DNA of 64,000 bases from Pecten maximus (taxonomy: Eukaryota): positions 33,480,001 to 33,544,000 of the forward strand of contig NC_047016.1 of NCBI RefSeq assembly GCF_902652985.1, given 5' to 3'. Under the pieces are notes generated by a model. The model worked only from the letters and a program-made list of their open reading frames with translations. It was not told where the DNA came from and ran no database searches. The translations under genes and the position numbers were made by a program. Below are positions 1-64,000 of the stretch, piece by piece (within the stretch, counting starts at the first letter, position 1; each line of letters starts with the position of its first letter).

Positions 1-854
1 TAAACCACCTGTAATACCACAAATTGAGAATTGTCTTAACCTGAAGAATATATGATAAATAACAGTACTTAATCCCTGGAATCACTGGATGACATCAATC
101 TAAGTCTTGAGTGACTTCTGTGATGTATGGGTATGGAGCATGACGTTGTTTGAATAAATATCAGGTAAATGCAATTCTTTGTTTTTTATTAAACAATTAC
201 TGTGCTATACTTTTTAAATAACCAATAAAGGCATTGCAATTGGCATGATATCAATTTAATATTTTCTTTTAAATACATCCATAAAAACAATGCTATTGTT
301 TTCTTCCAAAAACATATATATTTGTGACAAATTTAGAAACTAATTCATAAACATAAGGTATGTACGTAAAGAAATTGATTTGTAATATTGATACATATTT
401 CAATTCAAACATGAAATACTGTAACAATAATATATATGTATTGTACATTTCATACACCAGACTTTTCGAACAGCTATCCGAAAATTTCTTGTAAATACAT
501 GTTTTCAACAAAACAATAAGTATCTTTAAAAACTGCTATTAAAAATTTACATTCCATCTTAACATTGTAACATGTAATTGTCTCTTTGGGCAGCAATGTG
601 CTAAAATAAAATAATTTTATCACATACATGTAGGCATTAACATAATATAACTATCACATATTTGACACTAAACAGTGTCATCATTAGTTTTAATAGATGT
701 GAAATAATTCCAGTCTGTGACCTCTGTCACCATAAACAATACTCATCTTGATGGAACCAACTCAAGTACGGAGTGTCACATTCACCATAGCACATTTGTA
801 ATGGAACAAAGTCATCAATGTTAGTCGTAATGTCAAATGTCAACTTGGGCAGAA

Positions 855-3800
855 TCATACTTTTCTTGGAAGTGGATTGACAATCATGCTTTCAATACAT
901 TCAAACACAGTATGGGGGTCTTGGTCAGCATTCACGTGCTGTGCATCGACATAAAAGTCTGAAATTTCCTCCACATAAGCATTATAAGTAGCTAGGCGTT
1001 TGTTGACCTGTTCTGCCTCATCTTTAGGAAGCTTTTGAAGCCTTGCCTTAACATCCTCTGTGCGTGGTGGGTTGTACAGCATGTGGTAGCGATCTCCAGT
1101 GATGGGGTCTGTGGCCCGAAGTGTCAGACGCTCCACCACAGAATCATTGGGGACATTCAAAAAGAACACTCTGAAACAATCCAATTGTAAACGGATTAGG
1201 AAATTCTAAAGTGAAGACTTTGAGTTGAGAATGGGTGGGGTGGGGTAGGGGGATATGTAATATTTGTTTTATTTTCATTTAAGTAACTTCATTCAATTTC
1301 AAATAAAAATACATATAAAACTAAAATAATAAACTCCCCTAAAGAAATTGGTAAGGTTTATTCTAATTATTGGTCAATCAGTACCATTTCGAACTTATTT
1401 CTTGAATCCATACAAGATTTTTGATATTACAAAATACCTACTAGCTAATAAGAAAAGTCTTCATGAAAATCATTAACAGATAACTTATGTACTTTGAAAC
1501 CAATGGTGAAATGCACTCAATCTATCATTTTATCTATTTGATGAATAGTAAACATTTAATGTATCTCAAAGTCCTGCCTTACATATCTACGGGTAATACA
1601 TATACAGGAACTCCCTTTTTAGTGACAAATGATGACAGTATAATGAGGTGTTGCTATATACAGTAGCAGATACAACTACCTAAATATCTCACCTGTTAGG
1701 GACAAATCCTTCCTGTGTGAGACCTTCTGCCTGTTCCCGAGTCCGAGGGTATCCGTGCAATACCCAGCCCCTACTCATACAGTCCAGCTGGGAGAGGCGC
1801 TGTCTGAGGATCTCCATTACTGTCACGTCGGGCACTGTAGGGGGACAAATACACTGTATTATCTAGTCTTTGATTCACTATACAACTCTACCATTGGCAA
1901 ATACTATAATTATGCTTTGCTTCAATGCAACTAGACAACTGAAAAGAGGTAGATACAATTTTTTGTATTATATTCTTTCGTTCTCATTACATAAGCCTTT
2001 CAAGCTGTGACAAATGACAAGTACAACAAAAAGGCTATGGGACTTTGTCTTGATTTCAACACAACATGTAATAGAAAAGCATGGTAATGCTCCAGTATCA
2101 AAAAGAGGCAGAAACATGATACAGTGGTGAAAACTTGCATGACATCTTAATAATGAAACTATGAAGTCAATCTGTACAAAATTACAGGAATATATGTCCT
2201 GAAGTTATTCACAGTTAGAAAACCATACAGACAGACTTACCCATCATATCTTTGTTGACATATGGTATGGCTGTCTGTCCTTCCTTTGTTTCATCTGCTA
2301 TTGCTTGCTTGATCATGGAGCCACACGACACTACAGCAAAATAAAGAGTTCAAAATATTATATTGCCAAATCATACATCTGATATGTCAATGTTAAAATA
2401 TGATAGAGAGGTTAAGCGACCCTTTACATATGTGTATGGATAGAAGGGGATTCCCAATAATTATATGCGCATGACATCATCAATTTATGTGGTTTTGCAT
2501 CTGCTACATGTAGCAACAATTTGTAGTGCAATAAATTACAAGTCATACCAAACATGTTCACAATTGTGTTTAAATGACAGATTTTTTAAATTAAATTTTC
2601 TGCATGTTTTTGCGATCTGTATTTTCTGACAAACTTAAGTCTTTTTTGGTTTTGTTACAAAATGTCCAGAAGTTGAGTGTTCAAAACAGATGCTTGCCCT
2701 AGATGGCGTTTTACAATATTACAGATATAAAAATCACATCTAGCCCATCAATTATAAAATGAAACTTACCGCTAACAAGATTGTATTTGGTGGCCAGAAG
2801 GGAGGCTTGTACACCCTTCCCTGATCCTGTGGCGCCTAATAACACCACGCGGGGTGTGTGAGGTGCATTTGTTCTCGCCTGTCCACACAGGTATGTGAAC
2901 ACTGCAAAAAGGAGAAAATTAATTTTTAGTACATTAGTATATATTTATTATTAATACTGAAATAGTATCGACATAATCTAAAAGTAACTTATGAGTCAAT
3001 CATCCTGACATTAAGTGTTTTATTCTGTGAGGCCCAGAGGGTCTGAATTACTCACATGGGTAGTAAGGAAATGGCAAAATTAGTTTTTTCTCTCATTTTA
3101 ACATTTGCCTTACATAGGCAAATGATATATCAGGAAATATTATGATTTTGTCTGCTAGCATATATCGAGACTCTGGTCTTCTGGTTCTTGAGAAGATTTT
3201 TAAAAGATTTTAACATATTTCACAATTGTGACCTTAAAATTACATCAAGATCATATTTGAACCATATGACTGTAAAGATAGGTCAAGGTCATTTATATGA
3301 GGAAACTTTATAGTAGTTCTCTATCACAGGTACCCACTGCCTACTTATAATAACTGACTCCTCTGACCTTGAAAATAGGTCAATATCATGGGGGGGGGGG
3401 TATAAAACTATCTTTTTTTGTTCCAATGAGCAAGAACAATTATGAGCTTTTGTCTACTAACAACTTCAATGAAAACACATATCAACAAACCTTGAAGAAA
3501 AACATCTGCCTGAGGCTGATCGGCGTTGACGGTTTTGAGTCCCTTATTGAAGCATGTGAGAATACCATCAATATGCCTGTGGTATTCTATCAATTTGGCT
3601 ACCATGTCCTCCTCTCCGTACCCCTCAGCTTCCTCCAGGCGGCTCTGTATCTCCGTAGAGGATGGCCAGTCAAAGGTAGTGTGATATATGTCTGTAAATT
3701 CAATTTGAATTAATTTAAATACATTGATATTGTAGGTTTGCTGCATTGAACAATTAACAAACTCAGAAAGGTTGAATTTTGAGATCTTAAAAATGGTTTG

Positions 3801-4640
3801 AAGTTATTCATATAAAATAACTTATCCCAGTATACTAATGTTCAAATATCATCACCCAAGTCATTTTGGAGAAGAAGATATTGAAATATTCTAATATTTA
3901 TTTGACACCTGCATATGACAAAGAAAATGAATATATCTATAGATAATTTCCCAAGGTCAGTTATCTGAAATTTGACATCACAGTAATAGAAGAATGGACT
4001 TTGAGTCACAATATAAGTCTGTTGTCTTCTGAGCATACATATCATGATCAGCTAAGACATTTAAAGGACTCGCCAGTTATTTTGATGTAGCACATGCAGC
4101 ACACTTTAGCTGTATACACAACTCATACATTTTCTTGTGTAAAGTATTTGATAATTATCCTTAATACACAACTTTCCTTACTAAATTTTAATATATTTCG
4201 AAAATACTATTTTTCAGCCGTTTGTACATTTGATGATTTTTAATAACATGTTGCAGTAAGGAGCCATAACTCCATGTATCTAAGCTGACCTCCAGTTTTT
4301 GGATCCACTCGCTTCCCATGGGCTCTTTCTATCAGCACTGTGTCTGGGGCATCTAACAGAACTGTAAAGAAATATGAAGGATATAATAAATCTATAAATT
4401 AAACATTCACTTTTTTGGTATTCATCTGGTATATACTAAAAATATGTCAGTGTTTTAGCATACGTTAACATTTATATACCTTAACAAAAATGGCATTTGT
4501 TGTCTAAATTTCAATTTGAAGTTGATTTATTTTTTAGAGGCTTATGTACAAAATGTAAGCGTTTAATTATCTTTAAACATTTGAATCCATATCAAACTTG
4601 CAGAAAAAAAAAATAATTTGGCAGAGGTAAAAAAAAAGAA

Positions 4641-4671
<31 letters not shown>

Positions 4672-7622
4672 CAATATAGGTGACTTAAATGACTTTACCA
4701 CAATGTTTTGGATGAATGCCTATGGCCTGTATAGCCAAGGCCTGTTCTCTGGTCTGCGGAAATCCTTCCATTACCCAACCCTTCTTTACACAGTCTGGAA
4801 GTTTGACCCTGTCTTCAATCACCTTCACCCACATATCAGTTGGGATAGGCTTAAAGAGAAAGTGAAATAAACTGTTAAATTCAAATCATCCAAATAAAAT
4901 GAAACCACATGAGTTAAACTAATGACATGTCCTGAGTGAAAATACCACAACACAATCCTTAGATGTGTTGCAATACCAGGTAGTTTATTTTTTCACTGAG
5001 CATAAAGATCTACGTATATATATCCTAATCACTGCAATAGCATTCACTCAATTAAAAAACTATTTCAATGCCAAGCGAAAGATGGCCGAGTAAGTGGTTG
5101 GTACAACACATACAAACAATATGTTGGAATATGATAACATATATGATCGGTGCAGAATTGAATTTCTATAAGCAAAACATACAAACTACTAGTAGCAGAA
5201 ATTCAGGAATGTATATATATTGAGCTGCTAGCCTTTTTAAAACTACATGGATACCTGGACTTTATTATTGTTTAGTAACCATAAACATTTTCATTATTCA
5301 TTAAAGATATAAAAAACAAAACAATTGAATGGTTTTCCTGTGAATAATATCTTCCATTTACAGGCATGATATTCTGTCAAACTCATGAAATGAAGGTCAG
5401 CAGGAAAAGATGAAATACACTTATTCTTTGTATTAAAGAGGCATAATCTTTAAAAGAAACAGTCTGCTAAAAACCATGAAGTTTCTTGAAAATGGACAGC
5501 ATTGTCAACATCATAATCAAAATAAACATGGTACAATTTCTAACAAAACAATCGGCAAATTACAGGGCCCCACCAGTATGAAATTATATTCAAAGAATGC
5601 ACAGATGATCAATTCATTAGAAACAAGCTTGTTCCACAAGATACAGTCCGAACAAACTTTTTGTTTGATATTGGTCAAACATAAAAATATAGGTAAGTTT
5701 GAATAGTTTGATGTCAGAGTGACCTACTTTTGACACATAACACATCACCACACTCCAGTGAACCAAAGCCACAAGCATGAAGTTCCAATGTCAAGTAGTG
5801 TAGGTGATACAGCCCTCACAGTTATTTTCTTTGATGTCGGTCAAATTTCAAAATGTATGTCAGAGTGACCTACTTTTGACACACGACACACCACCTCAGC
5901 ATGAACACATGCCCCCAAGTATGAAGTTCCAGTGTCAAGTAGCCTAAGAGATAGAGCCAAGACAAGATAATGTGTGGAAGGAAGGATGGACACACACAAA
6001 ACTCTAGTCACCCTGGTCGAACAAAATTTAGATGATAATCTTAAAATATCTAGTTTATAAGCAACTTACTTGTTTCTTCTTCTGTAGTTCTAACATCTTC
6101 ATCTTAAGATCAGTCTCTGCTTCCGTGATGAGGTTTTCTGTTGTTAGGTGAGCTGTCCTAAGTTTGGTGGCACACATCTTAGAAATGGTCTTCTTTCCAG
6201 AAGCAGGAGGCCCTATGATGATCACTTGTGGAACTACAATTACAAAAGAACAGATCATGCTGACGATATTCATTCACCTTGTACCAACAATCTGCAGTAA
6301 ATAGTTAATAACAAGGAAAATGCAATTGAATATGGACCAAGAATCAAGACAACGGAGACACAAGTTTTAGTACTAGAGAGGTTCAGTATTCAGCAGAAAC
6401 AGAAGATGGAAATTACTTAATCCTTTTTTAAACTGAATTTTTTTTCATAACATATTGTTTTGCTGTATACATATGTATCGAAAAAAATTAACATTTTTTA
6501 TAAATAATATTTGATGATTTTTCAAAATTCAAATTCAGTCCCAGTTAATTAAGTAATGCTCTTTTCATTTGGAATGCCAGTTTACAACAGTTGCTACATT
6601 ACATTACAGATTTATAGTAAATCGAAAACCTCTTAGATGATATATTTTATTGTTTTATTATCTAATAACATGATGTATACAACAATAAGATGAACATAAT
6701 ATCAATCAACAAGGTTAGACAGATTTCTTACCATCATGAGTATCTCGCTTCAGTAAGTCAATGAGAAATGCAACTGGGTCAGCAGGTTTGCTAATTATCA
6801 GCTGCTCCATCAGCTTCTGCTCATTGAAAATTATAATAAAGAAACATATTTCTATCAATTAAATCTTCAGTCCATCATCAGGCTGCTAGCTTTTTGATGT
6901 CGTCATTATTAGCCTTTATAAATCACATTTATGTCACAATTATTAACACATCAGTGATGATTGTGAAGACATAAAGTATTTTCAATATATAAGATCATAA
7001 CAACCTCTCCTTAATTTGATGTTTCATTTGTCCACTATATACATATGTATACATGTATTTAGTCAGTGCTTAATTCTTATCCCCACTGACCCTAATTTAA
7101 TAGTGGCTTTTGGTAGTGAAAGGGTTTCTATTACTGACAGTAAAAGTATTTATTAACTGTTACTTTTCCTTTGAATCTCTAGACAGACACTCTAACAGGT
7201 AAACTGCTTGGCCACCACTCAAACAATGTTACATTACAGAACAGTACAGTAGAGGTTCAACACAGGAAACGTACAAATGTACATTTGTATGACAGGTGTG
7301 TCATCACGGTCAACACAACTACATTTTGTAGCTGTTACTGTATCACGTGTATGTGCAATGTTGATCTGAATAAATCTGACTAACTTTCTGATTTTATATA
7401 CTATATTATTCTATATGTACATATGCATACCGTCTGCTTAGCAAAAGGTACATGCCGTGTATATGGATGAATGTCGGTGTCCAAAATTACATGTGACAAA
7501 CAGCAACCGATTACAATTTTCATTGACAATAATTTTACCTTGTACATTTCGAAAATTCCATGTTTTTCGGCATAAGTGCTAAACTCCGGTGGAATTAACA
7601 ATGGCCTTTTTGTTTGATCCAT
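855..7622 (-). CDS. AK8: Adenylate kinase 8 (two tandem adenylate kinase domains, N-terminal docking-like helix), 10 coding exons, 478 aa
   Basis: Hand-spliced GT-AG exons: 7622-7539, 6816-6732, 6233-6070, 4849-4699, 4361-4290, 3691-3491, 2901-2770, 2330-2241, 1834-1693, 1170-855. Total 1437 nt, phases consistent. Two P-loops ([17 protein letters not shown]), two G(F/Y)P.TREQA motifs and LID-like segments ([24 protein letters not shown]). N-terminus [25 protein letters not shown] resembles AK8. Confidence 0.93.
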
Positions 7623-7639
7623 GATTGTGTTTCAACAAA

Positions 7640-7776
7640 CAGTTGTCTATAACTAACAATGTGTTTCACGTTTTGATCGACGTTGATGTTGTTGGCGTCA
7701 ATGGTTGCTATGTTTTGGCAGAAGGAGCGATAGCTTGTAACGGGCTGTTTGATTGGTCAATTTAAAAAGCCAATTG
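7640..7776 (-). promoter_or_regulatory. Putative AK8 proximal promoter with CCAAT boxes and RFX X-box-like half sites
   Basis: ATTGG at ~7752 and CCAAT at ~7770; GTTGCTATG at ~7705 and GTTGTCTATAAC at ~7642, just upstream of the ATG. AK8 is a motile-cilia gene, a class typically RFX-regulated. Confidence 0.35.
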
Positions 7777-9095
7777 TTGACACTAATATCGAAACCGAAC
7801 ATGATAAAGTCCGGAATACAAACATCTCCAATCGTTAATGATCGATCTCAAATAGTAAATGATCGATGCAAATGACTGATTTTAACTTTATTCACACGTA
7901 TTTGTTAACTAAGTACAGTACAATCATCTTAGATAATATTCAGAAATTAAGAGAACGTCTTGCGGGGGCACCTGTCGAGCGACTAGCCTGAGATTGTAAT
8001 AATCATTTTTTTGTAATAATATCACATTTATTGAAGCGAACATAAATACTAATATACTTACATTTATGTCAAACTTTTTTTTAATTCTATAAACTCTCAA
8101 AAATTGATTTTTATTTTACAAAATTTATAAGAGAACAGATAAAGTATATATATCAGCATACTAAGTTGATTTCTAGTCAGAGTGCCTTTAATTAAGATAA
8201 ACAAACGCGAGATTTTTATTTTCATATTCTTCCAATAAGCAGACTAACACTATCTACTTTACTAGACTGACACATATTTAAACACTTAAATGTAATTGTC
8301 TTTTTGTGGGCGTTTTAATTATTTTCAGTAAGGGATAGAGAAACATCGCAATGAATTATTTTTTCTCATTATTACATTTGAAATCTAAGACACCACATAA
8401 CTACTTTAAAGGCACGCAAGACACGATATAAAATACTTCGATACAAACTAATTAAGAGTTGGGTACAATAGTATAGGAGGGCCAAAAAATAATCAAAATG
8501 TCCTATAGCTACAATCTGATTACCGGCATCCATGATGCTCCTCTCAGAACACATAAAATTGAGAATCAGGAAGCAACGCAGGAAACTCAATCTTAATGGA
8601 AGGGGTGCAACAGTAACCTGAGTAAATTTTATCATTTCAAATACATGTATTGTATTTCAAGAGAATTCTGAACCGTGTCACTATATTCAAATTCAAACTG
8701 CCATATTGATTCATGTTTGTCTCTGGAGTAGCATGTATGTACTTGGAGTGTAGATCAATTAAGAATATTTACCATTGTATGGCACTGCCACTATATAACC
8801 CTACCAATTCAGTTGCGAGTTCACCAGCTTATGAACTGCCAACTGAAATTTGAATTTGAAAATTTCAAAAAAAAAATCGCACGACAAATAAAAAAATCGC
8901 AGATGGTGAATATAAGCATTGAACGGCTTTCAGTTGGCATTCATAGTCAATATGAATGCCAACTGGACAGAGGCAAATTCAACATGAAGCGCGCTAAATG
9001 AACGGTAAATATTAATTTTAATAGTTCAATCCAATTTTTTTCCTTGGAATATTTCTAGGAGCTATTTTAAGTGTACCGATGAAGCTGCCTTACGC

Positions 9096-9770
9096 ATGGG
9101 GTGCCGTTTTAGTATTTATCAACAAAATATGATATATTTAAAACTCATGTATATTGATATCAATAGTTCTAATTAATGATATTATTAATTCCCCAAATTT
9201 TTGAGGAAATGACTGCCCCCTCTAAGAATGTCAAAAATGACGGTTCTTGTGGAATGTGGCAATTAAAAAAACACTATTACTTTTAGGCAAAAACAAATTA
9301 TGTATTTTATCTCATTAAATGATAACAGTGATATGGATCAGTTCTTGATTTATTTTTGTTTTTGTTTTGCGGTCCACATCACCGTTGTCAAAACAACATT
9401 GCCCCCGAATAACCTTTTGTCTGGTATATCAAACAGCAATTGCAGTTTATTGTCCATCTTGGTTTTAAGTGTAATACCACCAAAATGGGGAGAAATAAGT
9501 ATTTACTGTGGCTCCACAAACAAATTCATGATATCATTAATAATTAATAATATTTAATGATATCGATAAATGGATTTAGTGATATCAATAATTAGTTAGT
9601 GATATCACTAAACGAATTATATCACTCATTCGATTTATTGATATCATTAATTCCAGGAATAAGTGATATCATAAATTCGAATCAGTGATATCATATATTC
9701 GAATTAGTGATATCATTTATTCGATTTAGTGATATCACATTTTGCAGATAATACTAAAACGACGCCCAAT
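9096..9770. mobile_element. Non-autonomous element (MITE-like) with imperfect TIRs and an internal ~20-bp GTGATATCA tandem array
   Basis: Left ATGGGGTGCCGTTTTAGTATTTATC is the reverse complement of right GATAATACTAAAACGACGCCCAAT with few mismatches. Internal repeats of agtgatatca..ttcga at 9525-9740. Confidence 0.6.
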
Positions 9771-9812
9771 AGTTACGTATTACATGAACCCAGGGTTGTA
9801 ACTAAACCATAC

Positions 9813-10009
9813 CTAAGTTGTCGTTCCTGCTCCATGTGGGTATTTCCACCTGTCCTATTTTAAGTTAGAAAATTTGAGATAAGAGATCAAAACAAATTTT
9901 AAAATTATTTTGACAAGCAGACCGACGTCAGTATCTCTATCAACGGTATTTAATGCTAGTGATACATATAAAGCACGGATTATAATATACAGAAGACATA
10001 GCCCTACAC
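9813..10009 (+). promoter_or_regulatory. Putative non-coding first exon/TSS region of innexin copy 1
   Basis: AAGTTGTCGTTCCTGCT...GGTATTTCC resembles the AGTTATCGTTCTTCT...TTATTTCC block upstream of copies 2-4. It is followed by a GTAAGT donor at 10010. Confidence 0.4.
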
Positions 10010-10273
10010 GTAAGTATAGCAAATTAAGGTGTCTTTGATTTAACTATAACAATGAGCTGGTCATTTCACTTACAATATGTCTTCTAAAAAAAAACAGTCT
10101 AGATATTTTCTGTACAAATGAAGGATAGATAAGGCAATTAAATGCATCTTAGAATACGTAATATGTATACATCTTTAATAATTCAATTAATCAATGGTTC
10201 GGCATTGCTCCGTAACGACAACTTGACTTGGCTATATCTGGACTATATAGGTCACTCACTTTCACTCTATATA

Positions 10274-11484
10274 CAGTGGAACTTCGTTAACTCGAAGTCG
10301 ACGGGACCACGAAAAAACTTCGAGTTATCCGAGTGTTCGAATTAAGCGAGTTATCGTTTTTGGTGAAAAGTTTGGTCAATATTTGTCAATATTATATAAA
10401 CATTATAACTTCGCTCTGTCGCTCATCAGTTTAGTGTGAAGACTGGTCAATACATGTAAATATATATGTAATGTTTGTTATGTCACTTGTAATTTGGTGT
10501 AGTTTTGCCGATATACAGTCACGATAAAGTTTCTTTCACTTAGTCACTTCAATAACGATCTGATGTGCAAGTCATGTTTGCAAAAGGTAAACGTTAAAAC
10601 GGAATTCGACAAAATAACAATTTATTAATGTCAAAACAAATAACCGTTTAAGTTTAACACAGATTGCATACAAAACGTAACAGAACCATTACCTTTTATT
10701 GGACATATATAAAATACTGTTTGATCGGCCTACTTACTTTTTATTGATAACCACGCCATTTCCATGTGTACTAGCACCGGAAGTTGGGCTGCGCATGTGC
10801 GTATAAAATGTTACTGTAACTGAGTTGGCGTTTTATCCGATTTAATAGACAGCACTGACCGTTACAGTTGTACTCTGAACACCTCGGCAGTAATTACGCT
10901 ATTGTTTCAGCAGTTTAAAGATTTAATAGGCGCCGGTGACTGTGTCACCCATTTCTACACCTGTAAAAACATCAGCCGGGTAGATCTACCGGTGTGTCAG
11001 AGATTAGTTCCGCTTGAGCGAACGGGTAGATGAGTTGTTGACTATCGTGTGTACTGATATCGGCGACCGCCTTGGGAAATTACCTGATGTAAGTAAAGCA
11101 GTACTTTTTATCACCAAGACTTGTTGTTATAAGATTCAACCGACAATTTCTTTTATGAATTTATGAAACACTTATAATAGCATGTAGGTTAGTAGTGCCG
11201 ATATGTTCAGTATTACAAACGGAATTTAGCTCTTAAAAAATGTCGGCGTTTGCCACCGATCGACGAAAATTATACTTCGAGTTATTCGAACATTTCAAGT
11301 AGGATTTTTATTGTTGGGACCAAAGTTTACTTCGTATTATCCGAGTTTTTCGAGTTATCCGAATTCGAATTATCCGAGTTTTTTTTTACTAAGATAAAGA
11401 GAGAATTCGGCCGGGACCGGCGAGGTACTTCGAGTTAAGCGGGGTATTCGAGTTATCCGAGTTCGAGTTAACGAAGTTCCACTG
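10274..11484. mobile_element. Non-autonomous Tc1/mariner-superfamily (pogo/Tigger-like) DNA transposon
   Basis: Perfect 23-bp TIRs CAGTGGAACTTCGTTAACTCGAA / TTCGAGTTAACGAAGTTCCACTG with TA on both flanks (10272-3, 11485-6). Multiple subterminal TTCGAGTTATCCGA repeats. No transposase ORF. Confidence 0.9.
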
Positions 11485-12423
11485 TAATCTAAAATGGTAG
11501 TCTTGTCTTTGGATTTATGCATTATGCCGCTTGCGCCTGTTAGTTTTACCGCTAATATCGTAAAGTGAAGTCCAGTGGAAGGACTCCAGCAAGAACATAA
11601 TTTCATTTTGTATTCAACAAAACCAAGCGTAAAAAAGCAACATGGTTTTCGAATGTGGTCGAGTTGCTCAAAATATCGTATTTCCGCCTCATTTGATAAG
11701 CACATTTCAACTTAGGGAGAAGAAATCTTAATATATTTTTAATTATCGATCGATACCTATTCCTGGGAATGTCCTAACAGGTCAAAACTAACTGCTGTGT
11801 AGTTACTTAATCTAAACTTATTGATATGGTTATCTTTATCTTATTGTCAATCAAACCATATGATGGGTCATCGTATCAGTTGAATTGAAATTAAACTTGA
11901 AATAATTTCCATTCCTTTACGATCCTCTACGACACAGTGTACACTTGTATTACAGGGTATTCTGGAGGAATGGACACTACTACAAGTCAAGGCTAGTTAT
12001 AATCTTAATTAGACTGATCACCGCATTTGTGTTTTTTTGTTTTCCTTTGGTGTTTCTTTTTTGGGGGGGGGGGGGGGGGGGGGGGGTTGATGCAGTTGCA
12101 TCAAAACTCACAAGTGCAATGGGCACCGCTTATATAGGGGTATAGGGAATGCTAGTCCGAATTTTCTGACGATCTTATTAACATCAGAACCCTTCGGATT
12201 AAGGGAATGAAAAATGGCAATTAGTCGATCCAATTTTGGCATCCAACCAAGCACAAGACTGTTAATCATTACCCGACCGTGGTTGGTTGTAACACACCAT
12301 GAAGACTAAATTTGCCTTTTGGAAGATCTAAAACATTAATAACCAGGTTTGGGATAAGACAAAAACATACATTGAGGGGAAAGCAAAAAACTCCATGTAC
12401 TTAGTATATCTACCAATGTATAC

Positions 12424-12645
12424 TTTTGGTTTGTTTGTGTTTAACGTCTTATTAACAGCCAAGGTCATTTAAGGACGTGCCAGGTTTTGGAGGTGGAGGA
12501 AAGCCGGAGTACCCGGAGAAAAACCACCGGCCTACGGTCAGTACCTGGCAACTGCCCCACGTAGGTTTCGAACTCGCAACCCAGAGGTGGAGGGCTAGTG
12601 ATAAAGTGTCGGGACACCTTAACCACTCGGCCACCGCGGCCCCTG
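12424..12645 (-). mobile_element. Full-length tRNA-derived SINE (V-domain type) with 9-bp TSD
   Basis: On the minus strand: GGGGCCGCGGTGGCCGAGTGGTTAAGG (A box), GAGTTCGAAACC (B box), core TCTCCGGGTACTCCGGCTTTCCTCCAC, and a tail ending ACAAACAAACCAAA. TSD AATGTATAC at 12415-12423 and 12646-12654. Confidence 0.88.
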
Positions 12646-12823
12646 AATGTATACAATGTCATGTAAACCGTATCAGATACTCACTCTACCTAGACTAATG
12701 TTTGTCAATAATATTGTTCATTAGTGGATTTCTCATAGTTTATGATTTATATATACCAGATACTGTCTGTTTACATCAATCGTCAGAATATTAATATTAA
12801 TATGTTCACAGGTAAATGATAGC

Positions 12824-14467
12824 ATGGTTTGGCGTCCGTTTATACGACATTTGACCCAGTCCAGTGTCCGTCTAAATGACCAGTGTGGGAGACTCAACAG
12901 TACGTGGACAGTGGGCATCCTTGTCCTGTTTGCGGTGTTGACGTTTTTCATCCAGATTCCCTATGACGATGCAGTCAGCTGTTGGACACCCACTGATTTC
13001 ACTTACGCATTGATAGTATATACAAACAAAATATGTAGCCACTCTGGTGTCCATTATCTGCCTGTGACCAAGGATATTCCGAATATGGGACACACGGGAC
13101 GAGATGCATTGCAGTTCAAATGGCGATGGCTACCACTTATCCTCCTCGTGCAAGCACTGCTGTTCAAACTTCCTGATATTGTCCTATCGGTAGGACAGGG
13201 TCTATTGGGATTCAGGTTTACCAAGATATCAGGACTTACAGATGGCTACGAGACACTTAATATGGCCGACCGAACCATAATGGGGAGACAAGTTGGAAGG
13301 CATTTGAAGAGCTGGATAGACTCGACTGTATCGAAAGGTTGTCCATGGGGATGGCTGACCTTGCTCATTCTCTTCACCAAACTTCTATACTTCATCAACA
13401 TCATCACACAATTATCTGTCATGGATGGTATTCTGAAATCTGATAACCAGTCTTCTTTTGGAAGACAAATGTTTGATAACATTATCGGGGGAAATCAAAG
13501 CGAATTTCATACATTTGATTCTCCATTCAGCCGCATAACGTTGTGTTCTTTTCAAATTAATCAGCTGCAAGCATTACAAAGATGGACCGTGCAGTGTATC
13601 CATAATAACATAGCATACTACGAGATGATTATGTGTTTCCTATGGCTGTGGTTCGTTGTGGTATCGGTAATAACTACGACCAGTGGATTAGTACAGAGTT
13701 TAACAGTAATAATGCCAGTCTTTAGGAACCGGTAAGTAAACTGATGGCTTGTTATCAGGTTAGACATGTAAATATTGGTCAATATGGTGCCGCTTCGGAT
13801 AAATATGGAAACGTTTTAAACCCGCCCCCTTCCTGCAGAACCAACTGATACCTCCTTCCTGAAGAACCAATTGATCGTATGCCGTCCGCATGTCGTCACA
13901 GTTTAATGCATTATATTTAACCAGTTCCAAGGTAGCATTTACATGTATAATCCATTAATGTTTTCAAAAAAGTTGAACTTGATCCTATAATGAGCTGGGT
14001 TTTTTTTTACATCACGCCTTAATCAACTTTTTTTTTAATTTTTGAATCCTACAAAAAGTTCAACGAACGATCTAAATTGTCATTGTTTTTTTATTTGTTG
14101 TTACAGATACATCAAGAGTTACCTGTATATGTCAAAGGAAGTGTCCCCATCCCCATCAGACAACGATATTGGCAGGTTTGCGGGGTCAGAAATAACAGAG
14201 GACGGTGTGTTTGTATTGAAAGCGATTGGGGAGGCATCATCTGAACACCTGGTCAGGGACGCCGTCATCTATCTGTGGCATTCCACACATGATCAACACA
14301 GCTCTGTTCCTCAGGGACCATCAGAACACGTTGGTCCTCCGTCATACTTACCAGGGTCGTTAGTACCGGGTCAGGCTTACGGGCCAGGAGATACTACATC
14401 ACCCACGCGATACCGAACTCAGACGGGTACTGAGACTGTCCCTCTACCGGCAAACCAACCAAAGTGA
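12824..14467 (+). CDS. Innexin family protein, copy 1 (422 aa; exons 12824-13731 and 14107-14467)
   Basis: Four hydrophobic segments; EL1 Cys pair (VSCWTP...NKIC); WLPLILLVQALLFKLP corresponding to the innexin TM2 W.P..L..QA..F..P motif; EL2 Cys pair (ITLCSF...TVQC); post-TM4 DGVFVL motif. Phase-2 GT-AG intron keeps the frame. Confidence 0.9.
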
Positions 14468-15189
14468 ACATTCCTTAGTGTATTATATACATCAACTTTA
14501 TATCTTATGGTTGTCGCTACATCTCGGTTAATGCATGTATAAGGTCACTGCTTTATAAATACATAAACACTAAAACATTGCACCAATATAATTATATGTT
14601 TGAATCTGGGATGTAATTAATACACTGATGAGCTCTAAGGCTTTATTAATCATGCTTTGCATTTTTATGAGTAGATGTTTGACTTTATTGCTGAAAAAGT
14701 ATATTCTAGACATGCATTTGAAATGTGATCTGATACAAAGATGACACTGACAACCTAGCTATCATATGAAGTATATCTGAATCATGAATAAATGTACATC
14801 GACATAAAGAAAATGGCATATTAACTCTAAAGCTATTAATCTATGCACAATACAGAATGTTGTATCTCTAATTAAGGTATTTTAAAACTAATTTTGCAGA
14901 TTAAGATTTGTGTGGAATGTGGAATGATTTCATCTGGAGTTAACGGATAACGTAGAGGGATATCCTCTCTACCTTCTTTTGTTAAGAAACACTATTTTCT
15001 TTTCACATTAATGACAAAGTGTGAATCATAACATTATGCACCTCTAATCTAATGCTAACTTAAAGAATAGGTGAATTGGTTATTAAGTTATTGAATTATC
15101 ATATGTGGTACTATGAACGTGGAATATAGACAAAACAACAATAAATCTTCGATAAGAAATATATGTCATCACTGAAATCTTAATGGCGA

Positions 15190-15440
15190 AATAGCTTTTG
15201 TTGTACGTTAATTCATTCTAATGTTGTTCCTTAATTCATTCTTATGATGTACGTTGATGCACTCTGATGATGTACGTTAATTCATTCTGATAATGTACTT
15301 TAATTCTGGTAACGTACAGTACGTTAATTAATTCTGATGATGTACGTTAATTCATTCTTATGGTGGACGTTGATTCACTCTGATGATGTATTTTAATTCA
15401 TTCTTATTATATGCTTTAATTCTGATGGTGTATTTTGATT
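15190..15440. repeat. Degenerate ~22-bp tandem repeat (TGATGATGTACGTTAATTCATTC)
   Basis: About 10 imperfect units visible. Confidence 0.7.
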
Positions 15441-16280
15441 AATTGGAACAGACTGAATTTATTAATACATTTATATTTAGAAGTGTTATTCGTTGTAGTG
15501 ATTTTTGTACATTCCTATGATCAGTATCGTCGGAGACCCACGTTTGCTTGCACTACGCTACGCTACAGTACTAATGATACGCGTCAATTAACCGTGGGTG
15601 TCCGACGATGATGCTCAGAGATAAACAGTAGATAGAAAGGCAGCTTTTGGATTAATTGTTACATTACATGTAGTAGTTTGTTGATTTGCGATGGAGTGAG
15701 TGACGTCATAAATAGAAAATTGAATAGATATCAAGAAGGATGAAAGAAGTGTTAATAGTGGGGTTTTTTTCTCACTTTTGGCGTATACTGCATATATTAC
15801 TAAATTCATATTTCGCTGACCTTATGTAACGTTTTAGCCCACATAAATCTAAATAAAAGCGGTAAATCAGGGCATGTGTTACGTATGTTAATACATTTAC
15901 TATTGATTTGTTTTAAATATTGCACATTTTGTTGTATGATTAATATTGGGTTTGGTGGCGGCGACACGTGTTACTAAATCGGAGAAATATAAAGTGATAA
16001 CGAATGATGTCCAAAGGGGGTAATGGACGATTGTTGATGTCTTGAGAAATGGACCTTTGTCAAAGAAAATAATTGACCTAATTCGCATGTGGGAAAATAT
16101 TGCAATAAAACTAAGTAGCATCAACAAATTTGAACATTTAAAAATATATTTATTTTTTTAGATGTTGTTATCGATAACATCAAATGCATATGTATTTTAA
16201 GGAAAACCATAGTCATCTACTGACAAAAGTGACCGATGAGGTTTTTTTTTTTTTTTTTTTTTTGTGGTTTTTTAATATAG

Positions 16281-17941
16281 AAGGCAGTAAAGATGAATTT
16301 GTACTGGGAAGTCTGGAAATTGGTGTTATAAAGTCACAATTGTTTCTCAGGTCATATCTGACATCTTTATTAACTGTATAAGGTAGAATTTTTATTTTAG
16401 TAGGAAACCCAGGGTGACACAATTGTTTTGTTTCGTAAAGTTACGGTATCCTTCTTTTTCTCTTGTCTGAAAGTTTGTCTAATCCTGATTCAAAATACAA
16501 GTACATAATTAATTGCTGTCATAGCAGTGAAGATCAATGATAATATGGGCGGCTTCACATTGACATTTTTTAGCATTCATTTAGTGTACATCTATTCCAT
16601 AATTCATCAAAATAATGATAAAAAAGGTAAAATAAAACAGTTGCTTTTTTTAAACAGCGTTTCTTATATTCAGATATATTATTCACTTAGTGTCAACTAG
16701 TGGCAATATGCATGGCCATTTACTATTCAAATGACAACTTGAATTGTCATCTACCTTAATTAAAGTTAATTGAACTTAAAAAAGTACAATAGTAAAATAT
16801 TTAAGTATAACATTCACACATATCAATGTTTGGTAAAATACAAAATTGATTATTTTAATTGTATTAAAAGACTACAAATGCAATAGATAAGACATTTACA
16901 GTAACAAAGGATACAAGAAAAACAACTCTTGGTAGAGTATTTGAAGTAGCAGTATCAACTTCTAGTTATCGTTCTTCTCCCGTGGACTGTTTGGATCTAT
17001 TGGCCTGTCTATGTCGTCATTTCCGGTGGTTATTTAGGTCATTTCGAGACCGATACATACTAATACTATCATTTTGACTATTCCCTCGAAACGCTAAGGT
17101 AAGTGATGTTTAACAAGCAGATGCTTAACTTTAAAAAGTTTATAAAAGTAACAATCCACTTAGTGGCCTTAAAAGCCTATTTTATGCATTCTTCAAATAA
17201 GCATCTGATCGTTATGATGCGATTATTTTCTTATTCTTTTCTCTATTTTTTAATAAAAAAAAATCACACTCAGGAGTAGCACACGTACCCGTGATGAAAA
17301 CAACGTACTAAGCGTTATGTATCTCGGAAATTTCAACCGCTCGTGAATATACCATAGCAACATTATATTTTAAGTTATTAATTGAAAAGGCATATCCGAC
17401 ATTGACATTTAGGTACCGTTTTCTGCTTGTTTTGTTGTGAAACTATTAAGTAGACATAAGTATCAGAAATACAATACAAAATTGATTTAAATGACCATAG
17501 GTGCTTTGCACGTATATAAGTCCAAGACCCATTATGTCTATAATCGGTCTTGGACTTATAAACGTGCAAAGCACCTATGAAATAAGGAAGTAACATGATG
17601 TAGGATCCTATAGGCTATACGATACAGGTTTTAACTCTTCTGTCTTTCAAGATACAGACTGATAAACTGTTGTAGGTTTATAATATTATGGTATTTATAT
17701 TAGCAGACATTCTGTGTTATTTTATCAAAAACTTCTTTTTAGACTTAACAATTCTGTAAATCTAAAAAACAATGATCGTGAGTGCGAGGCCCGGTCAGGG
17801 CATAAATCATATTTTTTCCCTTTCATTTGTGTAAATATGTTACTATTATGTATCTATGTGCGAGATATCCCGTTAGAAACAATTTTGACTTTATAACACC
17901 AATTCCTAGATTTCCCAGTACAAATTCATCTTTACTGCCTT
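16281..17941. repeat. Pair of ~68-bp inverted repeats (16281-16348 and 17875-17941)
   Basis: AAGGCAGTAAAGATGAATTTGTACTGGGAAGTCTGGAAATTGGTGTTATAAAGTCACAATTGTTTCT and its near-perfect reverse complement. Confidence 0.75.
16921..17098 (+). promoter_or_regulatory. Putative non-coding first exon/TSS region of innexin copy 2
   Basis: Conserved ACAACTCTTG...AGTTATCGTTCTTCT...TTTAGGTCATT...GCTAAG|GTAAG, also found upstream of copies 3 and 4. Confidence 0.55.
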
Positions 17942-18872
17942 GCAATTGTACGCTACGCTCCTTGAATAAGGTATGGTACTATGTATATCTTATTATTAGC
18001 ACAATGTATCATATGCAATATGTGTTTATCCGAAGGTAAAGGTTTTGAACTTATCATATAGGTCAAGGTAATTGGGTCAAATATCAAGGTCATTTGGGTC
18101 AAATGTTCAAGGATACATTTGATCTCTGAAAATTATCCTGACTTTTAGTATGCGGTTTAGGTTAAGATAAATCACATTTAAGCAGTTTACTTCTAGTAAA
18201 ATGTTTATCCGTTTATAGATTTTTTTTGACACCTCAAAACCCTACTTTTCACATAACGGATATATTTGAAATCATAAAATGAACTTTAAGACTTGAAAAG
18301 TACTTTTAAAACAACAGCAAAGATGAAGGTAAATATCACATTTTTGTTGCAGAAAGTGACCACGAAAAAAAATAGCTTCCATTTTGTTATATTTTAAGAT
18401 ATCGGAAATGAAAAAATAGAAACGCCCTATGTTATGCTGTCAAATGCATAGTCGCTTAAACTGTACATTGCCGCAGGCTCAAACTTTTGACCGGTCTGTT
18501 ATTAACCCTGATATCTCTTAACAGGTGACCTACCGTTTTAGTGGACTACCAAAGCCACCGCACGAATATTGACCGAATTCGAATGAATTTACCTCTAATC
18601 CCTATTCGATGATTGCATGGTGCCCTAACAAGAAATGCTATTTCCTTTGATACCCAAAATTCGAGAGTTACCATCGTTGGAGGGAGGGGTATATGGTAGG
18701 CCTACATTGTAATCTTAAAATGTATTGATGGAGCAATGATAGTATAGTGTTCAATAAAGTTATTTATGTGTTATATGTTTGAATCTTGACGTAATCACGT
18801 CTTAGAAACTTGTCTGGTTGTAATAGTTTTGTAACTGCTGATGAGTTATTGGTTTTCTCCACAGATAAAACC

Positions 18873-20764
18873 ATGGTTTGGCGTCCATTTGTACGACATT
18901 TGACCCAGTCCAGTGTCCGTCTAAATGACCAGTGTGGGAGACTCAACAGTACATGGACAGTGGGTATCCTTGTCCTGTTTGCGGTGTTGACGTATTGTGT
19001 TCAGTCTTCGCACGACGATTCAGTTTCATGCTGGACACCCACAGATTTCACACATCAAATGACTGTATATGCCAACAAAATATGTTCTGATTCCGGTACC
19101 TACCACGTCCCTTTGTCCGAAGATATTCCGATTAGTCCACATTTAAGAGATACAAAAGTATCTTCAAAAGAGTACAAATGGCGATGGCTTCCTCTCATCC
19201 TCCTCATACAGGCACTGCTGTTCAAACTTCCGGATCTTGTCCTATCTGTAGGACAGGGCCTAGTGGGATTCAGATTTACAAAGATATCAGGACTTACAGA
19301 TGGCTACGAGACACTTAATATGGCTGACCGAACCATAATGGGGAGACAAGTTGGACGGTACATGAAGAGCTGGATTGACTCAACTGTATTGAAAGGTTGT
19401 CCATGGGGATGGCTAACACTGCTCTTTCTGTTCACGAAACTTTTGTACTTCATCAACATCGTCACACAAGTATCTGTTATGAATGATCTCCTGAAATCTG
19501 AAAACCACTCTTCTTTTGGTAAACAGGTACTGAATGATATCGTTGGCAATGAAACGGTCGAATGGCATTCGTTTGATTCTTCACCCGACCGCATAGTATT
19601 GTGTGATTTTCCTATCCGGACACTGACCAACGTACAAAGATATACAGTGCAGTGTGCCCTCAATAACACAGATGATATCATGCACTACTACAAGATGATG
19701 TTGTGTTTCCTATGGCTGTGGTTAGTAGGGGTAACAGTTATAACCACGATCAGTGGTGTAATACAGCTACTTACAGTCCTGGTGCCAGTCTTTAGGAAAC
19801 GGTAAGTAAATATACATTTATTTACATTGAGAACATCCGGAACCTTCTTGATAGATTAAGTATAACGTATAAGGAAGGAAGTTACTCTTAATCAATATCT
19901 GCTGAAGACATACAGGAATTTAATTTCTTTTGTGTCTGTTTACTTTTTAACGCGTTTTAATTCCTTTGAATAGTAACTTATGACAGAATAAACACATGAC
20001 TTGACGTCCCTTTGAATTTTGCTACTGGAGATCATTTAATTCATTGAAATTTCTCTCACCAGATTTTGATATTACTTTTGACATATTTTGAGTTTTGGTC
20101 GCCTCATAAAATCATTTAAATCGTTAGCAACACTGATATTTAGAATGAGGAAACAGTTGTATGACGCAGTTTAATGTATTTTTTTTTTTTGCTCTATTAT
20201 GTCTAACTCTCTGAAAAACAATATCCCGCTTTTCATTTGTACAAACGTTTCATTATTTTTTATTTAAGTAACACAAATCATAATGTAAATCGTAGAATCT
20301 CGCTGCAAACACCACACATTTCAATTACATTGTATGTCGGATTCATGTTGCTTATGCTGCTACGCTATATTCATTCTTACAGATACATCAAGAGTTACCT
20401 GTATATGTCAAAGGAAGTGTCCCCATCTCCATCAGACAACGATATTGGCAGGTTTGCGGGGTCAGAAATAACAGAGGACGGTGTGTTCATATTGAAAGCG
20501 ATTGGGGAGGCATCTTCTGAACACCTGGTCAGGGACGCGGTCTTATATCTGTGGCATTCCACACATGATCAACACAGCTCTGTTCCTCAGGGACCACCAG
20601 CACACGGTGGTCCTCCGTCATACTTACCAGCGTCGCATGTACCGGGTCAGACTTACGGGCCAGGAGATGCGGCATCTCCTCCCATGGCTCCTCCACAACA
20701 GGTTAAATATCGACCTCAGACGGGTACTGAGGCTGCCCCTCTGATGACCCACCAACCAATATAA
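18873..20764 (+). CDS. Innexin family protein, copy 2 (436 aa; exons 18873-19801 and 20383-20764)
   Basis: Same motifs and intron position as copy 1. An acceptor ACAG lies just upstream of the ATG at 18873, so the 18810 start in the ORF track is intronic. Confidence 0.9.
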
Positions 20765-23375
20765 AAAGATCGTATTTTGTAACAATTGACATATGGTTAT
20801 AACAGTTTCGTAGAGGCAGAGTGTAGCTTATATCATAGTTATGGGATGATTTACATTATCTCATTATTCATAAACGAAATATATTGTTGATATACGCAGT
20901 CATTTTAATCAATAGATGTACAACTCAATTTATTTAGGTTGTAGTTACCTTTTATATTAATCCAATACCATTACTATATAACCAATGTATAAAATATTCA
21001 ATTTACAGATTATTTACTAGTTACCAATACATACTTTTTAAATCACAAGAATATGCCTTTTACTCAGGGCTAAGTAATACAGTGGCTGAACAAATCACTA
21101 CGTCAATAGGCACCCGAATGATCAAGACAATCATCAAATAACAAACAACAACCGGCTATGCATAGCATGACAAAAACCCAAAATTAAGTTTATGAATATC
21201 ATATACCACATGGCTCACAATTTCCAAGACCGTTATCCTATTGTCACAGAAGTGTAAACAATGATACTCCGTAATATTGTGTATTTGTATCGGCATACGT
21301 GAATATTCAATGCGGTTCAATATATGATACGTGTAGACCGGAGAGGTGAAGAAGCCTGGATGCCTCAAGTCTAAAGAAAGGAGATGATTCTATATACCAA
21401 CTGTGGCAACGTAATGGTGATTAAAACATGACCTTCCGTTTTTGTATTTTATCAAACCTGACTCATGAAAAAAACAAGTATTCACAAATGTTTCTTTTAC
21501 TTCTCATCACTACTGAAAGATAGCTTTCGGATTGATTCTCAAACATATTCGTCATTTTACAATGCAATACATACAAATAACTACATTATACATGTGATTT
21601 TAACACGATGTCTATATTTTGTAAATATTTACATTATTTTACTAACAATATTTTACATGCATGTTTTATATTGAATTTATGAAATAAAGTTAATGGTTTA
21701 CGTTTTGGAATGTGCTTCTTTTCGTTCTGAAATTATAGCTAATATACCGGCCAGTGATATATGCATGATCAAGTGCTTGAATAATGGGGAAATATCATAT
21801 CATTATATTGATACTGATAATTAGACATTCTTCCGAAGAATATTATGCTTTAACATGTAAAATTTGCAAGGCATAATAAGATATAATATTGTCTTTGATA
21901 TGTAATATGGTTTGAAACATGAACATATTCCAAACATCGTCGAAGGAAAAGTTGTCAAGGTTAGTTTGTTCGTTTTTATTGCCCGTATGACTTCGTCAGG
22001 GCATACACTTTTACCCCTATTCCCGCCGTCGCCGCATTAAGGTTATTTTCTTCAGGCCTTCTAATAAAAGCAGAAACGTGCTGCAATGATTATTTCTGGC
22101 ATTTAACATCACTTTGATGTCTCATATCTGCATGTTAATTGATTTTGTGAAGACATTGATAACATTATGGACTTTTAATTCAGGTTAAAGTTTTTTAAAA
22201 ACACTGATTTTTATTGTTACTCTGGGGGGGGGGGGGGGGGAATCTTGAAATTAATTCTTTTTGAGTATAAAACATGTATAAATTTAATTAAATTTCAAGT
22301 TTGATTTTCAAAATCCCTCTCAATAAATGCAACTTTCAAGGGTCCAATATTATCCAATTAAAACAGTATACTTTATTCATGACATATAAGGCTTGTATCA
22401 TTTTTGCTATTGATTTAAAAGGACCAACGTACTCATCGGTTAGAGTTAATCATTGCGTGTTAGTACAGTAAGCTGCAGGTTAAGGTTTGGTTTGTGAAGT
22501 TTCGATTTAATGATGGGTGTCATGTACTTGTAAATTATGTGGGCGCAAGTTTTATCCGGGTGTTGTCATGGTTATGTTTACAATGTTCTTTTCATTATCA
22601 TGGATACATTGTATTTGTGGTGGCAGAAAAAAAAAGAAACAATCATATAACGTTCCTGTTGTGAGTGTAATGGTATATATTACATAAACCGTGTTGTGAC
22701 CGCACATATAATGACACCGAGCAGAGCTGCGATTGGATTTAGATCATATTACTGTTTAAAGTGTTTCGTCAAAAGTTAAAAGAGGCACACGGTTAGAGAC
22801 TTAGGACAGAGAGATGTGGATTTAAGGTAATCGTAAGCCCATATTGGACTTCAAATCAGTGAAATAAAATGCTGTTTTAACTAATGTATACAAAACTAGC
22901 TTTTAGAAGATTACAACAGAAATACACCCAAGTCCGTTAAAGTAACTAAATTTAACGATATGGCGACCCCGATATGTACATTAGCATAGGCTCAAACAAG
23001 TATTCTATTTTGACCACAAGATGGCGGTGACTGAGACTTCAATTTTGTCCTATGACGTGTTCTTAAGAGTGACAGTAACACCCTATAGGATGGGTGGGGT
23101 TATTGACTATGTTTTAATGATATAATTTCGGTTTTTACTGTATAATCAAATACAAATGTATACAATTACGGCGCTTACACCATAGAAATGAACTATAAAA
23201 TTATCTACTTTAAAAGACAAGATAATTGGAAAACATTAGTTGAAATGTAATTAATTTGAAAAGGGAGTATACAGAGTATCGGGCACAAGATAGCCAAGGT
23301 ATAATTAATGTATGTTGCCTGAAGAGAAATGTTAGAAGGACTGAACACTGGTCCAAATACGTTATCTTATAATTC

Positions 23376-23558
23376 GAGTCAAACCTCGTTTTCTCCATGG
23401 CAGTTGGACCGTGAAAAACGTTGAGATATTGAATATTGAGTATTGGAGTAAACCGAATATATTCTATATAGAATTTTTACTGTCAGAAATGATTTTTTAC
23501 TTCGGGTTAAGCAACGTCTTTGCGTTATCAGAGATTGACATAACGAAAGTTGACGGTA
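23376..23558. mobile_element. Degenerate pogo-like MITE remnant; its right half recurs at ~30770-30830 in the paralogous unit
   Basis: GAGTCAAACCTCGTT ... AACGAAAGTTGACGGTA are decayed CAGTC-type TIRs, with TTCG(A/G)GTTAAGC subterminal motifs like the 10274 element. Confidence 0.4.
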
Positions 23559-23663
23559 TAGATAGGAATATCTTATCCAATCATCGCTTATAAAATCCAG
23601 ATATATTGAAGATGATTATTTTCGAATGATTTCAAAGCGTTTCTTTATTAATTTAGTACAGGG

Positions 23664-23795
23664 ACGATAACTCTTGCAGTCAACAACAATCTCTACTCAC
23701 AAAGTTATCGTTCTTCTGCTATTCATGGTTATTTCCGGTATAAGATTTAGGTCATTTATCGGCTGGTACATTTGTATTAGCTTTAAAAAGCTAAG
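23664..23795 (+). promoter_or_regulatory. Putative non-coding first exon/TSS region of innexin copy 3
   Basis: Conserved block ending AAAAAGCTAAG|GTAAG. Confidence 0.55.
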
Positions 23796-24344
23796 GTAAG
23801 CAACACACTACATGTGTATAAGCATGCATTTATTCTATACCATAGCCGATATCAACATAATACTAGCTGATAATACTGATGAACGTGTTAAAAGTAGGAC
23901 ATGTACATTTGATAGGTATTTAACTGAACGCATGAGACTGTAAATAAGTACACAAGTGTTAAATTAATAAGTGTGAGTAAGACTGAGAGACGAAAACCAC
24001 CGACCCGAAAACTTAATTCCCGGAAACGTGTTACTAAATACATCACAACGTCAATTATATCCCTGACAATCCCATAACAGCTATTACAAAATCTCACTTA
24101 GGTATTACAAAATAACAATATTGACATGGAGTAATATAAGCCTGATAATATAGTTATATAGCCGTCTGTCTTCGGTTATCGAAAGAATATATTGGTGAGT
24201 ATTTGGCATAAGAATATATCGAAATATGTCTGGAAATTCTAAGCAATATTATTTCAATTATACAATTTATCATATGCTTATCGGTCATATTTCAAAAGAA
24301 TACATCGTTATTTATTCGCGGAGCTATGTTGATCCAGTATTTTA

Positions 24345-24625
24345 CCAAATTATATAAGATATCTTATATATCATACAAGATATATATATGTTTATGAAAT
24401 ATCTTATATGTTTATGAGATATTTTATATGTTTATTAGATATCTTATTTAAAGTTTATAAGATATCTTATATAATATATGAGATATCTCATTAAAGATAT
24501 CAGATATCTTATATCTTTTATAAGACATCTTATATCTTTTATAAGATATCTTATAAACTTTACTTTATAAGATATCTTATATAATATAGAAGATATCTTA
24601 TATATTTTATAAGATATTATATAAT
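24345..24625. repeat. AT-rich ATAAGATATCTTAT tandem/palindromic repeat patch; related patch at 36805-36960
   Basis: Many imperfect copies of taagatatctta. Confidence 0.6.
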
Positions 24626-24896
24626 AAAGGTCATAATTTGTGTGTTTTTTGTACAATTCATTACATATTTAATACCATACAGTAGCACAGTCTGTTAAGA
24701 ATATAGCGGTTTAACAAAATTTAATATCCATTTCAGCAATTGTATCACATCACATATGACACGTACTATTACGTAAATCATAGAATAGCCGAGATGAATA
24801 TCCGAATCTATTTTAATGACATGATAGCAACAGATAGCCCCATAACAAATGCTGTTATTTTAGCCTGATTAATGAGTTATTGTTACAGATAAAACC

Positions 24897-26409
24897 ATGG
24901 TTTGGCGTCCATTTGTACGACATTTGACCCAGTCCAGTGTCCGTCTAAATGACCAGTGTGGGAGACTCAACAGTACGTGGACAGTGGGTATCCTTGTCCT
25001 GTTTGCAGTGTTGACGTATGGTTTTCAGTTTTCGCAGGACGATTTAGTTTCGTGTTGGACACCACAACAATTCACACATCAAATGGTTGCATATACCAAC
25101 AGAATTTGTTCTGATACCAGTACCTATTACGTGCCTATGTTCGAGGATATTCCTATTAGACCACATTTAAGGGAAACAAAAGTATCTTCAAAAGAGTTCA
25201 AATGGCGATGGCTTCCTCTCATCCTCCTCATACAGGCACTGCTGTTCAAACTTCCGGATCTTGTCCTATCGGTAGGACAGGGCCTAGTGGGATTCAGATT
25301 TACAAAGATATCAGGACTTACAGATGGCTACGAGACACTTAATATGGCCGACCGAGCCCAAATGGGGAGACAAGTTGGACGGTACATGAAGAGCTGGATT
25401 GACTCCACTGTATTGAAAGGTTGTCCATGGGGATGGCTAACATTGCTATTTCTGTTCACGAAACTTTTGTACTTCATCAACATCGTCACACAAGTATCTG
25501 TTATGAATGGCCTTCTGAAATCTGAAAACCACTCTTCTTTTGGAAAACAGGTACTGAATGATATCGTTGGCAATGAAACGGTCGAATGGCATTCGTTTGA
25601 TTCTTCACCTGACCACATAATAATGTGTGATTTTCAAATCCGATTAATGAGCAACGTACAAAGATATACAGTACAGTGTGTCCTCAGTAACACAGATAAT
25701 ATCATGCACTACTACAAGATGATGTTGAGTTTCCTATGGCTGTGGTTAGTAGGGGTAACAGTTATAACCACGATCAGTGGTGTAATACAGCTACTTACAG
25801 TCCTGGTGCCAGTCTTTAGGAAACGGTAAGTAGAACCTATTTACCTACATTGTAAACATCTGGATCCTTCCTGAAAATATTAAGGTTAATGATTGATATA
25901 TTTGCACGTTATTATGTACGTTTTATATATAAAATAAGTATGATATATCATGATAACATACATACATACATTAATTTGCATTCCTTATGCTTATGTTGCT
26001 ATGCTATATTCGTTCTTACAGATATATCAAGAGTTACCTGTATATGTCAAAGGAAGTGTCCCCATCTCCATCAGACAACGATATTAGCCGATTTGCGGGG
26101 TCAGAAATAACAGAAGACGGTGTGTTCATATTGAAAGCGATTGGGGAGGCATCTTCTGAACACCTGGTCAGGGACGCGGTCATCTACCTGTGGCATTCCA
26201 CACATGATCAACACAGCTCTGTTCCTCAGGGACCACCAGAACACGGTGGTCCTCCACCGTACTTAACCCAGGGGCCGTATGTACCGGGTCAGACCTACGG
26301 GCCAGGAGGGACAGTATTATCTCCTCCTCCAACGGCTCCTCAACAGGTTAGATACCGACCTCAGACGGGTACTGAGGCTGTCCCGCTAATGCCTAATCCG
26401 CCAATGTAA
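24897..26409 (+). CDS. Innexin family protein, copy 3 (438 aa; exons 24897-25825 and 26022-26409)
   Basis: Same motifs and intron position; closest to copy 2 over the first coding exon. Confidence 0.9.
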
Positions 26410-28107
26410 AATACGAGTGTTACAGTTTCGTAGAGACAAACCATAGCTTGCTTAACGCGAATAAAGTAATCATAAATGTTGTTGTTAATAATATTGATAC
26501 TAAGTCATTTTAATCAATCCAAGTGTTATGGTGTAGTCAAGGTTGTATGAGTGTGTAACCAGTACTACATAGCCAATGAATAAAAGTTACCAGTACAAAA
26601 ACATTCAATCTCTTCTACCCAGAACTTAATAACACAATGACTGAAAAAAATACTCCATAAATTGGCACACAAAGGATCAAAATAATTACCAAGTAACAAG
26701 GTACTATGCATAAAACGACAAAACCAAAAAACAGTTGTGTGAATATAATGTACCACGTGGTTCTAAGTTTCTCAGACTGTTATCCAATTCGAATAGTGTT
26801 TAAACATCAATAATCGTTAAAATTTGTATTGGAATTCCCGAATGATATATTTGACGGTACAATATATAATACATTCAGGCCAGAGGGGTATAGAAAGCTG
26901 ATGGATGCATTAAATCAAGGAGAAAGGAGATAATTACAGTTCTATATTCCAGCATATGTCTGAAATGAGATAATCTTGAAATTGTGATTCCAATATTGAC
27001 TTCCGTTTTTGTTTCATTTCGAACCTGACTCGGAAAATACGAATTGTTTACAAAATATTATATTTCTTTCACTTATTAGCACTGCTGAATATTTGTATTC
27101 TTACTGAATCTCAAACAAATTCGCCATTTTTTTCAAACATTTGGTATACATTTTAAAACAATTGAATATATATTATGTACTACAGTATACAAAGTACATG
27201 ACTATAAAATACTGTTGTTTGCCTTTTGTGATTTTATCACGAAATGTGTATGTTTTGTAAATATCTACAATGTTTTGCTAACAATACTGTGCATGTACAT
27301 GAATGTTTTATATTTAATTGATAAAATAAACTTTAGATTTCACTTTTTAGAAATTAATTCCTTGTGTTACTTTTCTTTCTGGAATTTTAGCAAATATACA
27401 GCCCAGTCATATGTGCATGATCCAGTATTTACATAACAGAAAAAGATCTATATATATATATATATATATATTATAACTGAAGATTTTCCCGAAGAATGTG
27501 AAACTGACATATGTTGACTCCGCAATTAAGGTTTATATTTTACACTTTAAAGTTTACTTAGTTATGGACTTATTCCTTTACTCCGATTCCATCCATCCGT
27601 CCGGCACCACAATTTTGATCAAAGATTTCAGCAAGACGTTTAGGCCTACTATTGAAAGAAAACACTTCTGAAATTTTAGCTTCTAGCAATTAATATCACT
27701 TTGAGGTTTCATGCTTGATAGGAATGAATTTTCTGAAATTTAGTAACAGCATTAGGGACTTTAAATATAAGTTATAGTTGTTTTGTGGACACTCTATTGA
27801 TATAAGATAGTATTGCAATGATGCGATTAGTATTCTAACAAAGTGGTAGAACATTGATTTTGATACATTAAAAACTTAAAAAGTTTTAGTTTGAATTTCA
27901 GAAATACTTTCTATCAACTTTCAAGGGGCTAAAATCATCTTATTAAAATAAAACTGGTTCAGCATATATACTTTATTCGTGATTCATGACACATATGACA
28001 TATTGTTTACTATTGAGCTAAAAGGAAACACTGTCTGTGGTAAAGTGAGCTGCTAGAAACAACCAAGAAAATAATGGTTTTACGGCATGTTGTATGGCTT
28101 TAGACCC

Positions 28108-29649
28108 ATTACACAAACTGTGTTATGACCACACATATTATGACACCACATTACACAAACTGTGTTATGACCACACATATTATGACACCACATTGCACAA
28201 ACTGTGTTATGACCACACATATTATGACACCACATTACACAAACTGTGTTATGACCACTCATATTATGACACCACATTGCACAAACTGTGTTATGACCAC
28301 ATATATTATGACACCACATTGCACAAACTGTGTTATGACCACACATATTATGACACCACATTGCACAAACTGTGTTATGACCACACATATTATGACACCA
28401 CATTACACAAACTGTGTTATGACCACACATATAATGACACCACATTACACAAACTGTGTTATGACCACACATATATGACACCACATTACACAAACTGTGT
28501 TATGACCACACATATTATGACACCACATTACACAAACTGTGTTATGACCACACATTATGACACCACATTACACAAACTGTGTTATGACCACACATATTAT
28601 GACACCACAATGCACAAACTGTGTTATGACCACACATATTATGACACCACATTGCACAAACTGTGTTATGACCACACATATTATGACACCACATTGCACA
28701 AACTGTGTTATGACCACACATATTATGACACCACATTGCACAAACTGTGTTATGACCACACATATTATGACACCACATTGCACAAACTGTGTTATGACCA
28801 CACATATAATGACAACACATTACACAAACCGTGGTATGACCACACATATAATGACAACACATTACACAAACCGTGGTATGACCACACATATAATGACATC
28901 CATTACACAAACCGTGTTATGATCACACATATTATGACAACACATTACACAAACCGTGTTATGACCACACATATAATGACAACACAATACACAAACCGTG
29001 GTATGACCACACATATAATGACATCCATTACACAAACCGTGTTATGATCACACATATAATGACAACACATTACACAAACCTTGGTATGACCACACATATA
29101 ATGACAACACATTACACAAACCGTGTTATGACCACACATATAATGACACCACATTAACCAAACCGTGTTATGACCACACATATAATGACAACACAATACA
29201 CAAACCGTGGTATGACCACACATATAATGACAACACATTACACAAACCTTGGTATGACCACACATATAATGACACCACATTAACCAAACCGTGTTATGAC
29301 CACACATATAATGACAACACAATACACAAACCGTGGTATGACCACACATATAATGACACCACATTAAACAAACCGTGTTATGACCACACATATAATGACA
29401 CCACATTAACCAAACCGTGTTATGACCACACATATAATGACAACACAATACACAAACCGTGGTATGACCACACATATAATGACAACACATTACACAAACC
29501 TTGGTATGACCACACATATAATGACAACACATTACACAAACCGTGATATGACCACACATATAATGACATCCATTACACAAACCGTGTTATGACCACACAT
29601 ATAATGACACCACATTACACAAACCGTGTTATGACCACACACATATAAT
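28108..29649. repeat. 42-bp minisatellite, ~36 units (CATTACACAAACTGTGTTATGACCACACATATTATGACACCA)
   Basis: Direct tandem repetition; the 14-aa periodicity in the spurious ORFs confirms the 42-nt period. Confidence 0.97.
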
Positions 29650-29795
29650 GGTAGCAGCGATGTTATTGAATATTGAATCATACTACCGTTTAAATTACTT
29701 TTTTCATTTCATCGACGCTCGGAAAATATAAAAACAAACATAGATTTTAGCCTCGTTATATATCTCTCATATAAAAGAATAACCCAATTAAGATA

Positions 29796-30201
29796 CGAGG
29801 GCTGGTTGATAAGTGTTGAGCCTGGTATTGGAGGATTTAAATTTTGCCGGACATAGTGCATTACTTTTCAACATAATCCCCATCAATATTTATATACTTC
29901 TGCTAGCGATGTTTAAGGGCCTCAATGCCACTTTTATAGAACTCCTTGGCTGTTCAGAAAGTCATCCACTGCATGTAAGGGTTAGGGTTAGGGTGCAGGA
30001 AATAGCTATTTTCCCTAACCAATTTTCTCCATTTTGCAAAAGCCGTTTGTCTTGTTTGCTGTAGAGTGCTTCCTCGTCGATATAAACTAGACCAGTCCTT
30101 GGGTACACGGCCTTATATAGAAAGATAATAGCAGGACTTAAAACTAACATCCTTGAGTACCTCCTTCAATACCGGGCTCACAACCTACCAATCAGTCCTG
30201 G
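29796..30201 (-). mobile_element. Internally deleted mariner element retaining TIRs and the transposase C-terminus
   Basis: TA-flanked imperfect ~40-bp TIRs (CGAGGGCTGGTTGATAAGTGTTGAGCCTGGTATTGGAGGA / TCCTTCAATACCGGGCTCACAACCTACCAATCAGTCCTGG). Minus strand ~29862-29945 reads EFYKSGIEALKHR*QKYINIDGDYVEK*, matching the mariner transposase C-terminal FY..GI..L..RW.KC....GDY motif. Confidence 0.8.
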
Positions 30202-30939
30202 TATGATATTCATTACAAGAACTCAAAGCAATTTTAAGAAAGGTGAATTTTCCCCTGTCTGATTGTACTACAAGGGTTCTCTTAACACGTTTTCTGCACC
30301 CATGAAACAGAATATGTCTTGGCAAAGACCAGCTACCCTTAGTAGTTAATTGATGTCAGGAAAGAAAACAATTTTTTTTATTTTTTTATTTATTTATTTA
30401 TTTATTATTATATTTTTTTTTTGAAAATTACAGGGATATAACAATTTATAACAATAAAATTTGCTAAAATGAAAAACTAACCTTTTTTATGTTTTATCCA
30501 CAAGATTGCAGTAACTGTGACTTCAATTTTGTTTTATCCACAATATAGCGGTAACTGACTTCAATTTTGCCATGACATTGCAGAGACTGAGAGTGAAGTA
30601 TCGGAGATGGATGGATTTTTTTCACCAAATAAATCTCAATTTAAGCATGTAGTTTCGGTATTTACTGTATGACCAAACCTAAAATTGCGTCGCTTACACC
30701 ATAACGGAAATAGTTATAAGTGATATGCCGGATACATTTTATACATAATTTGTACTGTCGAAACTGAATGTTTACTTCGAGTTAAGCAATGCCTTCGGGT
30801 TATCAAAGTTCAGATAACGAAGTTTGTCTGCTTAAATCTAGCCCAATCATCGCTTATCAAATCGGGATTAATCCAGATATATTGGAGGTGTTGTTTTAAA
30901 CATTATTTCAAAGCGTTTCTTTATTCGTTTAGTAAAAGG

Positions 30940-31525
30940 ACGACAACTCTTGGAGTCAATAACAATATTCTCACATAGTTATCGTTCTTCTTCTATTCAT
31001 GATTATTTACGGTATCAGATTTAGGTCATTGGACTAAGACCACAATTAGCTTCGCTATATGTTTCATTGTAACATTAAAATTCATAATAAATTCCCAAAA
31101 TCTCATATGCAACTTTCCATCTCACCTGGCCAAGACCAACATCTGAGAAGCAAAATATAAAAGTTTCAACCCAGCATGTTGGGCATTTTCTGGAGATAGC
31201 TGTCAAAATGTGTCACCAACGTGGATTATATACATCCGGGTCAGGGGTAGAGGTCAAATCAGGACTCATCACACAGGGTCCTGGAGCACATAATAAATGA
31301 TCTATATTATTATTTTACATCACAAAACCTAGATTGACATCTCTTCTATAAATTCACATTAAATTCATCAACAAAAATCAAGTTCAAAGAGGTATTTGAT
31401 TTGTTTTCCTGAAATACATACATTTTTGAGGGGACTTCATTCGTGGGGCCTGAACCCGGAAGTACTTAATTGTGGTCTCAGTCCTATTATTGCAACTGGT
31501 ACATATGTTTAAGAAAAAAGCTAAG
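30940..31525 (+). promoter_or_regulatory. Putative non-coding first exon of innexin copy 4, interrupted by a MITE
   Basis: The conserved block to TTAGGTCATT (31030) resumes at CTGGTACAT...AAAAAGCTAAG|GTGAG (31496-31530). Confidence 0.55.
31031..31484. mobile_element. MITE with 18-bp TIRs
   Basis: GGACTAAGACCACAATTA ... TAATTGTGGTCTCAGTCC (one mismatch). Absent from the paralogous site at ~23755. TSD ambiguous. Confidence 0.8.
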
Positions 31526-32960
31526 GTGAGCCATCGAACACTACCTGTATACGATGTATAAGCATGCATCTAATCTATAGTATATCCGAAGATATCACCA
31601 TAACATCAGCTAACAATATTACTGAACGTGTTAAAAGAACGCATGATACTATAAATAGTTACACAAGTGTCAAGCTGATAAGTGTACGTAGGACTGTGAG
31701 AGATGAAACCACCGACCCGAATACAGTACCCTCGGCAATGTGTTACTAACCTACATCACAACGTCAATTACATCCATGACAATCCCATAACAGCTATTAC
31801 AAATACTCTCTTTGGTTTTGGAAATAATAAGAATGACGTTGCCTACAATAATTATATTTCAACATACTGAAAACGGCCTGGTCATATACACGTAACATAT
31901 CGTTTTAAAACTTTCTGTCTTGAAGTTCGGTTATCGAAAGACGCATTTGTACGTGTTTTGAATACGAATATATCGAAATATGTCCGGAAATGGAATGATT
32001 TAATTTCAATTATGCAATTTATCATAGTTTTATCAATTACATTCATAAGAATTCCTGTATGGCAACAACTGTAAAGTTAAAATCAACTTTTTTCATTTGA
32101 CTAAAAATGCTAATCAAGTCATCAATGTCGATTATTTAATTTGAACAATAAGCAATCAATGAAACGATTAGATGTCAAGTAGAAAAACAGATTGTCGATC
32201 AAAGTATAATGTTCTCAGATAATAACTCGACAAACACCAATACTATAAGGATGAAAAGTACTGAAGATATATGATAGTAAACACTTCCTTTATACAGCTA
32301 GTACTTAAATCTTGCGAGAAGTAACGCTACGTAATTATAACATTACTGATACGAGATTATCTGATTGTGTTACATTTGGTCTATTTCGAGTTTTGTTTTT
32401 GATCGCCTGCGTCCTATCATCAACACTTCAGGCCCTTAATATTTTTCCCATCTTTAAGTTGTATTTTGTATTTCTAAATATGAATGCTACAATCTACTTA
32501 ATGTCATAGTTTCCTCAGGGTACAAAATAAATGTTTGAATTATACCTATTTACATCAATGTAAATTTTGTTAGGCCCTTAACATATCTGGCGAGTGGACG
32601 AAACAACTGTATGGTGAAGTTTAGATAATATTGGTTCTAATGTTTCTAACTCTTAATTTGTTTCAAAGGTGCTTATACAAATGTATATTGTGTCTTTTGT
32701 ATAATCATTTGAATACCTAATATGATAACACTGTCTGACAAAAAACCAAGGGAACTTTGTTTACCGTATCAAACATACCTTTCAAAATTTCATTTTACAT
32801 ATCGAAATTTGAAGTCAACCATAAAATAGCCGAGATGAAAAGATATATATGAAGAAAAACACACGAATCTGTTTTAGTGGCATGATAGCAGCAAAGAACA
32901 TACAAAATTACTGTAATTGTAATCTTGATCTATGAGTGAGTTATTTGTATAGATACAACC

Positions 32961-34533
32961 ATGGTTTGGCGTCCTTTTGTACGACATTCAAATCTCCGTC
33001 TAAATGACCAGTGTGGGAGACTCCACAGTACATGGACAGTGGGCATCCTTGTCCTGTTTGCGGTGTTGACGTTTCACATCCAGATTACCTACGAACCTGT
33101 AAGCTTCTGGACGACTGGAGAATATATAGAAACAATGAGCAAATATGTCCATCAAATATATTCCCGATACGGAACATACGGAAAAAGAAACAATAAAGTT
33201 CAAATGGCGATGGCTTCCTCTCATCCTCCTCGTACAGGCATTGCTGTTCAAACTTCCTGACATTGTCTTATCTGTAGGACAGGGCCTAGTGGGATTCAGG
33301 TTTACAAAGATCTCAGGACTTACAGAAGGGTACGAGTTCCTTAATATGGCTGATCGAGCCCAAATGGGGAGACAAGTTGGACGGTACCTGAAGAATTTGA
33401 TAGAATCAACTGTAATGAAAGGATGTCCATGAGGATGGCTGACCCTGCTCTTTCTGTTCACCAAACTTCTGTACTTCATCAATATCGTCACACAATTAGC
33501 TGTTATCGATGGAATTCTGATATCTGAAAACCAATCTTCCTTTGGGAAGCAAATAATTGATGACATTGTTGGCAATGAAACAGTCGAGTGGCGTTCTTTT
33601 GATGCTTTATTCAGCCGTGAAGTTTTGTGTGGTTTTTGGGTCAGACAATATCATAACGTGCGAAATTGGCAGGTGCAGTGTATCCTCAACAATATACCGT
33701 ACTACGAGACAATGCTGTGCTTCATTTGGCTGTGGTTCGTTGTAGTATCGGTTATAACTACGATCAGTGGAATGGTAGATTTCCTTACAGTTGCAGTGCC
33801 CGTCTTTCGGAAGCGGTAAGTCGAATGAATGCATTGCTTCAGAAGCCACGTTCTTTTAAATATAAGTTCATATCTGATATTTAGTAATGACTTGATAATG
33901 ATAACCAGTTGTTACAGGTATGCGGTCTTCAGTGTTATTGATTACCATTGAGAATTAGTGTGTTCTTTATATAGATAGTATTTCGCCATAATTCATTGCG
34001 ATATGGTACCTAATGTAATTTATCTTTTACGTGCTAACTGTATCATAAAGGCATGCTTCATGCTCTGTTACAGATATTCCAAGCGTTATTTGCACTTGTC
34101 AAATGAAATATCCCCATCTCCATCAGACAACAATATTGGCAGGTTTGCAGGATCAGAAATAACAGAGGACGGTGTGTTTATATTGAAAGCGATTGGGCAG
34201 GCATCTTCTGAACACCTGGTCAGGGACGTGGTCATCTATCTGTGGCATTCCACACATGATCAACACAGCTCTGTTCCTCAGGGACCACCTGAACACGGTG
34301 GTCCTCCACCGTACTTAACCCAGTGGTCGTGTGTACCAGGTCAGACTTACGGGCCAGGAGGGACATTAATATCTCCTCCTCCAACGGCTCATCAACAGGT
34401 CAGATACCGACCTCAGACAGGTACTGAGGCTGACCCACTGATGACCAACCAGCAAATGCAAAAATCAATGTTACACTTTCGAAGAGACAAAAAAGCTTGC
34501 TCCAAGCTAATGGGTAATCACAAATGTTGTTGA
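32961..34533 (+). pseudogene. Innexin pseudogene, copy 4 (exons 32961-33815 and 34074-34533)
   Basis: Deletion/frameshift in EL1 (~33170-33200), TGG>TGA nonsense at 33430-33432, both EL1 cysteines lost (VSFWT, QIYS). The frame downstream of the stop is otherwise intact and homologous. Confidence 0.88.
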
Positions 34534-37018
34534 TAATTATCAACATCATCTTTTTATCTATAAACAAAATACATTGCTTTGATACTAAGTCATTTTAACC
34601 AATAGAAGTCAATGTGTATTGTTGTTGTCAAGGTTGTATAAATGTGCTACAAGATCTATGTAACCAATTTATGAAAACATACACGTGATGAATCATTTAC
34701 AAGTACATAAGATATTCAATACCTTCTACCAAGGGCTAAATAACACAATGACTAAACAAAATACTCCATCAATAGGCACACTAATGATCAAAATAATTCT
34801 TAAGTAACAACCAACAAGGTACTATGTATAAAACGACAAACGTAAAAAGCAGTTGTGTGAATATCATGTACCAAGTGGTTCTCAGTTTCTCATACTGTTA
34901 TCTTATGTCAAAAGTATGTGAATAATAATAATCCTTAATAGTGTGTATTTGTATCGGTAGTCCTGAATGATGTATGTGACGGTTCACTATATAATATATG
35001 TAGGCCGAAGGGGTTAAATGGGAAAGATGATGATCGTCATTCTATATGCTAACGTATGTCCGAAGTGGGAAACCTTTCATTGTGATTCGAATATGGACAT
35101 CTTCTTTTGTTTCATATCAAATCTGACTCAGAAAATATGACGTGTTTACAAATTATTGCATTTATTTTAGTTATCAGGACTCCTAATTATATTCGAGCTG
35201 ATTCTCAAACATAGTCGTCATTTCTTCAAGCTTTTGTTATACCTTTTAAAACAATACAATCTATATGTTATATACTACAGTACACATAGTATATGATGAT
35301 AAAGTGATATTTTCCTGGTGTGATGTTATCAGGAGACGTATATGGTTTTTTTTTTTTTAAATATATAATTGCTTTACTAACAAGGTTGTATATGTAAATG
35401 AATGTTTTATATTTAATTTATAAAATTAAGTTTAGGTTTTACTTTTTAAAACTGAATTCCTTGTGTTTCTTTTCTTTCTGGAATCGTAGGAAATATACAG
35501 GGTTATATGTATAGTCAAGTAACGGAAAAATGTTTTTTTTTTTTTTTTATTGAAGATTATCCCGAAGAATATAAAACAAAAATATGTTATATTCGCAAAG
35601 AAAGATAAGAATAAAAGATTGTCTGTTAGCAAGGTTTGATAGTGGTATATCCGGCTCCGCTATCCACCTTAATGTGTATGTTTAACACTTTCTTAAAGAT
35701 GACAAAGTCACAATCATGGTTTTAGTTTGTTTCCATGCCCCCGTACAACTTAGGAACATATTCCTTCCGCCGTTTTTAGCAAGACGTTAAGGTCTACTTT
35801 TGAAAGAAAAGAGTGTTGAAATGTTAACTTCAAGCAATTGATATCACTTTGAGGTCGCATGTCTGGATAGGAATTAATTTTCTGAAACTAAATTACAATA
35901 TTTGGGACTTTTAATACAGGTTAGAGTTTTTCAGGATTAGTTTAGGATTGTTCATTGTTATGAAAAAGGCTTTAACGTTAAAATGCGTTTGTTTTGATGC
36001 ATAGAAACAGGTTTTAATTTTTAAGTTTTTTATTTTCACAAATTCTATTCAATCAAATTTCAAGGGGCTAATACCATCTAATTGAAATATAGCTGGTTCA
36101 GTATACTTTATTTATGATTCTTGATACGTTTTATTTACCTTGCTATATAGTTAAAAGTGACCACTTCCCCATCGGTTAATCAATGCATTTTGTTTTATTT
36201 GTTATAGATGTTGCTTTGCTATAAGTTTAATTATGGGTATTGTGTACTTTCAAAAGATTTCGCCTACGAATTTCATGAAGGAAATTCTCTAAATAGTGAT
36301 ATATTCGAATTTTGCAGAAAGCAAATAACAAATAAATGGTTTTACAATATTGTGTATGAATATTGATATGTTACATCCATTGCTTTATTATTGTAGAAAC
36401 ATTTTGATCATATAAGTTTCCTTTTATAAGTGTAATGTTAATCATTACACAAACTGTGTTATGACCACACATATAAGCAGAGCTGTGAGTGATATTGAAT
36501 TCTACAACTGTTTAAATTGTGCATCAAGACTACGGACGCAGAAGTCGATTGAAGATATTGGCCAGGATAGACTTCAAATCAGATAAAATGCTGGTCAACG
36601 AATGTTTGATAACTACGTTTGCTATCAAAAGAATACTGTATTTCAATTTCATACACCCAATTAAGATCCTTCATTAGAAGATGGGGTGTTTTTAATTCGA
36701 AGCAGTTTTAATAAAGGTGCAATTTCACCTGTTTGATGGTACTCTAGGGGTTACCTGTACACTATGACAAGCCAAGGTGCAATTAATTCACGAAGCAGCG
36801 TTGATCCAAATTATATAAGATGACGTATATCATAATGTAAGATAAATTGAAAACTATATAAGATATCTTATAACAGTTATCAGATATCATATCTTTTTAT
36901 AAGATATCTTGCATCTTATATGACATATCCTATACAATTCACTGATAAGATATAAAGAACGAGATCTGAATTTGAGATAAGGAACCCACCCCTCAGAACA
37001 TATGGCATAATCTATAAT

Positions 37019-37872
37019 ATGCTGTGCTTCATTTGGCTATGGTTTGTGGTGGTATCGGTTATAACTACGATCAGTGGAATAGTAGATTTCCTTACAGTTG
37101 CGGTGCCCGTCTTTCGGAAGCGGTAAGTCGAGTGAATACATTGCTTTAGAAATCACATGTCTTCATATAATTCCATGCCTGATACTAAGTTATAATCGGT
37201 AGCTAAAGGTATGCGGTTTTCAAAGTAATTATCATATTAATGATATTTTACCACGCCTTTATCAGAAAAAACCCCAAACCGATTTAATGTGTGTTTTTCA
37301 TGTAAATAATATTACAACAGAATTCCTTTCGATATGGTTGTTAGTGTCATTTATCATTTGCGTGCAAGCTGTATCATATAGGCACGGTTAAAGTTTTCAG
37401 CTACATCTATTTATCTAACACCATGTTACTAAATAGCGGAGAACATTATTACATGCTGCTGTCTAAGCCAATGTTTTTGTTGTGTTACAGATATTTCAAG
37501 CGTTATTTGCACTTGTCAAATGAAATATCCCCATCTCCATCAGACAACGATATTAGCCGATTTGCAGGATCAGAAATAACAGAGGACGGTGTGTTCATAT
37601 TGAAAGCGATTGGGGAGGCATCTTCTGAACACCTGGTCAGGGACGCGGTCATCTACCTGTGGCATTCCACACATGATCAACACAGCTCTGTTCCTCAGGG
37701 ACCACCAGAACACGGTGGTCCTCCACCGTACTTAACCCAGGGGCCGTATGTACCGGGTCAGACCTACGGGCCAGGAGGGACAGTAGTATCTCCTCCTCCA
37801 ACGGCTCCTCAACAGGTTAGATACCGACCTCAGACGGGTACTGAGGCTGTCCCTTTGATGCCCAATCCCTAA
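37019..37872 (+). pseudogene. 5'-truncated innexin fragment, copy 5 (TM4 37019-37122, intron, last exon 37491-37872)
   Basis: MLCFIWLWFVVVSVITTISGIVDFLTVAVPVFRKR plus GTAAG donor, near-identical to copy 4. No TM1-TM3 or first exon upstream. Confidence 0.85.
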
Positions 37873-38725
37873 ATGTAATTAGTATTTGATATAATATAGT
37901 GATCTACAAGACGTCAAAAATATATATAAAATACTAAATACATTACGATTCAGCTATATTTGTAACATTATTTTGCCATCGCTTGAAATGAACCCGGTGA
38001 AGCAAAGTTGTAACCTTGAAATTATGGATTTAATGGAATTTATTTCTAGTTATGTTTGACAAGAGCACAAGTTGTTGATAATCAGCTTGTGTCAGTAGGA
38101 CATTGTCATCATGTTGAGACAACCTAAATGTGTAAATGAAAACGCTTGTATTCATTGCAATCATGGTGTATGGTGCAGTTATGCTGTATACGAACAATTA
38201 GGCGATACATCAGAGGTTCCAATCTTGTATCAGTGCAATTTAACTATGGCTCCGTTATGTGTTCAATGCAATTAACAAAACCAAACTTATTCCATTTCAA
38301 CAAGTGAACATAGAATGATAGAGCGTACTAGTATTGCAATGATTTATTGCATTTTTGCCAGTGATATCAGAGCGAACATTTGTATTCACCTTATGGAAAC
38401 TTGCCGATCTTTCTAACCGAAGCGAAGATAATATTATCTACATTGGTTATTTTGCTGTATTTCTAAAATATTCAGAATAGTTTTTGACAAAATACTCACT
38501 TGACGTTAGCTATTCATGCACAGAATCTCCGATAACAGCAGAAAAAGCTTGAATTGCGTTGGTCCTTTCAAAATAGCGCCGTCAAGCTGACGTGGAGTAA
38601 CGTCACAAAGAGATGACGTCATGAATTATGTTACCGATTCTCGCACTTTTTGACACTGCTATTATTAGTTTTCCATGTTTTTTTATTTTGTTTTAAAGTA
38701 TATGAAATGCAATAAAAAGAAAAGT

Positions 38726-38862
38726 GAATGGCTTCCAGTTTAATATAACTCGTACGACAGAATATATGTTTTCACTCGTGCTTTGAAAATATCGATATTC
38801 TGTCATACTCGTGAAATACATGTACATGTTATATTAAACCGGAAACCATTCAATATCCTCTA
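38726..38862. repeat. Inverted-repeat (hairpin) segment of an interspersed repeat; related piece at ~5323-5400
   Basis: GAATGGCTTCCAGTTTAATATAAC ... GTTATATTAAACCGGAAACCATTC. Confidence 0.5.
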
Positions 38863-40170
38863 TGTTTATCGCGTGACTGCTGCATGAATGAAAGCTGTGA
38901 TATTCCATTATGTTTGCATGCATGTCTATGCAATACGTGTATCACTTCAGTTAAAATAGTAAGCAAAATAAAGTTCGATGATTGTCGAAATGCCCAATAG
39001 TTCCGTTGTCCCCATCCTACCTCTCATGCGAATTTGGCTCAACCCGGATTTGACCAAGATTTGTATGGCGGGTTTCGTCGATGAAGCGAAAGACGCTTAC
39101 TCTGCTTGAGCATCGTATTCTCTTCGGTTCTCCAAAAAAATATTCATTGATGTTTATATTTTTTTTTATCGATTTTGAATGGGAATTATGGTTTCGTTAT
39201 TGTGTCGGTATTTCTTATTGTTTTCATTATGTGCACACGTCTGTTGAAATATGTATAGATATGTATAATGCGAGTACAGGACTGCTGAGTGAAGTAAGCC
39301 TATGGTAGTTCAGTCATTTTTATTGGAGTTTGTTTTGACCAATATACATATTGTAAATACGTGTATCGCGTGTTTTCTAAACATACTTTTATATAATATA
39401 GGCCTACATGATATTCAAATAATCAACTATACTAGTTTATTGATGCGTTCATAGAATGTTATGATACATTTTTGTCAATATGTAATTACTTGTAACATAT
39501 CTAAAACTACATTTGTAAAGTTGTAACTTGATTTATAAAATTTCGCATTATGAAATAAAAATGTCTTTGGCTTTTGGCATGCTATATGTGTCCTTTACTT
39601 CATGAATTCTATTTGGCCTGCAAGAGCGGTTAGAGCAATTACGTGATAAGTAAAAATAAGTAACAAATCGTACGACCTTTCACATTTCAAGTGATCGTAA
39701 TCAAATTATTTACATAAAGAACAAACTAAATAGCATTCCACTCACTCAAGGACTTAATCAAAGTTTAATGTCCATACACACGGTATTAACTTGAATACAG
39801 GACCATATCATACAGTCCCATGATTAAAAAACAACAGAGGCAAAATGTGGTGATCCAAATAGGCAACTGTTTCCGGGGTTTGGCGCTAGATGCAGTGCCA
39901 TTGATTATATAATTTAGGAAGCTTAGTATGGCACAACCAACCTAAGACATAAAACAAGAATCGTAAGCACGAGTAGAACGAATAGTCATACCATGTCTAC
40001 ACTACTTCGACCATTTGTCAGAAATCGTCCGTCCGTCCGTCGTCCAAAGATATGTTATCGAAGCTAGTGGCGACGACATATGCAACACCAATAGCTGTAA
40101 AACTGTCGCCGCGGGAAGCCTTTGAAAATTCACAATAGGTTTTGATAAGATGTCAAAATCATCAAGGTCT

Positions 40171-41790
40171 TTGTTTGTTTGTTCATGTTTTACGGCCCAT
40201 CGACAACTAGGGTCATTTAGGGCCAAACAATATACTAACATGAAATATACTAACATGTGTTATTTTTAAAGTTAAAATCAGATAAAATTTGTCATTTTTA
40301 AAAGCATCCGTATTGTATATTTAGATCATTATGATAAAAAAGTTGGTTAAAAATGGTAAAATATGTATATGTACGAATAGATTATGTGAACTTTGTTATA
40401 TAAATAGAACGTCAAAGACAGTAACGTAGAAGACATCAAAGTCTATAAAATAGATCGATTTCTTTCAAGTAGCTAAATATTGTTTTCGAATCCACGGAAC
40501 TGAAAAGGGTTTTCATATCCGGGACTCGAAAGTATTTATCACGAATGTGCTTGAAATCGGAACATTCTATTAAAAAATGCTCCGCTGTGAATTGACCATC
40601 ACATGCATAACACACCGGTGGATACTCTCGTTTCAAAAGGAACGAATGAGTAGGATATGTGTGCCCGGTACGGAGCCGAGAGAGGACTATTTCCTCTCTA
40701 CGATCCTTCCGACTTGGTTTTGATGTTTTAAGTTTTGGTTGTACAGTACTTTAAAAAGTTTGTTGCTCGTCTCGAGAGACCATTGTTGCTGCCATTTACT
40801 CTGAATGGTAGAACTAATTACAGGTTTGAAATCTGTATATGGTATTTTAATATTTGTTTGTTGCAGATTTAGAGCAAGTTTTGCTTGGCGGTCAACAAGT
40901 TCGTTGCCTTTAATTCCGACATGGCTCGGAATCCAAAGTAATGTTATTTTGCATTTTTTTAAGATACGAGATATTCGTAAAACAAGGTTTTGTATGAGTA
41001 TATTCTTTGGATCTCGTGATTGTAAATTCTGAAGGACAGATAGAGAGTCGGAACAAATTATTGCCTTTCTAATGCGTTGTTCTTCGATATGGTCGAGGGC
41101 CAAATCGATGGCACATGCTTCCGCAGAGAAGATAGAGGCACCATCTGGTAAGCGGATTGAAGAACAATGGTGATCGGAATAGCATGCTGCGGAGACCTTT
41201 ACTCCATCTTTTGAGCCATCAGTGTAGATCTGAACGTGATCGGGAACATCTTTAATGCATTCCCGAAAGCAGGATTTGTGTTCTTCGGGTAATGCACTCG
41301 ATTTTGCCCTCACGTGTAGAGTAAGGTTAATATCAGGTGTTTCGACAAGCCATGGCGGTACATCCGATACGGTGTATTCGCCTATGTTGTCTAAGCTTAT
41401 GTTAAGTTCATGAAGAAAATTCGAAATTCTAATGCCAAATGTTGGTAAGAGTTTTTGGTTTTGAGTGAATATGTTTCGGTATTGTGGATTGACAACAAGA
41501 TCAAAAGCCGGGTTTTTCGGGTTGGATTTCAATTGGGCGGCATATTGAAGCGCAAGTTTTAAAGATGGTTCATTTGCCTCTACATAAAGGTTCTGCACTG
41601 GTGTTGTTCGGAAAGCACCAAGTGCTAGACGTAATCCTTGATTATGGATAGGATCCAACATTTGCAGGTAAGAATTCCGTGCTGATCCATAAACGACGGA
41701 CCCATAGTCGAGTTTTGATCGAATAAGTGCGCTGTAAAGGCGCAAGAGCATTTCACAGTCCGCACCCCAGTCGGTGTGGGATAGTACGTC
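40171..41790 (-). mobile_element. 5'-truncated non-LTR retrotransposon (I/Nimb/Ingi-like): end of RT, RNase H, C-terminal Cys/His motif, 3' UTR and (AAAC)n tail
   Basis: ORF 40687-41751 has RSKLDYG, LRLALGAFRTTP and RNase H motifs YTDGS, SAEACAI, ICSDS, WIPSHVGIKGNELVD. The frameshifted continuation has CYAC...EHFLIEC. 13-bp TSD ATCATCAA(G/T)GTCT at 40158-40170 and 41791-41803. Confidence 0.92.
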
Positions 41791-43477
41791 ATCATCAATG
41801 TCTCTTTAGTGATAAAATTAATTACAAAATTTAATATGTATAGAATCAATCTCAAACGGAGAATAAGACTTTCAGAGTTTATGTAACAAAATAGTGAGTG
41901 TGAGCTATCGTTCACTTAGTACATGTGCATGTATATAGGCCAAGGCAAAATTTTCCATAATAGAAACGTGAATGTCAAAACTATAAAGTGTACAAGAGTT
42001 CGATCATATGAGACTGGTATGTCACTTCTAAAAAAAACGGAAAGATTCGTATAGGCCAAAAAAAACCCCAATAATACAATACAGTAGGTATGTACATCTT
42101 TCACATGGCATTACAAAACTGGTTTACTTGCATTTACAAATGCACAGAAAACCAGGACATAAATAACAATAACATATATTAAAATGTAATTTGATGTAAT
42201 GACTAGCAATACATTATTTATTCATGCACTAGCAACAACAATGTTCAAAGTATATTCTAAAACAATAAGTACGTACATAGGACCCATATGGTGGACATTG
42301 AATACATTTAGTTAGTTACTGGCTTTTCGTCTACAGTACTCCGCTATTGCTAAAGTGCCGTATCATTGACTAAAGTCAGTGTACTGTCGGCGTTCATTGC
42401 CTCATATGCAATGGTTATAAGTCGGGCACCCTTTCAATTACATGAATGCGTACTCCATAATAAATGCATTTAACGTAGTTCTGTGAACACATTGATACAT
42501 GTATTCAATATCTTCCATAAGGTACAGTCAATTGGCAAGAAAGTTATTCAAATAAATTCTGATTACTTTTTAGTATTGAGCACTATACATTTGAATTCCT
42601 TTTCAGATATCCATGTATTCAGATTGCAAAACATGACAGGATTCAAACCAAACAAGTGTTACTTGATAAGTTTATAAAAGAACCAATGAAAGAAAAAACG
42701 ACAACATGATCAATGGGTATCATTTTTGTGATTATAATATCTGAATATAACAAATCATTGGACTCACCAGGGTCGATTAAGGCTCACAGAGTAAGCCAAT
42801 ACTTGACAAGGTTTACCGTGGTCTAGTAAAGCACACCATGGCCATCAGAGTTCATCGTTGCCTTACTCAGGCTCACCCAGTAACCAAATACTAATCAAGG
42901 CTTATCTTGGTACACTGTCAAGTGAAGCTTATCTTGCATGACCACCAGAGCTCTACTTGGGATCATGAAGTTACCCAATACTTATTTAGGATGACATCAG
43001 GTTAAGTAAAGCTCAGTTGGTCAACATACCTCACTGATGGCTGCTAGGGCTCACCTTATCAAGTATTTTTTATGGTGAAGCAAAACCCACCGTGACCGCC
43101 AGAAAGGACCACATCGATGAAGCTGCAATCTCATCGCTCAACATGCAGCACAGGTGGACCATTCAGATTATTTTCTTTTTAGAAATTAAAACTCATTTAT
43201 TTTAAACAAGATTTCCTGATTATGTTGAACTCCAATTGCAATAAAAGCATTGTTTTTTGACAAAACAGATTACTCATTTTTCAAATGTATATAGACATAA
43301 TTAAGGAAAACTAGGCTGGGTACATTGAAGTAAATGGGACTAGAAAATTAACATTACAATGCATGATCTGTTGCTGCTGCAATAACCTCCTAGTTCTATG
43401 AGTCTTTCCCTTATACAAAATGTAGATAGTATTCCATTGCACCAAATATATTTTATATACAACACGATCAAGTTCAC

Positions 43478-46400
43478 CTATATTTTTAAGATCAGTTTCC
43501 CCGTTGCCCCCTTAGTGTTGATGATGTCATTGTGAGCTTGCGGAGCTTGCTCTAACGTATAGGTGTGGCCTATGTGGGGCTTGAGCCAACCTGCCGACAT
43601 TCCTTCTCGGATCCCAGCATGCATCTGTTCCCATTCTTCCTGTTAACAAAGGAAACATTTTTTCGGTGTCTACTTTTCACACATGAAATTATTTTCGTGC
43701 AATAGTTCCTTTCTCGATGTTTTTATCACCATCATCTCACGATATGATTAGATTGTTAATTAGTTCTCTGGTATAATTAACCCTGTAATATTTGAAAGAT
43801 ATTGGGATAGCGATTGGTAGGGCTTCTAAGTTTGAGACAATTAAATGTCTTTTAAGAGACCTTCGATTTTGTTTATGAAAAATTTCAAGGGTGCAGAACA
43901 AATTAAGTTTCTAGACAACGGTATCCTTGGGTTTAAAATATGTACACTTTATACTCCACCTGACAGGATAAGTAAGTACTTACGGCTGTTGATCCCATGA
44001 GCATGACTCCCTGAACGGTCAGTTCCTTGCCCATAGTTAGTCTGGGGGTTACCTCGACAGTTCCTCTACTACCGACAATCTGGGAGAGAAAACAGAGTTT
44101 TCTTATGTTGGTATAAAGTGTAAGTTTTGACATATTATAATTTTAGTCATACCAGATTTCCTCAAAATTATGTTTCTCTTGAATTACTAGCACACATTAC
44201 GTTATAATGGAAAGGCCGTGTTGGGTTTACGGGACAAGGTGTTATGGGATATTTATAAATATACACTTGTATCTCCTAGCTCCCTCTCCGATTGTAATGA
44301 TTGTGCTGGAACTTTGTTATAACGTTATTATTCAGAGAGAACACAAATCTGCATTCAACTCATTCCTGGTGATATAGGGAGTAGTGAGAACGCGTAAAGT
44401 ACTCACCAAAACGCGTCCTCTCGGAGCTGCCATCTGAAGGTCTTTTTCCAAATTAACATTTGCCAACATTTCAATGATAAGATTTGGGCCGGAACCACCA
44501 CATGCTTCCTGGAAGTTTAAATATCTCTACTTAGTAAATAACAAAATTTAGAATAGCGCTTAACGCAAAGGATGGAGTATGCAAAGTTTTAACAAGAAAG
44601 ATACGCATTGAATTGTAAATAGTTTTGCAAACTGTAGGGGAATGAACGGTGTAAAAACCGGAGAATAATGGGTTACTCCGGTAAGGAGGGATAATGCTGG
44701 GGTTAATAAGGGATAGTGGGGGAGTTTCAACTAGGGGCTGGGTAGACATAGACGATAGACACTGAAGCCTCTCTGCCACATTGAATATGGATATCAATCG
44801 GATAGACTGCTTCCTCTGCAGAAGGCTTTTGAAAAAAGGCCCACCGTTTACAAGATTTGACTGAAATCTGCTTAGTAGTTCATGGCTAGATTTAATTAGT
44901 AGTATAAAGATGCTGGACGACGGACGCTTCGCCACAGCATATATTTATATATATATATATTGGGGAATAATGTTGAATTTTAAACACGAATCATTACATG
45001 TATCTACAAATTTGCATAAAACTAGTCATGTAATATAGCAAAATGTTTGTTTGGACATGTAGAGTTTCTCAAAAATACGAATAGCTTGCTGTTTATGTAA
45101 CAGTTTCTTCTGTATATATTTTACTTTGTGATAAGATGCAGCAGACAATAATTCAAGTCATTTAATGTCATTTAACGCGTTAAAGATAACATTTAATAAA
45201 TTAATGTGTTGAATTTGCTAAATTTGCATTTAAAGTGCGTTAAATTTGTTCATTTACTTTGTTACTTTAATTGTTGCTAAGTAAACGCGATAGATGCTAA
45301 GTGACCAGTTTATGGCTTTAAAACTAGTTTTAACACATAAAAGTTAGTAAATAACGCGTTAAAAGCTAATTATGTGTTAAAATCTCGTTTTGACATGAAC
45401 GGCCTTTCATAGTTTAACGTTATACATATTTTAAAGTCAAATCTTGTCAAACCAATGCTCCTGTTGTTTGTTTTATAGACACTTGTGAGCAAAATGGCAT
45501 TTTGTACTGTGAAACAGGCAAGGCCCATGTTTATCCATGATACTAAACAATATGGAACGCCAAATTAACAATTTAGAGCTAGGTTCAAATCAATTGAAGG
45601 TAGATTCAATTAGCCTTATTTAGACCTATCTTCAATTCTTTAATTGTATTGTGCCTATCTCTAATTGAATTTGTTAATTTGGCGTTCCGTAAAAAATGAT
45701 CAAGTTACTTCGAATTATCTTTTAATTGCACATATAGGCCTAGTAGGGATTTATAGGCTTGTAAAATATCATTGATACCACTTGATTTGCTATTTAGAGG
45801 CCGAATCGTTTCTCTGGATCAGCCAGGTTAGCTAAATAATATCAATTCATTTTCTAAGTATAATTTGTTATATAACGTTATATGTGTGTTGCCTCCATAT
45901 CATTCAGCCTTACAAAAATCACCTTGTAAATCAGAGAGCTAGGCTCCGGGTGAATTAGTTTGGCAAACAGTGTAGCACCACGGACTGTTGTTGTAACTCC
46001 GTAGATGCCTTCGGGCAGATGACCTAAAAATGACAGCAATAATGTCTGAAACTGATCCACTACCAAAGTATCTTATGTCTCGGGCTACTGTACAGGACTG
46101 CTGTAGAAGCCTGCGGCTTTATATATTTCATCCTACAGCGACTCGACAAATTTGTCAAACATTTAATTGGCTCGGTGATGTTTGCAATCGAGTTCACTTG
46201 GAGTTTACAACAGCAATAAATAACACAACACGCTATTTTTACACGATGACCTTTCAACCCCGACAACGTCAAGATATTATATCCGACAAGACTGCCAGAG
46301 TTATTTCCCTTCAACAAGAGTCGTAGTATATTGTAATCAATTTCATAATAATACTTGAAAATAGAATTTTCTTATTTTTTTACAAATGTAACAATAAGTG

Positions 46401-49400
46401 CGACTGAATCATAATGTTCTTTTAAATATTATATAGGGATGTTTCCAACTAGAACATTTTTTAGAAAAGCAGAAATGAAATTATTAGAACAAAACAAATT
46501 TGATATGGTAATATGGGTATAGCCTACGGTATCCATCAGGTTGAATATGTGGTATATAAACCCGGCACAACTCATACTACAACGGGAGGTCCGCTGCCAT
46601 GGGATCCACGTTTATACTGAACTCAGATATGAAAATTGATTGATTTACCCTCCCCATGGTGTCCCTTGACTTCTCTTTTGATTTTTTTTCATAGTCTATT
46701 TTAAAATGTTAAAAGATAATGTTACTCAAATTGACTGCATCTAACCATTTTTTCTTTCCAAATATTGATTTACATGGTGCAACATGTACACGAATATGAA
46801 ACTTTCAACAGTTTGAAGTTGTAGTATTTAACAGTATAATTATACATACAATAATGTATATGCACAAAGCATATTTAGTTTTTCCAACTTAAGTTAGTTA
46901 TTTTTTATCCCATTTCTTCCACAAGATAACCTAACAATCGAGAACATAATAAATCATAAATCATACCAACAGCATGCATAAAGATATGTTCTATATCTTT
47001 TTATACATACAATGCAATGTACATTTTTAATATACATATGTCTACATGAGTTATTTTGATTTTAATTGTTTGTATCTTAGATACAATAGAAATATGGCAA
47101 CAGGCAATAAGGATAGTCCTTATCATAGATAGTATATGGTACAAAAAACACGTTATTGACAAAAGTATTGGTTTGAATGATGAAACATATTGCATTTTTG
47201 ATATAATATTGACATAATATCAAAATAATAAATAACTTGATAGGTATAGCAATATGGAAATGTATGTGTGTCTAATGTTTTAGTTCTTGGATTTTAGACA
47301 AGGTAAGCTTGAAAGCCAATCCTTATTTCTAATGTCAGGGTATTTATATATTTGATGAATTATGTAAACAAATGCAATATGGCAACATTGTGAACAAGCT
47401 GTTTTGAAATGTGTATATTATGTAATCGTTGGACTGATCAATAAAAAGGTTTGACACACTTATGCAAAAATGGGATTATACCTGGCCAGACTGCCAGACA
47501 TGTTAGGCATAAATGCCATACTTTCAGGAGACCAATAAGGGAGATCGATGATTATTTTAAGGGAGTTTTGCCTAAAATAAGGGAGATTTGTGCGCGACAT
47601 GAATATCAACATTTTTACTCAATTTCAAAGCAATAAACTAATTTTGAAAGTGATAAAGAATATTTACATTTATTTTGAATATTAATAGATTAATTAGTAG
47701 AAATTTTGATTTGTAAATAAAACTAAGACTTTAATTGTGTCTTATTAATATGTAACCTAATAATTACTTCATCGTTTGTTTCAAATGTGGTCTCCACATA
47801 ACAAATGTTGATGATGTTCCGAAAAATCATGTTACTATACTCGGTAATCTCCAATCCAAACAGCCAATACCAACTGATATAAAATTGAGTGGTTATCAGT
47901 GAAAGGTTGAAGTCCTAGTCCTGTCAATTACATGTATTTGCAAAAAGTGGTATAATTTTATCAATAGTCTAATTTCAAGTATTTGAAAGCTTGACTGAAA
48001 GCAAATTATGGCTGGAGGAAAAGAGCGAATCTCGCAAGTGAATCCCGTTTTAACATAAGATGTTTTGTAGGCAGAGAGTAGATACTTCAAAGCTGGAGAC
48101 ATGTTATAGAAAAGGTTCTGAGACACACCAGAAAATGTGTAATTTTCCTTTTTCTGTTTCTCGGTATTTAGGAATTTTTCCTAGTATTTAGGAATTTCAA
48201 ATTAAAACAATAGCAAATATTAAATGATGAATGCATGTTCAGTTGTAGACAATGGTGCTATGGTTTTATCTGACCATATCTGCCGTATGTAGCTGTTGTC
48301 CCATTGCATGATTGTAAAAGGCCACTAAATTTTTATATTGTCTCTTCTTTCTTAACAATTTCCATCCTAATGTCTCCCTTGGGACAACATCACTATTGAC
48401 CTTTAATTGATGATTCGCCCCTTAGAGGAAGGCTCTGTGGTTCTGTCTCCTGGCCGAGATATACCAGTCTCTATATAAACATTATTAGTTGCTACTCCTG
48501 CTTTGTCAGCAGCATATTGGTAGTGCGAGAACTGGTTTACCCATTGTCAGTATAATGTGATCAGGTGGGGTGTCCTGCTGGGTGTCTACGGCTGAGTGTG
48601 CTTCAGTGAGGTAGCACAATAAATTAAAGTCAGCATAAGTTTTGCACTATCATAAGGAAACAAACACAATTTCACAAACATACTACAGCCTTCCAAAACA
48701 CACTTTCACCACACAATGCATCTCGCACAAATGGGCTGTCATCCTTAAATTAGTAACAAAACAAAACAATTTGACCTGGTAATACCATAAAACATATCTT
48801 TAGTTTATTACAAAGTTAACTTCTTTATGTTGTTATTTCTCTCTCGCCTAACGACAGTTTCACAATACATCAATAGCATCACAATAGTGGTCACCTGTCT
48901 AATGACACATATTACATTCTCTATGGAATTGATTTAGAGCAAATGTGTACTGTTGAACTTTGCGATATCAAAGTCATAGGGGTCATGAGCAACAGGCCTG
49001 CTTGGCTTGTATCTCTCACCTGCTTCTAATGCAACTTTTAAATTGATTTAGGTCATTTACATTGATAATAAGTTTGATTAACAATTTAAATATAAGAGTC
49101 GGCTAGGTTCACTCATTTGAATACGTTTTATAGCCCTTCATCCCAGCATACTTTCAAGCTATCATAGTCCTATGAAGTTTTCTAAAATCTGGTAGCCCTT
49201 CATCCCATCATATTTCTAGCTAAATATTGCAACCATAGATTCCTTGGTAAATGAAAGAAAGCAATTTCAGGATTTTTACACATTTGCCCCTGCAACCTTG
49301 AAAGTAGTGTCAATCATTTGAACAAAGTTTGTAGCCCTTCATCCCAGCATGCTACTGGTCCAATATCATGACCCTGAGTTTCTTGTTGAAGGACAGATGG

Positions 49401-52400
49401 ATTGATAGACATTATAAGATAGGTGGTGGATGATGCATCCTAGCATAAGCTCACTTGCCCTTCTTGCAGTTGGGCTAAAATACACCTACTTAAAATAATC
49501 CACGGTTTTTAACAAAGTATACTTTTATATCATTTTTTATTGATGGAACTGGATGTTTACTTGAATTAAGCAGGATTGATTGATAAGAGTTTGAGAAAAT
49601 GAAATTAAACTGTATATTATAGGTGTAAAGATCAGATTTATACTCACAGTGATGGATTGTGTGTAGTTGTCTCCCCTGTGATTCACAGCAGCATCTGCAC
49701 CAATGGAAGTGACGATGTCTAGGCCCTCCTGAGTCCCCGCTGTTCCTATGACACGCAGGCCTTTTGCCTTAGCTATTTGTACGCATGCTAGTCCCACCTA
49801 GAATACAACAAACACACAAGGACATTAACATGACAATAAACAGTACTAGTTGTAATTCATCTACCATTTTCTTTGAATTGGAATTTTTTTTTGTAAAATT
49901 ATATATGAACTTAATATACACACATAATTTGATACAAGGTGACAAAATTATATATGAACTTAATATACACACATAATTTGATACAAGGTGACAATCTAAA
50001 TGTCTGCTTAAATTGTTAAGTAATATACTTACTGCACCACTTGCTCCATGAACGAGAATTGTCTCCCCTTTTTGGGCTTTCCCACTGAAAACAAAACAAA
50101 ATGGCTTTTATAAAATACTACAATATGACATTTGTGAAATAAAGGGATACAAAGTAAGGAGTTGTGTGGGAAAGTACATGTAGAGACAAAGACAATTTGG
50201 AACAGGAAATTGAGAAAAATACTTGAAAAGTATGAGGTTGCAATTTTTGGAGGCATGCATGGTGAAAAAGATATATATAATGATAAACTGACTGAGGTTA
50301 CAGAGATCAAGGTAGCCATCAACATATTTTTGTTGACATTGTTTCAAAATACAGAGGCGATAAACTTATTTGGACAAAACTATATAGATAATAACTGGAT
50401 GCTAAGGATCTATTTAGTGTCCTCTCTAATATTGAAAGTTTATATGTGTGGTGACAGTGTATCTTTAATATACAACATGATTATATAATGCATATTTCAG
50501 GATTAATATTTTATATTTCACACTTGTACTGTATAACTTTATGTTTATACTGTTCAATATATTCAAATATATAAAAATAATATGTATTTATATTTAATAT
50601 TTTGAATACATCAAATATGAATGGAAAATATACAATATAAATTAAAACCTATTGAATATAAACAATTACTGAATTATGACATGTCATACAAAATAATCAA
50701 TCACCTTAAAACCAGAGTAAAACACGTAGCAATAGATCGGGAGGGACAGTAAAATGTACGTATCCTTGACTTTCATCAAGGCCACCAGGGTTGTACTCCC
50801 TGATCATACATGAAAAATTATGGGGTTCATCTGCCCAAAAAAATACTGTATTTCTCCTATAAGCCCCCTCCCCTAGAGTAAAAGTTTAGTATTAAAGTCT
50901 AGGGAGAGCTCATTTGTGAATTGGCCTTAAACCTAATATTTAATCTTTTATCATTCTGCAAATAAAATGAAATGGGCTTATTTGCAGCCATGGGCTTATT
51001 TGGGGTTAACTAAGTTTTTTCTGCAGGTCACCTCTTATATCCTCAAACATTTATGTACATTGCTAAATTTAATATTCCTTGCAAGCTTCCATCTTGGCCA
51101 ACAAGAGTGATGAATTAAAGATAATACAACTCGTTTGATAATTGTATTTTTTAAACTGATGCTTTGAGAAACCAGAAAATATCATCCCTTAATTTTGTTA
51201 CAAATTATTACCATTTTATGAATAGAGAGGGCATACTGTTATTCAGAATTCAATAATTATAAAATGATGCCAGAGGTATAGAAAATATATCTGATTAAAA
51301 CAAACAAAATTCAATGAAAGAAGCAGTAACATATACTTAATAATGATTACTTATCACATAAAACATTACATAAAGGAGGCTGAGCACCACTGAGAGATAA
51401 AAAGAGAAGTTCAAACTTCAGAGGGTGGTATTCCGTAATAATATCAAGTATTCAAACTTTGATATTGTAAGAAATAAATGACAGCCTATTCTTGTATTCA
51501 ACCAATCATATTGACATACTTTTAATCTGATTTTCTGTTACACTTACAGTACGACAACAGCTCTGTAGGCAGTGAAGTAAGGCACACCGATGGCTGCCCC
51601 CTGATCTAACGACAACTTGTCATCCAGCACACCGACCAGGCTAGAATCAGCCAGGGTGTATTCACCATAGCCTCCAGTGTCTGTCCTGACAGTGAATACA
51701 TGGTCACCTTTCTATAAATAAACAGTGAATACATGGTCACCTTTCTACAAATAAACAATGAATACACAGTCACCTTTCTACAAATAAACAGTGAATATAT
51801 GGTCACCTTTCTACAAATAAACAATGAATACATGGTCACCTTTCTACAAATAAACAATGAATATATATATAGTCACCATTCTATAAATAAACAGTGAATA
51901 AATCTGTACCAGGTTAAAAGAGTTTCCTTTTTCTTTTTTCTACTTGCATTAAATTACACATTTGAAGTCTTATAAATGAAAATAAAAAAATAATTGTCTC
52001 ATTCATGACATAAGCCCGGATGTCTTTCTCAAAAATAATTATCTCAAAATATATTGTATCCCCATTGACAAAGCTTACCTTAAACTGGGAGACCTCTGAC
52101 CCGATGTCTTCCACAACACCCCCAACATCAGATCCTGGTGTGTAGGGTAAGGCTGGTAACTTCGCATAGTTACCAGATCGTATGTAAGTATCAACAGGAT
52201 TTACACCTGCAGCACTGACTTTTATAAGGATCTACAAAATATTAATTCACTGTTAATACCAACACTGTTTTCTGAAATTTAACTAAAACAGTTCAAAGAA
52301 TAACATCAATGCAAAGGTTTAGCATGCTCATCAATGAAAGATTGGTTATGACATAATATAATACTTTCTATAAATATCACATCATAAGCAATCTTTGACT

Positions 52401-53357
52401 TTTGAGAAAGCTAAACGTTTCTTATCAATGGTTCACAACAAATTACACAACATACTTTAACTTAAGGACATATGTGATCCTGTTATACTTTCACACAAAA
52501 AGAATTAAAAAATGAAATAAATTTTAATAAGGTACAATTTTAGTAAATACACTCTGTATTTATAAGTAAATTGGACTTATCTACTGCAAGCAATTACTAC
52601 CAGTCAATATTAACAAATTAAAAAAGATGTCATACAAAATGTTGTTTTAAACTGGGGATCAAGAAGCAAATATGCTTATTAGAAGACTGATTACCCCTTA
52701 AACTATTATTATTTATACGTTTATAATGGTCAGTAAGATTTAACAACCATTCAAGGTCTAAGGGGAGATAACTTCATTCCACATTTTTGTTTTCATTTTT
52801 ATTAGTTTATATAAGTCTGAATAAGTTGAACAGCACACGTATAATTTTTAAGTCAGAATGAAGTAATAAAATGGCTGCAGTCATCAATTTATCGCTGTCT
52901 TCATTATATAGACCTGTAAATCACTGGAGTAATAACCTAACGAATGTGACTCAAGAATTAGATGCCAGTTATGGTTGAAGAAATATACGGTCACTGAGAA
53001 AAAACCCAACTAACTGGGTTATTAGTTGCAGGCAAAATTTGGAAACCAGATACAGAAAGCTAAACTAAAACAACTGATGAAACAAGTATAGGAAACTTCG
53101 TTCTTTTTTCTTCAACTTCTGATTTTTTTTTATAAGCATAAAAAGAATCACAACTCTAAATATCATCAGTTAGTAGTTTGATCCTACTACATGAAATGAT
53201 GTAAGAGCCACATTTGAATTGTCTGTGTACATACCTGTTTCTCGGAGGGTTTTGGTACGGTAAGGTTAGCCTCAACCTTCATCACCTCTGCTCCACCAAA
53301 CTGTGCTACACGTATTGCCTTCATTATGGTCCTACAGGCAGATCTGGTCACACTCAT
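43478..53357 (-). CDS. CRYZ: NADPH:quinone oxidoreductase / zeta-crystallin (MDR superfamily), 8 coding exons, 333 aa
   Basis: Exons 53357-53235, 52231-52079, 51711-51548, 50084-50033, 49797-49648, 44508-44407, 44079-43984, 43639-43478. Total 1002 nt, phases consistent. Motifs [75 protein letters not shown]. Confidence 0.93.
45551..45691. mobile_element. Small MITE with ~22-bp TIRs
   Basis: TATGGAACGCCAAATTAACAA ... TTGTTAATTTGGCGTTCCGTA. Confidence 0.7.
48440..48770 (+). mobile_element. Degenerate SINE (Meta/MESC-like core) in a CRYZ intron
   Basis: Core-like TGTCAGTATAATGTGATCAGGTGGGGTGTC...CTTCAGTGAGGTAGCAC, then TCCTTAAAT and an (AACAA)n tail. Recognised from memory of mollusc SINE cores. 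Confidence 0.5.
49887..49995. repeat. Two-copy ~50-bp tandem duplication in a CRYZ intron
   Basis: AAAATTATATATGAACTTAATATACACACATAATTTGATACAAGGTGAC occurs twice. Confidence 0.85.
51689..51900 (-). repeat. 33-bp tandem repeat, ~6 units, made of the CRYZ coding-exon-3 acceptor plus its first 23 exonic nt
   Basis: Minus-strand unit ttatttgtag|AAAGGTGACCATGTATTCACTGT; the last unit continues into the real exon ([14 protein letters not shown]). Confidence 0.92.
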
Positions 53358-55199
53358 TCTGTTACAGACAGATAACTCGTTTATGACAAACATGATAAAT
53401 ATAAACTTAGCCATATATTCTGGTTAAAGCAAATTAGTACAATCTAGAAGAGATTAAGTATAACGGATTTGTTATGGTTTTACAACATGGATACAATTTA
53501 ATCCCTGGCATCACTTAAAAATTGTCCCCAGAGGAAATGATTTTGTAATTCAAGTAAACAATTTATGAAATAATAAATACAACTTTTTGGTGATTGAGTG
53601 GCCAAGCAGTGGACAATCACTTGCTTAATCATCAAAATAATTCTACTTTGTTTTCTGCTTTTGTTACATGTAAATCTGTTGGAATCATAGGGGCTTGACA
53701 GGTTCCAATGAAGAAAAAATTCAACTCAGGGTCTGACTCCTAGATCACTTGTCAATAAGTGATTTGGGGGGGGGTCAGAACTTGGATTTAAATTTTCAAT
53801 ATTGGTCAAAATGGAACTGTCAAGCCCCTGTGGTTGAAATTGTCATTCTAATGACCTTTTTATCTGGTCCAAAAAAATCATGACATTTGCTAACCACTTT
53901 CTCGATGAGCCTTTTATGAAATACAAATGTATTATCTTTTTATGAAATATAAACCACAGATTACCATATATTTTCCAAAATTGAGGTTTAAAACTTGTTG
54001 TTTGACATTAGCAGTATATGGTCATCCCCATATTAGTAATATTCAGACTATCCCAAACAACTAAGGATAAAACACCCTGTTGAGGACACACTCAAGAATA
54101 CATACATACAGTACCTATTACAAACCAGGAGAAAAAGAGCATTCATATACCGTGGTAATGTTTAAAGCACAAACTGAATTCTACTGACTGAAATCAGGCA
54201 TCTGACCCTTAGGTCATCGGAACAACGTTTCAAAGTGGATTCCTTCAGATCCTATAAGTATTGGGTCAAGTCTAGCTGTGATATTGAGCCTCCTGAAAAA
54301 TATGAGCTGATCTACAATAGCATGCTTAGTGTTGGGTGTAAAATATAAACAGTATGATAATTTGTACTACAGTCACCTTGTCGACAACATATGTTTTCTC
54401 CTGGAACTATCCTCCTACAGTAAACAAAATAGTACATGTGTTCATCCATCACTTTTATGTTATCTATTACCATTTCAGATGTAACACCTGAAGCCATAAT
54501 TCATAATATTTATTACACTGCCTCTGCTAGGATCAATTAAAACCTGGGACCTCTGGCTTAATTAATAATCCTGAAACCCTCAATTGATCAAGCTAATCAG
54601 AAGTTAATGGCATATTACAATGTGAGTTTGTAGGGTACAGCAATGCTGTGAAATTGTGAAAGCAATCAACACAAAGTATAATTTATTAGATTTATTTTAG
54701 ATTTTATTTAGAGAAATTCTCTCTAACCGAGAAGTATTTTATGGGTAATATTTACCAGTTTAAAGAGACAATGATATCTTTCAATGTTATAAGATTGGGT
54801 AGTTTGGTAATTTAATTTTAAATTTTAACCTTCATTATGCACATATTGATTTAAAATAAAAATAAAAGACAAAGCTTCGTCACAGATACGGATGGCTGGG
54901 GATAAACAAGACAGACTACAACAAAAGCGCATACATACTAGTACTAATTGGGGAATAAAACATAGCCTTGTACAACCAGAGACGTATATACCTGATATAC
55001 AAGTCTCTGGTACAAGTTACAACACATGTACATGCTGGTCAATTATGAAAAAAAGTTCTTACCAACAGTATTGACTTTGCCTTTCTTAATTCTCAAATAG
55101 CTGCTTCTCTGTCACAAGTCACGACTGTCTAAGGTAAAAACAATCGTTACAGTTTATATGGTAATCAGTGTGTGCTAGATCCGGTTCTGAGAAAGTGAA

Positions 55200-55520
55200 A
55201 ATGGGATGATCGAGTTAGCTGGTACTCGCGACGTAAGACGGAACTACGATTAAAACAACATCCTGTACGGAGATATGGGATGTTTACTTTTAAGATGATA
55301 AACTGCACTGTTACCTAGATATCGACAATCTTATGTCACGTGGATGCCACTTACCTGTGTAAATAAACCACGGCGATAGATTATAAATCTACTATACCAG
55401 GTACACAGGTGGCGCTTGTAGTTGTAGTGTACTTTCGTTTTCAGAAAGGGAGGTCACTACGGTTTGTATTAAGAAAATGAAAGTACATTTGTAGGTGGCA
55501 ACGTACACGTGACATCTTAG
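55200..55520. promoter_or_regulatory. Putative shared (bidirectional) promoter region between CRYZ and the PLP lyase
   Basis: Locally CpG-richer. A strong minus-strand donor CAG|GTAAGT at ~55349-55357 suggests a CRYZ 5'-UTR exon. The ATG-containing exons of both genes begin with splice acceptors, so both TSSs must lie upstream between them. Confidence 0.4.
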
Positions 55521-55924
55521 TACTGGCAGTTATGTGATTTCGTAAGTACAAACAGTTTTGCATATACATGTTTTTATCCTGAAAATATTGCAATGTTAAT
55601 TAGTATGCACAATTATCATTGTTACAATCCTAACGTTAGGTATATTTCTATGCCAAGAAAGCTTTACTCTCCACAAGGCTGGGTAACATATGTCAACACT
55701 ATTATATTAAGTATTCATATACATTTCTGAAATCTTATAAAAATCGGGGTTATCGATGTATAAAGTGATGTCATATGTTACTCAAAATCCCGAAAACTAG
55801 CCCCTGTGATTTGATTCACATCCAAATGGATATGCCATATGCATGGCTGTTAAATTTTGGCATACATGTACCGATTGAGGGTATCCCCTTGTCAAGTATT
55901 CCCCTCACTAGAAACCAGGTTTGG

Positions 55925-56029
55925 TCACATGCACCAGATGTAAGAGGAGTGGGAAAATGCACAGCCCGACTGGGTTCAATCCCGGACCTTCGAACAGCTA
56001 TAGCCGAATGCTCTACCAATTGAGCTACA
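55925..56029 (-). mobile_element. tRNA-derived SINE head fragment
   Basis: TGTAGCTCAATTGGTAGAGCA (A box) ... GGGATTGAACCC (degenerate B box), followed by non-tRNA sequence; no proper acceptor stem. Confidence 0.55.
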
Positions 56030-56726
56030 ATATGTACATGTACATGTACCTGGTCGCTGATTATAATAATGTACATATAGATACAGTTGTCTTCTAGCTT
56101 CATGCTATAGGATATTTCCCTTTAGCTTGATATTAACTGGTTGAGCAGTGGACTGGCAAATAAGCTAGCTCTGCTGATCATTTAATTAGTGCAGTTGGTT
56201 AGATTCCATGTTGGATCGAGACACAGATATATATAGCTGCTTGCTTTCCTGTTACATTTGGTACTGTTGCATGACTGTTTCAAGTACAAGCTATAGGAGC
56301 TTGAGAGGTTTGGCTGAAGTTAGAAAGAGGGACCTGGTTGATTTGGTGTCAGGGATGAACACATTGAAAAAAAGGGCAAAGGGGGCTTAAGTGTTGAAGG
56401 TTTAATATCAGGTAATGTAAGTATTAATAGTGAAATTATCATGCTCACCTACTAGCCATTCTACAAAATGTAGCTTCATGCTGAAGAGAATTTCCTTTAG
56501 CACAATTGATAAAGTAGCAGACTGGCGATCAAATTAGGGAAGTACAGGTTTGAGCCCCAGTGAACACACTCATGTACGTTTGTGTACATGTACAACTTGT
56601 ACGTGCATGTTATATGACATTAAGACATCTATTTGACTTATGTTCTTGTCTGTGATGTGCAGGTGCTGATTGTGTAGCTTGGCCAGTATGAGTCATTTAT
56701 TTTATTGATTTCCATTTTAGCACAAT

Positions 56727-59700
56727 ATGCAGAAAAACATCAAACGAGATTTTGGATCATTCCATGCTTCCAATGTTCAAGAGTTGTTAGAGCTTCCAGA
56801 GGTGATACACCATAGTCAATTAGTGTTCAGTTTACTCAAATTATACAAATAATTTCAAGATCAAATCATCAGATGCATTTCCTGATTTAAATAAAATTCT
56901 AAATATATGTTGTGCCAATGAAATAATTAAGTGTGGTACTGTACAAACTATAAGTTAGGTGAAAAAAAAAGGAATGAGAAATATTTGTGATATCTGTAAT
57001 TTGCTATTATTGACAGATATGCACATCATATTTTTATTTTCAAATGTTTAAATGTTATACCAAAATTAATCCAGAAAAAGAGTCAACAAAGCCTCCTTCA
57101 TGATTTTCTGTGTATACCATTGTTCTGAGTTGGGGATGACTTATCTGTTTTCTGTTCACCAGTCGGAGTACCAGCCTCCTGCTTTCCCAGTCAATATCCC
57201 GAGATTTACAGATTATCAGCTGGAAACAGGACAATGCTGCCGCTGTAATCATTTTCTTTTAGAGGTAGGAACAACATTAAGTTAGTTTTTGTGTTTAGCT
57301 ATATAGATATGTCAAAACAGTATGTGTTCATAAGTGTTTAAATGTTCAAACTTACACTAAAAGTTTCTCTATATTTGTGACCTTACAGTCATATACATAA
57401 AGTGTATGTGTATGTGGATTTGGGTAAGGGAGAACAGCTGATTACTGTAGAATATTTGCCATGTTTGACTATTTTATGTGTTTGACATAACTTCTAAATG
57501 GTTGAACTAAGGAAATACTGTTAATAGATTATATTGAACTTGCAGCCATGTTTCATTATGTAGATCTTGCATACAATTAACATGGAGGAGATTTTGGATA
57601 TATATCATTGTAAAGCTGACAATTTATATTAGCTTGTTTGACAACTGACCAGAGAACATGGTGATGGAGTTGATATTTAGAAATGTTATTCATATGGTGT
57701 ATCACTACAGGAAGACTGCACTTTCATCAACCATGGTGCATTTGGAGGTGTGCTCCGGGAGGCCATGGACACTGCTCAGGTAATGGCATCATGTGAAAGT
57801 CTCAGAAAGAATGGAACAATGGAAATATCTTACTGACTGCATCAATGTCACCATTTTAAGTATATAGTCATAAAAGACACAATGATTTTTAATGAAATAG
57901 AGATGGCACTGGGTGGGTATTTGTGTTATGGCACTGGGTGGGTATGTGGGTTATGGCACTGGTTGGGTATGTGGGTTATGGCACTGGGTAGGTATGTGGG
58001 TTATGGCACTGGTAGGTATGTGGGTTATGGCACTTGGTAGGTATGTGGGTTATGGCACAGGGTAGGTATGTGGGTTATGGCACTGGGTAGGTATGTGGGT
58101 TATGGCACTGGGAAGGTATGTGAGTTATGGCACTGGGTGGGTATTTGGGTTATGACACTGGGTAGGTATGTGGGTTATGGCACTTGGTAGGTATGTGGGT
58201 TATGGCACTGGGTAGGTATGTGGGTTATGGCACTGGGTAGGTATGTGGGTTATGGCACAGGGTAGGTATGTGGGTTATGGCACTGGGTGGGTATGTGGGT
58301 TATGGCACTGGGTGGGTATGTGGGTTATGACACTGGGTAGGTATGTGGGTTATGGCACTGGGTAGGTATGTGGGTTATGACACTGGGTAGGTATGTGGGT
58401 TATGACACTGGGTAGGTATGTGGGTTATGGCACTGGGTGGGTATGTGGGTTATGGCACTGGGTGGGTATGTGGGTTATGACACTGGGTGGGTATGTGGGT
58501 TATGACACTGGATAGGTATGTGGGTTATGGCACTGGGTAGGTATGTGGGTTATGGCACTGGGTAGGTATGTGGGTTATGGCACTGGGTGGGTATGTGGGT
58601 TATGAAACTGGGTAGGTATGTGGGTTATGTGTAAGTACCATGTGGAGAGGTTATCTTTCGTGGAGGATGGGGAAACAGCCACTGAGGTTGTATGTAATAT
58701 TTTGTAGGAGTGGCAGCAATATGTGGAGAGACAGCCACTGAGTTTATACGTAATATTTTGTAGGAGTGGCAGCGATATATGGAGAGACAGCCACTGAGTT
58801 TATACGTAATATTTTGTAGGAGTGGCAGCGATATATGGAGAGACAGCCACTGAGTTTATACGTAATATTTTGTAGGAGTGGCAGCGATATGTGGAGAGAC
58901 AGTCACTGAGGTTTTATGTAATATTTTGTAGGAGTGGCAGCGATATGTGGAGAGACAGCCACTGAGTTTATACGTAATATTTTGTAGGAGTGGCAGCAAT
59001 ATGTGGAGAGACAGCCACTGAGTTTATATGTAATATTTTGTAGGAGTGGCAGCGGTATGTGGAGAGACAGCCACTGAGGTTGTATGTAATATTTTGTAGG
59101 AGTGGCAGCGGTATGTGGAGAGACAGCCACTGAGTTTATACGTAATATTTTGTAGGAGTGGCAGCGGTATGTGGAGAGACAGCCACTGAGGTTGTATGTA
59201 ATATTTTGTAGGAGTGGCAGCGGTATGTGGAGAGACAGCCACTGAGGTTTTATGTAATATTTTGTAGGAGTGGCAGCGGTATGTGGAGAGACAGCCACTG
59301 AGGTTTTATGTAATATTTTGTAGGAGTGGCAGCGGTATGTGGAGAGACAGCCACTGAGGTTGTATGTAATATTTTGTAGGAGTGGCAGCGGTATGTGGAG
59401 AGACAGCCACTGAGGTTGTATGTAATATTTTGTAGGAGTGGCAGCGGTATGTGGAGAGACAGTCACTGAGGTTTTATGTAATATTTTGTAGGAGTGGCAG
59501 CGATATATGGAGAGACAGCCACTGAGGTTTTATGTAATATTTTGTAGGAGTGGCAGCGGTATGTGGAGAGACAGCCACTGAGGTTTTATGTAATATTTTG
59601 TAGGAGTGGCAGCGGTATGTGGAGAGACAGTCACTGAGGTTTTATGTAATATTTTGTAGGAGTGGCAGCGATATGTGGAGAGACAGCCACTGAGGTTTTA

Positions 59701-62700
59701 TGATCGTGAACTACTGCCACATCTAGTATATGTGACCAGGAGACTGGCAAAGTTTGTCCGTATGTATACCATCTGTAAAGAGGTCACATAGTCATGATTG
59801 TAGTGGTCACAATTCATAGAAGTGTTGATAAAGAAGGTGAATTTCAACACATCATAGATCAGATATTGCTGTATATATATGATATCAGTATTGCTGTAGA
59901 TATCAGTATATATCATATTTATCACCACATTATACCTATCAGATATCACTAGATATATCAGCACATATAAAATAGTTAGTATCACATTATAGATACCAAT
60001 GTCAGATATCACTAATTATCAGAGATAGTTGTAACATTATGGATATCAGATATCACTGTAGATATCAGTTCATATTATAGATATTAATATAATGGATATC
60101 AGATATCATTGTAGATATCAGCATGTATTATAGTTATAATAGAATGGATATCAGATATCACTTAGATATCAGCATGTATTATAGTTATAATATTATGGAT
60201 ATCAGATATCACTGTAGATATCAGCATGTTTTATATTTATAATATTATGGATATCAGATATCACAGTATATATCAGCATGTATTGTAATTATAACTTCAT
60301 GGATATCAGATATCACTCTAGATATAAGAATACAATTATGATTGTTCACCCCATCACTTATGACATCATTGATGTCAATACAATAGAGTCAGAAATAAAA
60401 TAGGTTAATCATCTGTGTGCTTTCATGGCGTTCTTTTGTAGGTTGTGACCCAACTGATTTGGTACTGGTGATCAACGTTACCACAGCGATAAATTCTGTC
60501 GTGAGAGGCCTGGATTTAAAGAAGGGAGATATCATCTATATCCTGAATGTGACATATGGTAGGGATAGTCTGGAAACATGGTGGTTATCAGAGAATATCA
60601 TAACATTGTCAAGGTCATAACACGATAGAAATCTACACTGTAGAGGTCAGCACACTATAAAAGTCATAGCAATGTAAAAAAGTCATCAAGCTACAGAGGT
60701 CACCTCATTACAGAGATCATCACATTGCAGAGGTCACCACAATTTAGAGGTCGTTAACACACCCTGTAGAGGTCACCACACTTCAGTAGAGGTCATCTCA
60801 GTGTAGAGGTCATTACATAGTAGAAGTCACCACACAGTAGAGCTCATATACACATACTGTAGGGTCATCACACGACCAGGGAACATGAAGAGATTATGAC
60901 ACTGTAGTTGTCATCACATGTAAGAGGTCATCACATTGAAGAGGACTTCACACTGATGAGGTCATCACATTGTAGAGGTCACCACACTTTAGAGGTCATA
61001 GCTCTATAGAGGTCACCACACTGTAATATAGAGTTCACTGCACTGTAGAGGTCATAGCAATGTCAAGGTCTTAGCACAGTAGAGGTCGCCATGCTGTAGA
61101 GGTCACAACATTAAGGTCGCATCATATATGAAGTCTCCACATGGCTAAGGTCAATGCGTACACTGCAGCAGAATTTACCAAACTGCAGAAGTCACCTAAC
61201 TTTAGAAGTTATTACAATTCAAAGGTCACCATAGCACTATAGAAGTCATTAAGTCTAAAGGTAAGAACACTTTTAAAGTTACCACAGTTTAAAGCTCATC
61301 ACAACATAAAATTCACCAATTACAGAAGTCAACAAGATGTCACCACTGTATAAAGGTTATTACGCTGTAGAGATCACCACACATTAGAAGTCACCACATT
61401 GTAAAGGCTGTTATAGAGGTTCATACAGCCCTCATGGAACTTTTCCTCAGACCAGAAATCATTCATGATACCTGACTCTATTATAGAGAACACGTGGATA
61501 TGTTGTGAGGGTTTTGCAACTACTGAGGACCAATTAGTTATGACAGTATCTTCCTGTTCCTCACTCTCATTTCATGATATTGGGTGTGCAACAGTGACTT
61601 TAAAAATTTTAAGAGTCAATGTCACTCTTTTTAAAAATGGAACAGGGAGGAATTTCACTGTATAGTATCAGGTATGAGGGATTTATATATTGAGGCACAC
61701 AGCAAGGCCATTTCTAATTAACCTGCCAGTGTAAACAGTTGTGATTTTAAAAGTTTTTGTTTTCATTCTTAAACTTAGCTAGGAGGTTTTGTCTTCATAT
61801 CAGGTTGGTATAATTATAGTGCGCCATTTAACCTTATTATTGTGTCTGGCACAAAGGAGAAGTTTATAGCTCAATTTATTGCTACTGTAATAAAAACTCT
61901 TGTTTCAAGAAAATTAATGAATAACATGAAATTACCAAACTCTGAATTAGATATAGTGTATACTGCTGGTGACAAGCACAATTAATTGTCCCACAGGAGC
62001 TGTCAAAAAGCTGTTACAGTATGTGTGTGAAGTTACAGGAGCTGTGTTACAAGAGGTTCAGCTAAACTTTCCTATCACCAGTAAAGATCAGGTGAGAGTG
62101 ATAGCTATGGATTATCATGATTACAGTCACAATCAATTATGAATGTAATATAAATATGTATGCAATGCTGACTTTGTATTTTGCAAAAATATATCCAGAA
62201 TAAAATACCAGTTCAAGATATTTGTTATTATTTTTCAGGTGATTTCCCTAGTTGAGGAAAGTTTACAACCAGGAGTGAAATTGGCAGTGTTTGACCACAT
62301 ACCCAGTAATGCTCCTGTGATTCTGCCTTTAATGGAAATCATTGGTGTTTGTAAAAACAGGTGGGTTCTCAATAAGTGTCTTGCATTGTTAAAGCCTCTC
62401 TCTTTTCAAAATGTATATTTATTTAGTGTCCAAATTAATCTAGTGTCACTTTGTCACTTTTGACCCATATAAGAGGGATAATTTGTTAACCAAGAAAAGC
62501 AAAAACCATTCTCGGCCCCATCAGTTGTCAAACTTAATTATTATCATACCATTTAATAAAACGGAATCAGCAGAAGAAACTCTCATTGATCAGGATGAGC
62601 AAAATGTAGCATTTTACCACAAATAAAGTCGATCAGCGTAATATATGGTACATGTTCCATTGTACCTTTTTACGAAATTGACAATATAACAATTTGCATT

Positions 62701-63072
62701 GTTCATGTATTACAATTATCCCTCAACATTGGTTCTCATTAATAGATCTGTTTTTAATTAACCTTACTCTAATCTACTAATCCCTTTTTAATTATTGATA
62801 TACCTGCCGGTATACATTTACATACAAATGTATCTTGTTACACTCCAGAGGCATTCCAGTACTAGTAGACGGAGCCCATGCATTGGGTGCTCTCCCCTTG
62901 GACCTGAAAACTCTGGACCCTGACTACTATGTCAGCAATGCCCATAAGTGGTTCTGCTGCCCCAAGGGATCTGCATTCCTGTATGTGAGGAAGGAACTCA
63001 AGTCCCAGACCAGGCCACTGATTATCTCCCATGGCTTTGGTTCTGGTTTCAACTCAGAATTTATTTGGGCAG
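56727..63072 (+). CDS. PLP-dependent class-V aminotransferase-fold C-S lyase (hercynylcysteine sulfoxide lyase Egt2 / L-cysteine desulfhydrase / isopenicillin N epimerase-like); 3' end beyond the window
   Basis: Exons 56727-56801, 57163-57264, 57711-57779, 59660-59759, 60442-60558, 61997-62091, 62239-62360, 62849-63072, phases consistent. Motifs FINHGAFG, ERQPLRF, NVTTAINSV, TYGAV, FDHIPS, LVDGAH, SNAHKW (PLP lysine), PKGSAFLYV, PLIISHG. Confidence 0.88.
57903..58629. repeat. 25-bp G-rich minisatellite, ~29 units (TATGGCACTGGGTAGGTATGTGGGT)
   Basis: Direct tandem repetition within the lyase intron 57780-59659. Confidence 0.97.
58675..59702 (+). repeat. 56-bp tandem repeat, 18 acceptor-bearing units, made of the lyase 3' splice site plus the first 43 exonic nt
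   Basis: Unit taatattttgtag|GAGTGGCAGCGGTATGTGGAGAGACAGCCACTGAGGTTTTATG. TAG recurs at 58705+56n up to 59657; only the last unit continues into DRELLPHLVYVTRRLAKFV. Confidence 0.97.
59860..60325. repeat. Degenerate GATATCAGATATCA-based tandem repeat (~52-bp period in its 3' part)
   Basis: Recurring atggatatcagatatcactgtagatatcagcatgtattatag. Confidence 0.8.
60630..61420. repeat. Highly degenerate ~19-bp tandem repeat (CACTGTAGAGGTCACCA)
   Basis: Dozens of imperfect (T)AGAGGTCA units at ~19-20 nt spacing. Confidence 0.75.
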
Positions 63073-64000
63073 GTGAGATTTACCATACTTTAAGTAACTT
63101 ATGATGTCAACAATTTTGAAACTCAAAATTTACATCATGCTTAAGGTCTAGATGTCATTAGGTGGAAATCCAATATGGAAACATGTCAGACATCTTGATG
63201 AAACTTACATGTTTAGGTTGATGACCATATGACGAATCTAGTTAAACATACTGTAAGTAACATGAAATGTTTGTATTTCCTTTCTTTTGTTGCTTTAGAG
63301 CTTTCAGATTATTTCGTGGATGCAAACTTTTGTGCTTAGCCCATGCAACATAATACAAGAAAACATGCAACAATGTTCATTGTATTTTTATCCATGGTTC
63401 AATAGCAACCACGAAAACAACAAAAGTTAATTTACAACAAACATTTCATGTTATACAGTAATGGAAATAACCTTTATTTAAAATTGTAACCTTTATTTAA
63501 CGTTTATAACGTCAACAATCAACATAAGCTCTGTACAGTAGAGCTTCTAATACCACACTTTTGGGAACCAACATTTTAAATTATGAGGACACCGACAGGG
63601 TTTACCAATGTGCCATCGATGGGGAAAAGACTAACCCAAAAGATCTCATCTTCTGTCGAAAAGATCTCATCTTCTGTCGCAAGTGTGTCTCGAACACATG
63701 TTCTTGGGGAGAGTGTTATGAAGCACACGCTTTATTGTGTCCATCATGACAGCATTTTACTGCCTGTAATTTAGTGATTACATATAGCTACTGAAACAAC
63801 TTCACTTGTGCTTTTATATGGCTCAATAGCCATATAGCAATATTGTATACAAAGCTTGACCACCAACCTGGCACCAAGCAGTAAGATGTTGCGCGGCAAG
63901 TTGTATGGGTGATTATTTGGTATTGTTTAGTATAAATATTGAACATTCAGAGAGAGGGTGCAGAGAGCAAAAAGGAAATGTAACCCCTGGAGTTACATAG

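Follow-up and report, generated by a model that had tools for sequence, protein, structure and literature searches.

Why should tandem copies of one channel gene share almost all of their membrane and cytoplasmic sequence while differing at the outermost face of the channel? The question is raised by an innexin array of Pecten maximus, which lies in the window analysed here (the whole 64,000-nt stretch of NC_047016.1 from 33,480,001 to 33,544,000) and comprises three intact and two broken copies. Our answer, held tentatively and at slightly less than even confidence, is that the array belongs to a divergent scallop innexin subfamily, its core being overwritten by gene conversion while selection preserves different outer faces.

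Three intact and two broken innexin copies

Copies 1–3, like the remainder of the array, lie on the forward strand and have two coding exons each. Copy 1 (12824-13731 and 14107-14467; 422 aa) matches P. maximus record P0005, copy 2 (18873-19801 and 20383-20764; 436 aa) matches P0001, and copy 3 (24897-25825 and 26022-26409; 438 aa) matches P0002. All three score 131–136 bits against the PF00876 profile (cut-off 25; E 1e-38 to 1e-39), with four transmembrane (TM) helices and two conserved cysteines per extracellular loop. Copy 4 (32961..34533), which the initial annotation had listed as a further variant at the same sites, turned out to be broken rather than a working variant: its exon 1 is 855 nt long (908, 929 and 929 nt in copies 1, 2 and 3), a 41-nt gap relative to copy 1 near 33151, in the first extracellular loop (EL1), leaves a net frameshift, a TGA stop follows at 33430-33432, and both EL1 cysteines are gone, C53 being replaced by F and C71 falling within the gap; these lesions are called by comparison of the assembled sequences. 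Beyond the range given earlier (12824..34533) lies copy 5, a 5'-truncated remnant consisting of the last 104 nt of exon 1 (37019-37122), an intron and exon 2 (37491-37872). The introns of copies 1–5 measure 375, 581, 196, 258 and 368 nt. A literature search, with few subscription journals within reach, found no description of the array.

The subfamily forms a long-stemmed clade (24/24 proteins, support 1.0, stem 0.89), whose sister group among mollusc innexin Groups 1–7 (PMC8049302) shifted between two trees; an ESM Atlas search returned generic innexin clusters only. Compared with ordinary innexins, the cytoplasmic loop of the subfamily is shorter, the YYQW, FPR and LP.N.FNEK motifs seen in the ordinary innexins of this genome are altered, and conservation is inverted, with a conserved cytoplasmic loop and a variable hairpin in the second extracellular loop (EL2).

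Outer segments diverge over a near-identical core

Copies 2 and 3, about 91% identical across exon 1, show the mosaic. Their first 41 residues are identical (0/41), and only two differences (T154A, I155Q) occur in the 103 residues from KWRW onwards. By comparison, 19 of 60 residues differ in EL1 (residues 42–101; 18996..19175 in copy 2, with C53 and C71 retained, aligning with 25020-25199 in copy 3 and 12947-13117 in copy 1) and 10 of 35 around the EL2 cysteine pair (residues 238–272). These counts reproduce those of the initial annotation, and all four EL2 motifs that it quoted were located; TM4, described there as identical, is nearly so (C278S, 1/28). Setting EL1 against TM2–TM3 (2/99) yields a Fisher p of 1e-7, a value that is too small, since conversion makes the sites non-independent. 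Within EL2 the first half (201–237) is homogenised (1/37), and 'the loops' are therefore not uniformly variable, while the Pro-rich C-terminal tail differs at roughly the level of the loops (17/65). At the nucleotide level, EL1 carries 31 differences in 180 positions, and the E2 β-hairpin region (aa 238–270, 19584..19682 in copy 2, with its tip, residues 250–253, at 19620-19631; 25608-25706 in copy 3 by alignment) stands out as a divergent island of 100 nt (15/99), the adjoining tracts differing at 4/111 and 1/120.

Paralogs in Argopecten and Mizuhopecten repeat this pattern at the protein level. A Mizuhopecten pair differs at 17/59 positions in EL1 and 16/31 in the hairpin region, against 0/99 in TM2–TM3 and 0/47 in the tail; the hairpin contrast in Argopecten was not significant (p=0.11–0.25). 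Of 76 subfamily pairs, 75 have a loop/core distance ratio above 2, as against 4 of 579 conventional pairs, the conventional controls being 120 proteins that match P0027, a conventional innexin. Few parts of conventional mollusc innexins are as well conserved as the hairpin region (distance 0.03–0.15 at 5–45% overall distance).

Gene conversion as the probable cause of the mosaic

At four-fold sites, copies 2 and 3 differ at 9/40 positions (22%) in the loops and 6/123 (5%) in the core (p=0.002), or at 8/34 and 7/129 with model-based borders. The alignable downstream flanks differ by 23–29%, comparable to the loop four-fold sites, and the introns align at their ends only. Core four-fold sites are not frozen, as 40 of 86 differ from a paralog 15 Mb away. 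Because core four-fold divergence lies far below that of the loops and flanks, the silent sites indicate that the core has been homogenised; acceleration of the loops is not thereby implied.

A direct mosaic of copies 3 and 4, as read from its nucleotides, is found in exon 2 of copy 5. This copy resembles copy 4 except at exon 2 nucleotides 95–360, where an inferred conversion tract (37585..37850) shows 1/266 differences from copy 3 (26116-26381) and 16/266 from copy 4, whereas the 94 nt preceding it are closer to copy 4 (5 differences) than to copy 3 (13 differences). In trees of the loops, a grouping by species is rejected for Pecten copies 1–3 (p-AU 0.001) and for four Argopecten proteins (p-AU 0.0007), groupings that were picked after the trees had been viewed; core trees do not reject grouping by species, and the core data are compatible with the loop topology (p-AU 0.22). 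An informative-site scan of copies 1–4 gave 14|23 as the dominant topology with few switches, the run tests being partly constraint-driven. Several marks of concerted evolution are present, namely silent divergence that, over part of the gene, lies below the flank level, mosaic tracts and region-dependent trees, and gene conversion is very probably the cause of the mosaic. A signature of GC-biased conversion was considered and rejected: four-fold GC is 0.43–0.48 in the core and 0.32–0.40 in the loops, an enrichment no larger than in controls (0.48 vs 0.43 in control genes, 0.51 vs 0.42 in the distant paralog).

Predicted structure and channel mode

A predicted model (pLDDT 62 overall) adopts an INX-6/pannexin fold with an E1 helix and an E2 β-hairpin (strands 241–249 and 254–263). 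The top five hits of a structure search were pannexins, INX-6 and LRRC8A (Z 13.7–15.1), with pannexins 1 and 2 (Z 15.1 and 15.0) tied with C. elegans INX-6 (PDB 5H1Q, PMC5146279; Z 14.6, rmsd 6.1, 301 aligned residues), whose C58/C76/C248/C265 align with C53/C71/C244/C261 of the array. In INX-6, the docking surface is made up of the E2 hairpin and the E1 lobes (PMC5146279).

In a plain motif scan, a sequon at aligned positions 209–211 was present in 24/24 subfamily proteins and 3/120 conventional ones, and none of the 15 conventional innexin ORFs of the P. maximus genome has any loop sequon; most subfamily members carry two to four per protein. In copy 2, the predicted EL2 N-glycosylation sites N211 (NHS) and N226 (NET), called by motif only (19503..19556), fall in the first, homogenised half of EL2, 33 and 18 residues ahead of the hairpin and not on it. 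Extracellular N-x-S/T sequons in pannexins and some innexins have been taken to indicate unpaired channels, yet seven sequon-bearing innexins do make gap junctions (PMC8769644). Mollusc Groups 2 and 7 (PMC8049302) likewise bear extracellular sequons, those of Group 7 in EL1 and those of the array in EL2; vertebrate pannexin loops are highly conserved, whereas the array loops are variable. The subfamily-wide EL2 sequon is a hint that the channels are unpaired and pannexin-like, and it counts mildly against a docking code; the balance leans slightly towards a non-junctional working mode.

Selection or passive escape from conversion

The initial annotation had offered diversifying selection or loop-sparing conversion as alternatives. 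The silent-site contrast and the copy 5 mosaic bear out the second, but dN/dS above 1 was not demonstrated: loop estimates are 0.51–0.75 with intervals that include 1. As counter-evidence to diversification it had named loop dN/dS well below 1 with dS raised in parallel, of which the raised dS was observed and the low dN/dS was not; raised loop dS is also predicted by selection against conversion (PMC3924837). Loop-only M1a/M2a and M8a/M8 comparisons with their own branch lengths, on 3, 4 and 5 sequences and hence of low power, were not significant (p=0.17–0.64), an omega of 1 fits 53–71% of loop sites, and a class above 1 found no support. The whole-gene M1a/M2a comparison (p=0.002) is confounded because dS differs along the gene.

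The case for selection comes from which segments were spared. Deep comparisons show segment 217–234 to be fast (0.59), yet it differs at 0/18 positions in Pecten, 0–2/18 in Argopecten and 0/18 in Mizuhopecten, and it adjoins the spared segment 235–270. Equally fast segments (1–18, 217–234, 361–378 and, in two genera, the tail) are homogenised, while EL1 and 235–270 are spared in 3/3 paralog sets, two of which are known as protein only. This homogenisation of a fast segment beside the spared EL1 and hairpin, together with recurrence of the pattern in Argopecten and Mizuhopecten, suggests selection. Variable loop sites also overlap between lineages (p 0.006–0.02; p 0.02–0.06 for family-variable sites only), and published work treats a peak of divergence amid conversion as indicating selection (PMC3924837). 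We therefore consider it marginally probable that selection keeps EL1 and the E2 hairpin distinct among copies.

Sparing can also be passive, since the C-terminal tail was spared in Pecten copies 2 and 3 without evident reason. The most serious rival, somewhat unlikely in our judgement, builds on such a process: docking was lost, the unconstrained outer face drifted, and drifted segments became too unlike to convert while conserved ones kept converting, so that no selection for diversity is needed. The abundance of loop sites at omega=1 with none supported above it, the match between loop four-fold and flank divergence, the agreement of the sequons with docking loss, the two decayed copies in the manner of a birth-and-death array and the same passive process in yeast duplicates (PMC3924837) all fit this account; the equally fast yet homogenised segments and the 100-nt hairpin island do not.

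If selection and conversion act together, conversion would likely overwrite the N-terminus, the membrane helices and the cytoplasmic segments again and again, and selection would likely keep EL1 and the E2 hairpin, which make up the outermost channel face, different between copies. The channel is predicted to be glycosylated, mostly unpaired and large-pore, and a shared core would allow subunits to co-assemble and gate alike while their outer surfaces differ. The selective agent may most likely be an outside binder, a pathogen protein or toxin, although this is a guess.

Possible docking codes and subunit repertoires

A wider proposal, which we regard as unlikely, is that scallops maintain a repertoire of large-pore subunits in which conversion standardises a common core and the outer faces are interchangeable, with some loop types predating the Pecten/Argopecten/Ylistrum split, diversified by a pathogen or toxin arms race or as a cell-identity code. 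Less likely still, the copies form gap junctions in which EL1 and hairpin variants set hemichannel pairing by cell type or self/non-self, as in protocadherins. The spared residues do align with the junction-forming parts of INX-6, the hairpin tip and the E1 lobes, and certain sequon-bearing innexins still dock; nevertheless, most members have multiple loop sequons, conventional innexins, which presumably dock, keep the hairpin conserved, and three genes make a small code space; few loop alleles came up, the 40 variant rows listed out of 149, from contigs of four runs, including a single loop replacement (T57A, copy 1). Clustered protocadherins (PMC1852091) and red/green opsins (PMC3924837) are likewise tandem paralogs homogenised by regional conversion except in the specificity-bearing part. 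They are unrelated proteins, and the array differs in having no shared constant exon, only three intact genes and a putative role for the spared part; unlike in the opsins, its introns and flanks are not homogenised.

Under any of these readings, a hairpin region that is highly conserved in ordinary innexins is here highly variable atop a near-fixed core. Copies 2 and 3 and the Mizuhopecten pair are natural loop-swap experiments, which could show which residues fix innexin docking specificity and whether EL2 glycans block invertebrate docking. A pattern driven by an outside ligand would signal that a farmed bivalve has a host-pathogen or host-toxin contact so far unrecognised; a passive process would make the array a clean case of conversion mimicking positive selection; and if the repertoire reading is true, a protocadherin-like evolutionary design would exist within a channel family.

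Assembly and expression of the copies

That the copies are uncollapsed haplotypes, a concern invited by the identity of copies 2 and 3 over exon 1, is rejected for copies 1–3 as highly improbable, given their mostly unalignable introns of unequal length, unique contigs of even depth under 30/30 bins of 12600-26600 in two other DNA runs (X4 27–43, X5 21–42) and one X4 contig spanning 20571-24368, from the copy 2 tail toward copy 3.

A P. maximus study (PMC8150855) reports an 'innexin unc-7-like' digestive gland transcript, not tied to the array copies, that falls by 5.5 log2 after domoic acid injection. Silence of copies 1–3, which the initial annotation would have taken as contrary evidence, is contradicted for two of them by RNA contigs of run X10, which cover copy 1 up to the splice donor and copy 3 at depth 63–106, again up to the donor and with a GT..AG joint; copy 2 is covered weakly, by one contig of low depth that spans the EL1 of this copy in X14, which is only guessed to be an RNA run. 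An RNA joint from 19800 to 26021, considered as a splice from copy 2 exon 1 to copy 3 exon 2, has a 26-nt side in sequence common to both copies and is read as an ordinary copy 3 junction.

A real tandem array of innexin genes

Six-frame translation and self-comparison revealed five related plus-strand units in the window. Copies 1 (12824–14467), 2 (18873–20764) and 3 (24897–26409) are intact, with two exons joined at a common intron codon with GT-AG borders; they encode 422, 436 and 438 amino acids and score 131–136 bits against Pfam Innexin. Their database matches are labelled 'innexin unc-7-like [Pecten maximus]', and the genes themselves are already annotated as innexins. Copy 4 (32961–34533) carries a frameshifting gap in EL1 and a TGA at 33430–33432 and lacks both EL1 cysteines, while copy 5 (37019–37872) is a remnant reduced to the intron, exon 2 and the 104 nt that end exon 1. 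Another close paralog (63%) turned up in the genome search, 15 Mb off on the same contig.

The array is a real feature. The idea that copies 1–3 are uncollapsed haplotypes fails, given introns that are unequal in length and mostly unalignable, together with cover by DNA contigs: all 30 bins of 12600–26600 are covered at even depth in their unique parts (contigs from two DNA runs of other samples), and a single DNA contig bridges 20571–24368. Contigs from the RNA run X10 lie over copies 1 and 3, stopping at splice donors and including one GT..AG joint, and copy 2 has a low-depth contig from run X14 only, whose RNA status is guessed. Contig depth is no basis for ranking expression of the genes.

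Gene conversion has probably homogenised the core and spared the loops

The difference counts initially reported for the loops and core of copies 2 and 3 were correct, except that TM4 has one change at its start; the description of the loops as variable does not extend to the first half of EL2, which is close to invariant (1/37). The C-terminal tail is also variable (17/65). Nei-Gojobori dN/dS is 0.55–0.75 in the loops and 0.17–0.27 in the core, with dS in the loops about three times that of the core in all three pairs. At four-fold sites, copies 2 and 3 differ at 9/40 positions in the loops versus 6/123 in the core (p=0.002), similarly with model-based borders, and their alignable downstream flanks differ by 23–29%. 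Silent sites of the core are free to change, since 40/86 four-fold sites differ from the distant paralog. With loops similar to flanks and the core far lower, silent sites indicate that the loops record the age of the duplication and that the core is younger than it.

Exchange is seen directly in copy 5, a mosaic. It resembles copy 4 in the exon 1 remnant (6/104 versus 25/104), the intron and exon 2 up to nt 94, and the following 266 nt show 1 difference from copy 3 and 16 from copy 4. With groups picked after the trees were seen, one isoform omitted and the database protein P0015 left out of the p-AU tests, loop protein trees reject species groups (p-AU values of 0.001 and 0.0007, and of 0.05 for the Ylistrum pair), and core trees reject neither species grouping nor loop grouping (p-AU 0.22 for the latter). 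Conversion that spares the loops, one of two explanations offered initially, is thus upheld by the homogenised core, the loops that date the duplication and the copy 5 mosaic, and we consider it very probable that conversion homogenised the core. Protocadherin clusters (PMC1852091) already show regional conversion that leaves a specificity domain untouched, and opsins are a like case; our literature search turned up no description of such conversion in innexins, nor any of this subfamily.

Selection is the likelier reason that the loops stay distinct

In duplicates that undergo conversion, a peak of divergence has been published as a sign of selection, in a review that sets out a passive alternative as well (PMC3924837). 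The same pattern recurs in an Argopecten paralog trio and a Mizuhopecten pair: EL1 (37–90) and 235–270 differ in all three paralog sets, other fast segments being near-identical. Segment 217–234 has a deep rate of 0.59, yet shows 0/18, 0–2/18 and 0/18 differences in Pecten, Argopecten and Mizuhopecten. The first half of EL2 differs from the hairpin region with p=0.003 (Pecten), <1e-5 (Mizuhopecten) and 0.11–0.25 (Argopecten), statistics in which conversion tracts make sites non-independent and which cover three sets, two by protein sequence alone. Positions 43, 45, 57, 58, 81, 82 and 262 vary in every set. The divergence-peak signature, the recurrence and the homogenised fast segments together lead us to favour, by a little, selection that keeps the outer faces distinct over passive sparing, a preference kept slight by the non-independent sites and the few sets, two of them without DNA. 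A core homogenised by conversion combined with selection on the outer faces is our best overall mechanism, held tentatively.

Diversifying selection in the stricter sense of dN/dS>1 in the loops, the other initial explanation, is not demonstrated. Our own codon models of 3, 4 or 5 Pecten sequences, with separate branch lengths for the loops and low power, assigned omega=1 to 53–71% of loop sites, and no loop class with omega>1 was significant (p=0.17–0.64). Fitted to the whole gene, the models do reach significance (p=0.002, with sites 250 and 252 exceeding 0.9), but they presume a uniform dS, which these copies do not have. An immune or self-recognition role for these genes is unsupported; insect innexin hemichannels are reported to be active in haemocytes, and nothing in this analysis links these genes to that cell type.

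An A-to-G variant at window position 12992, present in three of the four runs, replaces T57 of copy 1 by A; residue 57 is among the positions variable in every paralog set.

The spared residues and channel docking

An AlphaFold model (pLDDT 62, alignment of 20 rows) has an E1 helix at 61–73 and strands at 241–249 and 254–263, placing the hairpin tip at 250–253; its best structural matches are pannexins, INX-6 and LRRC8A. The cysteines of INX-6 align with the four subfamily cysteines, and in INX-6 the cavity of the opposite hemichannel's E1 lobes receives the E2 hairpin (PMC5146279). On this alignment and geometry, the spared residues are predicted to form the outermost face of the channel, docked or free alike.

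As controls we used 120 conventional innexins, the named ones molluscan. Their hairpin region is among the best conserved parts (0.03–0.15 at 5–45% overall distance) and their cytoplasmic loop is one of the most poorly conserved. Loop distance is more than twice the TM2–TM3 distance in 4/579 conventional pairs versus 75/76 subfamily pairs, the pairs being non-independent. The 24 subfamily proteins form one clade with a long stem; its named members are scallops throughout, and about eight unnamed proteins at 32–46% widen a range that is a lower bound, as the search relies on shared words.

The lost hairpin conservation would fit a loss of docking. All 24 subfamily proteins carry N-x-S/T at aligned 209–211, most with a second near 226; loop sequons occur in 0/15 ordinary ORFs of the Pecten maximus genome and in 19/120 conventional proteins (3 at 211). 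Across invertebrate innexins, loop sequons are widespread; they are taken as a mark of unpaired channels, although seven sequon-bearing innexins nevertheless form junctions (PMC8769644). A mollusc survey reports them in its Groups 2 and 7 (PMC8049302); we could assign the subfamily to neither. The sequons sit off the hairpin, so the lost-docking reading is only slightly favoured.

Genomic surroundings

The distant paralog (L001:3153-4775, contig C2 of genome G000, near 18.475 Mb) is a single gene with the intron position of the subfamily. Its Mizuhopecten counterpart is a tandem pair, P0009 and P0010, in which the loop/core contrast is strongest. The genome search placed ordinary innexins (25–44%) on C19 and C15, from which 15 ORFs were extracted; loci L004–L018 hold at least 15 conventional ORFs. 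C19 has three clusters of them and C15 two loci; nearly all have their coding sequence in one long exon, and L005 and L007b are divergent. No innexin ORF lies in the 20 kb preceding the window.

Within the window, minisatellites occupy 28107–29645 (37 units with a period of 42, lying between innexin copies 3 and 4), 57903–58629 (period 25) and 58668–59702 (period 56), and 40439–41915 (−) is a frameshifted ORF fragment of an RNase H-bearing retroelement. Neighbouring exons are adenylate kinase-like (858–1205, −, score below cut-off), GroES-like alcohol dehydrogenase/quinone reductase (49772–52231, −) and aminotransferase class V (62799–63101, +). Non-coding segments upstream of copy 3 (23453–24301) and copy 4 (30728–32052) align at 68–77%, and the bin 23341–23807, touched by RNA contigs, possibly holds a 5' untranslated exon.
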